A stretch of 50,319 bases of DNA from Candidatus Krumholzibacteriia bacterium. GTDB taxonomy: Bacteria > Krumholzibacteriota > Krumholzibacteriia > WVZY01. Shown one piece after another: positions 1-50,319 of the stretch (within the stretch, counting starts at the first letter, position 1; each line of letters begins with the position of its first letter). A program made the position numbers and the translations under genes. Location of the stretch: assembly GCA_036478295.1 (NCBI GenBank), contig JAZGDW010000297.1, forward strand, positions 1 to 50,319, in the 5' to 3' direction. The notes below the pieces were generated by a model, which did no database searches, was not told the origin of the DNA, and was given only the letters and a program-made list of their open reading frames with translations.

Positions 1-1058
1 ATGATAATCTGCGTCGTGCGCCGTGGCAGACGTTTTCCCGTACGCAGGTAGAACGGTACCCCCTGCCAGCGCCAGTTGGCGACTTCCAGCTTTACCGCCG
101 CGAAGGTCTCGGTGCGCGAGTTGGCCGCCACCCCGTCGCCGTCCTTGTACCCGGCGACCGCCTCGCCGTCGATGGTGCCCTCTGCGTACTGCCCCATGAC
201 GACCTTCTCGGGATCGATCTCGGTGATCGAGCGCAGCACCTTCGCCTTTTCGTAGCGGATGGCGTCCGCCTCGAACGCCGCTGGCACCTCCATGGCGGTC
301 AGGGCGAGGAGCTGCGCGAGGTGGTTTTGCATCATGTCACGAACCGCGCCTGCCTGCTCGTAGTAACCGGCGCGCCCCTCGGTGCCGATCTCCTCGCCGA
401 CGGTGATCTGGATGTTGTCGATGCGGTCCCTGTTCCACAGCGACTCGAAGATCGAATTCGCAAAACGAAAAACGAGCAGGTTCTGGACGGTTTCTTTGCC
501 GAGGTAATGGTCGATGCGGTAGATCTGGCTCTCGTCGAACCAGCGGTGCACGAGCTCGTTGAGTTCACGCGCCGAATCGAGATCACGCCCGAACGGTTTC
601 TCGATGACGATGCGCGTCCAGCCCTTGCTGGTGTTCAGACCGGCGGCGCCCAGGCGCTCGATGGTGGATGGAAACGCCCCGGGCGGCAGGGCAAGATAAA
701 AGGTACGGTTCCCATCGAGTCCGTGCTGTTTTTCGATTTTCTCGATGCGGGCCCCGAGCGCGGCAAAATCATCGGCGGTCTCGCCACCGATGCAGTGGTA
801 GTGGAGACACCCGTCGCACCAGTGGTCTGATGCCGCATCGCGCTCGATGCCGGCTTTTTCGAGCGCCTCACGTGCCCAGCCGCGGAAGACCTTGTCATCG
901 ATGCCACCGCTGCGCGCCACACCAAGCACCACGCAGCGTTTGTCGAGGAACCCCTGGCTGCTCAGATGGTAGAGCGCGGGAAGCAGCTTGCGGGCCATGA
1001 GATCGCCACGGCCGCCCATGATCACGAATATATGCGAATCGACGGTGTGATCGCCCAC
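1..1058 (-). CDS. zwf: Glucose-6-phosphate 1-dehydrogenase (3' end runs off the window; absent from the ORF track)
   Basis: Manual minus-strand translation from GTG 1058: MGDHTVDSHIFVIMGGRGDLMARKLLPALY...YRIDHYLGKETVQNLLVFRFAN...RDMMQNHL...NWRWQGVPFYLRTGKRL, the G6PD signature motifs. Confidence 0.97.
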   Translation of the reverse strand, partial: MGDHTVDSHIFVIMGGRGDLMARKLLPALYHLSSQGFLDKRCVVLGVARSGGIDDKVFRGWAREALEKAGIERDAASDHWCDGCLHYHCIGGETADDFAALGARIEKIEKQHGLDGNRTFYLALPPGAFPSTIERLGAAGLNTSKGWTRIVIEKPFGRDLDSARELNELVHRWFDESQIYRIDHYLGKETVQNLLVFRFANSIFESLWNRDRIDNIQITVGEEIGTEGRAGYYEQAGAVRDMMQNHLAQLLALTAMEVPAAFEADAIRYEKAKVLRSITEIDPEKVVMGQYAEGTIDGEAVAGYKDGDGVAANSRTETFAAVKLEVANWRWQGVPFYLRTGKRLPRRTTQII

Positions 1059-1060
1059 GC

Positions 1061-1969
1061 TTAATCCTCTCGCTTGATCGCGTGTCCGCCGAACTGTTGG
1101 CGCATGACGGCGAGCATCTTGTCGCTGAAAGAATCCTTATCGCGTGAACGCAGTCGTTGCAAGAGCGAAAGTGTAATGATCGGGGCGGAAACATCCTCGT
1201 CGATGGCGTCGAACACCGTCCATCGCCCCTCCCCGGAATCGGACACCCAGGGTGCGATGCCGTCGAGCGTCGGGTTTTCCTCCAGGGCGCGGGCGATAAG
1301 ATCGAGCAGCCAGGAGCGAACGACGCTGCCGTGCCGCCAGATTTCGGCGACCTGGTGCAGGTCGAGGGCGAAGCCGGTCTTCTTCTGCATGATCGCCATT
1401 CCCTCGGCGAACGATTGCATCATGCCGTACTCGATACCGTTGTGAATCATTTTGACGAAATGGCCCGAGCCGCTCGTACCCACGTGCCCCCAACCCTTGT
1501 CGGCACCCGGCGCGAGCGTTTCAAAAATCGGACGGAGTTTGTCGACAGCCTTCTTGTCGCCGCCGATCATCATGCTGTAACCCTCGGCGAGCCCCCATAT
1601 GCCCCCGCTCGTACCCACGTCGATGTAAGAAACACCTTTTTCGCCCACGAGAGCAGCCCGCCTTATCGTTTCCTTATATAATGAGTTTCCACCGTCGATC
1701 ACCGTGTCCCCCTGCTCCAGATGGGGAAGCAACGCATCGATCGTCTGGTCCACCGGTTTGCCCGACGGCACCATCATCCACACCACACGCGGGGCGGAGA
1801 GCGCTTTGACGAGCGCGGCTGGCGAATCGTACCCCGTGCCGCCCCGTTCCTCCAACGCCTTCACGGCGTCGGCGGAGAAATCGAAACCCGACACCGTGTG
1901 CCCGCCCCGAATGAGGCGTTCCGTCATGTTGCCGCCCATCCGGCCGAGACCGATCATTCCAACTTCCAT
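1061..1969 (-). CDS. gnd: 6-phosphogluconate dehydrogenase, decarboxylating (short YqeC-type)
   Basis: GLGRMG, IDGGNS, DVGTSGG, KMIHNGIEYG, DSGEGRW, MRQQFGGH motifs; start moved to ATG 1969 behind an AGGAGG RBS. Confidence 0.95.
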   Translation of the reverse strand: MEVGMIGLGRMGGNMTERLIRGGHTVSGFDFSADAVKALEERGGTGYDSPAALVKALSAPRVVWMMVPSGKPVDQTIDALLPHLEQGDTVIDGGNSLYKETIRRAALVGEKGVSYIDVGTSGGIWGLAEGYSMMIGGDKKAVDKLRPIFETLAPGADKGWGHVGTSGSGHFVKMIHNGIEYGMMQSFAEGMAIMQKKTGFALDLHQVAEIWRHGSVVRSWLLDLIARALEENPTLDGIAPWVSDSGEGRWTVFDAIDEDVSAPIITLSLLQRLRSRDKDSFSDKMLAVMRQQFGGHAIKRED

Positions 1970-1997
1970 GCGTTCCTCCTCAGCAGTGGCCAATAAC

Positions 1998-4757
1998 CTA
2001 TCCTCGAATCAGTTGCAGCAACTCCGACAAGCCGTCCGCGCCGGCGCGGCCCACACTCACCCGCAGGATGCGGCGGCCGCGTTCGTTAAGCGCCTGCGCG
2101 TCTCCCATCGCCTGCGCTCGCATCAGATCACCGAACGTGTAGTCGGCCTCCGGGACCTCCATACCCTGTGGCACGTCGTCCACAACCTGCAGGAACAACC
2201 CCGTGTTCGGGCCGCCCTTGTGCAGCTGCCCCGTCGAGTGCAAAAAGCGGGGGCCGTACGCCAGGGTGGTCGCCAGGCGGGTGCGGTTGCGCAGCGCGGT
2301 TCGAAATTCACCCAATGCCGAAGTCGTCGCGCCGCCGGGCGGCAGGTAGGCCTGGATGGCAACGTAATCACCAGGGCGGGCCTCACCCAGCCATCGTTCG
2401 AGCGTAGCACCGGCGTCGCCCCCCTTATCCACATAAATCGTCTCGATGCCATCATCCCAACCCGAAGCGCCGCGGCTCTCTAGTTCCGCCATCTTGCGCC
2501 GGGCCAGGTCCTTGGCCAGCTGCACGTCCGGTTGATTGAACGGGTGAATACCGAGAACTGACCCCACGGCGGCCGTGGCCATTTCCCAACGAAAGAATTC
2601 CTGTCCGATGAGCATGGGGTCCTTGATCTGGACTCGTGCGACGGGATGCCCCGCGAATTCCAGCCGGCCGAGCGCGTCCTCGCACTCGGTGGATTCACCC
2701 TGCGTGGAGAGGTAGACGAAGAAACGGTCTTCTCCATAGACGTCATCCCGGCTCAGTGCCTCGCCCACCACCGGCACCACACCCTGGCCCCCCTTGCCTG
2801 TGCTCTCGGCAACCAGCTGCTCGATCCATGCGGGCAGCGCGCGGAGCGACTGTGACGTGACGATGGTCAGCTTGTCGCGGCCGGCGAGCGCCAGCTCACC
2901 GATCGCCGCACCGAGTGCCAGCGCGGGATTCTCTGTCACCGGCACCGCCGCGCCCGTGTTCTCCATCATGGCCCAGGCGCCGTCGAGGATGCGGTGCACG
3001 TCGAGCCCGGTTACCGCGGCAGGAACCAGACCGAAGACGCTCAGCGCCGAATAACGCCCGCCCACCTCCGTCGGCGCATGGAAGACGTGACGAAACCCCC
3101 GCTCGGCGGCCAGTGCTTCCAGTGGTGTGCCGGGGTCGGTCACGGCGACGAAGTGGCGGCCGGGCTCGCCGCTCGACGGAGCGATCTCATTCCAGAAATA
3201 TTTAAAAAAGGAAAGCGTCTCGGTGGTGGTACCGGATTTACTGGAGATGATGAACAGCGTTTTCGAGGGGTCGATCCGCTCGCGCACGGCAGCCACGGCA
3301 CCCGGGTGGGTGCTGTCCAGCACGATCAGCTCCGGGCGGTTTTTTTTGTGTCCGAAGGTCTCGTGGTACACCTCCGGCGCCAGGCTCGAGCCACCCATAC
3401 CGCACAGCACCGCGTGGGTAAAACCGTCCTTGCACACCGCCCTGGCGAAGTCCTGGATGGCATCGATTTGATCGTGCATGTCCCGGGGCAGGCTGAGCCA
3501 ACCCAGGCGGTCGGTCAGCTCCGGCGCCGGCGAAGATGACCACAGGGTGGGGTCTTTCTGCCACAGGCGGGCGGCGTAGTCGTCGTGCTGCCATTGTTCG
3601 AGACGCGCGCCGACGGCTTCCTCGCCGTCACCCAGATTCAGGTACTGGTGTTGGGATCGGCTTGAGAGAATCGAGCTCCTTTTTTTTTTGAGAGCTTCGA
3701 GAAGCTCTTCAAAAGATTTCGTAAAGGAGGCGACCCCGTCCACTTGTAACTTCTCCGTAATGGCGTCCAGGTCGATGCCGAGTTGTGCGAGCTTGTGGAT
3801 CTGCGCCTCCGCTTCTTCGACGTTCTGTGCGAGCGTCGGCTCGACCTTGCCGTGATCCCGAAAAGCGCTCAGCGTCGCGGGTGGCAGTGTGTTCACCGTG
3901 TCCGGGCCGATGAGTTCCTCGACGTAGAGCACATCCCTGTAATCGGGGTTCTTGGTCGATGTGCTCGCCCACAGCGGTCTCTGCACGCGGGCGCCCTTTG
4001 CTTTGAGCGCGGCGAACGCGTCGCCGTAAAAAATTTCTTCGAAGCGCTTGTACGCGAGCTTGGCGTTGGCGACGGCGATCTTGCCGAGAAGCGCTTTGGC
4101 CTCGGGCGAACCGTTCGCTTCGAGCGCCTTGTCCACCACGCCGTCGATACGACTGACAAAGAAGGATGCCACCGACGCGATCGTCTGCGGGTTCTTACAG
4201 CGCTCGATACCGCGGATGTACGCCTGTGCGATGTCTTCGTAATGCTTGAGAGAAAACATCAACGTGCAGTTGATGTTGATACCGTCGGCGATCAACGCTT
4301 CGAAAGCGGGCACGCCGGCTGGCGTCGCCGGCACCTTGATCATCACGTTGGGACGATCGACCGTCTGCCACAAACGTTTTGCTTCGGCGACGGTCTTTTC
4401 GGTGTCGTTCGCCAGCCGCGGGGATACCTCCAGGCTCACGTAACCATCCGCGCCCTGCGACTCCTCGTACAGCGGGCGCAAGACGTCGGTGGCCATCTGA
4501 ATGTCCTCGATGGCCAGCGTTTCATACAGCGTCTTGATGTCGACGTGCGGGTCACGGTCGAGGGTCTTGCGCAGGCTTTCGTCGTAGTCGACACTTCCCG
4601 CGATCGCCTTTTCGAAAATGGTCGGATTGCTGGTCATGCCGCGCAGCCCGTCTTCTTCGATCAGACGGTTCAGCTCACCGCCGGTCATTAGTGTGCGGCG
4701 AATGTAGTCGAGCCAGATCGACTGCGAGTGTTCGGCCAGTTTTCTCAAGGGGTTCAT
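1998..4757 (-). CDS. Bifunctional transaldolase / glucose-6-phosphate isomerase
   Basis: N-terminal half: SIWLD, TSNPTIF, NVMIKVPAT, ASFFVSRID, RPLWASTSTK (transaldolase). C-terminal half: GMGGSSL, SKSGTTTET, VGGRYSALS, HPFNQPDV (PGI). Confidence 0.95.
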   Translation of the reverse strand: MNPLRKLAEHSQSIWLDYIRRTLMTGGELNRLIEEDGLRGMTSNPTIFEKAIAGSVDYDESLRKTLDRDPHVDIKTLYETLAIEDIQMATDVLRPLYEESQGADGYVSLEVSPRLANDTEKTVAEAKRLWQTVDRPNVMIKVPATPAGVPAFEALIADGININCTLMFSLKHYEDIAQAYIRGIERCKNPQTIASVASFFVSRIDGVVDKALEANGSPEAKALLGKIAVANAKLAYKRFEEIFYGDAFAALKAKGARVQRPLWASTSTKNPDYRDVLYVEELIGPDTVNTLPPATLSAFRDHGKVEPTLAQNVEEAEAQIHKLAQLGIDLDAITEKLQVDGVASFTKSFEELLEALKKKRSSILSSRSQHQYLNLGDGEEAVGARLEQWQHDDYAARLWQKDPTLWSSSPAPELTDRLGWLSLPRDMHDQIDAIQDFARAVCKDGFTHAVLCGMGGSSLAPEVYHETFGHKKNRPELIVLDSTHPGAVAAVRERIDPSKTLFIISSKSGTTTETLSFFKYFWNEIAPSSGEPGRHFVAVTDPGTPLEALAAERGFRHVFHAPTEVGGRYSALSVFGLVPAAVTGLDVHRILDGAWAMMENTGAAVPVTENPALALGAAIGELALAGRDKLTIVTSQSLRALPAWIEQLVAESTGKGGQGVVPVVGEALSRDDVYGEDRFFVYLSTQGESTECEDALGRLEFAGHPVARVQIKDPMLIGQEFFRWEMATAAVGSVLGIHPFNQPDVQLAKDLARRKMAELESRGASGWDDGIETIYVDKGGDAGATLERWLGEARPGDYVAIQAYLPPGGATTSALGEFRTALRNRTRLATTLAYGPRFLHSTGQLHKGGPNTGLFLQVVDDVPQGMEVPEADYTFGDLMRAQAMGDAQALNERGRRILRVSVGRAGADGLSELLQLIRG

Positions 4758-4801
4758 CGACGTTTCCTTTCCTTCACTGAAATTGCTTCACCACCGCACG
4801 A

Positions 4802-6805
4802 TCAGCGTTGCCGTCCCAATAGTGTAACGGTTTCCTCCACGACATGGTCCACGCTGAACCCGAGTTTTTCCATCACCACACCCCCCGGTGCGGACGCACC
4901 GAAGCGGTCGATGCCGATTATAGCACCATTGTCGCCCACATACTCACGCCACCCGAACGGACTGCCGGCCTCCACGGCGACCTTCGGCACCCCGGCCGTC
5001 AGGACGCCCTCCCGGTAGCCGGCGGGCTGCTCGTCGAAAAGCTCCCACGAAGGCATCGACACCGCCCGCGCCTTTATCCCACGCGCCTCCAGCACATCAC
5101 GGGCCGCCATAACGAGCGCCACCTCCGAGCCGCTGGCGATGAGGATCACTTCGGGTTCTCCGCCCGCCGCATCGGCGAGCGTGTAGGCACCACGCGGGAC
5201 CCCTTGCGCGACGGGGTAACGCTCACTGTCGAGAACGGGCAGGCCCTGGCGGCTGAGTGCCAGCACGACCGGCCCCCGCTGCTCGATGGCCACTCGCCAG
5301 GCGACCGCCGTCTCGTTGGCGTCGGCCGGACGCAGCACCGTCAGGCCCGGAATGGCACGCAGGCTCGCCAGGTGCTCGACCGGCTGGTGGGTCGGTCCGT
5401 CCTCGCCAAGCCCAACGCTGTCGTGCGTGAAGACGAAGATCGACGGCACGTTCATGAGAGCCGCCAGCCGGATGGCCGGGCGCATATAATCCGAAAAGAT
5501 CAGAAAGGTCGCACCGTACGGCTGTACCCCGCCGTGCAGCGCCATGCCGTTTACCACTCCGGCCATCGCGTGCTCGCGCACGCCGAAGTGAAAGTTGCGC
5601 CCTTCGGGCCGCTCGCCCGAGAACGCGTCGAAATCCTTTAGATAGGTCTTGTTCGAGGGGGCAAGGTCGGCCGACCCACCGATCAACGCGGGCAGTCGCC
5701 GGGCGAGGGCGTTCAACACCTGACCCGACGCCGCGCGTGTCGCAATCTTCTTCTCGCCGGGTGCGAACACCGGAATGTCAGCGTCCCAGTCCTCGGGCAG
5801 CTTGCCACGGATAATCCGCTCGAGCTTCGCCGCGTTCTTCGAGCGGCTCGTGCGGTATTTCGCAAACCGCGCCTCCCAGGCGTCTTCCAGCTCACGGCCG
5901 CGCGTTACCGCCCCCTGGAAATGCTCGCTCGCCTCTTGCGGCATATGAAACGCCGGTTCCTTCGGCCAGCCGAGGGTGTCCCTGGTCGCTGCCATCGCCT
6001 CGGCACCCAGCGCCTCGCCGTGAACGGAGGCCGTGTCCTGTTTTGGACTGCCGAACCCGATGTGGGTCCGCACGCAAATGATGGACGGGCGTGCCGCCTC
6101 CGCCTTCGCCGCCTCGATGGTGGCCTCGATGGCGGCGAGGTCGTTGCCGTCCTCCACGGCCTGCACGTGCCAGCCGTACGCCTCGAAACGCTTGCCCACG
6201 TCTTCGCTGAACGCGAGATCCGTGCTGCCGTCAATAGTAATGTGGTTATCGTCGTAGAGATACACCAGCTTGCCGAGCTTCATGTGTGCCGCCAGCGACG
6301 CCGCTTCGGACGCGATGCCCTCCATCAGATCGCCGTCGGAAACGATGGCGTAGGTGTAATGATCGATTAGCGGCTCTGTTCCTGCCTCGTTGAAACTTGC
6401 CGCCAGGTAGGCCTCGGCAATCGCCATCCCCACGCCCATGGCGAAGCCCTGGCCGAGGGGCCCGGTGGTCGCCTCCACGCCCGGAGTCAGTCCATACTCG
6501 GGATGCCCCGGTGTCTTGCTTTCCCACTGGCGAAAGTTGCGGAGCTCATCGATGGGCAGCGCATATCCGTACGAATGGAGCAGCGCGTAGAGAAGCGCGG
6601 ACCCGTGTCCCGCGGAGAGGAGAAAGCGGTCACGATTGAACCAGTTTGGATTCTTGGGATTGTGGTGCAGAAAACGATCCCAGATGACATACGCCATCGG
6701 CGCGGCGCCCAGCGGCAGTCCGGGATGTCCCGACTGCGCCTTTTCCACCGCGTCCACCGCCAGGAAACGGAGCGTATTGATGCAAAGCTGATCCTTCGGG
6801 TTCAT
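4802..6805 (-). CDS. tkt: Transketolase
   Basis: [60 protein letters not shown]. Confidence 0.98.
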
Positions 6806-7031
6806 CGAGTTCTCTCCGGAGAGTTTTGTTACGAGTTATCGATATGGGGATTGAGCAGCGCCGCCCCACAAGGGTGTTTCTGATATGTAGAAGACGAGCC
6901 GGGTGAAAACGCGCTCGCCGGTCGCTACGGAGTATCCGACAATCGGGCCCGTTAATCAAGCCAAAGCGGGGCGACTCACCGACTACCCCGCTCCGTCCAA
7001 TGGTTCGCCGGCGCGAAAAGCCGCGTGGGCG

Positions 7032-7886
7032 CTAGGGTCCTCCGTCTCCCGTCTCGATCGCCACACCGACGACGTTTCCCCATTCGGCGTAGGATCCGTC
7101 GTAGTTGCGGACGTTGGGATAGCCCAGCAGATACTTGAGGACGAACCAGCTGTGGCTGCCGCGTTCCCCGACACGGGAATAGGTAATCACTTCCTTGTCC
7201 GGGGTCACGTCTTTGGATTGGTAGATCTCCTGCAACTTGTCGGCAGTCTTGAACGTGCCGTCGTCGTTGCAGGTAAGGGCCCACGGAATGCATTTGGCCC
7301 CGGGAATGTGTCCGGTTTTTTGAAACCGGTCATGCGGGGACGAATTGCCTGAGAGCCCGCCCGTGTATTCATCGTGTGAACGCGCGTCGACCAGCGCATG
7401 CGAGCGGCTCTTCACCGCAAATTTCACCTGGGAGAGAAACGCCCGCACGTCCTGGTTGAGGGCCATGGACTTGTAGGCCACCGGCTTCGGCGTGACCGGG
7501 TCTTTGACCAGCGGCCGGTTTTCGGCCAGCCATTTCTTGCGGCCGCCGTTCAAGATGCGCACTTCCCGGTGCCCGTAGACCTTGAGCTGCCAGAGCGCCA
7601 GCGTGGCGAACCAGTTGTTGTTGCCACCGTACAGTACGACCGTACTGTTATTGTCGATACCGCTCTTGCCGAGCAGTTTTTCGAAGTCCGCCAGCCCCAG
7701 TATATCCCGACGCCGCCGGTCGACCATCTGCTTGTGCCAGCTCCAGCCCACGGCGCCCGGTATGTGCCCCTTATCGTAGGCCGCAGTGTCCGCATCCACC
7801 TCGACCACCTCGAGGTTGGGCTCGCCGTGGTGCTCCGCCAACCACTCGGTGGACACCAGCACGCGGGGGTCCGCATATTCAATCAT
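7032..7886 (-). CDS. Tandem-domain rhodanese/sulfurtransferase (SseA/CysA-like), with Ser at the catalytic Cys position
   Basis: LVSTEWL, GHIPGA twice, LNGGRKKW, YDGSYAEW; active-site loop reads YSRVGER rather than the usual YCRIGER. Confidence 0.9.
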   Translation of the reverse strand: MIEYADPRVLVSTEWLAEHHGEPNLEVVEVDADTAAYDKGHIPGAVGWSWHKQMVDRRRRDILGLADFEKLLGKSGIDNNSTVVLYGGNNNWFATLALWQLKVYGHREVRILNGGRKKWLAENRPLVKDPVTPKPVAYKSMALNQDVRAFLSQVKFAVKSRSHALVDARSHDEYTGGLSGNSSPHDRFQKTGHIPGAKCIPWALTCNDDGTFKTADKLQEIYQSKDVTPDKEVITYSRVGERGSHSWFVLKYLLGYPNVRNYDGSYAEWGNVVGVAIETGDGGP

Positions 7887-7957
7887 ATGGATTCCCTCCT
7901 CTTATCCGTAGGACATCTGCTGATTACGCCTTGCCCATGGGGCATCGGCTTCAATCA

Positions 7958-8142
7958 CCAATCGCCACGCCAGCGGAACGCGCCGGCGCAGCCAGATTTC
8001 GACGGGTGGGGCGTCGCAAATCGCTAACAGGTATATGTCTCCCACAATCACATTTGCGGGCGATCATTCCCCGTACGGCTGCCACAAAAACGCAGGAAGG
8101 GGAAACCTCGCCACACCGCCATCACGCCGGGGTGGCGATTGG
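7958..8142. repeat. Long-range imperfect inverted repeat in the rhodanese/ggt divergent intergenic region
   Basis: CCAATCGCCACGCCAGCG (7958-7975) pairs with CGCCGGGGTGGCGATTGG (8125-8142), 16/18; internal hairpin GATTT-CGACG/CGTCG-C-AAATC. Confidence 0.55.
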
Positions 8143-8146
8143 CAAC

Positions 8147-8177
8147 TTGAACTGCCTGCACGAGCCCTGCAGTTCAA
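8147..8177. promoter_or_regulatory. Dyad TTGAACTGC-N13-GCAGTTCAA, possible operator or hairpin
   Basis: Perfect 9-bp inverted arms in a divergent promoter region. Confidence 0.35.
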
Positions 8178-8375
8178 ATACCAATGATCTTCGGGACGCG
8201 GGATGTTAGATCGAAGAAGCGTACTAGAAACAGGACGAGTCATTTCTAATACCTTTGCACGCCAAGCATGCTCACACCGAAAGCCGCTTTCACCTTGCAC
8301 CTATAATTTAGATAAATAATGAAAAGTTGACAACCTTTTTGGTAACATCTTTATCGACAAACCCCGGAGGTGTTC

Positions 8376-10073
8376 GTGAAAAGATTACTGTTCTTTGTAA
8401 CGTGTGCTAGTTTCTTCGCTTTCGCCGCGTACTGTCAAGACCGGATTACTGGAAAATCTTTTGCCAGCCGCTCGGAGGTGATTGCTCCGCACGGGATGGC
8501 GGCCACGAGCCAGCCCCTGGCCACGCAGATCGCGCTGGACATTCTAAGGAGCGGCGGCACAGCGGTTGACGCAGCCATCGCAGCCAACGCGGCGCTTGGC
8601 CTCATGGAGCCTACCGGAAACGGCATCGGCGGCGACCTCTTCGCTATCGTGTGGGATGCGAAGACCCGCAAGCTTTACGGCCTGAACGCCAGCGGGCGGT
8701 CACCCGCCTCACTCACCCTGGATTATTTCAAGAGCCACGGGCATGAAAAGATCCCCAGTCACGGCCCGCTGCCGGTCACGGTACCGGGCTGCGTGGACGG
8801 CTGGTTCGAGCTGCACGGGCGGTTCGGCAAACTCAAGATGACGAAAATCCTCGCACCGGCGATCCGCTATGCACGGGAGGGCTTTCCCGTGAGCGAGCTC
8901 ATCGCCTATTACTGGGGTCGCAGCGTGCCCATCCTCGAGAAATATGACGGTTTCAAGGACACGTTCATGCCCGGCGGCCGCGCGCCCCGCAAGGGCGAGA
9001 TCTTCAAGAATCCCGGGCTCGCCGGGACACTCGAGCTGCTCGCAAAGAAGGGCCGTGACGTCTTTTACAAGGGCGAGATCGCCCGTACCATCGATGCGTT
9101 CATGGCCCGAAACGGCGGGTTCCTGTCGTACGAGGACCTGGCCGCACACCATTCGGAATGGGTGGAACCGGTGTCAATTAACTACCGGGGCTACGACGTG
9201 TGGGAGCTCCCGCCGAACGGGCAGGGCATCGCCGCCCTCCAGATGCTGAACATCCTCGAAGGCTACGACCTCGCGTCGATGGGCTTCGGGAGCCCCTCGT
9301 ACATCCACACCTTCGTCGAGGCCAAAAAACTCGCCTTCGAAGACCGCGCCCGCTTCTATGCGGACCCCGCGTTCAATCGCATTCCCGTCGCGGAGCTCAT
9401 CTCCAAGGAGTACAGCGACCGGCGGCGGCGGCTGATCGACCCCGGGCGGGCGGCGAGGCGCTACGACGCCGGCAACCCGTCGCTTCGCGCGGGCGATACC
9501 ATCTACCTGACCGTCGCCGATAAGGACGGCAGCATGGTATCCCTCATCCAGAGCAATTACCGCGGCATGGGAACCGGGCTGTCCCCCGACGGGCTGGGTT
9601 TTATCCTGCAGGACAGGGGCGAGCTGTTCGACCTGGCCGAGGGCCGCTTCAACACCTATGCGCCCAAGAAACGCCCCTTTCACACCATTATTCCGGCGTT
9701 CATCACCAAGGACGACCAGCCGTTTATGAGCTTCGGCGTCATGGGAGGCGCCATGCAGCCGCAGGGACACGCGCAGATCGTGGTCAACATGATCGACTTT
9801 GGAATGAATCTCCAGGAGGCGGGGGACGCGCCGCGCATTCGCCACTCCGGTTCCTCCCAGCCCACCGGCGAAGTGATGAGCGACGGGGGCACCGTGTACC
9901 TCGAAACGGGAATCCCCTACGACACGATCCGTAAGCTCCGGAGCATGGGACACCGTGTGAGTGGCAGCGTCGGCGGGTACGGCGGTTACCAGGCCATCAT
10001 GTACGACGCCGGCGCCGGCGTCTACTACGGTGCCTCAGAATCTCGCAAGGACGGGCAGGCGGCGGGGTACTGA
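8376..10073 (+). CDS. ggt: Gamma-glutamyltransferase, exported
   Basis: Signal peptide; GGTAVDAAIA, GIGGDLF, LPPNGQG, nucleophile Thr in GDTIYLTVAD, KRPFHTIIP, GVMGGAMQPQG; GGAGG RBS at 8366-8370 favours GTG 8376. Confidence 0.95.
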   Translation: MKRLLFFVTCASFFAFAAYCQDRITGKSFASRSEVIAPHGMAATSQPLATQIALDILRSGGTAVDAAIAANAALGLMEPTGNGIGGDLFAIVWDAKTRKLYGLNASGRSPASLTLDYFKSHGHEKIPSHGPLPVTVPGCVDGWFELHGRFGKLKMTKILAPAIRYAREGFPVSELIAYYWGRSVPILEKYDGFKDTFMPGGRAPRKGEIFKNPGLAGTLELLAKKGRDVFYKGEIARTIDAFMARNGGFLSYEDLAAHHSEWVEPVSINYRGYDVWELPPNGQGIAALQMLNILEGYDLASMGFGSPSYIHTFVEAKKLAFEDRARFYADPAFNRIPVAELISKEYSDRRRRLIDPGRAARRYDAGNPSLRAGDTIYLTVADKDGSMVSLIQSNYRGMGTGLSPDGLGFILQDRGELFDLAEGRFNTYAPKKRPFHTIIPAFITKDDQPFMSFGVMGGAMQPQGHAQIVVNMIDFGMNLQEAGDAPRIRHSGSSQPTGEVMSDGGTVYLETGIPYDTIRKLRSMGHRVSGSVGGYGGYQAIMYDAGAGVYYGASESRKDGQAAGY

Positions 10074-10130
10074 CCTGGGCTACGGCGGGTGATAGCGTCG
10101 GCGCGACAGGATGGGCGTTCTCATGCTCGG

Positions 10131-10370
10131 CTAGCCCAGCCCCAGCAGCGCTTCGAGCTTCTTGCGATCGAAGCCGATCACCAGTTCGCCGTCAATGAGC
10201 GTTGCCGGCGTGGAATACACGCCCAACTGTTCAAGCTCTTTCAATGCCGACTCGTCCTCGGAGATGTTCCGATCCGTAAACTCGATCTCTTTCTCAGAAA
10301 GCCACGCTTTCTCCGCGGTGCAAAATTGTCAGCCGGGTTGCGAGTACACAATTACCTTGTGCTCACTCAT
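10131..10370 (-). CDS. Glutaredoxin/NrdH-like protein with in-frame UGA at the first Cys of the redox motif (UQFC); probable selenoprotein, 79 aa
   Basis: Reading through TGA (10329-10331) gives MSEHKVIVYSQPG-U-QFCTAEKAWLSEKEIEFTDRNISEDESALKELEQLGVYSTPATLIDGELVIGFDRKKLEALLGLG*, a complete Grx fold with the cis-Pro TP and IGFD motifs. Confidence 0.88.
10301..10321 (-). promoter_or_regulatory. Candidate bacterial SECIS hairpin
   Basis: Just 3' of the UGA: CAC(C)GC-GGAGAAA-GCGUG stem-loop whose loop starts with G about 15 nt after the UGA. Confidence 0.55.
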
Positions 10371-10416
10371 GATTCGCCCTTTTGCCACCTTCGCTTGTCC
10401 AATACAGGCCGACATC

Positions 10417-10797
10417 TTATTCTGGCCTGATACAACAGCCCTCATGGTCGAGCACGCCTTCGTTGGGAATGGTGCCCTCCAAACGCCCGAGGTAGAAACC
10501 GGGATTCTTCCGGAACACGTCATGGCAGTACGGGCAGCGGCAGAAGTACATTTCCTCTTCAGCAATCTTCAATTTCACTGCGTGGTCTTTCGGTTTCTCA
10601 GCCAGGCAGGTTGGACATACAATCAAATCGTTCGATTCTTGAAGGTACTTCTCGGGATCGGTGCCGAATACGTCCATGCATCCATCACAACAGAAGTGGT
10701 GTTCTTCACCGCCGTGGCTGTGGACAACTGACTTGTCTTTGCTGATCCCGAGCCTTACCAGGGAACAGCCGCAGGTAGGACAGATAGGTGTTTCCAT
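10417..10797 (-). CDS. Tandem YHS/TRASH-like Cys-rich metal-binding protein
   Basis: CPTCGC...HFCCDGC...F..DPEKY and CPTC...YFCRCPYC...F..NP; vicinal CC near the C-terminus; AAGGAAG RBS before ATG 10797. Confidence 0.75.
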   Translation of the reverse strand: METPICPTCGCSLVRLGISKDKSVVHSHGGEEHHFCCDGCMDVFGTDPEKYLQESNDLIVCPTCLAEKPKDHAVKLKIAEEEMYFCRCPYCHDVFRKNPGFYLGRLEGTIPNEGVLDHEGCCIRPE

Positions 10798-10921
10798 TTG
10801 GTCACTTCCTTTTCTATGCGCCGGTTCCGCCACCGCTCCAGATCACAGATGATACCTTTGCCAACGGTGGGAACGGAAACGAAGGTCGAAGAATGCAGCA
10901 AACGCTTCGACTTGCCTGAGC

Positions 10922-11440
10922 CTAGAACTTGAGATATACCGTGGTTGCTCTCCTGTGCTGCAACATTTCCGCCAAAGTAATCGGCTCAACAAAGCTTAGA
11001 ATGTTTTCCCTCCCTTTGACGCTCTTTTCCACTTCCGTCAAAGCATTCCAAAAGCCATTGGTCGTAATTCGTGCGCCTTCCTCTTGTAGTTGCTGGAGAT
11101 ATTCCTGGTAATTCGCAGGAAGCGCGGCACGGTCACCGCCGAAGGTTTCTAGCAACAGATCGTTTATTCGTTCCGGCAGGGGGTAGAGCCCGAGATCGGT
11201 CTTGCCCGGCTCCCACTGCTTGATGCCCCATGTGGCTTCCTGGTCGAAGAATATTTCTACTTTGTCACCGCTACGCAGCGCCTGACGGGAGGCATTGAAG
11301 GCTACACACACGGGCCCGTCATCTTCCTTGAAGTTCGCCGTCAAATGAATAAAGACGGATTCCGCAGCGAAGGATGCCCCTGCCGAAGTCAGCAACAAGA
11401 ACGCTGCCACAAAGGCTATTAGAACCCCACGTCTTACCAT
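10922..11440 (-). CDS. Exported DsrE-like protein
   Basis: Signal peptide (ASFA/A); VFIHLT...PVCVAF.A...G.KVEIFFDQEA...L...GARI pattern resembles the DsrE/DsrF fold. Confidence 0.55.
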   Translation of the reverse strand: MVRRGVLIAFVAAFLLLTSAGASFAAESVFIHLTANFKEDDGPVCVAFNASRQALRSGDKVEIFFDQEATWGIKQWEPGKTDLGLYPLPERINDLLLETFGGDRAALPANYQEYLQQLQEEGARITTNGFWNALTEVEKSVKGRENILSFVEPITLAEMLQHRRATTVYLKF

Positions 11441-11530
11441 TCTCCCATCTCTCCTCTCTCTTGAATCTGTGACGCGACATAACAACTTGCGAAACTGCTT
11501 AGGATCGGATGTACCAGTCAGTTAGAGTAT

Positions 11531-11557
11531 ACACCCGGTGTTCATCAAACCGGGGGT
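11531..11557. promoter_or_regulatory. Imperfect dyad next to a minus-strand TATACT, candidate metalloregulator operator
   Basis: ACACCCGGT-N9-ACCGGGGGT (8/9 arms) abutting AGTATA, which is TATACT on the minus strand; lies between divergent metal-related genes. Confidence 0.35.
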
Positions 11558-11764
11558 TAGACGAATGGGCCTCAAAAAAAGATTGGAACCTTGCACCTAC
11601 GTTCAGGGCTTATGCTAGGTGTAGAGGCCATGACGGCCAGCGTCCGGAGCGCCTGTTGGGCTATCGAGCAGTTCACGGCGTACTTGCACGGGGTGGTTTT
11701 TGAAGATATCTTTCTCGGGTTGGCAAGAAGCCCCGATTTGTTTGCGGGATGGAAAGGAATCGCA

Positions 11765-12301
11765 ATGAAAAGCAAAACAGTGGTCGCGGTGGCAACCTTG
11801 CTCGCTGCCTCTTTCGCCATGGTTTCGACGGCCGTGGCCCAGATCTCAACGGTCACGGTGCGCGTGGACGGGCTCGCGTGTCCTTTCTGCGCCTACAGCC
11901 TCGAGAAGCACATCAAAGCGATTGACGGTACGAAGGACCCGGTCATTAATATCGAACAAGGTATCGTTACCCTGACACCGGTCGGCGACAAGACCGTCGA
12001 CTTCGATGCGGTGCGCGAGGCGGTGAAGCAAGCCGGTTTCACTCCGCGCGAGATAGTTGTCGAAGGTGTCGGCCGCATGGAGACCATTGGCGGACGGGCC
12101 ACCCTCATTGCTGAGGACGGCAGGGAGTTGTTCGTGCTGGCCGCGAACGATGTGCTCGCGGGCCTGGAGGAGGGGCGGAGGGAAGTGGTCACCTTCAGAG
12201 GTACGGTGGCTCCGCGGCGCAAGGACGATGACCGATCAACGCTGAGAACGCTGACCCTGCTTTCGGCGACGCCGGCCGCGAAAGGCGAGGTCAAAAAGTG
12301 A
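11765..12301 (+). CDS. Exported heavy-metal-associated (HMA, MerP/CopZ-like) domain protein
   Basis: Signal peptide, then VRVDGLACPFCAYSLEK...AVKQAGF; AAGGA RBS before ATG 11765. Confidence 0.85.
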   Translation: MKSKTVVAVATLLAASFAMVSTAVAQISTVTVRVDGLACPFCAYSLEKHIKAIDGTKDPVINIEQGIVTLTPVGDKTVDFDAVREAVKQAGFTPREIVVEGVGRMETIGGRATLIAEDGRELFVLAANDVLAGLEEGRREVVTFRGTVAPRRKDDDRSTLRTLTLLSATPAAKGEVKK

Positions 12302-13200
12302 CCATCCTGCAAGAGCGCCTTCTCGCTCCCCTGGTGTTTTGCCTGTTTGCCATCCTGCCAGCGGCCAGCAGTGCCCAGGGACCGCCCATTAACACGGATA
12401 CGCCGATCATGTTGGGCATCGAGGGCCGAGGGTTCCGGTCCTTCCTGAAGGTCGTGCGCATGGACGAGCTACTCCGGGACGGCGACGAGATCCCGGATTT
12501 GATGGATCGTTCGGTAACAGTGTTTATGTACCCGATTGCGCTACCGTACAATCTTACACCGACAACCCAAATCGGCGTGATCGCCCCATTCCTCACCAAG
12601 GATGTGGAGTCGAACGCCGGCGACGACTCCAGGTCCGGGTTCGGCGATGCCACCGTTTTTGTCAAGAAACTGATCGTGCAGGTGGATCGCAGATTGGAGA
12701 CCTTCCGCGTCGCCGTCAAGGCCAGCGCGAAGTTGCCGACGGGAGATGACGAGGGAGCGCTGGCACTCGGCACCGGCTCCTTCGACTATGGATTCAGCGC
12801 CGTCGCCGGCTGGATCAAGGCGCGCTGGGGACTCTACGGAGAAACGATCTACGTGATCAACACATCGGACAGCGGTGTCGACTTTGGCGATCGCTTCAGT
12901 TACAACACCGCGATCGGTTACCGGTTGCTTCCCAAGCGCTACACCCGCTACCCGCAACCCCAGCTCAACCTGTTCCTCGAGCTGAACGGGAACGTGGTCG
13001 GACGCAGTGACATAAACGGAGTGGAGAATCCGGATTCGGGGGGGGCAATTCTGTTCTTATCACCCGGGGTACAGTATGTCGGCGGCCGGCGCTGGCTCAT
13101 CGAGGCATCGGTGCAGGTGCCGATCCTCGACGAACCGAACGGAACCCAACTCGGCACCGGCTGGGCGGCAAGCCTCGGAACGAGGTTGCTGGTTTTCTAA
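12298..13200 (+). CDS. Outer-membrane beta-barrel transporter-like protein (MetA/phenol-degradation family-like)
   Basis: Signal peptide; SGFGD, KLPTG, LGTGSFD, LFLSPGVQY, C-terminal Phe; GTGA overlap with the HMA gene. Confidence 0.7.
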   Translation: MTILQERLLAPLVFCLFAILPAASSAQGPPINTDTPIMLGIEGRGFRSFLKVVRMDELLRDGDEIPDLMDRSVTVFMYPIALPYNLTPTTQIGVIAPFLTKDVESNAGDDSRSGFGDATVFVKKLIVQVDRRLETFRVAVKASAKLPTGDDEGALALGTGSFDYGFSAVAGWIKARWGLYGETIYVINTSDSGVDFGDRFSYNTAIGYRLLPKRYTRYPQPQLNLFLELNGNVVGRSDINGVENPDSGGAILFLSPGVQYVGGRRWLIEASVQVPILDEPNGTQLGTGWAASLGTRLLVF

Positions 13201-13231
13201 TCGGGAATGTGACGTCGAGGGAGAATGGCAC

Positions 13232-14158
13232 ATGCGAAACCGCCGCGTGAGCTTCATGGTGTTGGCCGGATTGCTCGCAATCGGGGCGGGTTGTACCGGC
13301 GTGGAAGCTCCGTACACTATTGTTGCTTCGTGGCGAACGGCATCGAGTCCGTCAGATTCGCTACGTGAGCCGATGGGTATTGCCGTGGGCACAGACGGCT
13401 TTGTTTACGTCGCCGACGCACGGTCGTCACGCGTGGTCAAGTACACGGTGGAGGGACATTACGTGGGCGCATGGGGCGGTTCCGGTCGAGAACCGGGTGC
13501 GCTCTCCCGTCCTGTCGATGTCGCCGTGGGCGACGATGGTCGCGTCTACGTCGCGGACTTCGATCTCGACCGGGTCGTCGTGTTCACAGCCGACGGGGAA
13601 TTCGTTACCGCCTGGGGGTCCCCCGGCGATGCCCCAGGACAGCTTTCCTCGCCATCGGGTATCGCCACTGGCCCCGGCGGGGCACTCTACGTGTCCGAAT
13701 TCCAGAACCATCGTATACAGGTGTTTGATAAAGATGGCGGGATGCTGAGGATTCTCGGCCTGGAAGGTCACCGGGATGGCCAGTTGCACTATCCAACGGA
13801 CGTGGCGTTCGATCGATCGGGCTACATGTACGTGGCAGACGCGTACAACTACCGCGTTCAGAAGTGGTCCCCCGATGGGCATCCGCTCTCCGTTTGGGGT
13901 AGTCAAGGGAGCGCTGACGATCAATTCGAGGTTCCGAGCGGCATTGCTGTGGATGATCGTGGCACCGTGTACATTGCCGACAGCGGCAATCACCGGTTGG
14001 TAGTACGAGACAAGAACGGTGTCGTGGTTACGATTTGGGAGCTGCCGACCGGTGCTCACCCGGAGATCAATTCACCCACCCGTGTCGTTGTCTCGAAAAA
14101 CAGGATTTACCTGGCAGACACTGCGAACGGCCGCATCCTGGTGCTTTCTCGTTCTTGA
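13232..14158 (+). CDS. NHL-repeat beta-propeller lipoprotein
   Basis: Lipobox-like AIGAGC; six P.GIAV..DG.VYVAD..N.RV repeats. Confidence 0.9.
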   Translation: MRNRRVSFMVLAGLLAIGAGCTGVEAPYTIVASWRTASSPSDSLREPMGIAVGTDGFVYVADARSSRVVKYTVEGHYVGAWGGSGREPGALSRPVDVAVGDDGRVYVADFDLDRVVVFTADGEFVTAWGSPGDAPGQLSSPSGIATGPGGALYVSEFQNHRIQVFDKDGGMLRILGLEGHRDGQLHYPTDVAFDRSGYMYVADAYNYRVQKWSPDGHPLSVWGSQGSADDQFEVPSGIAVDDRGTVYIADSGNHRLVVRDKNGVVVTIWELPTGAHPEINSPTRVVVSKNRIYLADTANGRILVLSRS

Positions 14159-14238
14159 TCGCTTCATACCGCCCCAGGTGCAGGCGTCGATCCAAAGAGA
14201 CTGATTTATGGACAAGGGCAGGGATCCCTGCGCCTCTA

Positions 14239-14934
14239 CTACAAACCGGCGGCGTCGGCCAGCTCGGCCAGGCTCGCCACTTCGAGATCGGGGGTGGCGT
14301 CAGAAGGCGGCGTGGCGCCGGGGCCCTTCTCGCCCGTGCGCCGGTTCACCCACACCGTTTGGAGACCGAGCTTCCTGGCCGGAGCGATATCGTGGTAGCG
14401 GCTCTGGGCCACGTGCAGGATCGCTTCTTTTGGCTGCCCGATACGCTCGAGCGCGAACTCGAACATGCGTGGCGACGGCTTGTACGCGCCCGATTGTTCG
14501 GCGGTGACCACCCAGTCGAACGCCACATCGAGGTGCACGGCCGACGCCGCGAAGAGGTGATCGTCGATGTTCGAGATGATCGCGAGCTTGTATTTCTTCT
14601 TCAATCGCTTTAGCGCGGCGACCGTGTCGGGAAACGGCCGCCAGTCCTTGATCGACGATACAACGGCACGACGCTCGTCGTCAGCGAGATCGATCCCGAA
14701 ACTCCCGCCCATCCCCGCCATCGCCTCTTCGACAAGCAGCTGATAGCGCATGTACTCGTCCGCCTCCAGTGCCGCTTCCATCTGCGCGTACATCTCGAGA
14801 ATGGCCTGGTCATCCACACCCGCGCCGTGCGTTTCGAGCACCGGACGCACAGCTTTCAGGATCCCGCTTTCCCAATCGATCAGGGTGCCGTAGCAATCGA
14901 ATGTCAGCACATGGTAGCGATCGAAGTTCAGCAT
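14239..14934 (-). CDS. Haloacid dehalogenase type II (HAD superfamily)
   Basis: FDCYGTLIDWE, ISNID, YKP, LHVAQSRYHDI. Confidence 0.9.
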   Translation of the reverse strand: MLNFDRYHVLTFDCYGTLIDWESGILKAVRPVLETHGAGVDDQAILEMYAQMEAALEADEYMRYQLLVEEAMAGMGGSFGIDLADDERRAVVSSIKDWRPFPDTVAALKRLKKKYKLAIISNIDDHLFAASAVHLDVAFDWVVTAEQSGAYKPSPRMFEFALERIGQPKEAILHVAQSRYHDIAPARKLGLQTVWVNRRTGEKGPGATPPSDATPDLEVASLAELADAAGL

Positions 14935-14982
14935 TTCGCGACTCTTTCCTCTTCTAAGGCGCCCCGGCTGCCAGTTGACATC

Positions 14983-16014
14983 CTATGACTCCTCGTTATC
15001 CGTAAACAAATCGAACTGCTCGCCGTCCCGTGGCGCGTCGCCGTCCCGTGGCGCGTCGCCGTCCTGTGACGCCTCGCCGCCCTCGCCTTTTTGCGGCGTC
15101 TCGATGTCACCGTTCTTCAACAACGCCAGAAACCGCTCGACGGTCACTGGCGCGCTGCCTTCGAAATGGTTGTTCACGTTTACAAAGGTGCCGATCTTGC
15201 GCTTCATGTTGGCGCGCACGATCCGCACGGCCGCCTGCAGCCCCCGAGGTTTGGGCGCCACGATGCGGTTCCATATCTCGCCGGTCTGCTTTTCGATCTC
15301 GAGGCGGTCTCCCCCGTGCAGGCGGATCACAGAATGGGCGGCCGTTGCGGGCTGGAAACGATCGAACACGGTATCGATCGGCGGCATGTGGTAGCCCTCC
15401 AGGTACACGAAGCCAATCCCGTTTCCGGCAAGCGCCTCGAAAAAACGCTGCGAGAGGTACCCGGGGTTACGGATCTCGATCGAGTAATCGAAACCCCGCG
15501 GTGCTTTCGTGATGAACTCACCGAAGCGCTCGAGAAACACCTCGCAAGACGGCATCTTGCTCCGGCTCAGATACTCGAACTGGAACATGATCGGCCCGAT
15601 CTTGTCGCCCAGCGGCGCGAGTAGGCCAAGAAACCGCTCGAGCAGCTCGTTGTCCAGAAAATAGATGTTGGGGCGTCCGGCAAATTCGACGTGGTGCCTG
15701 GGCTGCCGTGCGTAGAAGTGGGTGAGGGTCAGCGCGTTCGGTGCTTTGATGGTGAACTTGAAATCGTCCGGTACCGACGTCGCATAGGTGGACACCGTCC
15801 GCGGCTCGGGCAGCCTCACGCCGCCGGGGAAGAGAGACCAGAACCACTGGTCGACTTCGACGGAGTCGAGGTATCTCGCGTAGTCGGCCAGGTAGTCATC
15901 GGCGTGATACCTCGTACCGGCATCGTAGTAGAGGCCCTTCCACGAATCGTATTTCCACGAACACGTTCCGATACGAAGGTACGGCCGGTAAGGAGCGGGA
16001 ATATCGATGCGCAT
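14983..16014 (-). CDS. DUF72 family protein
   Basis: RIGTCSWKY..W.G, SVEVD, FKFTIKA, QF, EIRN, IRLHG, NNHFEG; GGAGG RBS before ATG 16014. Confidence 0.88.
   Translation of the reverse strand: MRIDIPAPYRPYLRIGTCSWKYDSWKGLYYDAGTRYHADDYLADYARYLDSVEVDQWFWSLFPGGVRLPEPRTVSTYATSVPDDFKFTIKAPNALTLTHFYARQPRHHVEFAGRPNIYFLDNELLERFLGLLAPLGDKIGPIMFQFEYLSRSKMPSCEVFLERFGEFITKAPRGFDYSIEIRNPGYLSQRFFEALAGNGIGFVYLEGYHMPPIDTVFDRFQPATAAHSVIRLHGGDRLEIEKQTGEIWNRIVAPKPRGLQAAVRIVRANMKRKIGTFVNVNNHFEGSAPVTVERFLALLKNGDIETPQKGEGGEASQDGDAPRDGDAPRDGEQFDLFTDNEES
15020..15079. repeat. 18-bp tandem repeat (3.3 copies) in the DUF72 C-terminal tail
   Basis: TCGCCGTCCCGTGGCGCG twice, TCGCCGTCCTGTGACGCC, TCGCCG; encodes (A-P/S-R/Q-D-G-D/E)n. 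Confidence 0.9.
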
Positions 16015-16045
16015 GTCGCCTCCCCTGGGCACCGGTCGGTCTGGA

Positions 16046-17041
16046 TCAGCCGAACGTAAGAACAATCTTGCCGATGTTCTCGTTGTTCTCCATGCGTGCG
16101 GTCGCCCGGCGGATATCCTCTATGGGATACACGGAATCGATCACACTATTCAACCGCCCTTCGGCGAACAGCGGCAGCACCTGGCGCTCGAATTCACGGG
16201 CGACCTCCGCCTTCTCCGGCCCGCTCCTCGGCCGCATGACGGTTCCCATGATGTGAAGACGTTTCGACATGAGCGGGGCCAGCGGGGTTCGCGCGTCGGA
16301 GCCCCCCAGCCGTCCCACCAGGATCAGTCGTCCTCGGGGACCGAGCAGCGCGAGATTGCGCTCCCAATAGGCCGCGCCCACGACATCGAGGACGACGTCG
16401 ACGGCGTCCCGGCCGAACTCCTTTTCGACCGCTTCCTTGAAGTCCGTCTCCCGGTAGTTGATGCCAAAAAACGGTGCAAGCTTTGATACTTTGCCCAATT
16501 TATGGCGGCTGCCCGTGGTGCCGATCGCCCGCGCCCCCCAGGCGTGAACGAGCTGCACCGCCGCCGTGCCGACGCCACTGGCCACGGCGTGGATCAACAC
16601 GAGTTCACCGGACTGCATGTGCGACTGCAGCACCAGCGCGTCGAAGGCGGTCATGAACGCCTCGGGGACCGCCGCCGCTTCCTCGTCACCCAGCCCCGCC
16701 GGAACCTCCGCGACCAGGTCCTGGTGTGTTACCACCTGGCTGGCGCATCCGCCGCCGGGGACGATACCGAAGACGCGCTCGCCCCCGGACCAGCGTGTCA
16801 CTCGCTCACCCATCTGATCGATGTGACCGGTGAACTCGAGGCCGGGGATGTCGCGCACATATGCGGGAGCATTCGCGGGCGCTGGGTACAGGCCGCGCCG
16901 CTGCAGCAGGTCGGCACGATTGAGCGCCGTCGCCGTTACCGCTACGCGAACCTCCTCGCCGGTCGCCTCGATATCGGGCCGTTCTTCGAGAACGAGATTC
17001 TCGAGGGCTTCACCGTGCTCTTTGATAACGACGCACCTCAT
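16046..17041 (-). CDS. NAD(P)H:quinone oxidoreductase (MDR family, PIG3-like)
   Basis: LNRADLLQRRGLYP, PGLEF.G, AAAVPEAFMTA, HAVASGVGTAAVQL, GKIVL. Confidence 0.92.
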   Translation of the reverse strand: MRCVVIKEHGEALENLVLEERPDIEATGEEVRVAVTATALNRADLLQRRGLYPAPANAPAYVRDIPGLEFTGHIDQMGERVTRWSGGERVFGIVPGGGCASQVVTHQDLVAEVPAGLGDEEAAAVPEAFMTAFDALVLQSHMQSGELVLIHAVASGVGTAAVQLVHAWGARAIGTTGSRHKLGKVSKLAPFFGINYRETDFKEAVEKEFGRDAVDVVLDVVGAAYWERNLALLGPRGRLILVGRLGGSDARTPLAPLMSKRLHIMGTVMRPRSGPEKAEVAREFERQVLPLFAEGRLNSVIDSVYPIEDIRRATARMENNENIGKIVLTFG

Positions 17042-17050
17042 CGCAGAAGC

Positions 17051-17770
17051 CTATTTGGGATTCGTCGGCCGGATGTCAATCTCGCTCACCATGGCTCTTT
17101 GTGGCAGGCGCATCATATGAATGACGCTCTCCGCCACGTCATCCACGTGCAGCATGCTGTCGAGCCGTTCCTGCGACACATCCGTGTGCGCATCAAAGAA
17201 ATCCGTCCGTACCGACCCCGGGCAAATGGCGAGCACGCGGACGCCGTTATCTCTTTCCTCTAGCATCAGACAACGGCTGAAGCCGAGTACGGCGTGCTTG
17301 GTTGCGGCGTAGCCACCGCCGTGTTTGAAATGATTCTTGCCCGCGATCGAGGCAACGTTCACCACGATCGATTCTCCCGCCTTACGAAGGTGAGGCAGGC
17401 TCTCGCGCGTCGCGATAAAAAGTCCGCGTACATTCAGATTGAACATGTCATCCCAATCACTCGTGGGAAATTCACCGATCGTGTGAAACTTACCGATGCC
17501 CGCGTTATTGACGAGAATATCTAGTTTGCCAAATGCCTTGGCCGCGCCCGTGACAAACGCCTGGATGTCCGCTTCGACCGCCATATTGCCGACGAACGGA
17601 AACGCTTCCACGCCGCAGGCACGGATCTGGGCCGCCGTTTCTTCGACCGCTTCCGGCGTGCGGGCCGCGATGCCCACACGCACGCCCTCCTTGGCGAGCG
17701 CCAGCGCGATGGCGCGGCCGATTCCTTTACTGCCTCCGGTAACAATCGCCGCTTTTTGTTTCAATTCCAT
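17051..17770 (-). CDS. Short-chain dehydrogenase/reductase
   Basis: TGGSKGIG, NNAG, S...YAATK. Confidence 0.93.
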   Translation of the reverse strand: MELKQKAAIVTGGSKGIGRAIALALAKEGVRVGIAARTPEAVEETAAQIRACGVEAFPFVGNMAVEADIQAFVTGAAKAFGKLDILVNNAGIGKFHTIGEFPTSDWDDMFNLNVRGLFIATRESLPHLRKAGESIVVNVASIAGKNHFKHGGGYAATKHAVLGFSRCLMLEERDNGVRVLAICPGSVRTDFFDAHTDVSQERLDSMLHVDDVAESVIHMMRLPQRAMVSEIDIRPTNPK

Positions 17771-18068
17771 GGGTTTCTGATCTCCCGGCTAATGGTGTGG
17801 TGAAGCGCCGCGCCCGGGTATGGGCTCCTGTCATCGAATCGCCTGGCCGCCGCCGGTTTTGTTTCGCACCACGAGCCCTGCATCGCTCCCGGCCAGGCAA
17901 ATTCGTCCCAGGACGTTCATACGGGCAACATTCTTGCTGGAGTGATCACCTACCCCGTTTGCTTTTCTCCAACGTGCAGAGCACGGGTGACCCAGGCAAC
18001 GGGGTAAACGTATTGTTTTCCCAAGTTTTTCTATATAATAGAGGGCAAGCGAGAGCCATTCAAGGAAT

Positions 18069-21000
18069 TTGAAGAACCGATCGGCCGTGCGAAAACATTC
18101 CTTTACAAGAGCGCTCATCATCGCCACAACGGCGGTGTTCCTCCCCGGTCCACCTGGCGCGACGCCACCGGCCGACGAGCAAGACCAACTGCTCCAGGGA
18201 CTCCGTAACAAGATCGTCGAACTCCGGAGCGGTGGCAATTTTGCCGCCGCGGTCACCCTGGCGGAGGAGGTGGCGTCCACCCTGCAGTCCGAACCCACGG
18301 CACGGCTCGACCAGATGGTCGACGCCGAGTGGCTTCTCCGCACCACACGGATGCTCGCGGCACTCCCCGACTCTTCGCAGGCAAAGATGGTCCTGGTGGA
18401 GGCATGGAAACGAGAGTATCGCGGTTTGCTCGACCAAAGGGCGTACGAGCGGGCGGAGGGCATCATCGCGCGAGTGATCGTGGCGCAGAAGGACATACTC
18501 GGCACGGTGCATCCGGAAACGGCTGGAACACTGGTCGAGTTGGCCCGGGTTCACATGCAGCAGTTGCAGTACGCCTCCGCTGATTCACTCTTCTATGAGG
18601 GACTCAGCATCCAGAAGAGCACGCTGGGCGAGATCCATGTCGATGTTGCTTCAACGTTAAGCTCGCGCGCCCAGCTTTTCGCCGGTATGAAAAGATTCTC
18701 CGCCGCAGATTCGTTGTCCCGGCAAGCCCTGGTCATCCGCGTCAAAGTTCTCGGCGACGACGACCCCGAGGTGGCGAGGAGCCTGCAGGATTACGCTGCG
18801 GTCCGGATTCGTCTTCAGGATCCCGTGGCCGCCGAGGTTTTTTTGCGCAAGGCGCAAGACATTCTTCGCGACCGGTATGGCGAGAGCGCCCCCGCCGTCG
18901 TGAGACAGATGCAGAATCTAGCGGACCTGCTGGCAGCGCACTGCGATCACGCGGCTGCCGCGCGGCTGCACGAGAAGACGCTGGAGATACAGCTCCAAAA
19001 GTACGGGGCGAACCATCTTCACGTGGCCCTCCTGCGCAAGGATCTGGCGAAGTCCCTCGCCGCCCTCGGCGACTACAAAACATCCGAGGTGATGTATCGC
19101 GAGGCCCTCGACGTTCTCTACAAACGTCTGGATCCGAACCACGAGATTGTGGCGCAGGTCCTGAACGACTTGGGTATGGTGCTTCTGCGCATGGGCAATA
19201 TCGGGGAGGCGGTGGGCCAGTTCGACCGGGCAGTGGCAATCTGCAGGCACGTCCACGGCCCGGGCGGCATTGCAGAGGCGGCGGTGCTGATCAGCTACGG
19301 CACCCTGTTCCAGGAGACCCGGGATTACGCGAAGGCGAGGGAGTATTTCTCACAGGCCACAGAGATCTACCGGGAACGCATGGGAGAAACGAGTCCTCTC
19401 TTCGCCGGTGCGCTCTTTCAGATGGCACGCGCGTTGACGGGCCAGCACGAATACGGCCAGGCGCGGCTGCTCCTGATCGAAGCGTGCCGCATTCTGGAGA
19501 ACAACCGCCGGCGCCTGCGCAACTGCCGTTGTTCGATGGACCCGCCGTACGCGAGGGTGACCCCGTACCGGCTGCTGGCCTTCAACGAGCTACAGATGAA
19601 CAACGCGTCGGCCGCCTTTGACGCGTTGGAGAGGGATTACGCGGACTCGCTGGTTACGCGCTTCGACACCCGCTGGTTCCGGCGGCTGAATGCCGCCGAA
19701 GCCAGGCAGGAACGCTACGTGCAAGAGACCGTGGTGCGCCTCGAGCAACTCGTGGCCAATCGCTTCGTGGACGCCAACGCCCCCCGAAAGGATACGGACC
19801 GGGAGTCGATGCGTGCGCAGCTCGCACGTGCGCAGCAGTCGTGGGACATCCTGCAGGAACGCCTTCGCGCACGGTACCCCGCCGACGAAGGGTACGCCTT
19901 CGGACTCCGTGACATCCAATCGAGCCTGCAAGCGGGGGCAGGGTTGGTAGGATGGATGGATGTCGCAGAAACTCGCTACGTTTATCTGGTACCGCCGTAC
20001 GGAGACGTGGTTTGGGAGGAGCTGGACCCTCCGGGCGATGATTCGCTGTATACGCGTTTCAAATCGATGCTCGTGGACCCGCGGTCGGACGATGCCGAAC
20101 TTGGGCGGCTGGCCGCTGAAGTATACCGGCTCCGTCTGGGTCCTCTCGAGCCGTACCTGCAACGGATGACCACGCTCTATGTGGTTCCCTCCGGACCCAT
20201 GGTCGGGATCCCGGTGGAAATCCTGCCCGTTGACGGCCGGCCGATCGGCTCCGGCAGGACAGTGTGTTACACACCGTCAGCGTCGTTTTTTCGCTGGCTG
20301 CGCGCACGGCCGCGGAGCACCGTGCCAGCGTCGATGCTGGCGATCGGCGACCCGCCGTTCAATGACGAGCAGGCCCGCGACATGTATCTGGGCGATCACG
20401 GTCCGGGTGCCGACGCCGGCCTGTCTGGCCCGGAAAGAGAGGAACTGTTCGCGGCGGTGGTGGAGGGTAGGCCGGCGGCCGCCGAGGGACTGCCCCGCCT
20501 CACCGGAACCCGCCTAGAAATAGAGAGTTTCGCCAACATGTTCGCCCCGAACACCGTTCTCCTCGGACTCGACGCGAGCGAGGCGCGGATCGAGACCATG
20601 ACCCGCACGCTGTCTGATTTTGGCTTTGTCCACCTGGCCACGTACGCCATTACAGATGACGTGCGCGGCGAGCGTTCGTCGCTGGTGCTGTCGCAGTCCG
20701 ACGGTGCCGACGTCCTGGACAGCATCGTCCGCGGGCGGCGCCTGGTGGACGGCAGGTTGACCGTGGAGGAAATCCTCCGTGATTGGCGGCTGGAGGCCGA
20801 AGTGGTTACGCTGAGTGCTTGCCAGAACCATGGCACGCGGCTCGGCAGCGGCTTCGGTTTTGCCTACGTTTTCTTGCGCGCCGGGGCGCGCAGCGTCGTG
20901 TTCAACCGGTGGTACGTTGCCGACACACCGACGCGCATCCTCATGAAGCGTTTCTACCACAACCTGGCCGAGCGGCGCCTGGATAAGACACGGGCGCTGG

Positions 21001-21119
21001 ATGACGCCAAGGCCTGGCTGAGGGATTTCACGACGGAGAGCGGCGAACACCCCTACACCCACCCCGCCTACTGGGCCAGCTTCGCCCTGGTCGGCGACCC
21101 CTACTGGGCAACCTACTGA
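18069..21119 (+). CDS. Exported TPR-repeat plus CHAT (caspase-like) domain protein; Tyr at the catalytic His position
   Basis: Hydrophobic N-terminus; many LG..HP..A..L..LA TPRs; CHAT motifs VVPSGPM..IP.E.L, LPRL.GT..E, HLATYA, VTLSAC, AGARSVV..RW.V.D, HPAYWASF. Confidence 0.88.
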   Translation: MKNRSAVRKHSFTRALIIATTAVFLPGPPGATPPADEQDQLLQGLRNKIVELRSGGNFAAAVTLAEEVASTLQSEPTARLDQMVDAEWLLRTTRMLAALPDSSQAKMVLVEAWKREYRGLLDQRAYERAEGIIARVIVAQKDILGTVHPETAGTLVELARVHMQQLQYASADSLFYEGLSIQKSTLGEIHVDVASTLSSRAQLFAGMKRFSAADSLSRQALVIRVKVLGDDDPEVARSLQDYAAVRIRLQDPVAAEVFLRKAQDILRDRYGESAPAVVRQMQNLADLLAAHCDHAAAARLHEKTLEIQLQKYGANHLHVALLRKDLAKSLAALGDYKTSEVMYREALDVLYKRLDPNHEIVAQVLNDLGMVLLRMGNIGEAVGQFDRAVAICRHVHGPGGIAEAAVLISYGTLFQETRDYAKAREYFSQATEIYRERMGETSPLFAGALFQMARALTGQHEYGQARLLLIEACRILENNRRRLRNCRCSMDPPYARVTPYRLLAFNELQMNNASAAFDALERDYADSLVTRFDTRWFRRLNAAEARQERYVQETVVRLEQLVANRFVDANAPRKDTDRESMRAQLARAQQSWDILQERLRARYPADEGYAFGLRDIQSSLQAGAGLVGWMDVAETRYVYLVPPYGDVVWEELDPPGDDSLYTRFKSMLVDPRSDDAELGRLAAEVYRLRLGPLEPYLQRMTTLYVVPSGPMVGIPVEILPVDGRPIGSGRTVCYTPSASFFRWLRARPRSTVPASMLAIGDPPFNDEQARDMYLGDHGPGADAGLSGPEREELFAAVVEGRPAAAEGLPRLTGTRLEIESFANMFAPNTVLLGLDASEARIETMTRTLSDFGFVHLATYAITDDVRGERSSLVLSQSDGADVLDSIVRGRRLVDGRLTVEEILRDWRLEAEVVTLSACQNHGTRLGSGFGFAYVFLRAGARSVVFNRWYVADTPTRILMKRFYHNLAERRLDKTRALDDAKAWLRDFTTESGEHPYTHPAYWASFALVGDPYWATY

Positions 21120-21124
21120 GAATT

Positions 21125-21763
21125 CTACGAAACACCGAGGTATGCGACGTACGCGCGGGTGAGCTCGGTCACGAACATTGCGTCCGTGATTGGGGTCGGA
21201 CTGGTCGTCATTTCCGGATACAGCACGCGCTCCTCGATTGCGCTCATCACCATGAGAGACCCGAGCGTGGCCGCGAGCTGTGGGTCGGCGTGACCGACAT
21301 GCCGCCGCTCCAGCAATACCGGATCGACGAGGAGTCCGCGCATGCTCGACCTTAGGGCCTCGCCAAACCGGGTACGGACCCGCGCGCGCTCGCGCACCCG
21401 CAGGGCCCGGATAAGACCGCTGCGCTTTCGGAAGAGTCCCACGTAGAACGTGATGGCCTGGTTCAATCGCTTCTGAATGTGTTCCGACGTGCCGACCGCC
21501 CCCGGTCCCGAGGCCGCCTCCTCCGCGCACAGCCCGTCCAACTGCTCGAGCAGCGCGTCCTTGTCGTCGAAGCGGGCGTAAAATGCACCCACCGATGACG
21601 TCGAGCGGCGGGCGATCTCGGCCACCGTCACGGCGTCGAAGGTCCGCTTCTCGAGAAGCTCGCTCGTCGCTTCCAGGATCCGGCGGTGGGTTTCGCGGCT
21701 GCGCGCCTGCATCGGCGGGTGAAACGGCTCACCCGTTGTGGCAAACCGTCCCTTTCGTGGCAT
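21125..21763 (-). CDS. TetR/AcrR family transcriptional regulator
   Basis: QARSRET..RILEA...TVAEIARRS..SVGAFYARFDDKDAL HTH. Confidence 0.93.
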   Translation of the reverse strand: MPRKGRFATTGEPFHPPMQARSRETHRRILEATSELLEKRTFDAVTVAEIARRSTSSVGAFYARFDDKDALLEQLDGLCAEEAASGPGAVGTSEHIQKRLNQAITFYVGLFRKRSGLIRALRVRERARVRTRFGEALRSSMRGLLVDPVLLERRHVGHADPQLAATLGSLMVMSAIEERVLYPEMTTSPTPITDAMFVTELTRAYVAYLGVS

Positions 21764-21776
21764 ACCGGCTCCTTTT

Positions 21777-21798
21777 TAGAACAAGAATTCTTGTTCTA
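21777..21798. promoter_or_regulatory. Perfect 22-bp palindrome, probable TetR operator
   Basis: TAGAACAAGAATTCTTGTTCTA lies 13 bp upstream of the tetR ATG and abuts TATAAT hexamers on both strands (21798-21805). Confidence 0.8.
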
Positions 21799-21830
21799 TT
21801 ATAATGAGTGATTTATCAATCATATATATA

Positions 21831-22042
21831 CTGGCAACCCTAATCGATTCCTCGCTACCCTGGCGCGCTGGCGGTAGACGCGGCGAGATAGAGGTTCTCG
21901 GGTGAGTGCCGGTAGGCACGCTGCCAAGCTCCGATTGGGGCTAGATTGGCGCGCGGGTGACTGTCTGAGCGAGATAGCGTCTATCCCGCGGCGTCCACCG
22001 GTACAGTCGAGCCAGGCGGTGCGGTAATCAGTCACGAACCAG
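21831..22042. ncRNA. Unannotated ~210-nt rod-like structured element (E1), candidate ncRNA or diverged MITE
   Basis: Long imperfect inverted repeat: 21872-21892 vs 21980-22000 gives 18/21 Watson-Crick pairs, and pairing extends outward via CCTGGC/GCCAGG to CTGG/CCAG; shares core motifs with 28277-28453. Confidence 0.6.
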
Positions 22043-22054
22043 AACCTTGATTCG

Positions 22055-22084
22055 CTTATAACGGCAAAATGAATTGGCTGTCAA
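22055..22084 (-). promoter_or_regulatory. Sigma70-type promoter pointing into E1 and tetR
   Basis: Minus strand TTGACA (22084-22079)-N18-TATAAG (22060-22055); predicted TSS about 22048. Confidence 0.6.
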
Positions 22085-22125
22085 GCAAAAGTCGCCGGAC
22101 ACCTAACTGACTGACATAAAGTTAA

Positions 22126-22962
22126 TTAGAAAAGGCGCGAGCCAGAGGAATGCAGCATGATCAGGCCGGCGAATCGCCCGGTCATTCCCTGGTCATGGCG
22201 GTAGGAGTAAAATAGGTCGGGATGACAGGCCGTGCACATTTCGGCCACCTCGATGTGGTCGGCGCCGAGCCCCGCGGCTAACAGGCGTGCCTCGTTCATC
22301 CCCCACAGGTCGAGATAGCAGGTTCCGTGCATGTCTTCCTGAATGAACCGGCTTGCCTCGCTTCTCCCGAATTCCTTGTGGAACGCCTCCAACACCTCCT
22401 GCCCCACCTCATAGTGGCCCTTGCCGATGGACGGGCTGATCCCGGCGAACAACTCCTGCGGGTCGCTTCCGAAGGCGTCCTGCATGCTCTCGACGGTGCG
22501 TTCCGCGATGCGGCCCAGCGTCCCCTTCCAGCCGGCGTGGGCGAGACCGATGGCGGCGTGCCTCGGGTCGTAGAGGGAAATCACGACGCAGTCCGCCACC
22601 AGCACCATGAGCGGTACCCCACGCGCGCGCGTGATGAGAGCGTCAGCGCCGTCGATGCCGCCGTCGTCCGAAACGGCACCTCGGCCGCGCTCGGATGCGC
22701 CCACCACCGTGACGGTCGTCCCGTGCACCTGGCCGGGCACGGTCAGGTCCTCGGGCTCGATGCCCAGGGTCTGGCTGAGGAGCGCGCGGTTTTCGAGCAC
22801 GGCACCGGCATCATCCCCGACGTGCAAACCGAGGTTCAACCCTTTGTACGGACCCGCACTGGTTCCGCCGGCCCGAGTGGTGACCACGTTGGTGACGTTA
22901 CGAAAAGGCTCGAAGCGATCGTACGAAAGAAACCGGATGCTTCCGATGGTGTGTTCTTGCAC
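22126..22962 (-). CDS. pgeF: Peptidoglycan editing factor PgeF / YfiH (FAMIN) family
   Basis: TTRAGG.S, LNLGLHVGD, QVHG, ADALIT, VADC, HAGWKG, PSI, CTAC..FYSYR; GTG start 22962. Confidence 0.9.
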   Translation of the reverse strand: MQEHTIGSIRFLSYDRFEPFRNVTNVVTTRAGGTSAGPYKGLNLGLHVGDDAGAVLENRALLSQTLGIEPEDLTVPGQVHGTTVTVVGASERGRGAVSDDGGIDGADALITRARGVPLMVLVADCVVISLYDPRHAAIGLAHAGWKGTLGRIAERTVESMQDAFGSDPQELFAGISPSIGKGHYEVGQEVLEAFHKEFGRSEASRFIQEDMHGTCYLDLWGMNEARLLAAGLGADHIEVAEMCTACHPDLFYSYRHDQGMTGRFAGLIMLHSSGSRLF

Positions 22963-23062
22963 GTCTTCCCCCCCCGGCGAGTGGGTTCCCATCGTAGCCC
23001 GTGGCGCGGGCAATTGTCAACCGGGCCCCAGGGTGCCGCCGGCGCAAGATCCGAAAAGCGTC

Positions 23063-24298
23063 CTAGAGCAGCAACTTCGTCGCCAGCCAATAGAGGATAA
23101 TGGTCATCACCGCGGTGACCGGCACGGTGGCGAGCCACGACGTAAATATGGAGCGTATGGTCTTCAGCTGCAGTGCGGCCAGCCCACGGGCCAACCCGAC
23201 TCCCATGACCGCACCGATCAGTGAATGGGTCGTCGAAATCGGCAGCCCGAGCTTGGAGCACACCAGCACCGTGGTGGCGGCGGCGAACTCGGCCGAAAAC
23301 CCCCGCGTAGGCGTCATGTGAGTGATCTTCTCGCCCACCGTTTCCATGACCCGCCGCCCGAACATCGCGAGGCCAGCCACGATGCCCGCTCCTCCCAGCA
23401 GCAGAATCCAGATCGGGACACCCACCTTCATACCGACTTCCCCGGTGGTTTGGACGGCGTAGACGGCTGCCAACGGGCCGACGGCGTTGGCGACGTCGTT
23501 GGCTCCGTGCGCAAAGGCCACGTAGGCGGCCGTGGTTATTTGCAGATACCTGAATATGCGCTCGGTGTAATCGAACTCCTCGGTCGGCTCGAGTTCCTTC
23601 TCACGCTTGACGGGCTTGGGCAACAGAAAGAACGCAAGGCCACCGGCTACAATCGCTACCAGCGCGGACACGCCGAGCGCCGTGGTCATCGGCCAGTCGA
23701 GATGGATGTTCTTCAGTCCCTTGAAGATCAGCGCCATACTGAGCATGAACGCAACTACCATAACGAGGTATGGCGCATACTTCGCTGCGGCCTCGTCCGG
23801 ACGTTCCGTGCCAAGTATTTTCTTCTTGATAAAAGCGAAGGTCAGGAATCCCAACAGGCCGCTGGCCAGGGGCGAGATCACCCAGCTCGCAACGATGCCG
23901 CCCATCTTTGCCCAGTTGACAGCGCCGCCAGCTATCAATCCAAAGCCGAAAATCGCGCCGACTATCGAGTGGGTGGTCGAGACCGGCTGACCGAAATAAC
24001 TGGCGAGGTGCAGCCAAAGCGCCGCCGACACCAGCGCGGCGAGCATGCCGTATACGAGAAGGTCCGGGTTGCCGGTGAAGGCCGACGGGTCGACGATGCC
24101 TTTTCGCACCGTGTCGGTTACGTGCCCACCGACAAGTACCGCACCGGCGAATTCGAAGATCCCGGCCAGAATCACAGCACTCCGGAACGTCAGCGCCTTC
24201 GACCCCACGGAGGTTCCCAGGGCATTGGCAACATCGTTCGCTCCGATGTTCCACGCCATGTACAGACCGATAACGAGCGCCACTATCAAGAGCACCAT
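23063..24298 (-). CDS. pit: PiT-family inorganic phosphate transporter
   Basis: Two GANDVAN signatures; PVSTTHS and PISTTHS. Confidence 0.95.
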   Translation of the reverse strand: MVLLIVALVIGLYMAWNIGANDVANALGTSVGSKALTFRSAVILAGIFEFAGAVLVGGHVTDTVRKGIVDPSAFTGNPDLLVYGMLAALVSAALWLHLASYFGQPVSTTHSIVGAIFGFGLIAGGAVNWAKMGGIVASWVISPLASGLLGFLTFAFIKKKILGTERPDEAAAKYAPYLVMVVAFMLSMALIFKGLKNIHLDWPMTTALGVSALVAIVAGGLAFFLLPKPVKREKELEPTEEFDYTERIFRYLQITTAAYVAFAHGANDVANAVGPLAAVYAVQTTGEVGMKVGVPIWILLLGGAGIVAGLAMFGRRVMETVGEKITHMTPTRGFSAEFAAATTVLVCSKLGLPISTTHSLIGAVMGVGLARGLAALQLKTIRSIFTSWLATVPVTAVMTIILYWLATKLLL

Positions 24299-24407
24299 AA
24301 AAGTCTGTCCTCCTCTTCAACAGCGGGTGTCACGGATACGCGAGCAGCGGCATGTGCGCCCCCAGGCTGCGGTTGCCGGCAAGTATGCTGCGCCAGGTCC
24401 GGCAATG

Positions 24408-25082
24408 TTATTTCTTGGCAATGATGAGTCTCAGGAACTTCGCGGTACTCTCGGCCTTGTTCGCGACTCTGCTCAACGTCAGGCAGTACTTGTCATAAAA
24501 CGCGAGCGTCGTGGGATCCAGTTTCTTCTCCAGACTGTAGAAGTGTTTCGCGAAGGCGCGCTGCAGTTTATCGGCCTTCCACTCCTCCTGGCCGATAGTA
24601 TCGATCGCTTTCAGGACCCGGTCTGCTTCCACCCCGGTGAAAGCGGCCTCGGCGAGTACCGACAGGTCTTCGGACAGGGCAAGCAACCGCTGGCTCACAT
24701 TGATTACCTGGTCCACGAACGCGGTAAACTCATCCTTCAGATCCGGATGCATACGCGTCTTGCGCAGCAGGACCACTACGGAAAAGTCCTCCGCCGCGTC
24801 GGCGATCGTGTCCTGCACGGCCAGATACTGGGTCAGCTCGTACCTGCCGACCGACAGCAATTGCATCCCGGTCAGCATGTCCCGAATCTCGTCTTTCATG
24901 ACGTCCGCTTCGTGCTCGGTCTTCGACATCTCATTATGGAGCGTGTCGAGTTTCTCGTGATCCTCCGCCAGAAGCGCTTCGGTAATGGGCCGAATCAACA
25001 ACACGCAGTCGTGGACTTTCTTCGTGTGCTCCACCAGCAGACGAAAAGGCGACGCGCCAAATAGCTTGCGTATGAAATCCAT
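24408..25082 (-). CDS. DUF47 / PhoU-like Pit accessory protein
   Basis: LFG.SPF..L.EH, EHEAD..K, QD.IAD..ED, EWKAD; directly upstream of pit. Confidence 0.9.
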   Translation of the reverse strand: MDFIRKLFGASPFRLLVEHTKKVHDCVLLIRPITEALLAEDHEKLDTLHNEMSKTEHEADVMKDEIRDMLTGMQLLSVGRYELTQYLAVQDTIADAAEDFSVVVLLRKTRMHPDLKDEFTAFVDQVINVSQRLLALSEDLSVLAEAAFTGVEADRVLKAIDTIGQEEWKADKLQRAFAKHFYSLEKKLDPTTLAFYDKYCLTLSRVANKAESTAKFLRLIIAKK

Positions 25083-25208
25083 GGCAATCCCCTTCTATGA
25101 TACTCGACCAGGTACGCGCACCCCCGCTTGCGCCAGCCAAGAAATTGACCCGCATTCTAATCGCATCCGGAGAAGAAATAAAGCGCAAATCGTTGGGCGT
25201 CGGCGGAG

Positions 25209-26024
25209 CTACTCGTTCAGGCTCCAGTCGTAGTGGGTGTGTTTGATTTTCCACCCCGCCGGGTCGCGGCGGATGACGGCGGCCACGCCATCGGGCAGGT
25301 AACGCGCGACGAAGAGCAGGATCTCTTCGTCGTTCGCACCGAAATCGCCGGCGTACCAGTCCAGGATCTTGGAGATGTGGGCGACCTTCTCTTTGGTGTC
25401 GAAATGGTTTTTTCCCGGCTCGGCGAAGAAGATCCGCGCCTGCTCGTCGAGTTGGCTGTTGAGCGTTGGCCCCTCGAACGCCTGGGCACTCAGGGCAGGG
25501 CAGGACTTCGATGCGCAAACCAGCGCGAAGTGTGCCCGTGGGTCCTGAAATCGGGGCCGGATGATCTCGTGCTCGATATCGTTGAGACTCAACTTCTCGC
25601 CGTTGATGACAATAAAATCCCGGTGCCAGATGGTCTTTTTGGTTACGGCACCGACGTAGCGACCGGCGAAGTGAAGGTCGTTGATGCTCTTTACCGGATA
25701 GTTTTCGCAGATAAGCTGCAGGGTGAACGCGTTGTAGGCATTGATCCAGAACGCCAGGCGCGTGTGGTCATCCGTGATCGCGGCGGGATCGGTCGCCTCG
25801 AGACGGGCCAGGTACGCCTCGAGGTGTCCGGAGCGGCACAGGGTGGGGTAGTCCACGCGCCCGTCACGGACGTGTGTGCTCAGGATACGGCTGAACGCGG
25901 CGTGCGCCTCGGCGGCGTCGGTGTCGATACCCGCCTCCGCGGGTTGGATCCGCGGCGTCTGGCCCGCGCATCCCACCGCGCACATTGATAACATCAAGGC
26001 GGCTGCAATCAGAATCGTTTTCAC
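25209..26024 (-). CDS. DUF547 domain lipoprotein
   Basis: Lipobox AVGC; GRVDY, LAFWINAYNA, LNDIEH.IIR, DPRAHFALVCASKSCP, YDWSLN; GTG start 26024 behind GGAG. Confidence 0.9.
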   Translation of the reverse strand: MKTILIAAALMLSMCAVGCAGQTPRIQPAEAGIDTDAAEAHAAFSRILSTHVRDGRVDYPTLCRSGHLEAYLARLEATDPAAITDDHTRLAFWINAYNAFTLQLICENYPVKSINDLHFAGRYVGAVTKKTIWHRDFIVINGEKLSLNDIEHEIIRPRFQDPRAHFALVCASKSCPALSAQAFEGPTLNSQLDEQARIFFAEPGKNHFDTKEKVAHISKILDWYAGDFGANDEEILLFVARYLPDGVAAVIRRDPAGWKIKHTHYDWSLNE

Positions 26025-26028
26025 AGGG

Positions 26029-27333
26029 TCACTCCATAGAACCGAGCCAGTCGCCAATGCGGTCGACCGCCTCGACCACCCGCCCGCAGTGCGTACGCAC
26101 AAAATCGTCGTCGAGCGCTTCGCCCTCGGGCACCGTCCCGGCCGCCTCGAGTGCGGCGGCGCCGTCGAAATCCACATAAGCCAGCCTGGCAGTCAGTTCG
26201 TCCGCCGGCCTGCTGAACGCGCTGCCCGGCAGGATGGCGACTCCCGTGTCGTCGAGCAGCTTTTCGCATATCTCGACGCTGGTATTGATTCCCTTCCGGC
26301 GCAGTTTGTCACGCAGAGGTGAGAAATCCGGAAACAGGTAGAACGCGCCCTCGGGCGGCAGGATATCCGCGCCTGTCTTTTCCAACGAGCGGGTGAGCAA
26401 GTTACCGAGCGCGGACAACACCCGGCGCGACCGCACGAGGTAGCGATCGATGTCGGCTCCCCCCTGGAACGCGCGGATCGCCGCGTACTGGATCGGCGCG
26501 CTCGTCGAGGTGAAGGTCTCGCTGGCCACCGCCGCCATGGCGTCGAGCAGCCATCTCAGTGATTTGGGAAAGACGAACAGTCCCAGCCGCCAGCCGCCGG
26601 CGCCGCACCATTTGCTCAATCCACCGCTGAATATGGTGCTTTCTGGATACAGGGGCACGATGGATTCGTGCTGTCCCGTGTGGTGGATCTTGCCGTAGAT
26701 CTCGTCCGAGAGGACGACCACGTGGTTCTGCCTCGCCACCTCGGCGATGTCGGCGAGCTGCCCGTGGGACAGGGTGCATCCCGTCGGGTTGGACGGGTAG
26801 TTGAGGACCAGGATGCGCGGCCGGCCGTGATCCTTGGCGCAAAATTCTTCGAGCTGCGCGGCGGTCAGTTGCCAGTTGCTCTCGATCGACGTGGGCAGAA
26901 CAAAGATGTTCCGACCGATAATCTGGGCCTGGGGCGCGTAGGACACCCAGGATGGGGAGCTGATAACGAGATCTCCGTAGTACGCGAGCTGCAGTAGAAA
27001 CATCAGCTCTTTCGACCCCGGGCCGATCAAGACCTCGTCGGCCGTACACTCGATGCCGAACGTCCGCCGGTGGTGTTCGGCGACGGCCTCCCGCAGTTCG
27101 TACAAACCCTTCACCGGCAGGTAGGCCTTCTGGTGGGCGTTCTCCCGCAATGCCTCCACCACAGACTCCGGTACGGGAAAGGGCGATTGGCCTAATCCCA
27201 GTTTGATGACGTCGCGTCCCCGGCGAATCAGCTCGTTGGAACGGTCGTTGATCGCCACGGTCGCCGACACACCGAGCCCGCGAACATTGAGGTTCAGATG
27301 AACTTCACCAAATGAATCGGGATGATTATGCAT
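26029..27333 (-). CDS. PLP-dependent class I/II aminotransferase
   Basis: GPGSK, PSWVSY, NYPSNPTG, SDEIY, GLSKW...GWRLG. Confidence 0.92.
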   Translation of the reverse strand: MHNHPDSFGEVHLNLNVRGLGVSATVAINDRSNELIRRGRDVIKLGLGQSPFPVPESVVEALRENAHQKAYLPVKGLYELREAVAEHHRRTFGIECTADEVLIGPGSKELMFLLQLAYYGDLVISSPSWVSYAPQAQIIGRNIFVLPTSIESNWQLTAAQLEEFCAKDHGRPRILVLNYPSNPTGCTLSHGQLADIAEVARQNHVVVLSDEIYGKIHHTGQHESIVPLYPESTIFSGGLSKWCGAGGWRLGLFVFPKSLRWLLDAMAAVASETFTSTSAPIQYAAIRAFQGGADIDRYLVRSRRVLSALGNLLTRSLEKTGADILPPEGAFYLFPDFSPLRDKLRRKGINTSVEICEKLLDDTGVAILPGSAFSRPADELTARLAYVDFDGAAALEAAGTVPEGEALDDDFVRTHCGRVVEAVDRIGDWLGSME

Positions 27334-27477
27334 GACACTTGCCGACTGGGGTCGTGCTCCTACCGGTTAGTGCATCGAACCAGCCGAATATTACACGATT
27401 ATTTTGCGAAGGTCGAGTCTCCTCTGCGCCGCACGAACGCCTTTCATAATCCCCAGCGGAGCCCTATAATGCCGGGG

Positions 27478-28254
27478 ATGGCGAAGACGCGTCGCATACT
27501 ATCCTGGAATGTCAACGGCCTCAGGGCCGTGCACAAGAAGGGGTTCGTGGACTGGCTGGCCGCGGAGCGCCCGGATGCGCTGTGCATGCAGGAAGTCCGC
27601 GCCGACCTCGATCAGCTGCCGCCGGACCTGAGGGAACCGGCAGGCTACCGGGCGTACTTCACAGCAGGTGAAAGGAAAGGCTACAGCGGCGTGGCCTTGT
27701 ACAGCAAAGAGACACCGGAGTCGGTAAGCCACGGCATCGGCATCGGGGAGTTCGACCGGGAAGGGCGGTTCGTGGTCGCCGATTACGGTGAGTTTCTCCT
27801 CTATAATATTTACTTCCCCAACGGATCGGCGTCTGCCGAGCGGCTCGACTACAAGCTGGCGTTCTATGACGTTTTTCTCGATCACGCCGTCGAGCTCAAA
27901 GCTACCGGCAGAAAAGTCATCGTCTGCGGAGACTTCAATACCGCACACAAGCAAATCGATCTCGCCCGGCCCGAGGCCAACGAAAACAACTCGGGGTTTC
28001 TGCCGCAGGAGCGCGACTGGATGGACCGCTTCATCGCGAGCGGCTTCGTCGATGCCTTCCGCATGTTTCACGAAGAACCCGGGCACTATACCTATTGGGA
28101 TTTCAAGACCCGCGCACGCCAGCGAAACGTCGGCTGGCGCATCGATTATTTCTTTGTGAGCGACAACCTGCGGGACCGGCTGGAAGACGCTTTCATCCTG
28201 GCCGATGTGCCCGGTTCGGACCACTGTCCCACCGGTATTACCATCGAAATCTGA
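27478..28254 (+). CDS. xth: Exodeoxyribonuclease III / AP endonuclease
   Basis: SWNVNG, QE, GYSGV, YFPNG, GDFNTAH, GWRIDY, SDHCP; TATAAT at 27465-27470, 7 nt before ATG 27478. Confidence 0.95.
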   Translation: MAKTRRILSWNVNGLRAVHKKGFVDWLAAERPDALCMQEVRADLDQLPPDLREPAGYRAYFTAGERKGYSGVALYSKETPESVSHGIGIGEFDREGRFVVADYGEFLLYNIYFPNGSASAERLDYKLAFYDVFLDHAVELKATGRKVIVCGDFNTAHKQIDLARPEANENNSGFLPQERDWMDRFIASGFVDAFRMFHEEPGHYTYWDFKTRARQRNVGWRIDYFFVSDNLRDRLEDAFILADVPGSDHCPTGITIEI

Positions 28255-28276
28255 CGCGCCGGGGAGCGATAAGCTC

Positions 28277-28453
28277 GGGATGCCATGACGGGACAAGTGT
28301 TCTCAAGCGAGTTCTTGAGCACCTTCAGCTAGTCATAATGCGCGAAATGCTGCGGAGCAGTGCGCAGGCGCGCAGCCAAGCGTCTACGGGTAAGAAAGCT
28401 CGTGCGCCGAGGACTGTCTGAGCGTGAGAACACTTGTCCCGTCATGGCATCCC
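28277..28453. repeat. 177-bp element (E2) with perfect 29-bp terminal inverted repeats; MITE-like or structured RNA
   Basis: GGGATGCCATGACGGGACAAGTGTTCTCA (28277-28305) and its exact reverse complement (28425-28453); no clear target-site duplication. Confidence 0.85.
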
Positions 28454-28512
28454 ACGGCGCCTTCCAGGGCGGCGTCCGGCTGGCACGTCTCTTGCCCCTC
28501 TCCCCCCTTGCC

Positions 28513-29046
28513 ATGCCGAAACCGCGAACCATATTCGTGTTGCTGCTGATCCTTTCCGCCCTGCAGTGCGCCTACTATTATCCGCGGGTGCCGGAAACGG
28601 TCGCATCGCATTTCAACGGAGCCGGTTACCCCAACGATTGGTCGTCGAAGGCGACTTTCTTCGGCATCGTGCTGGCCATGTCCGCAATGAACGCGTTTGT
28701 CTTTCTCATTATACCGGAGTGGTTCCCTCGCTTTTCGCAAACGCGGTTCAACCTGCCCAACAAGGACTACTGGCTCGCACCCGAGCGCATCGAAGAAACC
28801 CACCTGCATATCCGGACCCAGATGTTGTGGTTCGGGGTAGCCACCATGATGCTGATGATCGGCGTCACTCAGATGGCAATCGAAGCCAACATGACAACGC
28901 AGCCGACCTTGTCGTCGGGGGCTTTCAATCTCCTGTTTGCGTATTTCGGGTTTACCGCTATCTGGTTGACACGATTCATTTACTATTTCTCGCGGCCGCC
29001 GGCCGGCGACGGGCACCGAAGCGAGGGCGATCATGACACGGCCTAA
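28513..29046 (+). CDS. DUF1648 membrane protein
   Basis: YP.VPETVASHFN..G.PNDW.SK, NLPNKDYW, four hydrophobic segments. Confidence 0.8.
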   Translation: MPKPRTIFVLLLILSALQCAYYYPRVPETVASHFNGAGYPNDWSSKATFFGIVLAMSAMNAFVFLIIPEWFPRFSQTRFNLPNKDYWLAPERIEETHLHIRTQMLWFGVATMMLMIGVTQMAIEANMTTQPTLSSGAFNLLFAYFGFTAIWLTRFIYYFSRPPAGDGHRSEGDHDTA

Positions 29047-29944
29047 ACGCACGGGCAGGTGGCTGTCGGCACCGGGAGCAGTGCTTTGCGTCGCCGCCGG
29101 CGCTTTGCATGTTCACGCCGACGGGATGCAACTGCCACTCAACGCCGCCATCGGGGTGGCCGACGTCATTGTGGTTTCGGTGGTGGAACGGGCGCCGGAT
29201 TTTGCGGTACGGCGTTCGCACGAAACCGCCAAGATTCGGGTCCTCGAGGTACTCAAAGGTGAGTTGGAGCAAGACACGCTTACCGTTCAGCTGCATCCCA
29301 ACCACCCGCGGGCTCTGGGATTGTGGAAGGCCGGAAAGCGCTACATCGTGTTTCTGACGCGACACCTCGAAGGCCGCGAGCGGTTCGAGGTAATGCTGGA
29401 CGGCACCAGTTCGTTCGACAAGAAATCCGCCCGCTCCATCCGCTCGGCAGCCCCTCGCGTGCCCAGGTGGTCGGGTTCGCAGCACGGGTTGGCGAGTCTG
29501 CTCATCCCTGAAAAATTCGACCTGGACCCGGGCGAGAACCTCGACCTGTGGATCGGCTACCGGAACGTGACCCAACACGACATCGTGTTGAGTTACCGCA
29601 ACTGGCCGCTGGAGTCCCACACGTACTGGGACCTCAGGGTCGAATCCGATTCCCGGGGCACCATCGCTCCCCGGTCACACCCGCACGTGTCGCAATCCGA
29701 CATCGTCGAGTATTTTTCCGCCAACCCTCACGACTTCGAGCTTACACTCGAACCGGGTGAAAGCTATTTCTTTCCGCTCTCGAGGGTGAACTCCGCCGAG
29801 CACGGCTGGGGTTATAAGGAGAGGCTCGATTTCAAATACTATCCAATCACCGATCCGGGCCGCTATTCGATTATCGCTGTCGGGCATCACGTGGGCCGCG
29901 ACACCTTGACCCGGGCGGAACCCCTGCAGGTTTGGGTCAAGTAA
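29033..29944 (+). CDS. Hypothetical exported protein
   Basis: 303-aa ORF with a signal-like N-terminus, overlapping the end of the DUF1648 gene; no recognisable family. Confidence 0.6.
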   Translation: MTRPKRTGRWLSAPGAVLCVAAGALHVHADGMQLPLNAAIGVADVIVVSVVERAPDFAVRRSHETAKIRVLEVLKGELEQDTLTVQLHPNHPRALGLWKAGKRYIVFLTRHLEGRERFEVMLDGTSSFDKKSARSIRSAAPRVPRWSGSQHGLASLLIPEKFDLDPGENLDLWIGYRNVTQHDIVLSYRNWPLESHTYWDLRVESDSRGTIAPRSHPHVSQSDIVEYFSANPHDFELTLEPGESYFFPLSRVNSAEHGWGYKERLDFKYYPITDPGRYSIIAVGHHVGRDTLTRAEPLQVWVK

Positions 29945-30106
29945 GGCTCCACCGATTGACATACTCGTGGCGTTTGGGACGCGATCTCTTGCCGGCATGC
30001 GTTTTGTGGTCGAGCGAGATTCTCCCGCGTTTCCGTGCTAAGCTAGACTTGATCAGCTCGATGTCGTGACGTGGGACCCCCAAGCCCACGCCAGCGGGGA
30101 GCGTTG

Positions 30107-30532
30107 ATGATCGAGATTACCGATACTATCGCCATAAACGAGGATGAAATCCACGTGGAATTCATCCGTGCATCGGGACCCGGTGGGCAGAACGTCAACA
30201 AGGTGGCAAGCGCCGTCCAGTTGCGTTTTGACGCGGCACACTCGCCGTCCCTGACCGACGCCGTCCGCACCCGGCTCAAGCGGCTCGCCGGCCGGCGCAT
30301 GACCCGTGACGGCGTGGTGGTGATTACGGCAAAACGCTATCGCACGCAGGAAAAAAACCGCGCGGACGCCCTCAACCGCCTGCTGACGCTGATCCGCAAC
30401 GCGGCGGTCGCACCGAAGGCACGCCGGCCCACCCAACCGACCACCGCTGCCCGGAAACGCCGCCTCGATGACAAGAAACGCCGCAGCCGCGTCAAGCGCC
30501 TCCGCCGTGTGGACCGTGATTCCGACGATTGA
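30107..30532 (+). CDS. arfB: Alternative ribosome rescue peptidyl-tRNA hydrolase ArfB
   Basis: FIRASGPGGQNVNKV, RTQEKNR, basic C-terminal tail RRPT.P...RRL..KKRRS. Confidence 0.95.
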   Translation: MIEITDTIAINEDEIHVEFIRASGPGGQNVNKVASAVQLRFDAAHSPSLTDAVRTRLKRLAGRRMTRDGVVVITAKRYRTQEKNRADALNRLLTLIRNAAVAPKARRPTQPTTAARKRRLDDKKRRSRVKRLRRVDRDSDD

Positions 30533-30724
30533 CCACCCTCACTTCACCACCCCCGGCGTCCGGACCTGGCTCACCATGACAACACGGGCATTGAGACCCC
30601 CGACTGTATCCCAAATGGGGCCATTGGACGACAAATCCGACAATTGACAAAAATCAAGTGCTCGGTAACCATAAGTAGATTATTTACTAACAAGATAGGC
30701 CATAATCGCGCCCCAAACGGAAAC

Positions 30725-30753
30725 TTGACAAATCCTATGCACTTGTATAACAT
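30725..30753 (+). promoter_or_regulatory. Sigma70 promoter of the HTH-hem operon
   Basis: TTGACA-N17-TAACAT in an AT-rich intergenic region. Confidence 0.7.
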
Positions 30754-30811
30754 ATTCACAAAGACATAGTTTTAGTTAGTTTTTTACAACGTTCACTACC
30801 CACTTACGACC

Positions 30812-31462
30812 ATGGCGAATCCACATCGAGACAGCGGGCAATGGCTCACCCTGGCACAGGCGGCACGCGAGCTGAGCGTGCATCCGACGACCCTGCGGCG
30901 CTGGGCCAATAACGGGGACATCCCGGTCATGCTCACGCCCGGTGGCCACCGGCGTTTCGCCGCATCCGACGTGACGCGGTTTGCGGAGGAGCGCCATGCC
31001 GTTCGTCCCGCCGGCGGCATCGAGCACATCTGGGCTACCGACGCGCTCGAGCGGACGCGGCGGCACATGATGGACCACAAAGCCCCGGACTGGATGAGCC
31101 GTTTCGATGCCAAGGCGCGAGAACAACACCGCGTCCTCGGCCATCGGCTGATGGAGTTGATACTCCAGTACGTTAGCGAGGATAACGGCGACGTGCTGCT
31201 CGACGAAGCGAGGGCCATCGGCTGCGAGTACGCGAAGAACGCGGTGCGCCTGGGCCTGACGTTGAAGGTGGCGCTGGAAGCCTCGATGTTTTTCCGCGAC
31301 GCGCTGATGGGCTCCACCATGGAATTGCCGGACAAGGTAAAGATACGTTCCGAGGACAAGATGCGGCTGCTCGGCCGCATAAACAAATTACTCAATGCCG
31401 TTCAACTTACAGTCGCAGAGGAATACGATGCCAACGATACCCATCACCTGTCTGGGTCTTAG
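30812..31462 (+). CDS. MerR/excisionase-type HTH regulator with a helical C-terminal putative sensor domain
   Basis: WLTL.QAA..L.VHPTTLRRWA..G.I....TPGGHRRF; first gene of the hem operon and overlaps hemA. Confidence 0.85.
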   Translation: MANPHRDSGQWLTLAQAARELSVHPTTLRRWANNGDIPVMLTPGGHRRFAASDVTRFAEERHAVRPAGGIEHIWATDALERTRRHMMDHKAPDWMSRFDAKAREQHRVLGHRLMELILQYVSEDNGDVLLDEARAIGCEYAKNAVRLGLTLKVALEASMFFRDALMGSTMELPDKVKIRSEDKMRLLGRINKLLNAVQLTVAEEYDANDTHHLSGS

Positions 31463-32735
31463 TCATGATACTGCTCCCCTCGAATTGAGGGAGCGTCTCC
31501 GTTGTACACTGGCGAAACTGGACGACGTGATCCGTCCGACCAGCGGCTGCCAGCGGTTCGGCGGCTGCCGCGAGTTCGCCGTGCTCTCCACCTGCAACCG
31601 CGTCGAGATCTACGCGAGTATGGATCCGGACGCGGGTGACGCGCGTACCGTTCTGTCTGAAATCGTTACCGAAGCGACGGGAGTGGACGTCTCGCGCTTC
31701 GCCGACTATCTCTATTACTACAACGACATGGACGCCGTCGAGCACTTGTGCCGGGTCGCGGCCGGCCTGGAATCCCTGGTCCTGGGCGAGCAGCAGATTT
31801 TGGGGCAGGTGTCCGACGCCCTGCATGAAGCGGTACAGCTTGGCACCACCGGCCCCCAAATCTCGATGGCTTTTCACACCGCCATCCGCGCGGGGCGGAA
31901 AGCGCGAACCGTCACGGGGATCGGTCACAATCCGGCCAGCCTGAGTTCGGTGGCCATCGCTTATGCCCAGAGAAAGGTCGGCGACCTCGCGGACCGGCGC
32001 GTGCTGGTGGTCGGACTGGGCGAAATGGGAAACCTGACCCTCAAAGTCTTGCGCTCACGCGGAATCAACAGGGTCTCCATCGCCAACCGCACCTTCGAAC
32101 GTGCGGCGGCCGTTGCCAAAGAATCCGGATACGAAGCTTTTTCCTTGAGCGACCTGCCGCGCGCGCTCGCGTTGGCCGACATCGTCATCGCGGCTACCGC
32201 GTCGCCCGACATTATTATGACGCCGCAAATGGTGCGTGACGCGACTGCCGAGCGCAACGGACGCGAGCTGGTCCTGATCGACATCGCCGTGCCGCGCAAC
32301 ATCGATCCTGCCGTTGCCGACCTGCCGGACGTGTCGCTGTGCGATACGGACAATTTGCAGGGGACGCTCGACGAAGCGTTGTCCCAGCGTCGCAAGGAAA
32401 TCGCGCCCGTCGAAAAGGTCATCGCCGAGGAGATTACAACCCTGGAGAAGGAGTTACAGGGGATGTCGTTCCGGCCCCTGATTACGGAGCTTCGCCAGAA
32501 GGTGGAATCGATCCGTCAGCAGGAACTCAAACGGGCGTTGCACCAGATGGGTGAGCTCGATTCTCAGACGATGGAACAGATCCAACACTTCTCGCGTTCG
32601 CTGGTCAACAAGCTCATGCACAGGCCGACCACCCGACTCAAACAAGAGGCTAGCAACGGACACGCCGAAGATTACGAGGCGACGGTCCGGGCTCTTTTCG
32701 GCCTATCGGAGGACCGTGAAGGCTCGGTGCGATGA
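31428..32735 (+). CDS. hemA: Glutamyl-tRNA reductase
   Basis: GLSH.TAPLELRE, LSTCNRVEIY, GLESLVLGEQQILGQV, VGLGEMG, DIAVPRNI; GAGG RBS before ATG 31428. Confidence 0.96.
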   Translation: MPTIPITCLGLSHDTAPLELRERLRCTLAKLDDVIRPTSGCQRFGGCREFAVLSTCNRVEIYASMDPDAGDARTVLSEIVTEATGVDVSRFADYLYYYNDMDAVEHLCRVAAGLESLVLGEQQILGQVSDALHEAVQLGTTGPQISMAFHTAIRAGRKARTVTGIGHNPASLSSVAIAYAQRKVGDLADRRVLVVGLGEMGNLTLKVLRSRGINRVSIANRTFERAAAVAKESGYEAFSLSDLPRALALADIVIAATASPDIIMTPQMVRDATAERNGRELVLIDIAVPRNIDPAVADLPDVSLCDTDNLQGTLDEALSQRRKEIAPVEKVIAEEITTLEKELQGMSFRPLITELRQKVESIRQQELKRALHQMGELDSQTMEQIQHFSRSLVNKLMHRPTTRLKQEASNGHAEDYEATVRALFGLSEDREGSVR

Positions 32736-34444
32736 GTGCCACCAACCGGCAAACCGTCACGATCGGCACACGCACCTCGAAGCTCGCCCTGTGGCAGACC
32801 AACCATGTGATCGAATTGTTGAAGGCCGCGTGGCCCGGCATACAATGCCGCACGCGCGCCTACGTTACCGAAGGTGATACCCGGCACGACGTCCCCCTGC
32901 CCAATATGGGCGGCCGCGGTGTCTTTACCACGCTACTGGAATCGGCGCTTCTGGCCGGGGAAATCGACCTCGCCGTACACTCACTAAAGGATCTCCCGAC
33001 CGACGAGAATCCACAGCTCACCGTGGGCGCCGTCCCCGGACGCGAGGATGCACGGGACGGGCTGGTCGCCCGCAACGGCGAGACCCTCGACACGCTGCCC
33101 AGGGGTGCAGTAGTGGGCACGAGCAGCACCCGGCGCCGGGCGCAGCTCCTGTCCATTCGCCCGGATCTTTCCATCCGGGAGATCCGGGGCAACGTGGACA
33201 CCCGTGTACGCAAAGTGATGCAGGGCGACTACGACGCGACCGTTCTGGCGGCCGCCGGGCTTCGCCGCCTGGGTACGGAGGATGTCGTCAGCGACTGGCT
33301 GCCGCTCGACGTCATGCTGCCTGCACCCGGTCAGGCGGCCCTGGCTGTGCAATGTCGCCGGAGCGACACTCGAGTCATAGAGCTTCTCGCCGCCATCGAC
33401 GACGTTGACGCGCGACGAAACGTAACGGCGGAACGAAGCTTTCTCGCGGAACTCGGCGGCGGCTGCTCGCTGCCGGTGGCCGCCTACGCGACATCGAACG
33501 GCAACGCGGGGGGCATTCACCTGTCCGGCGTGGTCACCTCGCCCGACGGGCGGGAGGTCATCCGTGTCGAAGGCGAGGGCGAGGACGCCGCCGAGCTTGG
33601 CGTTACCCTCGCCCGGCAGGCGCTCGAGCGCGGCGCCCGCGAGATCCTCGACGCCTTCGGCGAAACGTCGCCGCTGCACGGCAAACGTATCGTGGTGACC
33701 CGCGCGCGTCACCAGGCGCGCGATCTGAGCGAACGACTGACCCGACTCGGCGCGGTGCCCTTGCTGGTGCCGACGATCGAGATCGCACCGCTGCCGGATC
33801 TGCACGAGCTCGATGAGGCACTGCAGGCGCTTGACACCTTCGATTGGGTCGTCTTCACCAGTGCAAACGCCGTCGATATCTTCTGGCAGCGGCTCGAAGC
33901 CGGTGGCATGGCCGCAGACGCCCTGGGGACAGTGAGGACGGCCGCCGTGGGGCCGGCGACAGCGGACGCGCTCCGTGAGCGCGGGCTGTCCGTGGACGTC
34001 GTGCCCGCCGAGTACGTCGGCGAAGCGGTGGCAAAAGCGCTCGGTGACGTGGCAGGAATGTGCGTCCTGTTGCCGAGCGCGGAGATTGCGCGTGAGGAAT
34101 TGCCGGCCGCACTCAGCGCCGGAGGCGCTGTCGTAACTGATATTAAGGTGTACCGGACCGTGCCCGTTCGTATCGCTGCTGATCAACTCGACGAATTGAG
34201 ACAAGCGGATGTCATTACATTCACCAGCGGATCGACTGTCCGCAATTTTCAAGCGGAAATAACGAAGTACGGCGAAGGCGCTGCTATCATGGAACGGGCG
34301 CTCATCGCATGTATCGGCCCCAAGACGCGGGACACGGCAGTAGCGCTGGACATCAAAGTTGATATTACGGCGGGTGAGTATACGAGCCAAGGGCTCGTGA
34401 ACTCCCTGGTGGAGTATTTCAAAGAAGGTCGAGACAATGATTGA
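32732..34444 (+). CDS. hemC: Fused hydroxymethylbilane synthase / uroporphyrinogen-III synthase (HemC-HemD)
   Basis: [40 protein letters not shown]; then [35 protein letters not shown] (HemD). Confidence 0.94.
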
Positions 34445-35546
34445 GAAAACTTCGAAGAAGAACAAGAACCCGGAAACCCCGGACACCAGGGCCGCAAGGG
34501 CACCCGGGCGTAGTTCCGGCGAGGTGCAGGTTCCCTCTCACAGCCCGTTCTTTCGACCGCGGCGCCTGCGCCACACGCCCGCGCTGCGCGGCATGGTTCG
34601 GGAGACGGAGCTAAAGAGCACCGATTTCATCTACCCCCTCTTTGTCACGCACGGTCAAAACGTATGTAATCCGATTCCGTCCATGCCCGGTGTGTTCCAG
34701 CTTTCCATCGACCAGCTTCCCGGCGAGGCCGATTCGGTGGCCGCGCACGATATCCCAGCCGTGTTGCTCTTCGGCATTCCCGCCGCCAAGGACCCGGTCG
34801 GCGCGGAGAATTTCTCCGACGACGGCATCGTTCAGCAGGCAATTCGCAAACTCAAGGAAGCCAACCCCGATCTCGTCGTGATCACCGATGTTTGCATGTG
34901 CGAGTACACGGACCACGGCCACTGCGGTGTGCTCAACCCGAGCGGACCCGACGGAACGCATCCCCATCTTGGAGAGGGTTACGTCCTGAACGATGAAACA
35001 CTCGTCATTCTCAATAAGGTGGCGCTTTCCCATGCCCGCTCGGGCGCCGACATCGTCGCCCCGAGCGGCATGATAGACGGCATGGTATACTCGATCCGCA
35101 ACGCGCTCGACGCAAACGACTTTTCCCACCTACCGATCATGTCCTACGCGGTGAAATACGCGTCAGCGTTTTACGGTCCGTTTCGCGACGCGGCCGACGG
35201 CGCACCCAAGTTCGGCGACCGCAAGACGCACCAGATGGACCCCGCTAATTCGCGCGAGGCGCTGCGCGAAGCGGCGCTGGACGTGGAGGAAGGTGCCGAT
35301 TTTCTCATGGTAAAACCCGCGCTCGCCTACCTGGACGTCATCCAGACATTGAGCGGTGAATTTCCCGAAGTACCGCTCGCCGCGTACAACGTCAGTGGTG
35401 AGTACTCGATGCTCAAGGCGGCCGCCGCCAACGGGTGGATCGACGAACGCGGCGCGGTGCTGGAAACCCTGACCAGTATCAAGCGCGCGGGCGCCGATCT
35501 GATTATCACCTACCACGCGAAGGATGCTGCGAAGTGGCTGAAATGA
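34437..35546 (+). CDS. hemB: Porphobilinogen synthase (Zn-binding Cys motif)
   Basis: [50 protein letters not shown]. Confidence 0.97.
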
Positions 35547-36637
35547 CACCACGCCCCGCGGCCGGAAAGAAGAGCGGTGGGGCTGGCACCGGCGAACAAC
35601 CCGCGGCGCCTTTCCTGCGTGCGTGCCGCCGGTTGGTGGTCGACTACACGCCGGTCTGGCTCATGCGCCAGGCGGGGCGGTACATGACGGAATACCGCGA
35701 GCTTCGCTTGCGCCACGGGATGCTCGAGATGATCGACACACCGGAGCTGGCCGCCGAGGTCACGCTGCAGCCGATCCGTGTGTTCGGCTTTGACGCAGCG
35801 ATTATCTTTTCCGATATTCTGCCGCCGCTGCGAGGCATGGGCCTCGACCTCAAGTTCGAAAAAGGCGAAGGACCGGTGATTCGCCCCCGCATCCAACGCC
35901 CCGACGACGTCGAACGATTGCTCACCCCGCCGGCCGATATCTCCATGCCCGGCACCCTGGCCGCGGTGCGGCTGGTTGCGGCCGAGCTCGCACAGACAGG
36001 CACGCCGCTCATCGGTTTCGCGGGCGCACCGTTTACGCTGGCAAGCTACGCCATCGAAGGCGGCACTTCCCGCAATTTCACGCGCACCAAGTCTTTCATG
36101 TACCACGAACCGCAGGCGTGGGAACAGCTGATGAACAAGCTGGTCACCGTGCAGGCCGACTACCTGCTCGCCCAAGCGGAAGCGGGTGCGGACGCGCTGC
36201 AGGTGTTCGACTCGTGGGCGGGCATTGCTCTGGACATGCAGGATTACAAGCGCTTCGTTTGCCCGTACAACACGATGCTCTTCGGACGGCTCGAGAAAGC
36301 AGGCGTCCCCGTGATCAATTTCAGCACCGGTACCGGCGCCTATCTCGAAGAGGTGGCCGCGTGCGGCGGCGACGTTATCGGCGTGGACTGGCGGGTCCAC
36401 CTCGACGACGCATGGGGACGGATTGGTGACGGGCGGGCGATCCAGGGCAACCTCGACCCGGCGATGCTGCTCGCCCCGTGGCAGGAGCTCCAGGTTCGCA
36501 TCGACGCCGTGCTCGATCGCGCCGGCGGCCGGCCCGGGCACATTTTTAACCTCGGACACGGCATTTTTCCGGAGACGCCGATCGACAACGTGCGGCGGCT
36601 CGTGGATTATGTGCGCGAAAAAACACGCAAGTCATGA
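35543..36637 (+). CDS. hemE: Uroporphyrinogen decarboxylase
   Basis: [45 protein letters not shown]; ATGA overlap with hemB gives start 35543. Confidence 0.97.
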
Positions 36638-37920
36638 CGAACACCGACAAATCGAAAGCTCTCTTCGCTAAGGCGCTCACGCGGCTGCCCGGAGGCGTGG
36701 ACTCGCCGGTGCGCGCGTTCCGCGCGGTCGGCGGAGACCCGCTTTTTATCGAACGCGGCGAAGGTGCGTATCTCATCGATGTCGACGGCAACCGCTACAT
36801 CGATTACGTCCTCTCCTGGGGTCCGCTAATTCTCGGACACGCCCACCCGCGTATCGTGGGCGCGCTCGTCGAGGCCACCGCACATGGGACGAGCTACGGC
36901 GCGCCGAGCCCGCTCGAACTGGAGCTGGCCGACCTCGTCATGTCGCTCATGCCGAATATTGAGATGATCCGCTTCGTCAATTCCGGCACAGAGGCAACCA
37001 TGAGCGCCCTGCGCCTGGCACGGGCCTTTACCGGCCGCGACAAGATCATCAAATTCGAAGGAAACTATCACGGACACGCCGACATGCTGCTGGTCAAGGC
37101 CGGCTCGGGCGTGGCGACGCTGGGCCTGCCCGACTCGCCCGGTGTCCCGGCGGCGGCAGTCGCGGACACACTGATCGCCCGGTACAACGACCTATCCTCC
37201 GTCGAGCGGCTTTTCGGCCGGCACGACGGATCGGTCGCCGCCGTCATCGTCGAGCCGGTCGCCGGCAACATGGGAATGATCCCGCCGGTCGGCGGTTTTC
37301 TCGCCGGCCTGCGCGAACTCACCAGCGACGCGGGCGCGCTTCTCATCTTCGATGAAGTGATGACGGGGTTTCGGGTGCACCCCGGTGGGGCGCAGACCCT
37401 GTACGGCATAACACCCGACCTGACGACGCTCGGCAAGGTGATCGGCGGCGGTTTGCCCGTCGGCGCCTACGGCGGGCGGCGCGAGATCATGGAGATGATC
37501 GCGCCCGCCGGACCCGTCTACCAGGCCGGCACCCTTTCCGGCAATCCGCTCGCAATGCGCGCAGGGATCGAGACACTAAAGATGCTGAAAGCGCCGGGCG
37601 TGTGGGACGCTATCGACGCGGCGGCCGCGCAGCTGGTCGCGGGTATCGGCGCCTCGGCCGCAGCGGCCGGCGTGCCGCTGCAGCAATCGCATGTCGGTAC
37701 CATGTTCGGTCAGTTCTTCATCGATGAAGCGGTCGTCGACTGGGCAACGGCGAGCCGCGCAGACGCCGGACGGTTCGCGGCCTTCTTCCGCGCCATGCTC
37801 GAGAACGGCGTCTACATCGCTCCCTCCCAGTTCGAAGCGGGATTCCTCTCGGCGGCGCACGACACCGCGGTCATCGAACGCACGATCGAGGCGGCGAAGA
37901 CGTCGTTCGCCGCACTTTAA
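36634..37920 (+). CDS. hemL: Glutamate-1-semialdehyde 2,1-aminomutase
   Basis: [60 protein letters not shown]. Confidence 0.97.
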
Positions 37921-37961
37921 CCCGTCTTCCACCCTGGGCCGGATATGTCTATAATGGCGCT

Positions 37962-38807
37962 GTGATGTTTCAGTGGCTGGCAAGATTGTGCGGCGGCAAG
38001 CTGGCACGGTTTCTCAATCAACCGGTGCGCCGTTACGAGCGTTTCGCCGTAAAGGACGAGCGCGTGCTCGCGGCGACGCTGCAAGCAGGGGACATCCTGC
38101 TGGTGGAGGGTGATCGCCGGGTCAGCACGGCGATCAAGTATTTCACGCAGTCCACCTGGTCGCATGCCGCCTTCTACGTCGGAGACGCACTGCACAGGGG
38201 GGATGGCGGCGAAAACACTTTGATCGAGGTCGACCTGGAACGCGGCGTCATCGGCGTGCCGCTGGTCAAGTACGCCGACTTCAACACGCGTATCTGCCGG
38301 CCGGCCGGATTGTCGCCTGAGGACCGGCAGCGCGTCGTCGATTTCGTCGTGTCGCACATCGGGCACAAGTACGACATGAGAAACGTTATCGATCTCCTGC
38401 GCTACCTGTTCCCGCGACCACCGGTGCCCCTGTATTACCGGCGGCGGATGCTCGCCTTCGGCAGCGGCGACCCGACGCGTGCCATCTGCTCCACGCTTAT
38501 CGCGCAGGCTTTTCAACGGGTGAAATATCCTATACTGCCGCGCCGCGGTTACCAGTGCGTCGGAGATCCGAGCGAAGTGACCGATGACGAGATTCTCCGC
38601 GCACGCCACTACAGCCACTTCACACCCCGCGATTTCGACGTGTCACCGTATTTCGCCGTGATCAAGCCCACGATCGAGCAGGGGTTCGATTACAAGCAGT
38701 TGAAATGGGAAGTGCGCCCCGGCGAAACGTCCGACGACAAATCTGACGACGCATCCGGCGAGTCGCCTGACGAGACATCTGGAAAAATGCCCGACGACAC
38801 CCCCTGA
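37962..38807 (+). CDS. Permuted papain-like (YiiX/YebB, NlpC/P60) cysteine hydrolase
   Basis: LQAGDILL, WSHAAFY (His) preceding ICSTLIA (Cys); acidic low-complexity tail. Confidence 0.85.
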   Translation: MMFQWLARLCGGKLARFLNQPVRRYERFAVKDERVLAATLQAGDILLVEGDRRVSTAIKYFTQSTWSHAAFYVGDALHRGDGGENTLIEVDLERGVIGVPLVKYADFNTRICRPAGLSPEDRQRVVDFVVSHIGHKYDMRNVIDLLRYLFPRPPVPLYYRRRMLAFGSGDPTRAICSTLIAQAFQRVKYPILPRRGYQCVGDPSEVTDDEILRARHYSHFTPRDFDVSPYFAVIKPTIEQGFDYKQLKWEVRPGETSDDKSDDASGESPDETSGKMPDDTP

Positions 38808-38819
38808 TACGACACGCTG

Positions 38820-39707
38820 TTACCCGGTCATCGCTTCGAAACCCGGGCGGAACACGTTCTTGGCGAACGTCTCCAGCGTCATCGTCGCCACCACCGGGTT
38901 CGGCCCTTCGGGTACCACCTTGCCGGCTGCGAAGGCGGCGTGCATTTCGTTCATGAGGTTCGCCACGCCGGTGCTTATCCCCATGGCCTTGATCGCTTCG
39001 CGCGACTGATCCTCTGTGACCTGTACGTGCTTGACGTCCTTGCCGATGGCGCCACCGATGGTCCTCGCCGCGTCTTCGAACGTCACCTCCTCGGGCCCGA
39101 CCAACTCGATAACGGAGCGGCCCGTCCACGATGTGTCGAGCAACCGGTCTGCGGCGTGTCGCGCGATGTCCGCGGTCGCGATCATGGCCAGCCGCGTGCT
39201 GCCCGGCAACGGCAGGAATACGGTCCCCTCGGAGGCGATGGGCCCAACGTACATGAAATAATTTTCCATGAAAAACCCCGGGCGCAGATGGGTGATGTGG
39301 GCGCCGGTCTTCTCGAGAATTTTTTCGACGTCGTGGAGACCGGCAATGGGTCCGGTGCCGCTGTCGTGTTGCGCGCCGATACTGGACAGGTCCACCACGC
39401 GGGCGATCTTGTTTGCCGTGATCGCGGCGGCGGCATTCCTGCCCATCATGTTCTGTTGGGCACGCAGATCATCCACCGTGTAATCACCGGCCGTCAGCCA
39501 GAACAACACGTCGGCGCCACGGGTTGCTTCGACCACAAACGACTCGTCACTGAGATTGCCCTCGTGCACGGCCGCGCCGCGCTCGGCAAAAGGTTTGACC
39601 TTGTCCGGACTGCGCGTGAGCAGGATCAGCTCCGCTCCGGCATCGAGCAGGTGCTTGGTAAGCGGCTTGCCGATGTTTCCGTTCGGTGTGTTGACGGCGA
39701 TTTTCAT
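38820..39707 (-). CDS. NmrA-like NAD(P)H-binding protein
   Basis: Rossmann N-terminus TPNGNIG, LSSIGA, LRPGFFMEN, IATADIA, GPE; GGAG RBS before ATG 39707. Confidence 0.88.
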   Translation of the reverse strand: MKIAVNTPNGNIGKPLTKHLLDAGAELILLTRSPDKVKPFAERGAAVHEGNLSDESFVVEATRGADVLFWLTAGDYTVDDLRAQQNMMGRNAAAAITANKIARVVDLSSIGAQHDSGTGPIAGLHDVEKILEKTGAHITHLRPGFFMENYFMYVGPIASEGTVFLPLPGSTRLAMIATADIARHAADRLLDTSWTGRSVIELVGPEEVTFEDAARTIGGAIGKDVKHVQVTEDQSREAIKAMGISTGVANLMNEMHAAFAAGKVVPEGPNPVVATMTLETFAKNVFRPGFEAMTG

Positions 39708-39906
39708 GATTCCCTCTCCTTGGTTCTTGTTTTGTGGGCGCTGTCTTGATTCCAATCGAAACGGAGTATAACACACACCACTCCACGACCTCCCGCGCCC
39801 GGAAAACCGCTATTGATTCCCGGGGCTCCACGTAACATAATTAACAGGTCAGTACCCCACCGACCGTTCAATCCGCGGAAACGCCAGCAACCGAGGGGCC
39901 CCACGC

Positions 39907-41664
39907 ATGCGCAAGATCGTTCTTCTCCTTACCATTTTTGGCATCGTAACGATAGCCACGACAAATACTTATTCGCAGACCCGTGCGAAATGGACGCGGG
40001 CGCTCCAAAAGGCAGCGCGGACTGAAATCGAGCCGCTGGCCGCCTGGGTCTTCTTTGCCGACAAGAGCACGAATCCGGCCGCCCGCCTGGCCGAGGCCGA
40101 GGCCAATCTCACGCCCCGGGCGCGCAACCGCCGTCTGCGCAACCGCGGGGCGGGCAATCTCGTGGACCACTACGACATCCCCGTCAGCCCGCGTTACGTG
40201 CAACGCGTCGCCGCCGGCGTCCGTCGCATCCGCAACACTTCGCGCTGGTTGAACGCGGTGGCGGTCGATGCCACGCCGGCCGAACTCGAGAGACTCGCGG
40301 CGTTTCGTTTCGTCACCAAAATTGATCTTGTCCGCCGCGACCGGGTGCCGGAGCCGGTACGCGAAGACGCCCTGGCGCCCCCGATGCGAGCACCGTCGCC
40401 CTCGCACGCGGCCAACTACGGGCCTTCTTTTACGCAGAACGATCAGATAAACGTGCCGATGATGCACGATCTCGGCTTCAGCGGCAATGGTGTCATGATT
40501 TGCATGCTCGACGCGGGGTTCAACAACCTCGACCACGTCGCGCTCGATCACCTCGACATTCTCGTGACGCGTGACTTCGTCAACGGCGACAGTATCGTCT
40601 CCGACCAGGCGGGACAGATGGGCAGTGGGAACCACGGCACGTGGACGCTCGGCGCGATCGGTGGTTTCGAACCCGGCCAGCTCATCGGACCGGCGTGGGG
40701 TGCGACCTACATCCTCGCCAAGACCGAGAATACAGTTTGGGAAAAGCATATCGAAGAAGACGCCTGGATAGCGGGCGCCGAATGGGGCGACAGCATTGGC
40801 GCCGACATCATCAGCAGTTCTCTGGGGTACCTCAACGGGTTCACCTCTCCGGACCCGAATTACAACTGGGCGGATATGGACGGTAATACAACCATCGTAA
40901 CCATCGGCGCCGACATCGCGGCCGGGCGCGGCATGCTGGTCGTCAATTCCGCGGGCAACAATTCGCTCGCGCCGCCCGGCACCAACTCGCTGATCGGTTC
41001 CGCGGACGGTGACAGCGTGCTGGCAGTGGGCGCGGTGGACAACTTGGGAGTCCGTACGAGTTTCAGCTCCGTCGGCAACACCGTCGACGGCCGTATCAAA
41101 CCCGACGTTATGGCGATGGGCCAGGGGGTACGCACGGCGAGTGCGACCGATCCGACGGGGTACAGCAGCCTGAGCGGTACCTCACTCTCCTGCCCGCTGG
41201 TCGCGGGAGTGGCGGCGCTGATGCTCGAAGCCAATCCGGCGCTGACCAATATGGAGATCATCGACGCGCTTCGTAACACCGCCGATAACGCCGGCTCGCC
41301 CGACAGCCTGGTTGGCTGGGGAATCATCGACGCACACGCAGCCACGTTCAGCACCCTCACCGGCATCAAGGACGGTACGCCGCCGCCGGAGCTCGTACTC
41401 TACCCGGCATTCCCCAACCCTTTCAACCCGACGACGACGCTGCGCTACGAGCTGCCCCACACCGCCCACGTCGTGCTGAGCATTTACAATGTATTCGGTC
41501 AGCAAATCACGACGCTGGTCAACGAAACCCAGTCGTCAGGCTTGAAGTCGATCATCTGGAACGGCACCAACCGGAGAGGTCACAAGGTCAGCTCGGGTCT
41601 CTACATTTATCGCCTGCAGGCGGGTGAGCTACGCGAGAGCCGCAAGATGATGCTGCTCAAATGA
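39907..41664 (+). CDS. Secreted S8 (subtilisin-like) serine peptidase with a C-terminal FlgD-Ig/sorting domain
   Basis: Catalytic triad LDAGF / NHGT / GTSLSCP, NSAGN oxyanion motif, KPDV.A.G; tail PNPFNPTT...IYN..GQ...WNG....SSGLY.YRL. Confidence 0.93.
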   Translation: MRKIVLLLTIFGIVTIATTNTYSQTRAKWTRALQKAARTEIEPLAAWVFFADKSTNPAARLAEAEANLTPRARNRRLRNRGAGNLVDHYDIPVSPRYVQRVAAGVRRIRNTSRWLNAVAVDATPAELERLAAFRFVTKIDLVRRDRVPEPVREDALAPPMRAPSPSHAANYGPSFTQNDQINVPMMHDLGFSGNGVMICMLDAGFNNLDHVALDHLDILVTRDFVNGDSIVSDQAGQMGSGNHGTWTLGAIGGFEPGQLIGPAWGATYILAKTENTVWEKHIEEDAWIAGAEWGDSIGADIISSSLGYLNGFTSPDPNYNWADMDGNTTIVTIGADIAAGRGMLVVNSAGNNSLAPPGTNSLIGSADGDSVLAVGAVDNLGVRTSFSSVGNTVDGRIKPDVMAMGQGVRTASATDPTGYSSLSGTSLSCPLVAGVAALMLEANPALTNMEIIDALRNTADNAGSPDSLVGWGIIDAHAATFSTLTGIKDGTPPPELVLYPAFPNPFNPTTTLRYELPHTAHVVLSIYNVFGQQITTLVNETQSSGLKSIIWNGTNRRGHKVSSGLYIYRLQAGELRESRKMMLLK

Positions 41665-41675
41665 CCTGCGCGCAA

Positions 41676-41731
41676 GTTCCGGCCGCCTCTATGTTCCAGC
41701 CACGTATGTTCCAGCCGTGCTTGTTCCAGGC
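41676..41731. repeat. Short direct repeat GTTCC(A/G)G(C/G)C, four copies at 15-17-bp spacing
   Basis: Copies start at 41676, 41693, 41708 and 41723, between the S8 and S46 genes. Confidence 0.6.
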
Positions 41732-41830
41732 GCCACCCCGGTGCCGGCGCGATTCGGGCTGGCAATTCCGCCTCCGTTCACCTAGAATAAAGCGCCCATT
41801 CCCCCGTTTTCCAGCCAAAGGAGATCCTCC

Positions 41831-44143
41831 ATGCGTTTCCCAGTCATTGGCAGATGCCTGCATGCACTCACTCGACTCACCCGCCACCACGGAGGCTCGG
41901 GCGGCGGTCCGGAGCGACGCGGTATGTGGGCCGTATGTTCCCGTCTGCCCCTGACCGTTGTGCTTGCCGTGGTGCTGCCGACAGCCGCGGGCCCGGGGCC
42001 TTTTGTCGCACAAACAGCGCGGGCCAGCGAGGGTATGTGGCTCCTGCACGCGCTCGACACGGCACCGTACAACGAGTGGCGTTCGCGCGGCCTCGAGCTC
42101 GACCGGTACCAGTTATACGACCCGAAGCGTACCGACGTCTCCGACGCCGTGATCAAGCTGGGCGGCGGGACGGCGAGTTTCGTATCGCCGGAAGGCCTCA
42201 TCGTCACCAACCACCATGTCGCCGCCGGCGCCCTGCAGCGCGCGAGCTCGGTGGAGCACAACTATCTCGAGGACGGCTTCTACGCGAGCACGCGATCGGA
42301 GGAGATCCCCGCGCAGGGTTACGACGCGTACATCCTGCAAAGCGTCGAGAACGTGACCAAGGACGTCATGCGCAAAGTCAAGAAGGACATGAGCAACCTG
42401 GAACGGCACAAGGCGATCGAAAACGCTGAGAAAAGAATTATCGCCAGGGCGGAGAAGGGCAAAGACGTCGAGGTTGACGTGAGAAGCATCTACGGCGGCT
42501 CCGAGTATTATCTCTACACGTATTTCAAGATCAAGGACGTCCGTGTCGTGTACGCCCCGCCGAAATCGATCGGCGTCTATGGCGGTGATATCGACAACTG
42601 GATGTGGCCGCGCCACACGGGTGATTTTGCTTTTTTGCGCGCTTACGTCGGACCCGACGGCAAGAGCGCCGACCACTCCGAGGACAACGTACCGTACCGT
42701 CCGCGGAATCACCTGGCGTTTTCCACCTCGCCGCTCAAAGCGGGCGACTTCACGATGGTAATCGGCTACCCGGGCAGAACGAGTCGCCACCGTTCCTCGT
42801 ATTCGATCGACTACGTGGTCAACCGTTACTATCCCAGCGCCATCCAGCGTTACGAGAATCTGCTCGCCATTCTCGAAGACGAATCGGCGAAGGACCCACA
42901 GGCCAAGATAAAGCTCGCATCCAGTGTCAGCGGGCTCAACAACGGCTACAAGAACAACCAGGGCATGCTCGAAGGTTTGGAGAAATACAACCTTCTGGAG
43001 ATGAAGCGCGAAGAGGAAAAAACACTGCGCGCGTTTCTCGAGTCGCATCCCGACGCGGCCGCCAGGTACGGTGGCGTCCTGGATGGTCTCCGCGAGCAGT
43101 ATGACGAGTACATCAAAATCTCGCAGCAGAACAGCACGCTCCGCTGGATGCTCTATATGAACAACGCGATGCGCTCGGCCTACAGGGTTTACAAATGGAA
43201 CATCGAGCAGGAGAAGAGCGACACCGAACGCGATCCGGACTACATGCCCCGTGACGAACCCCGTTTGCGGCGCGGTCTCAAGCTGGCGGACAAGAGGTAC
43301 CACGAGGGGGCCGACAAGCGGATCCTGAAGTACTTTCTCACCCGGGCGGCGACCTTCGAGGCGGGCGAGCGCTTCGCCATCGTGGACAAGATCGTCGGGG
43401 CAAAGGAAGGCGAGGCGATGGAGCGGGCCATCGACGAGTACGTCGAAAAGCTTTATGCCGGCACTCGGGTCACCGACCAGAAAACCCGTCTCGAGATGTT
43501 CGACGCCGGCAGCAAGAAGCTGAGGGCCAGGAACGACCCGTTCATCGAATTGGCCGCGGCGCTCGAAGTGGAGAAGGTAAAGTTCGAGGAGATGACCGAC
43601 AGCTTTGACGGCGCCGTGCAAAGGCTCCGACCCAAGCTGATCGCCCTGCGCCAGGAGCACCGCGGCGGCACATTGTATCCAGACGCCAACCGCACCATGC
43701 GTCTTTCCACCGGCGAGGTCAAAGGCTACTCGCCGGCCGACGCCGTCACGTATGATTTCCTGACCAGCCTCGGCGGCATCATCGCCAAGCACACCGGCGA
43801 GGAACCGTTCGATGCGCCGGACCGCCTGCTCGAACTGTACCGCAATAAGGACTTCGGTGTGTACGCCGACCCGACGACCGGTGACGTACCCGTGTGCTTT
43901 CTCACCACGGACGATATCACCGGCGGCAACTCGGGCAGCGCCGTGCTGAACGGCAAGGGTGAAATCATCGGGCTGGCGTTCGACGGCAACTACGAGTCTA
44001 TCTCGTCGGACTACCTGTTCCTGCCCGGGCTTACTCGTTGCATCTCTGTGGATTCACGCTACATCCTTTTTATCCTGGAGAAATTTTCCGGGACCCACGG
44101 GCTGCTCGAGGAATTGACCGTCGAGCAGCACGCAAGAATGTAG
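41831..44143 (+). CDS. S46 family dipeptidyl peptidase (DPP7-like)
   Basis: EGMW, TNHHV, DNWMWPRHTGDF, YPDAN.T.R, ITGGNSGS, AFDGN.E; AAGGAG RBS before ATG 41831. Confidence 0.93.
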   Translation: MRFPVIGRCLHALTRLTRHHGGSGGGPERRGMWAVCSRLPLTVVLAVVLPTAAGPGPFVAQTARASEGMWLLHALDTAPYNEWRSRGLELDRYQLYDPKRTDVSDAVIKLGGGTASFVSPEGLIVTNHHVAAGALQRASSVEHNYLEDGFYASTRSEEIPAQGYDAYILQSVENVTKDVMRKVKKDMSNLERHKAIENAEKRIIARAEKGKDVEVDVRSIYGGSEYYLYTYFKIKDVRVVYAPPKSIGVYGGDIDNWMWPRHTGDFAFLRAYVGPDGKSADHSEDNVPYRPRNHLAFSTSPLKAGDFTMVIGYPGRTSRHRSSYSIDYVVNRYYPSAIQRYENLLAILEDESAKDPQAKIKLASSVSGLNNGYKNNQGMLEGLEKYNLLEMKREEEKTLRAFLESHPDAAARYGGVLDGLREQYDEYIKISQQNSTLRWMLYMNNAMRSAYRVYKWNIEQEKSDTERDPDYMPRDEPRLRRGLKLADKRYHEGADKRILKYFLTRAATFEAGERFAIVDKIVGAKEGEAMERAIDEYVEKLYAGTRVTDQKTRLEMFDAGSKKLRARNDPFIELAAALEVEKVKFEEMTDSFDGAVQRLRPKLIALRQEHRGGTLYPDANRTMRLSTGEVKGYSPADAVTYDFLTSLGGIIAKHTGEEPFDAPDRLLELYRNKDFGVYADPTTGDVPVCFLTTDDITGGNSGSAVLNGKGEIIGLAFDGNYESISSDYLFLPGLTRCISVDSRYILFILEKFSGTHGLLEELTVEQHARM

Positions 44144-44176
44144 GGGTTCTGTCCGGCACGAGAGCGACACTTGTAG

Positions 44177-44204
44177 TTGACTCTCGTGCCGGATTTCCTA
44201 CCTT
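44177..44204 (+). promoter_or_regulatory. Candidate sigma70 promoter, possibly for a leaderless mRNA
   Basis: TTGACT-N16-TACCTT, 7 nt before ATG 44212; no SD sequence. Confidence 0.4.
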
Positions 44205-44211
44205 TATGAGT

Positions 44212-45117
44212 ATGATTCCCATTCTCGCACTGCTGTGGGCCGGTCTTTTGGCTTCCCCGTCTCCGCGTGTCGAATATCATCCCGCCGCGGTGCAACTTCC
44301 TCTCACTATCAAGGATAACGACTGGAAACCGCTGCGTGAATGGACCGACCCGCGTCTTCAGTACGAGCTGAGCAAGCGCTTGCTCGCAAACAAGCGCTGG
44401 AGATCGCTCATCGGACGCGGCAAGATGTCCGTCGGCCTGGTCGATCTTCGCGACCCCGCCCGGATCCGGTGGGCGCAGGCGAACGGGGACATCATGCTGT
44501 ACGCGGCGAGCCTGCCGAAGATAGTGGTCCTGCTCGCTGTCTACCGGGCGCTCGAGGACGGAACGCTGACCGAAACGGAGTCACTGAACAAGGACCTCAT
44601 TGACATGATCCGGTTTTCGAGCAACGCGGCCGCGACTCGCTTCATCGACGATCTCGGGTTCGACCGCATCGAGGCGGCGGTTCTCGACCCCCGCGTCAAG
44701 TTCTACGATCCGGAGAACGGCGGCGGTCTCTGGGTCGGCAAACGCTACGCTCAGAGCGGTGAGCGGCGCCCGGAGCCGGTGAGGGGCCTGGTCCACACGG
44801 CCACAGTGACCCAGGTGTGCCGGTTCTACTATCTGCTCGCCACCGGGCGCCTGATAGATGCGGAGCGCTCGAGCCAGATGCTCGAAGTGCTGTCGCAACC
44901 GGACACGAAACACAAGTTCGTCCTTGCACTCGGCGATATCGCCCCCGGCGTGACCGTGTACCGCAAGTCCGGTACGTGGAAATCGTGGCACTCGGATTCA
45001 GTTCTGGTGTGGGGTGAGGGACGGCACTACATACTCGTCGCCCTAGTGGATGATTCTCAGGGCGAACAGTTACTCCGAGACCTGGTCTCCATCGCCGAAA
45101 ACGCACTGAACGGTTGA
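44212..45117 (+). CDS. Exported serine hydrolase, class A beta-lactamase/PBP fold
   Basis: Signal peptide MIPILALLWAGLLA; SxxK (ASLPK), SxN (SSN), KSG; start could also be ATG 44206. Confidence 0.85.
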   Translation: MIPILALLWAGLLASPSPRVEYHPAAVQLPLTIKDNDWKPLREWTDPRLQYELSKRLLANKRWRSLIGRGKMSVGLVDLRDPARIRWAQANGDIMLYAASLPKIVVLLAVYRALEDGTLTETESLNKDLIDMIRFSSNAAATRFIDDLGFDRIEAAVLDPRVKFYDPENGGGLWVGKRYAQSGERRPEPVRGLVHTATVTQVCRFYYLLATGRLIDAERSSQMLEVLSQPDTKHKFVLALGDIAPGVTVYRKSGTWKSWHSDSVLVWGEGRHYILVALVDDSQGEQLLRDLVSIAENALNG

Positions 45118-45210
45118 GGCACTCGTTGAGTTCATCCCGGCGCGCTCCCTCGAAAGTAATCCGGCGAAAACTGGCTGAACCATCGCGATGGCGGGTCCGA
45201 GATTACACAC

Positions 45211-46524
45211 TCACCGGGCCAGGATACGGTCTATGTAGGTCGCGAGGGTCTGGTGTTCGACGGCCGAGTTTATCTTGAGCACGTTCGACATGAGCGCGAC
45301 CAGGTACAAGCGGCCGTCGGGTTTCTCCACGATCGCAACCGAGTTCATGTAGTTGTCCACGTTTCCCTGGTACTTGCCGCATTGAAATCCGGGCTCTTTC
45401 TTGCAGCGGTAGAGGCTTCCCGACTTGAAATACACCGCCGCTTCCGCCAGCGCGGGAGAGGACGCGTAGCGAATACGCTTTTCCGTCATGTACATCAGGC
45501 GTTTGAGTTCGAGACTCGACCATACGTCCACCACGCGCCCCTGTTCGATTCTCAAGAGAAAGAGCAGCAGCGCGCGCGGAGACGCATAACTCTTCACCCC
45601 TGGAACGATACGCTTTCCCGCCCGCGTAAAGAAACTTCCCTGGCGCCACTCATCCTCCCCGATACCCAGTTCCCGGAGCGGGTCGTTTACGACCGATACC
45701 GCAATTTTCTGCAGCTCGGCACGGGGTGTTTCTGTAAAAAAAGAGTCCTCAGCCGCCGGTGCCGGTGGGTAATCCCGGCCGAAGACACGCATGAGCATGA
45801 CTTCCTTCCACACCGTGCTCGCTGCGGCGTTGGCACTTGCGGAGAGCATGTGATCGAGCCACTCGTACAGCGAGAAAACATCGCCCTGTCGTATTCTGCG
45901 AAATCCCACTTCGCGGGTGTCCGGGTCGAACAGCGGCACCTTGTGATGGTCTTGGACGATCCACTTGCCGGCGGTGACCTCGCGGTTACGCAGGAGCGTT
46001 TGCCTGGAATCGACGTCGTCGGGGTAGCGTCGCGCGAGCTCGGCAAAGAGCCCGACGGCGATGGCCAGCTTGCCCACGCTGCCCGGCGAATACAGAACAT
46101 CCGGCCGCATCGAGGCAAACCGCATCGGGCGGCCCGGCGTTATTTCGAGTAGCGCCAGCGAGTAGCTGGGGTCACGGTCGGAGAACAGTCGTTCGATCTC
46201 GCGGGAGAGCGCGGCATCCGGCTCCGGAAAATCCGTATCCAGGCCACCAGCGCGGATCGGGGCATCACCGGCGGGAATACCGCCCGGCGCCGTGTTCCCA
46301 ACAGCCCCACCGGTGCGCACCGCATGAAGCCAGATGTCAGCGATCCGTTGGCGCCCACCACCGACAGGCACCGTACCGTCGAGTTCCCCGACCAGTCGGA
46401 GCCGTAGCCGCTCTAACCGGCGAATACCGGTCAGCACATAACCGTCGATGGGGTACACCCAGGACGCGTTCGGCGTCAGGAGCAAGAGAGCCGCAACAAC
46501 CGGTAATGCCCGCCAGAGTTTCAT
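45211..46524 (-). CDS. Exported serine hydrolase, divergent beta-lactamase/PBP fold
   Basis: Signal peptide; SxxK (GSVGK), SxN (SAN), KSG (FKSGS); Cys pair C-x7-C; starts 3 bp after the dikinase stop. Confidence 0.8.
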   Translation of the reverse strand: MKLWRALPVVAALLLLTPNASWVYPIDGYVLTGIRRLERLRLRLVGELDGTVPVGGGRQRIADIWLHAVRTGGAVGNTAPGGIPAGDAPIRAGGLDTDFPEPDAALSREIERLFSDRDPSYSLALLEITPGRPMRFASMRPDVLYSPGSVGKLAIAVGLFAELARRYPDDVDSRQTLLRNREVTAGKWIVQDHHKVPLFDPDTREVGFRRIRQGDVFSLYEWLDHMLSASANAAASTVWKEVMLMRVFGRDYPPAPAAEDSFFTETPRAELQKIAVSVVNDPLRELGIGEDEWRQGSFFTRAGKRIVPGVKSYASPRALLLFLLRIEQGRVVDVWSSLELKRLMYMTEKRIRYASSPALAEAAVYFKSGSLYRCKKEPGFQCGKYQGNVDNYMNSVAIVEKPDGRLYLVALMSNVLKINSAVEHQTLATYIDRILAR

Positions 46525-46527
46525 GGT

Positions 46528-49500
46528 CTATCCGTTTCGGGCGTGGACTGTATCGCCCGGAGACACCCGCACACCTTTACGCGGCTCCGTGTCCATCGCG
46601 CGAAGGTACGCGGACGAGCGTGCCCGCTCGTTTTCCACCAGCGGGCGAACCTGAAAGAGCCACACACTGCCGCCTGCAAAACCCAACTCGACGTCGTACG
46701 GGCCCTCGAAGCCTTCGCCGAGGACACCGGCGAGCGCCTGCTTTATTTCGGCGGCAAGCGTACGCAGCACCGCTCGCTCCTCCGCGGTCAGGATCGGCCG
46801 GCTGAAGCCCGTGTACTCCCGGCTCGTGCCACCGGCTGCCGGCAGGCGCGTGTACCGCCCCGCCCGCGCAGGGGCGAGCAGGATGTCCGCCCCGTCTTCC
46901 CGCAGCAGGTACATCTCCGCGGCCTGTCCCGCGACCGCGCCCCCCGCGCCGCGGTTGAAGGCAACGGTCACATCATTCGGGTTGGCGGATTCGAGGCCGG
47001 TCGTAATCATGACGCCGGACTTGTCCACGTCGATGCTCCGCAGGATGAGGATGCTGGGAAAAACGTTCTCCGGGTTGGCGAGATAACGCTGGCGCCAGCG
47101 GTAACTACGCTCGGAAAACGGCGAGGCCCAGACGTCGCGTATCGCCTGCAGGATGTTTCCCTCGGCGACGACGTTGGCCGCCGTCAGGTTCAACCCGGCG
47201 CCGGTAAAATCCGCCAGGTCCTCCATGTTGGTGTCGCTGCGGATGAACACCGGTACCCGTCCCAGCGAATCACCGAACACGTCGTAAAAAACGCGCGCGA
47301 AGGCCTCTCGTCCTTCGGGCAAAACCGGCATCCTGCCGATGGCGTCCCGCAACAGCGACAGCCTGGACAGCACGTACCCCGCAACCGCGCCCTCGCTTCC
47401 CGTGCTTTCCCGGTGGCGTTCCGCGCGGCGAAACGTCTCCTCGAGGAATTGCCAGTAGGATTCGTCGGCGCCCGGCATGGGCCGGTCCATGTGCCGGCGG
47501 AACACGCCGAAAGGTATCACCAAACCCGGGGCGACCCGGTGGGGGAAGAGGAGTTTGAGCTGCCCGAGGTTTGCCGCTTTGGGTCCGCAGATCCGCCCTG
47601 AATCGGATGCGCGGAGTGAATCCAGAGTGATGACACGGGCGATGTCAATGTTGAGCTTGTCCGTCGGCACCGCGATTTTTTGCCCGGCCGGACCGCCAGT
47701 GCCGATAAGATCTTTCTCTTCCGTTGTCATCTTCGACGCGGGCTTGATAACCACGTTGCCTCGCGGTGACACCGCGTAGAATACACGGTCGCCCGCGTAG
47801 TCGAGCAGCCGTTCGAACGTGCGCTGCGTGATGGCCGCGTTGGGAATACCGAGGTTGCGTGCGAGCAGCTGGACGTGGGAAACAGCGTTGCCTTCGGAAA
47901 CACTAACGATGCCCGCCACCGGCTCGAGATCGGCCGGCGGGTACGGCAGCACGTAGATTTTTTCGGGTGAAAAGGATACCTCGCCGGTTATTTCTTTTAT
48001 CACCTCGAGCTCACCCACGGCGAATCCCGGGTTCAACCCCCGGATCTGGACGCCCCCGCCAAGGTCGAAGACACGGTTGGTGACACCCGCGAGGCGGGCG
48101 CCCTCACGCATCAACCGGCCGGCCGCATCACCGAGCGGCAACAGAATCGATACACGAATGCGGTCATCGACAAAGCCGAGCGCCAGCGGCTCGAACTCCG
48201 CGTATAGCGCGATCACAGACTCGTACGCCACACGGGTCATGGCCGCGCCCCATTCCACCGCGCGCCGCGCCGCATCCACTTTTTGCGAGAACGCGGCCAG
48301 CGTTTCCGTCGAGTCCGCAACCTGCAGGATTGGCTGCAACTCGCCCCATTCCCACACCTCGACGAGCCCGCACCCCGCGGCCGCTTTCGCCAGCACTGCG
48401 GTCAAGGCCACCAGCCCACCGATGGTTTCCGGCCGCCACTCGGGGACCGTTCGCAGGAGAATCGCCTCGAGGTCCAGCGACAAGTCCATCATCGCCAGCC
48501 GGGTGGCGCCGTCGCCTGGTGAAGAAATATATTCACGAATGGTCCACAGCAGATCGGCGATCGCCCCGCACTTCACAGCAGTCGGGTTGCGGACGACGGG
48601 CACTGCGGCGGCAACCGTGTCCACGCCGGCCTGCGCTTGGGTCGTGTCCGTTTCCGCGGGCGTCGGCGCGATGGCCGTGCCGGGCTCCTTTGTGACCGGT
48701 TGCGCCCAGCCGACCACGTCCGCCCGCAGGATCGCCCGCAGCGCTCGGGCGACGGGACTGTCTTGCGGTATCCGGCCCAGGTACCGTTCCAGGCTCGAAA
48801 CGGTGGCCGAGCGGTACATCGTTTCCAGGTCACGCTCGAGGGCCTGCAACTGCTCGAGGAGATCCGGGGAAATCTTGTTGCGATGCCGCCCGATGAACGC
48901 GGTAACGCGCTGCCGGTCCGCTGCGTCCGGACGCCCATGGATCTTGATGCGGATATCCATGAAGGCGGGATACACATCGGCGATGCGTTTCGACATCGCC
49001 CGGACACGAGGCGCCCTGCCCTCGATCTCACGGTGGGGAATATCACGGCTGATCTCACGCCCCAGATAGAACTGTGACGTGAGGACCCAATCTGGTGCCA
49101 GGAGCCACGCGAGAAATTCCGCGCCCCAGGCGGATTCGTCCTCCGCCTGTACGGCGCCTCGGTAATGTTGGGCGCGCCTCATGATCCACCCGTCGTCGGC
49201 GGCGCGGAGGAACTTCTCCAGCTGAAACTGTTTCAGCCTCGAGAAACCGTTCGTTCCGTCCAGAAAAATGTCAAAGGGAGTTCCCGCGAGTATCTGTCCA
49301 AAATAGATGCCGAGCTCCTGCTCGATCTGGAGCGTTACATCCTTGGGCACGGCGTGTTGCATGCCGCCCGGCTCCGGGCAGGGATCCTTTGCGGCACGGA
49401 CCGTGCCGTCGGCGCAGAACCAGGCAATACGTTTGTAGGGTCCGCGTGGGTCCTTCTTGAAAGCCTCGACCAGGGCAACCAGGTCGCTGGCTTCCCTCGT

Positions 49501-49584
49501 CTCCGGCGTCCCGGGAACAAACAGGGCAACGGCGGTCAGGGCGATGATCAGGGTGATACGGTTGAGTTTCGAGTCAGCGGTCAT
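46528..49584 (-). CDS. Dikinase-like protein with a predicted N-terminal export signal: large unknown N-domain, phospho-His swivel domain, C-terminal PPDK-type ATP-grasp
   Basis: Hydrophobic N-terminus; EGNAVSHVQLLARNLGIP (His570); GPKAANLGQL, PGLVIPF, FIRSDTNMEDL..FTGAGLN, VWASPF, SGVMIT, DVELGF...WLFQVRP; no PEP/pyruvate TIM barrel. Confidence 0.85.
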   Translation of the reverse strand: MTADSKLNRITLIIALTAVALFVPGTPETREASDLVALVEAFKKDPRGPYKRIAWFCADGTVRAAKDPCPEPGGMQHAVPKDVTLQIEQELGIYFGQILAGTPFDIFLDGTNGFSRLKQFQLEKFLRAADDGWIMRRAQHYRGAVQAEDESAWGAEFLAWLLAPDWVLTSQFYLGREISRDIPHREIEGRAPRVRAMSKRIADVYPAFMDIRIKIHGRPDAADRQRVTAFIGRHRNKISPDLLEQLQALERDLETMYRSATVSSLERYLGRIPQDSPVARALRAILRADVVGWAQPVTKEPGTAIAPTPAETDTTQAQAGVDTVAAAVPVVRNPTAVKCGAIADLLWTIREYISSPGDGATRLAMMDLSLDLEAILLRTVPEWRPETIGGLVALTAVLAKAAAGCGLVEVWEWGELQPILQVADSTETLAAFSQKVDAARRAVEWGAAMTRVAYESVIALYAEFEPLALGFVDDRIRVSILLPLGDAAGRLMREGARLAGVTNRVFDLGGGVQIRGLNPGFAVGELEVIKEITGEVSFSPEKIYVLPYPPADLEPVAGIVSVSEGNAVSHVQLLARNLGIPNAAITQRTFERLLDYAGDRVFYAVSPRGNVVIKPASKMTTEEKDLIGTGGPAGQKIAVPTDKLNIDIARVITLDSLRASDSGRICGPKAANLGQLKLLFPHRVAPGLVIPFGVFRRHMDRPMPGADESYWQFLEETFRRAERHRESTGSEGAVAGYVLSRLSLLRDAIGRMPVLPEGREAFARVFYDVFGDSLGRVPVFIRSDTNMEDLADFTGAGLNLTAANVVAEGNILQAIRDVWASPFSERSYRWRQRYLANPENVFPSILILRSIDVDKSGVMITTGLESANPNDVTVAFNRGAGGAVAGQAAEMYLLREDGADILLAPARAGRYTRLPAAGGTSREYTGFSRPILTAEERAVLRTLAAEIKQALAGVLGEGFEGPYDVELGFAGGSVWLFQVRPLVENERARSSAYLRAMDTEPRKGVRVSPGDTVHARNG

Positions 49585-49994
49585 TTGCGTTCATTCGTCG
49601 TCCAAAGAGAGAGGATGATTACATCGAACACAAATAATAGAACGTACGGACAGTGCTGTCGAGCAGCTTCAACATGATGGGGTCAGCCGTCGCGCGGGGG
49701 GACAACAGGCCAACGGTCAGGGGGGTGGTTAGCGGACTTCTCTATTGGTCGCGTGCACCCCGGGATTTCTTACACGTCTGGTCGGGTGCGCCTGAAGTTT
49801 CGAACACGTCGATTCCGGAGCGGCGTTTGCCCGCATGGATTCTCCGGCGTTTTCTTGTAAGCAAACCGTCGACTCCTCTCACTAATCTATGACAGCAAGA
49901 ACGATCGCACAACAGGGAGGGAAGGGATGTCGCCGCGCAACCGATGGGACCGGCGTGGCGGCATTGTGGCGATCATCAAGAAGGAGGTTGTGGG

Positions 49995-50319
49995 ATGAAG
50001 AAGCTCGGAATCACAATGGTTATCGCCGCAATCCTCGTCATGACGGGTTGTACAGCAACCCGGGTTCATACCGATTACGATCCACGTTCTTCGTTCAAGG
50101 AACTGCGGACCTACTCGTGGATAGCTCAACCCACGGGCACACCGAGAAACGCCCCCGCCCTCTACAACCCGCTGCTAAGAGAGCGTGTCCAGAACGCCGT
50201 CGACGGCGAACTCGTCGGCCGCGGCTACCGCCGCGTTACCTCGGGCACGCCGGATTTTCGACTCGCTTACCACGTGAACGCCCAACCCCGGACGGAAATC
50301 GTGGAGACGGACGCATACT
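49995..50319 (+). CDS. DUF4136-type lipoprotein (runs off the window; absent from the ORF track)
   Basis: AAGGAGG RBS; MKKLGITMVIAAILVMTGC lipobox; V.TDYD...F..LRTYSW...NPL..ERV..AVD.EL..RGY......PDF. Confidence 0.8.
   Translation, partial: MKKLGITMVIAAILVMTGCTATRVHTDYDPRSSFKELRTYSWIAQPTGTPRNAPALYNPLLRERVQNAVDGELVGRGYRRVTSGTPDFRLAYHVNAQPRTEIVETDAY

Follow-up and report, generated by a model that had tools for sequence, protein, structure and literature searches.

The minus-strand frame at 10131–10370 of the window (the whole 50,319-nt stretch of Candidatus Krumholzibacteriia DNA that was analysed) very probably, at about 93% by our own estimate, encodes a 79-residue glutaredoxin-like thiol/selenol-disulfide oxidoreductase, with selenocysteine (Sec) as the attacking residue and a hairpin that directs decoding of the UGA codon. 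Comparison with homologous loci supports it as a genuine selenoprotein gene and a further member of the established family of Sec-containing glutaredoxins. The features of the gene are the following.

10131–10370, minus strand: putative Sec-glutaredoxin-like gene, 79 codons plus TAG (translation with TGA as U, PF00462, AlphaFold2 and Foldseek).
10368–10370, minus strand: start codon ATG; the aligned Met begins close homologues too.
10329–10331, minus strand: UGA codon 14, at the nucleophilic position of the UxxC motif (translation; TGA or Cys codons in homologues; U/C column invariant in alignment A4).
10320–10322, minus strand: Cys17, resolving cysteine of UxxC (translation; column at least 90% conserved in A4).
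10296–10312, minus strand: predicted SECIS hairpin, a 7-bp stem AGAAAGC/GCUUUCU with the apical loop GUG at 10305–10303 (folding and covariation), encoding E20–S25 (EKAWLS).
10206–10208, minus strand: Pro55 of S-T-P, the conserved (cis-)proline of the thioredoxin fold (invariant A4 column, directly before strand 56–59); the cis conformation is presumed.
10131–10133, minus strand: true stop TAG (translation).

When TGA is translated as U, the frame from the ATG at 10370 to the TAG at 10131 gives 79 residues. The codons run in the order MSEHKVIVYSQPG, TGA (10331–10329), QFC, 62 more sense codons and TAG (10133–10131), and the gene end reads GLG-TAG. Codon 14 is the only in-frame TGA, and an AAGGG was seen by eye 7 nt upstream of the ATG. 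ORF calling with table 11 splits the frame in two: one piece (10329–10565), opened by an upstream TTG, stops at the TGA, and the other is a 37-aa piece from the TTG at 10244, the first available start. The earlier note on this DNA had described an in-frame TGA at the nucleophilic Cys position (SQPG-U-QFC), 65 codons from there to a TAG, an intact glutaredoxin fold and a frame broken up by the ORF caller; the position and the codon count (which includes QFC with Cys17) proved exact, the two pieces were found, and the fold is borne out below.

The Pfam Glutaredoxin family (PF00462) matches residues 6–64, across the TGA, with 48.4 bits (cut-off 22.9) and an E-value of 1.1e-12. The solved glutaredoxin 7c10 was aligned over residues 5–78 (E 9e-18), with the first Cys of its CxxC falling on the TGA. 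An AlphaFold2 model was computed from the alignment A4 (81 rows), with the TGA read as Cys. This model (mean pLDDT 95.8) is a minimal glutaredoxin of the order beta-alpha-beta-alpha-beta-beta-alpha, with strands at 6–10, 32–35, 56–59 and 62–65 and helices at 15–26, 40–48 and 69–76, and residue 14 stands at the N-terminus of helix 1. A4 shows no variation at U/C14, P55, G66 and F67 and very little at C17. The top match of Foldseek was again 7c10 (TM 0.91/0.95, rmsd 0.7 Å, 47% identity over 74 columns). None of the specific NCBIfam glutaredoxin subfamily models, Grx3 included, was passed by the protein: it scored 62.1 bits against 88.55 for YruB (TIGR02196), 46.6 against 85.75 for NrdH (TIGR02194) and 47.4 against 66 for UXX-star (NF041212), and it is therefore filed under the Pfam glutaredoxins and the Sec-glutaredoxin group only. 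The name of the UXX-star model presumably refers to a U-x-x directly before the stop, whereas the Sec predicted here occupies the N-terminal position of the CxxC.

The identity of codon 14 was compared in homologues by scanning one genome per species. Among the best 80 of 119 genome loci, which were kept, the aligned codon is TGA in 53 and Cys in 27, so that both of the forms looked for among homologues exist. A metagenome scan gave 33 loci, none above 71% identity, of which 28 cover the site: 19 carry TGA and 9 carry Cys. One metagenome locus (L127:1501–1731, 71% identity) keeps the TGA of the Sec codon and has an extra TAG in place of the Trp codon (EKA*LS) within the SECIS stem; this reflects either damage to the copy or a mistake in the assembly.

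The hairpin AGAAAGC-GUG-GCUUUCU begins 16 nt past the UGA and has a predicted energy of -7.1 kcal/mol. Taken alone it does not exceed chance: for a 66-nt excerpt z was 0.49 and 140 of 200 shuffled sequences folded equally well (27 of 200 for a 25-nt excerpt), and the minimum-energy fold shifts with a slightly different excerpt. Folding of the single sequence is thus not significant, and the argument for a SECIS therefore rests on comparison. In a gap-free alignment of the 48 nt from the TGA onward in 54 TGA genes, an 8-pair helix is paired in 85.5% of the cells. Six of the eight pairs change on both sides (for example GAGAAAGC/GCUUUCUC, GUGAAAGA/UCUUUCAC, GCGAAAGA/UCUUUCGC, UGUCAGA/UCUGAC and CUAAGGA/UCCUUAG). 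When the 3' partner was slid by 1–3 columns as a control, pairing fell to 31–55%. The same columns in 27 Cys genes are 51% paired, with no in-register peak; in Cys forms that branch within Sec clades the hairpin persists as a decaying remnant (-3.8 kcal/mol in L019), and the distant Cys form L045 has no fold. The metagenome loci add a compensated stem variant, ACGGAGGA-GUU-CCUCCGU. We regard this comparative picture as decisive for the predicted SECIS, since the register of the hairpin and its covariation are found only in the TGA genes. The SECIS-like hairpin with a G-led loop that had been proposed is thus present, with GUG as its loop and with comparative support. An apical loop that is small and includes a guanosine is the form described for bacterial SECIS elements in PMC1088965. 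A search of 9900–10700 against Rfam on both strands, at a permissive threshold, gave no family for the hairpin and only a chance match to SAM-Chlorobi (E 0.3, 9900–9966). The stem is encoded by residues 20–25 of helix 1, and the constraints on protein and RNA therefore overlap there.

A maximum-likelihood tree was built from 81 rows and 71 columns with the redox position masked, and many of its forks are unresolved. In it, a single clade of 55 rows unites 52 of the 54 Sec rows; this clade spans Chloroflexota, Fidelibacterota, Thermodesulfobacteriota, Fervidibacterota, Acidobacteriota and Bacillota. Isolated Cys rows occur in this clade (L019, L040, L043), as do Sec rows in the Cys clade (L066, L084); the U/C label requires 6 changes on the tree against about 23 when shuffled. 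A 27-row clade with good support (25 Sec, 2 Cys) includes the window protein, whose closest neighbours are sequences of Anaerolineae and Fidelibacterota. The nearest sequences are from phyla other than its own. Among the relatives of its own genome a homologue was found in 1 of 40, a Cys form of the same class with 38% identity; none of the 12 from its family and none of the 23 from its order gave one. The distribution of the gene is therefore patchy here; the pattern fits lateral acquisition, and the gene may be a recent arrival.

The closest characterised relative is cGrx1 of Clostridium oremlandii, described in PMC7642778 as natively a selenoprotein; for crystallography its catalytic Sec was exchanged for Cys (7c10). 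The two share the minimal glutaredoxin fold, the 47% identity noted above and, by prediction for the window protein, Sec at the first position of the motif. They differ in the motif itself (U-Q-F-C in the window protein, U-P-H-C, of the type U-P-x-C, in cGrx1) and in the host, an uncultured diderm as against a clostridium. The nearest named transketolases, at 70–81% identity, are those of Krumholzibacteria, a hint at the taxon from one gene. In PMC7642778 cGrx1 is proposed to reduce a selenoprotein MsrA and then to be reduced by glutathione, whereas the genome from which the window comes (3.5 Mb in 316 contigs, 91% complete) has two MsrA genes, neither with an in-frame stop. In the same 91%-complete assembly gshA (PF04262) was not found, and the GSH-S_ATP domain (glutathione-synthetase-type ATP-grasp) was seen only in a contig-terminal stretch of 45 residues; a thioredoxin reductase is present (404 bits). 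With the wider Sec-glutaredoxin family the window protein shares the Pfam family (PF00462), the UxxC motif and a SECIS within the coding sequence. Members of this family are reported in Geobacter, Alkaliphilus and Moorella (PMC1794560) and as ten sequences from the Sargasso Sea (PMC1088965), and a Sec-containing glutaredoxin is listed as verified in a table of a 2026 review (PMC13188914). The earlier note had called the gene a hidden selenoprotein, which overstates the case, as Sec-containing glutaredoxins are already known and experimentally verified according to these sources (PMC13188914, PMC1088965, PMC7642778). YruB and NrdH gave the best NCBIfam matches and have the same size and fold, but the window protein stays below both cut-offs; no nrdE or nrdF domain was present among the scanned ORFs of the window, and no ribonucleotide reductase genes lie nearby. 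The Cys homologues of Patescibacteria have thioredoxin-reductase-like, rubrerythrin and peroxiredoxin genes as neighbours, as expected for a YruB/NrdH-type group. The UXX-star proteins share a glutaredoxin-like fold and the use of selenium with the window protein, and metal-related roles are suspected for them in PMC13188914.

From the established bacterial mechanism, SelB with Sec-tRNA(Sec) would bind the GUG-loop hairpin within the coding sequence and deliver Sec at the UGA in place of termination. Sec would then be the attacking residue of U14-Q-F-C17 at the N-terminus of helix 1. The selenolate would attack a disulfide or sulfenic acid of the substrate, Cys17 would resolve the mixed selenenylsulfide, and the oxidised protein would be re-reduced by glutathione, as in the characterised relative, or by thioredoxin reductase. 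Candidate substrates are a methionine sulfoxide reductase, as for Grx1 of C. oremlandii, or the metal-binding proteins, rich in Cys, whose genes adjoin this one. The two neighbours that bear on the latter are these.

10417–10833, minus strand: Cys-rich 138-aa protein with YHS domains, possible operon partner (PF04945, E 3.4e-10, two stretches), 46 nt upstream of the Sec-glutaredoxin gene.
11591–12301, plus strand: gene in divergent orientation whose product carries an HMA (MerP/CopZ-like) metal-binding domain (PF00403, E 2.9e-7); the NCBIfam models MerP and CopZ match below their cut-offs.

Several other genes of the window were recorded. Upstream of the YHS gene lies a 187-aa ORF (10922–11485, minus strand) with a signal-like hydrophobic stretch at its N-terminus; no Pfam family was matched, even with the threshold relaxed to E 5, and the sole match was a weak one to ExtJ (E 0.016), which belongs to an operon for selenite/tellurite reduction. 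A gamma-glutamyltranspeptidase gene (8370–10073, plus strand) is convergent with the Sec-glutaredoxin gene, with 57 nt between the stops. A two-domain rhodanese (7032–7886, minus strand) lies 2.2 kb from it, and rhodanese genes also flank L022 and L037. A 1016-aa protein with TPR repeats and a C-terminal CHAT (caspase-like) domain (18069–21119, plus strand) is unrelated to the Sec-glutaredoxin.

The neighbourhoods of the best 80 of 119 loci were scanned with Pfam (187 ORFs flanking the 53 Sec loci and 92 ORFs beside the 27 Cys loci). E1-E2 ATPases adjoin eight Sec loci (L016, L025, L027, L031, L033, L034, L035, L036), with the C-terminal part of one at L084, and FTR1 permeases are among the ORFs flanking Sec loci. 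Cation-efflux genes adjoin L058, L089 and L093, and the same protein is encoded about 1.2 kb upstream in L082; HMA and MerT-thioredoxin genes adjoin L080, and a multicopper oxidase adjoins L037. The pyridine-nucleotide oxidoreductases adjoining L032 and L071 exceed the MerA equivalog cut-off, and at L071 the order is ArsR, Sec-glutaredoxin and MerA on one strand. In four Fervidibacter loci (L044, L048, L054, L069, at about 3250–5020) a full-length DsbD with DsbD_N, transmembrane and thioredoxin domains follows the Sec-glutaredoxin gene by about 30 nt on the same strand. No metal transporter was found by Pfam among the 92 ORFs beside the Cys loci. By tblastn, with queries taken from Sec loci, a P1B ATPase lies within 3 kb of 12 of the 53 Sec loci and of 0 of the 27 Cys loci among the best 80 of 119; the Cys controls are mostly small-genome Patescibacteria, and also Dehalococcoidia, and taxonomy therefore confounds this Sec/Cys contrast. 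Six of the ATPases were tested against NCBIfam: five exceed the copper model TIGR01511 and one the Cd/Zn model.

Two further arrangements were seen at these loci. Five Anaerolineae loci (L025, L030, L033, L034, L035) form a conserved block of P1B ATPase, FTR1 iron permease and Sec-glutaredoxin, with a cytochrome c gene within about 1 kb downstream of the latter in L025, L033 and L034. In three Desulfobacterota loci (L050:2057–2560, L051:1926–2429, L060:1776–2429) an ORF lies on the same strand about 0.5 kb upstream of the Sec-glutaredoxin start; its match is confined to the C-terminal part (about 203–345 of 347) of PF07355, glycine/sarcosine/betaine reductase selenoprotein B, and a 122-aa ORF lies between the two in L051 and L060. 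This partial match may reflect a second selenoprotein gene split at a TGA.

One question is whether the protein is a dedicated partner of proteins that handle soft metals (Cu/Hg) rather than a general redox housekeeper. Such a role is compatible with Sec decoding; it would consist in keeping Cys sites of the CxxC or TRASH type reduced, or in binding metal through Sec-x-x-Cys. The YHS and HMA genes of the window speak for it, as do the copper-type P1B ATPases, MerA, cation-efflux, HMA and MerT-thioredoxin genes beside Sec loci and the lack of metal transporters beside Cys loci. A 2026 paper (PMC13707694) also reports that genes for Cys-type NrdH or glutaredoxin occur in the vicinity of Cu(I)-ATPases in alphaproteobacteria. 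On the other hand, beside the best 80 of 119 homologous loci the YHS gene recurs at none, the 187-aa ORF at none and the HMA gene at one (the rhodanese gene also at one); the neighbours of most Sec loci are unrelated, the related loci are not independent, and cGrx1 acts on MsrA and not on metals in the account of PMC7642778. Among the extracts returned by a full-text literature search, none linked Sec-glutaredoxins to metal ATPases. We consider a soft-metal partnership of the window protein unlikely, at roughly the level of a lead worth following. The wider proposal, that the Sec clade serves specifically as an accessory to systems that export and detoxify soft metals (copper P1B-ATPases, MerA, cation-diffusion facilitators, HMA/YHS/MerT), seems marginally less likely again. 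If it held, the selenolate-thiolate pair would return oxidised cysteine sites that bind metal to the reduced state or pass on Cu(I)/Hg(II), and the client in the window would be the adjacent protein with two YHS domains.

The assignment of Sec to the UGA itself was weighed against the decoding apparatus of the organism. A tRNA-Sec is encoded in the genome (68.1 bits against an Rfam cut-off of 47; called SeC(tca) by ARAGORN), together with SelA (418 bits) and a SelB wing-3 domain within a 645-aa ORF. The contig ends within SelD, so that only an N-terminal fragment covering model positions 1–79 was found; it scores 80 bits, short of the 125 set for the full-length model. This fragment (contig C118:2–229, minus strand, locus L011) has one in-frame TGA and reads AACAG-U-ASKF; with the TGA in the motif AGUASK, SelD would therefore be a second selenoprotein gene of this genome. 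Matches to the formate dehydrogenase alpha models in this genome have no in-frame TGA. TGA is the stop codon of 16 of the 35 window ORFs that are backed by Pfam, among them the neighbouring gamma-glutamyltranspeptidase gene; TAG closes 11 and TAA 8. TGA is therefore a normal stop here and there is no genome-wide recoding. Both statements of the earlier note on this subject thus stand: that other genes end in TGA, which excludes recoding, and that the Sec machinery is encoded elsewhere, with SelD as the contig-end fragment.

These results make it highly improbable that the UGA is read as Trp, Gly or Cys, whether through a genome-wide change of the code or through SECIS-independent near-cognate read-through. 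What favours such a reading is a full-length entry of the public protein collection, P0002, which has W at the Sec position; this entry is nearly identical to the translation of L018:3001–3237, and the W is probably the gene caller's choice of code because the DNA of L018 reads TGA.

The integrity of the gene was examined in reads and by codon comparison. Eighteen public runs carry the stretch, each with a share of at most 0.15, and no RNA run was among those listed. For reads over 9800–10900, X1, X2 and X4 leave most of the gene without cover, and X3 gives one 25.7-kb contig over 10133–10897 with 45 differences. Among the differences listed, seven lie inside the gene and none at 10329–10331; 21 of the 45 are unseen, and X3 is therefore no proof that this relative keeps the TGA. 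Sequencing error is excluded because many independent homologues carry the TGA. Over the 60 codons past the TGA, comparison with the 7 closest loci gave pN of 0.15–0.28 against pS of 0.69–0.94, with dN/dS of 0.06–0.12 where computable, indicating strong purifying selection on this part of the gene; the relaxation downstream of the TGA that would have spoken against a selenoprotein was not seen in any of the seven comparisons. That the gene is a pseudogene, a Cys-type glutaredoxin with a TGC or TGT changed to TGA by nonsense mutation or by an error of sequencing or assembly, is the least probable reading of all: the TGA is one base change away from either codon, standard ORF calling yields only fragments and broken copies such as L127 exist, but the TGA recurs at independent loci of several phyla, the codons behind it are conserved and a covarying hairpin in a fixed register follows it only in the TGA forms.

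Entries of the public protein collection also favour the Sec reading. A search of it gave 44 relatives, of which 16 have only 61–65 aa and start with M-EKAWLS or MA-EKAWLS just past the motif; a shared stop-like codon would yield such entries from gene callers. Judged from these entries and from the W of P0002, the predicted Sec-glutaredoxin family is systematically mis-annotated.

Taken together, the result indicates that the organism decodes Sec. Since a Sec-glutaredoxin family was already known, the find is sound but ordinary. It offers a clean example of a doubly constrained stretch, in which the predicted SECIS stem coincides with helix residues 20–25 (EKAWLS or VKEFLS variants). Public protein sets lack this gene and dozens of its relatives or contain them only in shortened form, and pipelines without awareness of Sec therefore under-count selenoproteins in uncultured lineages. 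The recurrence of Sec forms beside copper and mercury genes is the only part that could change thinking, as a lead and not a result; if the connection were true, metal chemistry, and not general antioxidant defence, would drive the use of selenium in this family.

What the first reader, a model, noticed from the sequence alone, without database searches (positions are those of the whole stretch)
21831..28453. Two dispersed, homologous rod-like elements (E1 and E2) define an unannotated structured family with a kink-turn-like core
Seen: E1 (21831-22042) and E2 (28277-28453) lie about 6.2 kb apart in unrelated intergenic regions. Each is a long closing stem ending GTTCTC(G/A) and carries three collinear blocks: (G/A)G(T/C)GAGT at 21901 and 28306; GGC(A/G)CGC(T/A)GCCAAGC at 21915-21929 and 28367-28381 (13/15 identical); and an identical GACTGTCTGAGCG at 21959-21971 and 28412-28424, reached after 29 versus 30 nt. 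The stems also align (GGCGAGATAGAGGTTCTCG vs GACGGGACAAGTGTTCTCA), differing mainly by transitions while each keeps its own pairing, which looks like covariation. On the + strand the junction folds as a canonical stem (GUUCUUG/CGAGGAC in E2), a UGUCU bulge, tandem GA/AG and GC pairs, resembling a kink-turn with a 5-nt bulge. Inference: conserved unpaired nucleotides plus covarying stems fit a functional structured RNA or ssDNA (ncRNA, ribozyme-like, or a non-autonomous mobile element recognised by structure) better than an ordinary MITE. I do not recognise it as 6S, SRP, RNase P, tmRNA, tRNA or a known riboswitch.
Basis: partly seen in the sequence, partly recalled or inferred. Interest (0 to 1): 0.85.

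Follow-up and report, generated by a model that had tools for sequence, protein, structure and literature searches.

The report
Widespread mobile hairpin repeat, conserved core
The two elements are one intact and one decayed copy of a small mobile hairpin-forming repeat whose roughly 29-base internal-loop core recurs almost unchanged in many bacterial phyla and matches no catalogued RNA family, so it may be an undescribed structured nucleic-acid signal.

Summary
E2 (28277-28453) is a near-perfect 177-nt hairpin. E1 (21831-22042) is a diverged, partly decayed relative (family HMM E=4.6e-8; E1 vs E2 beats 997 of 1000 shuffles).

Both belong to a non-coding repeat family with about 20 loci in this genome. 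All 20 loci checked are intergenic. The element is missing from the orthologous site of a same-genus genome in 4 of 4 copies tested, so it is mobile.

All copies share a two-strand core: M1 GCGAGTTC..CGCAG and M2 CGAGGACTGTYTGAGC. It forms an asymmetric internal loop between two helices that vary freely in sequence but stay paired.

The same core occurs in 62 + >=120 loci, in record titles spanning about a dozen phylum-level groups. It comes in two circular permutations, usually as inverted (-,+) pairs that can enclose cargo genes.

Rfam 15 has no match. No HUH, IS110 or reverse-transcriptase partner was found in this genome.

My best reading is a structure-specific signal read in one folded single strand, DNA slightly favoured over RNA, and carried by selfish hairpin repeats. 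The kink-turn-like reading fits the sequence but is unproven. Function and mobilising machinery remain unknown.

The parts
28277..28453 (+). E2: intact long-type copy of the hairpin repeat (type A topology: outer stem P1 - M1 - inner part - M2 - outer stem P1')
   Evidence: 32-nt arms 97% complementary. Fold z -9.9 as RNA and -8.7 as DNA. 80-85% identical to 7 other long copies in the genome.
28261..28460 (+). Segment present here but missing at the orthologous site of same-genus genome G001 and in related metagenome contigs (the insertion including E2)
   Evidence: G001:C31 has a 15-nt gap where the window has 211 nt. Contigs of runs X1-X4 stop at 28260/28261 or start at 28461. One X4 contig joins 28260 to 28461, but with only a 20-nt side, so this is weak.
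28277..28306 (+). P1 5' arm (outer stem; sequence varies between copies, pairing kept)
   Evidence: Alignment of 8 long copies; folds.
28307..28314 (+). Core strand M1, first part (GCGAGTTC)
   Evidence: Conserved in all long and short copies and in other phyla.
28315..28362 (+). 48-nt insert that defines the long variant; absent from short copies
   Evidence: Short copies join HMM positions 38 and 87 directly. A short-type contig in run X3 replaces 28314-28398 (table 5c).
28363..28367 (+). Core strand M1, second part (CGCAG)
28368..28407 (+). P2 helix (GCGCGC/GTGCGC) and its apical hairpin
28408..28423 (+). Core strand M2 (CGAGGACTGTCTGAGC)
   Evidence: The exact 15-mer occurs 17 times in this genome and in 26 of 208 genomes of the phylum; the reversed-pattern control gave 3 hits. 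It is found in many phyla.
28424..28453 (+). P1 3' arm
21831..22042 (+). E1: diverged, decayed short-type copy (weak rod)
   Evidence: Fold z -2.5. HMM match at 21880-21988, E=4.6e-8, with substitutions in both core strands. The interval is 258 nt here against 102 nt in G001.
21902..21915 (+). E1 M1-like strand (GTGAGTGCCGGTAG; mutated)
   Evidence: alignment.
21954..21970 (+). E1 M2-like strand (CGGGTGACTGTCTGAGC; GGAC helix strand mutated)
   Evidence: alignment.
10099..10164 (-). Remnant: 3' arm plus the end of M2 of a further copy, directly after the stop codon of a small minus-strand ORF
   Evidence: nhmmer E 0.028 and 0.27. blastn gives 94% over 32 nt to the C286 copy, E 6e-7. Sequence shown.

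Best explanation
E2 is an intact copy and E1 a decayed copy of a multi-copy, non-coding, mobile hairpin repeat. Every copy is built around one two-strand core: M1 GCGAGUUC(..)CGCAG opposite M2 CGAGGACUGUYUGAGC. The core forms an asymmetric internal loop: a GUUC/GGAC helix, a 5-nt UGUYU bulge, tandem G.A pairs and two G-C pairs. It lies between two helices, P1 and P2, whose sequence is free as long as they pair. Either helix may be the closed one, which gives the two circular permutations. I think the core is a structure-specific recognition site that is read in one folded single strand, the strand that carries M1 and M2. Single-stranded DNA extruded during replication or transfer is somewhat more likely than a transcript. 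The surrounding rod only supplies stability. The module rides on selfish DNA: simple hairpins here, inverted-pair palindromic elements elsewhere, and once inside an IS. Shown here: family membership, mobility, the structure constraint, the cross-phylum core and the absence of three candidate partner enzymes. Inferred: that the acting form is a folded single strand, that it is DNA, and that a trans-acting factor reads the core. The factor and the transposition chemistry are unknown.
For: 1. Family size: about 20 loci in the genome, with 17 exact M2 15-mers.
2. Location: 20 of 20 loci are intergenic by a GC3-filtered ORF call.
3. Mobility: absent at the syntenic G001 site in 4 of 4 copies tested. 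Distribution in the phylum is patchy, 26 of 208 genomes: f1 4/12, f2 6/23, f5 15/43, f3 0/91.
4. Termini: the outer stems differ between copies yet stay complementary.
5. Structure constraint: on 117 type-B units, 86% of cells are paired against 31-41% when partners are slid. The covariation score is 0.246 against 0.02-0.09, and 0 of 500 shuffles reach it.
6. Core pairs covary: C16:G1 becomes G:C in 9 units, G15:C2 becomes C:G in 1, and G.U occurs in 8.
7. Cross-phylum spread: the 21-nt M2 pattern gave 62 loci where about 4 are expected by chance, and 45 of them also carry M1.
8. One strand is preferred. In 16 copies of this genome the M1/M2 strand has 71 G.U pairs and 4 A.C mismatches, against 43 and 13 on the other strand, and it folds better in 13 of 16. 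In the other type-A loci G.U outnumbers A.C 74 to 19.
9. Features leaning towards DNA:
   - 89 of 178 P1 apex loops are C(GNA)G triloops and only 3 are GNRA tetraloops. GCGNAGC is the DNA mini-hairpin, with a Tm of 70-76 C, whereas the one RNA example quoted, r(GCGAAAGC), melts at 39 C. It is used in single-strand initiation signals and in N4 hairpin promoters (review PMC13037366, passages and section 4.2 read).
   - Orientation is not fixed relative to neighbouring genes: about 9-10 sense, about 5 antisense.
   - No promoter or terminator consensus lies in E2.
   - 30 of 34 adjacent units are inverted (-,+) pairs, some enclosing McrBC, DUF4357, 8xMP or an IS4-like IS.
Against: No trans-acting partner was found. 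Y1/HUH (PF01797), IS110 (PF01548) and reverse transcriptase (PF00078) all gave 0 matches in this genome, which is 91% complete, and none tracks the motif across the 41 genomes searched (G000 plus 40 relatives). No target-site duplication or conserved terminus could be defined for the window's type. The strand bias is modest in the type-B set: G.U 115 against A.C 75. It would arise equally from G.U pairs in RNA, or from transcription-linked deamination. The GNA-triloop argument comes from type-B units, many of them from related Betaproteobacteria; the apical loops of this genome's own type-A copies are not GNA. Circular permutation and a core that stays fixed while the helices diverge completely are more typical of RNA motifs and ribozymes than of recombination sites. 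No transcript data could be obtained.
Confidence: 0.45

Rival explanations
1. It is an RNA-level module. The core would be a kink-turn-like or other protein-binding or processing motif that acts in transcripts, for example in 3' UTRs of genes leaving a cassette. The repeats are simply its carriers.
For: The sequence fits k-turn topology: a canonical GUUC/GGAC helix, a bulge on the M2 strand, then tandem G.A/A.G and G-C pairs. G.U pairs are tolerated on one strand only. The motif is circularly permuted. The core stays invariant while P1 and P2 diverge from AT-rich to GC-rich, which suggests a partner that does not co-evolve. In (-,+) pairs, any transcript leaving the centre carries the sense strand.
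Against: The bulge is 5 nt, not 3. Orientation towards neighbouring genes is mixed in this genome. In 195 type-B units the gene on the 3' side is convergent in 84 cases and co-directional in 34, so read-through transcripts would mostly be antisense. Apex loops are GNA triloops, not GNRA or UNCG. No promoter or terminator consensus was found. There is no Rfam match and no RNA data.
Confidence: 0.28
2. It is a new class of small self-cleaving (or otherwise catalytic) RNA, carried on repeats in the way hammerhead or twister motifs are.
For: The minimal unit is about 35-45 nt. It has two helices around highly conserved unpaired nucleotides and shows natural circular permutations. It is multi-copy and linked to mobile DNA. 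Tandem or nested arrays occur (L249, L227, L234).
Against: It rests entirely on resemblance. No cleavage site can be named and there are no transcript ends. The loops look DNA-type. No known ribozyme family matches.
Confidence: 0.1
3. It is an ordinary MITE: a deletion derivative of a DDE-type IS, moved by cut-and-paste through terminal inverted repeats. On this view the core is conserved only because of recent horizontal spread.
For: It is small, non-coding, intergenic and polymorphic in presence. In a Kofleriaceae MAG the module sits inside a 1.86-kb IS5/IS1182-like IS. In Niveibacterium the roughly 720-bp composite has similar termini in several copies.
Against: The termini of this genome's copies are not conserved. 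The conserved part is internal and asymmetric. The flanking helices have diverged fully between phyla while the core has not, which argues against recent spread. The Kofleriaceae IS carries a single module, away from its ends. The IS4-like IS in L114 has its own unrelated inverted repeats.
Confidence: 0.1
4. It is a REP/REPIN-type repeat spread by a RAYT (Y1 HUH transposase).
For: Hairpin repeats, inverted pairs and intergenic location.
Against: PF01797 was not found in this genome or in G001; only 2 of the 41 genomes searched (G000 plus 40 relatives) have it, and neither of those two carried the exact M2 15-mer. Copy number is tens, not hundreds. REP sequences are lineage-specific (recalled), whereas this core crosses phyla.
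Confidence: 0.03

Closest known systems
ERIC/IRU-type intergenic imperfect palindromes of enterobacteria (recalled from the literature, not read here)
   Same: Imperfect palindromes of about 120-180 nt that are non-coding and intergenic. They have short and long forms that differ by an insert at a fixed internal point. No transposase is associated, and the stems are maintained by compensating changes.
   Different: ERIC is confined to a few related families. Here the core recurs in about a dozen phylum-level groups, is circularly permuted, and sits as an asymmetric internal loop rather than being spread over the whole palindrome.
Integron attC sites (structure-specific single-stranded DNA recombination sites)
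   Same: They are recognised as a folded single strand. Two short paired boxes are separated by unpaired or extrahelical bases. The apical part varies from 3 nt to long hairpins, and the stem sequence is free.
   Different: The attC R-box consensus is not present. There are no direct-repeat cassette arrays and no IntI nearby. Units come as inverted pairs, and the motif is also found permuted, which attC is not.
Kink-turn (k-turn) RNA motif
   Same: A canonical helix, a bulge on one strand, then tandem G.A/A.G pairs followed by Watson-Crick pairs, with the strand polarity of a k-turn.
   Different: The bulge is 5 nt (UGUYU) rather than 3. A second conserved loop (CGCA/GA) lies 4 bp away. No L7Ae-type partner is expected in most of these phyla (recalled). 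Geometry was not tested.
DNA mini-hairpins GCGNAGC in single-strand initiation signals and N4 hairpin promoters (PMC13037366)
   Same: Half of the type-B units close P1 with exactly GCGNAGC or CCGNAGG. Units lie on opposite strands as inverted pairs.
   Different: Those signals are single sites in phage or plasmid origins, not chromosomal repeats. The conserved M1/M2 loops have no counterpart in the passages read. This genome's own copies lack the GNA apex.
Small self-cleaving ribozymes (hammerhead, twister, hatchet, pistol)
   Same: Similar size, a conserved core between variable helices, natural circular permutation, and association with repeats and mobile DNA.
   Different: No match to any of their Rfam models. 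There is no evidence of cleavage.

Membership tests
Any Rfam 15 family (including ribozymes, 6S, SRP, RNase P, tmRNA, riboswitches) | Covariance-model score at or above the gathering threshold | tested here: not met
   0 hits over the whole window. With permissive E-value searches of E2, a type-B unit and a Gallionellaceae unit, only generic hairpin or miRNA-like matches appeared, all far below threshold.
Kink-turn | Tandem sheared G.A/A.G pairs next to the bulge, flanked by a canonical helix | tested here: inconclusive
   GA on both strands, with a GUUC/GGAC helix, is present in E2 and in all 117 aligned type-B units. Those units were selected with at most 1 mismatch per core strand. Pair geometry cannot be tested with these tools. 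Two units with M2 G5>C plus M1 C8>G hint at a different register.
Kink-turn | Three-nucleotide bulge | tested here: not met
   The bulge is 5 nt (UGUYU) in E2 and in all units listed.
Kink-turn | Sharp kink on Mg2+ or L7Ae-family binding | not testable with these tools
   Needs FRET, gel or crystallographic assays.
MITE (TIR-type, IS-derived) | Terminal inverted repeats conserved between copies | tested here: not met
   The outer 20-30 bp differ between the 8 long copies while staying self-complementary.
MITE (TIR-type, IS-derived) | Target-site duplication | tested here: inconclusive
   The four filled and empty site pairs are 71-83% identical in their flanks and do not align cleanly at the junctions. 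The contig-based boundaries 28260/28461 show no evident duplication.
MITE (TIR-type, IS-derived) | Autonomous IS with the same ends in the genome | tested here: not met
   None of the roughly 20 loci adjoins a transposase. The Kofleriaceae IS carries the module internally.
MITE (TIR-type, IS-derived) | Small, non-coding, multi-copy, insertion polymorphism | tested here: met
REP/REPIN with RAYT | Y1 HUH transposase (PF01797) in the genome | tested here: not met
   0 matches in G000 (91% complete) and in G001; 2 of the 41 genomes searched (G000 plus 40 relatives) have it.
Integron attC | Conserved R-box triplets and cassette arrays with IntI | tested here: not met
   The core strands do not fit the R-box consensus (the consensus is recalled; compared by eye). 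Adjacent units are inverted in 30 of 34 cases, not direct. IntI itself was not searched for.
DNA mini-hairpin (GCGNAGC) | GNA triloop closed by C:G on two G-C pairs | tested here: met
   Met in 89 of 178 predicted P1 apex loops of type-B units. Not met in E2 or E1 themselves.

The most novel reading that the evidence does not exclude
The M1/M2 internal loop is an undescribed functional nucleic-acid module of very wide distribution. One possibility is a new small ribozyme or protein-binding RNA fold. The other is a new kind of structure-specific single-stranded-DNA site, comparable to attC or to single-strand initiation signals, that marks the ends of cargo-carrying palindromic elements, including ones that hold defence genes, and is read by a conserved host factor rather than by an element-encoded transposase.
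Probability: 0.25. Interest if true: 0.9.

Novelty: new variant of a known kind. Interest (0 to 1): 0.7.

Why it matters
Small palindromic repeats are usually lineage-specific and are explained by a cognate transposase. Here a core of about 29 nt is kept almost letter for letter from Patescibacteria to Myxococcota, Actinomycetota and Bacillota, while everything around it has diverged. It tolerates circular permutation and appears in at least three kinds of carrier. That pattern points to a constraint set by chemistry or by a universal host machine. If that is correct, it is a new handle on one of three questions: how hairpin repeats move without their own enzyme, a new structure-specific DNA signal, or a new RNA motif. 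The minimal unit of about 40 nt is small enough to test directly at the bench.

Tried and rejected
- **Rfam.** Nothing at gathering threshold or at permissive E-values on four stretches.
- **First 16-nt pattern scan.** I first took its hits for chance, because a type-A HMM matched only 7 stretches in 6 of the 120 loci. Many later proved to be real type-B units.
- **5S rRNA mimicry.** I suspected this from recall. The genome's own 5S gene aligns to five element versions no better than shuffles do. Rejected.
- **Partner enzymes.** PF01797, PF01548 and PF00078 are not found in G000 and do not correlate with the motif. Other families (IS91, TnpB, tyrosine and serine recombinases, primases) were not tested.
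- **Promoter or terminator in E2.** None by the consensus scan. The TTGAGC..TATAAT-like words in the long insert have a 13-nt spacer, judged by eye.
- **Phage and plasmid links.** 0 hits in viral contigs. 2 weak plasmid hits with no annotation.
- **RSF1010.** Its record, wanted for an ssiA comparison, is not in the collection, so that comparison was not made.
- **Expression.** No RNA holder was listed.
- **Literature.** Exact-word searches for six core words and six arm words found only unrelated primer matches or nothing. Three descriptive searches found no description of this element. Subscription papers and supplements were not searched, so it may still be in print.
- **Alternative anti-M2 pairing in the long insert (GACAGTC).** Present in only some copies, so not pursued.
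- **Termini and target duplication of the Niveibacterium composite.** Termini are similar, but no duplication was seen.

Full report
**1. The observation.**

E2 (28277-28453) is a 177-nt hairpin with 32-nt arms that are 97% complementary. It folds far better than shuffles, both as RNA (-99.7 kcal/mol, z -9.9) and as DNA (-57.1, z -8.7).

E1 (21831-22042) is a poor rod: z -2.5, and 2 of 200 shuffles fold as well.

The similarity between the two is not chance:
- The local alignment score is 30 against 17.0 +/- 2.4 for 1000 dinucleotide shuffles, and 3 of 1000 reach it. The reverse strand scores 16.
- A profile of six short-type copies finds E1 at 21880-21988 with E=4.6e-8 in the whole genome.

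In that alignment E1 has substitutions in both core strands and has lost the GAGAAC part of its 3' arm. It is therefore a decayed copy, not a second intact example.

**2. A repeat family in this genome.**

The window is contig C220 of a 3.52-Mb, 316-contig assembly. BLAST and nhmmer find the following:
- Nine long copies, E2 among them.
- Six short copies that lack E2 positions 39-86.
- A subfamily with a different P1 (C30, C316; the long copy C253 also carries it).
- One variant, and several half or nested copies, some at contig ends.
- A remnant in the window itself at 10099-10164 (minus strand).

The exact M2 15-mer occurs 17 times.

By a GC3-filtered ORF call, 20 of 20 loci are intergenic. 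Orientation towards neighbouring genes is mixed: about 9-10 sense, about 5 antisense, and the rest unclear. My caller misses small genes.

**3. Anatomy.**

Aligned copies share two sequences:
- 5' ..GTTCTCAG-GCGAGTTC-(insert in long forms)-CGCAG-GCGCGC..
- ..GCGCGC-CGAGGACTGTCTGAGC-ATGAGAAC.. 3'

The outer 20-30 bp differ from copy to copy, yet each copy's arms remain complementary.

The core is therefore two strands, M1 and M2, facing each other between an outer helix P1 and an inner helix P2. Read as pairs, it consists of:
- the closing pair C1:G13;
- a loop of CGCA opposite GA;
- a helix GUUC/GGAC;
- a 5-nt bulge UGUYU;
- tandem G.A/A.G pairs;
- two G-C pairs, followed by P1.

**4. Mobility.**

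A same-genus genome (G001) is syntenic around E2. It has 15 nt where the window has 211.

Three further copies (C279, C126, C81) also lack a counterpart at the G001 orthologous site. In one of these cases G001 holds a half remnant of another subfamily. That makes 4 of 4 tested.

G001's own copies lie elsewhere in its genome.

Contigs of four metagenome runs stop at 28260/28261 or begin at 28461. One contig joins those two points, but with only 20 nt on one side, so it is weak evidence.

The E1 interval is 258 nt here and 102 nt in G001, but the two do not align cleanly.

Within the phylum, 26 of 208 genomes carry the exact M2 15-mer, and the distribution is patchy by family: f1 4/12, f2 6/23, f5 15/43, f3 0/91. 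The reversed-pattern control gave 3 hits in all.

**5. The core is not confined to this lineage.**

A 21-nt M2 pattern, with about 4 chance hits expected in 596 Gb, found 62 loci. Of these, 45 also carry M1 within range. The rest are half copies, copies cut by locus ends, or evident chance hits inside ORFs.

Record titles include the following groups:
- Gallionellaceae, Sulfuricella, Dechloromonas, Niveibacterium, Pseudohongiella;
- Kofleriaceae, Polyangiales, Bdellovibrionales, Arcobacteraceae, Spirochaetota;
- Actinomycetota, Coriobacteriales, Lachnospiraceae and Clostridia, Gastranaerophilales;
- Nitrospiraceae, Omnitrophota, Krumholzibacteriia, Eisenbacteria;
- several Patescibacteria.

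P1 and P2 are AT-rich in AT-rich genomes and GC-rich in GC-rich ones, while M1 and M2 stay the same.

There are two topologies. In type A, as in the window, P1 is open and P2 is closed. In type B, P2 is open and P1 is closed, sometimes by only two G-C pairs and a 3-nt loop.

Copy number in five carriers is 3-27, against 0-1 for the control.

**6. Structure statistics.**

On 117 distinct type-B units, chosen with a P1 hairpin of at most 13 nt and at most 1 mismatch per core strand, the proposed pairs are formed in 86% of cells. When partners are slid by 1-3 columns the figure is 31-41%. The covariation score is 0.246 against 0.02-0.09, and 0 of 500 shuffles reach it.

Double changes per pair were as follows:
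- The three P2 pairs next to the core: 12, 26 and 33 sequences.
- The first P1 pair: 37 sequences.
- The outer core G-C pair: 9 sequences.

Among the 195 distinct type-B units, rare core variants fit the pairing:
- C16:G1 becomes G:C in 9.
- G15:C2 becomes C:G in 1.
- G.U occurs in 8.
- M2 G5>C together with M1 C8>G occurs in two units. This suggests a shifted register for the 4-bp helix.

Because the units were picked by sequence, the invariance of the core in this alignment is by construction. The independent evidence is that M1 turned up whenever only M2 was searched for.

**7. Which strand, and RNA or DNA?**

The strand bearing M1 and M2 is favoured. In 16 copies of this genome it has 71 G.U pairs and 4 A.C single mismatches, against 43 and 13 on the other strand. 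It also folds better in 13 of 16.

A crude gapless count gave 74 G.U against 19 A.C in type-A loci. In type-B loci it gave 115 against 75.

This bias fits either RNA or single-stranded DNA, since G.T is tolerated as well.

Several features lean towards DNA:
- **Apex loops.** Of 178 predicted P1 apex loops, 89 are C(GNA)G triloops and only 3 are GNRA tetraloops. GCGNAGC is the 'mini-hairpin DNA' motif. Its Tm is 70-76 C, only GNA loops form it, and the RNA counterpart is far less stable. It occurs in the phage G4 origin, in RSF1010 ssiA and in N4 hairpin promoters (PMC13037366; abstract, matching passages and section 4.2 read).
- **Orientation to genes.** It is not fixed here. In the type-B set the gene on the 3' side is convergent in 84 cases and co-directional in 34.
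- **Pairing of units.** Adjacent type-B units are inverted (-,+) pairs in 30 of 34 cases. Spacings are 190-540 bp in 20 pairs and 0.9-7.4 kb in 10.

Against this, the GNA loops are not present in this genome's own copies, and many type-B units come from related Betaproteobacteria.

**8. Carriers.**

The module rides on at least three kinds of carrier.
- **Simple hairpins.** This genome, and Patescibacteria.
- **Arms of palindromic composites.** They measure about 720 bp in Niveibacterium, with about 13 copies. Each arm also has CGAG-N3-CGCAG sub-repeats that resemble M1.
- **An IS.** In a Kofleriaceae MAG one module lies upstream of, and antisense to, the transposase of a 1.86-kb IS5/IS1182-like IS (PF01609 + DUF772) that is present in several near-identical copies.

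Larger composites hold unrelated cargo at the centre:
- an IS4-like IS with its own inverted repeats;
- McrBC-like genes, DUF4357, an 8xMP membrane protein and hypothetical ORFs.

**9. What moves it?**

This is unknown. Three families known for hairpin- or structure-linked mobility gave 0 matches in this genome: Y1/HUH, IS110 and reverse transcriptase. None tracks the motif across the 41 genomes searched (G000 plus 40 relatives). The genome is 91% complete, and IS copies are often left unassembled.

No conserved terminus or target duplication could be defined for the window's type.

**10. Comparison and verdict.**

The family resembles ERIC-type palindromes in size, in having long and short forms, and in how its stems are maintained. 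It resembles attC sites in its logic: paired boxes, extrahelical bases and a variable apex. It resembles a k-turn in the layout of its main loop.

It fails defining features of each candidate family (see the membership table):
- TIR-type MITE: the termini are not conserved.
- REP/RAYT: there is no Y1 transposase.
- attC: there are no R boxes or direct arrays.
- k-turn: the bulge is 5 nt.
- Every Rfam family: no match.

I file it as a new variant of the hairpin-repeat kind. Its conserved, permutable internal-loop core is unusual enough to deserve a bench test.

My estimates are as follows:
- About 0.9 that the element is a mobile, structure-constrained repeat family.
- About 0.45 that the core is read in folded single-stranded DNA.
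- About 0.28 that it acts as an RNA protein-binding or processing motif, plus 0.10 for a ribozyme.
- About 0.10 that it is an ordinary MITE.

Noticed in passing
window 21777-21798: A perfect 22-bp palindrome, TAGAACAAGAATTCTTGTTCTA, is followed by TATTATAATG. Its outer arms and the downstream TATTATAAT stretch are conserved in the same-genus genome; its central bases differ. It lies between E1 and the start of the minus-strand ORF 21125-21763. It looks like an operator overlapping a promoter.
   Followed up: partly
G000 contigs C75:2560-2702, C112:5402-5505, C76:4-49, C77, C241 and about 30 other contigs: A second, more abundant repeat family with a unit of about 46 nt (GTTGGGTTGGTGACGGAGCCGTTGCGGGAACGAGCGAGGATCACCC). 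It is often in tandem with a period of about 47 nt and gave 54 BLAST hits. In C75, C76 and C112 it is nested inside or next to half copies of the hairpin element, and it sits at contig ends. None was found in the window.
   Followed up: partly
L265:1972-3833 (Kofleriaceae MAG) and 8 sister loci: A 1.86-kb IS5/IS1182-like IS (DDE_Tnp_1 + DUF772) in several copies over 99% identical. It carries one type-A module between its end and the transposase start, on the opposite strand.
   Followed up: partly
L151:1797-5404, L302:5847-7080, L136:69-1390, L314:1624-2794, L114:1814-3566: Inverted (-,+) pairs of type-B units enclose unrelated cargo: an AAA_5 ATPase with an McrBC-like gene, a DUF4357 protein, an 8xMP membrane protein, a hypothetical protein, and an IS4-like IS. 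The centre of these palindromic elements seems to be a permissive or preferred landing site.
   Followed up: partly
L383 (G001:C61, about 4549-4671): At the site orthologous to the G000 C81:20301-20425 copy, the same-genus genome holds only a half element (5' arm plus M1 of the other subfamily). The same intergenic spot has therefore been occupied more than once, or the element was replaced.
   Followed up: no
L002 about 1712-1801 (G000:C126) and 9 places in G001: A further short repeat of about 63-90 nt, next to the C126 copy. It is 79-88% identical to 9 loci of the same-genus genome.
   Followed up: no
L212, L214, L232, L241 (MAG titled Patescibacteria group bacterium): Four near-identical GC-rich type-A copies with shared AT-rich flanks. 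They closely resemble copies in MAGs titled Krumholzibacteriia. This could reflect recent transfer or a binning artefact.
   Followed up: no

Follow-up and report, generated by a model that had tools for sequence, protein, structure and literature searches.

In the plant and algal alpha-glucan, water dikinase GWD1 the His domain swivels between the ATP and helical domains, according to the accessible part of its published account (J Biol Chem 2026, PMC13553574). PEP synthase and PPDK carry an ATP-grasp domain, a His domain and a barrel in that order, and the cytoplasmic rifampin phosphotransferase and PigC/RedH enzymes use the same ATP-grasp and swivelling-His machinery on a non-pyruvate acceptor, with the ATP-grasp at the N-terminus and the His domain at the C-terminus. 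Gram-negative envelope biochemistry assumes that there is no ATP beyond the inner membrane. In a window of 50,319 nucleotides from a Candidatus Krumholzibacteriia bacterium (the whole stretch of DNA analysed) we find a predicted exported dikinase next to two PBP-A-like serine enzymes, a module for which our search of the literature found no published description. We favor, with a probability of roughly one half, the reading that these genes belong to a conserved envelope phosphotransfer module that uses periplasmic ATP and that in most lineages includes an NTT-HEAT transporter.

The dikinase gene (46528..49584, minus strand), delineated from its open reading frame, PPDK_N domain and homologues, encodes a His-swivel protein of 1018 aa. 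Residues 1-27 (49504..49584, minus strand) are signal-peptide-like in sequence, with Lys/Arg followed by ITLIIALTAVALFVPG; residues 28-515 (48040..49503, minus strand) form an N-terminal domain of unrecognised fold in an AlphaFold2 model; residues ~516-610 (47755..48039, minus strand) correspond to the mobile His domain of the PEP-utiliser type by NCBIfam and family profile; and residues ~651-1003 (46576..47634, minus strand) form the C-terminal ATP-grasp. The His domain thus precedes the ATP-grasp, and the glucan-water-dikinase-like order proposed in an earlier note on this DNA holds. PPDK_N (PF01326, residues 667-991, 67.6 bits against a cut-off of 27) is the only Pfam domain in the protein, and the same scan found no PEP/pyruvate barrel, again as that note had claimed. 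The ATP-grasp matches residues 105-364 of the solved PEP synthase 8a8e in profile comparisons, and the family keeps the motifs CGPKAANLG, RSDTNMEDL, D.E.GF and LFQ.RP. The His domain gave no Pfam match to PF00391 at E<=0.01 and matched an NCBIfam PEP synthase model weakly, its residues 519-602 aligning with model positions 819-902; the family profile aligns GN.VSHVQLLARNLGIPN with GG.TSHAAIVSRELGIP of 8a8e (residues 384-466), and this alignment locates in the dikinase a mobile domain with the catalytic His in a G-x-x-S/T-H motif. The phospho-His motif had been correctly recognised: His570 (GNAVSH570VQLLARNLGIPN; codon 47875-47877) is invariant in 18/18 aligned homologues, as are Cys57, Cys69 and GN.VSHVQLLARNLGIPN, and over 95 sequences the conservation of the Cys pair and of the His remains at 90% or more. 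The early Cys pair had also been noticed, with a spacing of WFC-x10-CP that needs correction to WFC-x11-CP. A sigma-70-like promoter match lies ~50 nt upstream of the dikinase start (49634..49662, minus strand); with hexamers matching at 10/12 positions and 3 sites in the region versus 1.6 expected, it constitutes weak evidence. Among the RNA runs listed, none contained this DNA.

The model of the N-terminal domain (pLDDT 90.5, pTM 0.88) comprises a small beta element bearing Cys57/Cys69 and ~20 helices, in agreement with the helical domain of about 500 aa and unrecognised fold postulated previously. This region of ~490 aa had no Foldseek match below E 0.1 and no PDB sequence match at E<=1, and VIA-align returned generic helix bundles only (best Z 8.8 and 8.4). 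The central domain of GWD1 (9HA9/9QVI) was not among the listed matches of three fold searches, against Foldseek pdb, pdb_via and pdb_via_wide, whose libraries may lack both entries. The domain is presumably the substrate or acceptor domain. The family occurs in at least 594 species genomes, mostly of Bacteroidota and also of Calditrichota, KSB1 and others, with more than 340 full-length homologues and 335 representative clusters at E<=1e-30.

In the window a gene for a 437-aa serine enzyme (45211..46524, minus strand) begins 3 bp past the dikinase stop, and a gene for a second, 301-aa enzyme (44212..45117, plus strand, from the Met at 44212) converges on the pair, separated from the 437-aa gene by 93 bp; both had been reported in this arrangement. 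We examined 81 dikinase loci, and the three-gene linkage proved to be strongly conserved. The 437-aa gene is present in 71 of the 74 loci whose downstream flank measures 1.3 kb or more, 69 times within 700 nt, and the median gap to the dikinase is 5 nt. Where at least 5.5 kb is available (58 loci), the 437-aa gene is found in 57, the 301-aa gene in 51 and, as a fourth partner that goes beyond the earlier observation, an NTT(TLC)-like transporter carrying fused HEAT repeats in 51, with all three together in 48; among the 57 loci that combine such a flank with the 437-aa gene, 6 have no NTT nearby. No further conserved neighbour families were found around the 81 loci. An S46 dipeptidyl-peptidase (41831..44143, plus strand; Pfam Peptidase_S46, E 6.5e-229) lies 68 bp upstream of the 301-aa gene and co-directional with it; it has no homologue in 80 related loci, and as a neighbour in the window's genome only it falls outside the conserved module.

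The same association is seen at the level of genome content. Among 151 genomes of one Bacteroidota family (that of G151), 30 carry the dikinase, and full-length NTT-HEAT, 437-aa and 301-aa genes each occur in 29, always the same 29, the thirtieth dikinase being truncated by a contig end. The 121 dikinase-negative genomes contain no partner gene, save for one weak 427-aa MFS-like match. As related genomes are non-independent samples, independent events must be fewer than these co-occurrence counts suggest. The four genes also co-occur where they are unlinked (G300, G165 and G265). Gene content, domain anatomy, conservation and co-inheritance are what the analysis shows.

The cluster transporter is very divergent. 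Cluster-linked NTT-HEATs form a single clade (SH-aLRT 100, 22/22). The L078 copy matches PF03219 (TLC) with 30.9 bits against a cut-off of 21 and the solved ATP/ADP carrier 9j3j at E about 4e-7 (3.8e-7), and the cluster transporter domain matches the carrier 9j3n at E 8e-7. NCBIfam TIGR00769, which has a cut-off of 387, scores 28.7 bits, and the Muriicola copy shows a sub-threshold MFS_1 match and no TLC match in Pfam. Such divergence from characterised NTTs means that the substrate could differ from ATP. NTT-HEAT fusions are widespread, and their function is left open in the accessible part of the work describing them (Major, Embley and Williams 2017, PMC5381601). The architecture described there, an NTT/TLC-like domain with C-terminal HEAT repeats, is also that of the cluster transporter; linked exported dikinase or PBP-like genes do not figure in that part of the account. 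In the window's genome (91% complete) no transporter of the cluster clade was found, and the sole NTT-HEAT is a sister-clade copy on another contig, C301 (PF03219, 67.8 bits), followed by a cNMP-binding gene as in the published description. The relatives G112 and G027 have no NTT-HEAT adjoining the cluster, and their sole full-length matches fall in the clade of the window genome's own type. It follows that the dikinase has to be capable of working with no dedicated transporter.

These observations bear on the alternative that the module is periplasmic but that the NTT-HEAT imports its product or by-product (for example AMP or nucleotides for salvage, or else a small phosphorylated compound), with the phosphoryl donor of the dikinase supplied otherwise. 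Characterised NTTs all import nucleotides into the compartment that bears them, as far as the accessible part of the account goes (Major et al. 2017, PMC5381601), the cluster transporter is too divergent for assignment of a substrate, and lineages such as that of the window retain the dikinase without it. However, the ATP-grasp motifs are intact and invariant, which implies that a nucleotide triphosphate donor is still required outside the cytoplasm, and the cluster contains no other conserved gene that might supply one. Moreover, NTTs are exchangers, and the direction of transport is set by gradients. We regard import as unlikely, and consider the NTT-HEAT co-inherited with the cluster in other genomes a candidate answer to the objection that the periplasm is poor in ATP.

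The earlier note had described all three window proteins as exported in appearance. We assessed this with our own hydropathy heuristic, a 10-mer with a Kyte-Doolittle mean of at least 2.0 before the first conserved motif, and such a 10-mer occurs in 191/206 dikinase homologues, 60/60 homologues of the 437-aa protein and 48/49 of the 301-aa protein, versus 6/237 random internal 40-aa windows. In the 437-aa enzyme the predicted signal peptide stops directly at an invariant YPxDG, and several homologues have an AxA-type site immediately before it (for example ..SLA|YPYDGY). We infer from these sequence features, together with one invariant Cys pair in the dikinase and another in the 437-aa enzyme, that the dikinase is exported to the envelope. 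Alternatively, its N-terminus could be an uncleaved membrane anchor, with the domains remaining on the cytoplasmic side and spending cytoplasmic ATP on a precursor, lipid-linked or bound to the membrane, for later processing by the periplasmic PBP-like enzymes. The problem of ATP supply would then vanish, the window's copy is without a clear AxA site (VPGTPETREAS), and the export calls come from a hydropathy heuristic rather than a trained topology predictor. Yet Lys/Arg precede the hydrophobic stretch and acidic residues follow it, a geometry that places the N-terminus inside and the C-terminus outside; canonical AQA or FSQ-type cleavage sites are frequent in homologues; an oxidising compartment would suit the invariant Cys57/Cys69 pair; and the co-inheritance of the NTT-like transporter (29/30 versus 0/121) would be left unexplained. 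On balance a cytoplasm-facing dikinase appears improbable.

Both serine enzymes retain the SxxK/SxN/KSG motifs ascribed to them: the 437-aa protein has conserved S149/K152, S230/N232 and K367-S-G, its 301-aa counterpart has conserved S100/K103, S136/N138 and K252-S-G, and PF13354 (Beta-lactamase2) exceeds its Pfam cut-off in both. The model of the 437-aa protein (pLDDT 89.3) has PBP-A 2j8y and 2j7v as its top Foldseek matches (E 3e-11 to 8e-11; TM 0.70-0.75, normalised to PBP-A), and the 301-aa family profile matches PBP-A Tll2115 2j9o at E 4e-4. In class A beta-lactamases that are true hydrolases, Glu166 of the omega-loop acts as general base. The class A fold of the partners, the weak similarity of the ATP-grasp to rifamycin phosphotransferase (NF041857, 45.1 bits) and the patchy, accessory distribution (30/151 and 6/151 genomes) might point instead to an island for inactivation of antibiotics or xenobiotics, made up of a rifampin-phosphotransferase-like kinase, which would phosphorylate a toxic compound entering the cell, and two beta-lactamase-fold hydrolases. 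We give this proposal little credence: the score is far under the cut-off of 999 and the domain order is different, both partners are closest by fold or profile to the DD-peptidase-like PBP-A, ahead of true beta-lactamases, and neither mobile-element genes nor other conserved neighbours were found at the 81 loci. That the dikinase is just an ordinary PEP synthase or PPDK from central metabolism with a misassigned start, as the automatic name 'phosphoenolpyruvate synthase' in some sources would have it (a mislabelling that had been foreseen), has next to no probability, being contradicted by its domain content, with a permuted order, no PEP/pyruvate barrel and a best score of 75 bits against the PEP synthase equivalog cut-off of 883, as well as by the full-length conservation of the N-terminal 500 aa in hundreds of homologues and by the two further PPDK_N proteins of the genome, of which the dikinase is a third paralogue distinct from the PEP synthase/PPDK. 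The interpretation in the earlier note is supported: export signals extend across the family, the protein differs from an ordinary PEP synthase and the linkage is strongly conserved, and none of the note's three grounds for refutation materialised.

For the favored envelope phosphotransfer module we propose the following scheme. The dikinase would be exported via Sec, and its ATP-grasp, by homology, would take ATP and hand its beta-phosphate on to His570 of the mobile domain, which might then swing to the N-terminal helical domain and phosphorylate a non-pyruvate acceptor with release of AMP and Pi, a domain order and a logic shared with plant glucan water dikinase. Our guess at the acceptor would be some anionic compound of the envelope or periplasm, a glycan or a peptidoglycan peptide for instance. 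The two exported PBP-A-like acyl-serine enzymes, one of them probably translationally coupled to the dikinase, would work on the same substrate pathway. In most lineages an inner-membrane NTT-like transporter with cytoplasmic HEAT repeats would be a dedicated member, exporting ATP into the periplasm, or swapping it there for AMP/ADP and Pi, and so fuelling the dikinase; the lineage of the window may use the sister-clade NTT-HEAT on the other contig instead. Both periplasmic ATP use by the dikinase and the direction of transport are what we infer. ATP let into a porin-bounded periplasm would be costly, which counts against this best explanation. More tentatively, it is conceivable that some free-living bacteria energise their periplasm in this manner, the NTT-HEAT exporting ATP, the dikinase phospho-activating a substrate in the envelope, for example the carboxylate of a peptidoglycan stem peptide or a hydroxyl of a glycan, and the PBP-like enzymes cleaving or re-ligating this substrate.

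If true, this would mean ATP-driven chemistry in a compartment held by textbooks to lack ATP. The widespread NTT-HEAT proteins would then gain their first assigned function, with the dikinase cluster as a first functional context. The fully conserved ATP-grasp and phospho-His machinery, together with the near-perfect co-inheritance of the NTT-like gene, makes the assumption of a periplasm without ATP directly testable in cultured marine Bacteroidota. The analysis also defines a large dikinase family that pipelines mislabel as PEP synthase.

Compared with described systems, the two serine enzymes share the fold and SxxK/SxN/KxG triad of PBP-A (Tll2115, Thermosynechococcus) and class A beta-lactamases at an identity of just 13-19% in the Foldseek matches, and the 437-aa protein differs from PBP-A in having ~130 additional residues at its N-terminus, the start of which is an invariant YPxDG..TGIRRL, and in an invariant Cys pair (Cys374/Cys382). 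The dikinase has ATP-grasp and phospho-His domains homologous to those of PEP synthase and PPDK, with the catalytic motifs kept; unlike them it is permuted, is without the TIM barrel and has a signal peptide by the hydropathy heuristic, and the PEP synthase equivalog covers only its ATP-grasp and His parts. Every NCBIfam equivalog score is far below its cut-off, including those of rifampin phosphotransferase and PigC/RedH (45-57 bits against 999-1350), whose domain order also differs. In domain logic the dikinase is a bacterial counterpart of the plant enzyme glucan water dikinase, and its presumed acceptor domain has no match among the solved folds searched. As far as the accessible part of the GWD1 account goes (PMC13553574), both proteins have a substrate module, a His domain and a C-terminal ATP domain in that order, both have a ~20-helix domain immediately before the His domain (AlphaFold2 model for the dikinase), and the His domain of the dikinase, like that of GWD1, is predicted to swivel between ATP and helical domains. 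The CBM45/CBM20 starch-binding modules of GWD1 were not found in the dikinase, nor was any carbohydrate-binding Pfam family at E<=0.01. Finally, GWD1 is plastidial, whereas the dikinase is bacterial, predicted to be exported, and linked to PBP-like enzymes and a transporter.

The dikinase ORF (46528-49584, minus strand, 1018 aa) ends 3 bp ahead of the ORF for the 437-aa serine enzyme (45211-46524, minus). Across a gap of 93 bp this pair is faced by the convergent plus-strand ORF for the 301-aa serine enzyme (44212-45117, counted from a Met), in a region of unremarkable base composition. This arrangement is as the earlier note had given it, and the SxxK, SxN and KSG motifs that it listed are kept in both enzymes. 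A search for sequencing runs turned up no RNA run that contains this stretch. Co-directional with the 301-aa gene and 68 bp upstream of it lies a gene for an S46 dipeptidyl-peptidase (41831-44143, plus), itself preceded by one for an S8 subtilase whose C-terminus forms a sorting domain of the T9SS type (39907-41664). Elsewhere the window encodes a 919-aa protein with transaldolase and phosphoglucose isomerase domains (1998-4757, minus), adjoining transketolase and 6-phosphogluconate dehydrogenase-like genes, a 1016-aa protein with TPR and CHAT (caspase-like) domains (18069-21119, plus), and a heme biosynthesis operon (31395-37920, plus) that includes a fused porphobilinogen deaminase/uroporphyrinogen-III synthase of 570 aa.

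When all ORFs of 80 related loci and the window were clustered into families, only four families recurred across these 81 loci: the dikinase, each of the two serine enzymes and a protein of about 940 aa, which combines an MFS/TLC-like N-terminal half with C-terminal HEAT repeats (NTT-HEAT). The common layout consists of two convergent pairs, the dikinase gene followed by the 437-aa gene on one strand, facing the 301-aa gene followed by the NTT-HEAT gene on the other; in G083, a genome of the window's own class, the four genes are consecutive on one strand. Where at least 1.3 kb of downstream sequence is available the 437-aa gene is present in 71 of 74 loci, at a median gap of 5 nt, the exceptions being L002, L005 and L042. 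The 58 loci whose downstream flank reaches 5.5 kb or more contain the 437-aa gene in 57 cases, the transporter in 51, the 301-aa gene in 51 and all three in 48, so that the proposed linkage of the dikinase to both serine enzymes is kept in other genomes. An S8-like ORF is found close to the dikinase in five of the 81 loci: in the window itself, downstream of the dikinase in L002 and L005, and upstream of it in L011 and L029.

The four genes are also inherited together. In a sample of 151 genomes from the family to which G151 (source of locus L023) belongs, the dikinase is found in 30, and full-length NTT-HEAT, the 437-aa gene and the 301-aa gene in 29 each; all four occur in an identical set of 29 genomes, and the 30th copy of the dikinase is on a short contig, right at its end. 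At the search thresholds none of the 121 dikinase-negative genomes yielded a partner, apart from one weak 427-aa match to NTT-HEAT. All four genes are kept even in G300, where the transporter lies 2 Mb away from the others, and in G165 and G265, where other members have been displaced. This co-inheritance is strong evidence for a module, though it is not a statistical test because related genomes are not independent. We regard the existence of the module as close to certain.

Our favored explanation, to which we assign a probability of about 0.5, is an envelope phosphotransfer module in which an exported dikinase works with the two acyl-serine enzymes and is supplied, in most lineages, with ATP exported by NTT-HEAT. 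The acceptor might be an envelope polymer or a fragment of one, which is a guess. Searches of the openly accessible literature brought up no description of an exported dikinase or of this cluster.

The transporter domain of the cluster matches the solved plastid and bacterial ATP/ADP carriers with E-values of 4e-7 and 8e-7. It is very divergent: the Pfam TLC model exceeded its cut-off in one tested cluster copy, the Muriicola copy had no TLC match, and TIGR00769, whose cut-off is 387 bits, scored 28.7. Crude counting gives 9-12 transmembrane segments, and K/R-rich loops alone would place the HEAT domain in the cytoplasm. Major et al. 2017 (PMC5381601) describe the NTT-HEAT fusions as a monophyletic group that is widespread among free-living bacteria and had no assigned function at that date. 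The most probable rival holds that the transporter imports rather than exports. A separate proposal, in which periplasmic ATP would be produced by the dikinase and then imported, we reject by inference on energetic grounds. That the transporter supplies ATP we hold only tentatively, at even odds or slightly worse.

The window's own lineage departs from this pattern, as no transporter was found in the window. Its genome (316 contigs, 91% complete) encodes a single full-length NTT-HEAT of 918 aa, 31% identical to a cluster copy, on another contig (C301; locus L088, 3927-15479), preceded by a calcineurin-like/PhoD-like phosphoesterase gene and followed by a cNMP-binding gene. Upstream of it are genes for an Omp85 protein, a 567-aa protein of no assigned family and a GH113 protein, and downstream those for a PAS histidine kinase and a response regulator; its pairing with a cNMP-binding gene agrees with what Major et al. 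2017 (PMC5381601) report. A quick maximum-likelihood tree places all 22 cluster-linked transporters in one clade (SH-aLRT 100) and the C301 copy in a sister clade, together with copies from dikinase-negative genomes. Across 151 genomes of the phylum the C301-type NTT-HEAT is present in 90 and the dikinase in 6. Two close relatives, G112 and G027, have the same three-gene layout as the window. The dikinase of this lineage must therefore work with the generic NTT-HEAT or without any.

Export had been suggested for all three soluble proteins, and a family-wide heuristic, our own hydropathy measure requiring a hydrophobic 10-mer (KD >= 2.0) ahead of the first conserved motif, is in line with this suggestion. 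Such a segment was detected in 191 of 206 homologues of the dikinase, in all 60 of the 437-aa protein and in 48 of 49 of the 301-aa protein, against 6 of 237 random internal control segments; most of the 15 dikinase misses are barely sub-threshold or have short N-termini. Many dikinase N-termini combine K/R residues and a hydrophobic core with a site of the AQA or FSQ type. Within the 437-aa family, several of the homologue N-termini inspected have an AxA-type site that abuts the invariant YPxDG (e.g. ..SLA directly followed by YPYDGY), so that the mature N-terminus after the predicted signal-peptidase site would be the invariant YPxDG(Y/F)..TGIRRL; as this predicted N-terminus is free and conserved, it suggests a docking or catalytic role. 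A dikinase anchored in the membrane and facing the cytoplasm, with the hydrophobic N-terminal segment as its anchor, is another rival; the invariant Cys pairs of the dikinase and of the 437-aa enzyme (Cys374/Cys382), for their part, would fit an oxidizing compartment. Export of the three proteins is a strong prediction from their sequences and, in our judgment, very probably correct.

Both serine enzymes match Beta-lactamase2 alone in Pfam. A structure model of the 437-aa protein (pLDDT 89.3) retrieved PBP-A (Tll2115) of Thermosynechococcus as its best Foldseek match (E 3e-11 to 8e-11, target-normalized TM 0.70-0.75), followed by class A beta-lactamases, with 13-19% identity over the rows listed; searches of PDB with this family, by plain sequence and by profile, gave nothing meaningful. 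The profile of the 301-aa family likewise had PBP-A as its best match (E 4e-4). A drug-inactivation island, a further rival, could draw on the beta-lactamase matches; PBP-A ranks ahead of them. In PADLOC the three window proteins match no defense system.

The dikinase family is large and uniform, and the protein is no housekeeping enzyme. A word-indexed search with the dikinase returned 341 proteins at E<=0.001; among the best 120 of these, 118 are 956-1018 aa long and two 698 and 867 aa, identities range from 44 to 96%, and PF01326 is the sole domain in all. Among 50%-identity representatives, scanned exhaustively with HMMER, 335 clusters were recovered at E<=1e-30, and a pattern scan covering a single genome for each species confirmed at least 594 among at least 600 matched stretches. 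Cultured carriers named in record titles include Muriicola jejuensis KCTC 22299, Maribacter arenosus and Arenibacter troitsensis, Bacteroidota of marine, non-pathogenic habit. Going by their origin labels, 62 of the 81 loci are from Bacteroidota, including cultured Flavobacteriaceae; record titles or labels place others in Calditrichota, KSB1, Latescibacterota, Ignavibacteriota and Rhodothermota, with a few MAGs that are Desulfobacterota-type or labeled Proteobacteria. No longer protein indicative of a fusion was found at E<=1e-20, which is weak evidence, and six shorter matches look like contig-end fragments, not split forms. In the one-contig MAG G111 (C1, locus L105, 3595-9711) a 2038-aa frame joins Peptidase_S46, PPDK_N, molybdopterin-binding and 4Fe-4S ferredoxin pieces; this frame is probably a chimera of assembly or scaffolding and was left out of the analysis.

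In 18 aligned members the dikinase is conserved along its whole length, with Cys57, Cys69, His570, Lys669 (CGPKAANLG), RSDTNMEDL, D964/E966 and Q978/R980 invariant; the spacing of the Cys pair is x11, not x10 as first read. PPDK_N (residues 667-991) is its only Pfam match, and it scores far under the cut-offs of the NCBIfam models for PEP synthase (75 bits against 883), PigC/RedH and rifamycin phosphotransferase, the matches being confined to the ATP-grasp apart from a weak one between residues 519-602 and the His-domain end of a PEP synthase model. An ordinary PEP synthase, the weakest rival, is made very unlikely by that score and by two further PPDK_N proteins on other contigs of the genome, even though matches listed, where named, include 'phosphoenolpyruvate synthase', as the earlier note had expected of automated pipelines, besides 'PEP/pyruvate-binding domain-containing protein' and 'hypothetical protein'. 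When a profile of the 18 members was run against PDB sequences, the C-terminal domain aligned with residues 105-364 of PEP synthase 8a8e and the preceding segment with residues 384-466 (GN.VSH570VQLLARNLGIPN over GG.TSHAAIVSRELGIP). Because of the PPDK_N match, this alignment and the His570 codon at 47875-47877, the anatomy originally proposed, a phospho-His motif followed by a C-terminal ATP-grasp, is correct.

The N-terminal domain (residues 28-515) was modeled from a 95-sequence alignment (pLDDT 90.5, pTM 0.88) as a small β element, in which the Cys pair lies, with about 20 helices after it. An insert at about 300-345 (window 48550-48700), which in the 18-sequence alignment only the window and the two relatives closest to it carry, is predicted to be disordered (pLDDT <50, model residues 286-302). 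Foldseek against pdb (best E 0.11), VIA-align wide (best Z 8.8 over 72 residues) and pdb_via (best Z 8.4) returned generic helix bundles below the stated noise for helical models, barely covering model residues 1-155, which does not prove a new fold. The nearest ESM Atlas clusters (0.84 and 0.76) are a lead only, as they are unnamed and carry PF00391 on 17-26% of members; a query with residues 36-240 yielded no usable match there. A complex prediction of this domain with the mature 437-aa enzyme scored 0.00 and weighs neither way. The best conserved positions of the domain include many Arg, Lys, His, Asp and Glu residues, a composition that would fit a ligand that is anionic or phosphorylated. 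A 2026 paper (PMC13553574) gives the order of potato GWD1, the α-glucan, water dikinase, as two CBM45 domains, a central domain of 20 helices, a His domain and an ATP domain, with the His domain proposed to swivel between the ATP and central domains. The glucan-water-dikinase-like order suggested for the window protein is thus borne out as helical domain, His domain and ATP domain: judged against that account, it shares the domain logic of GWD1 and, unlike GWD1, is without CBMs.
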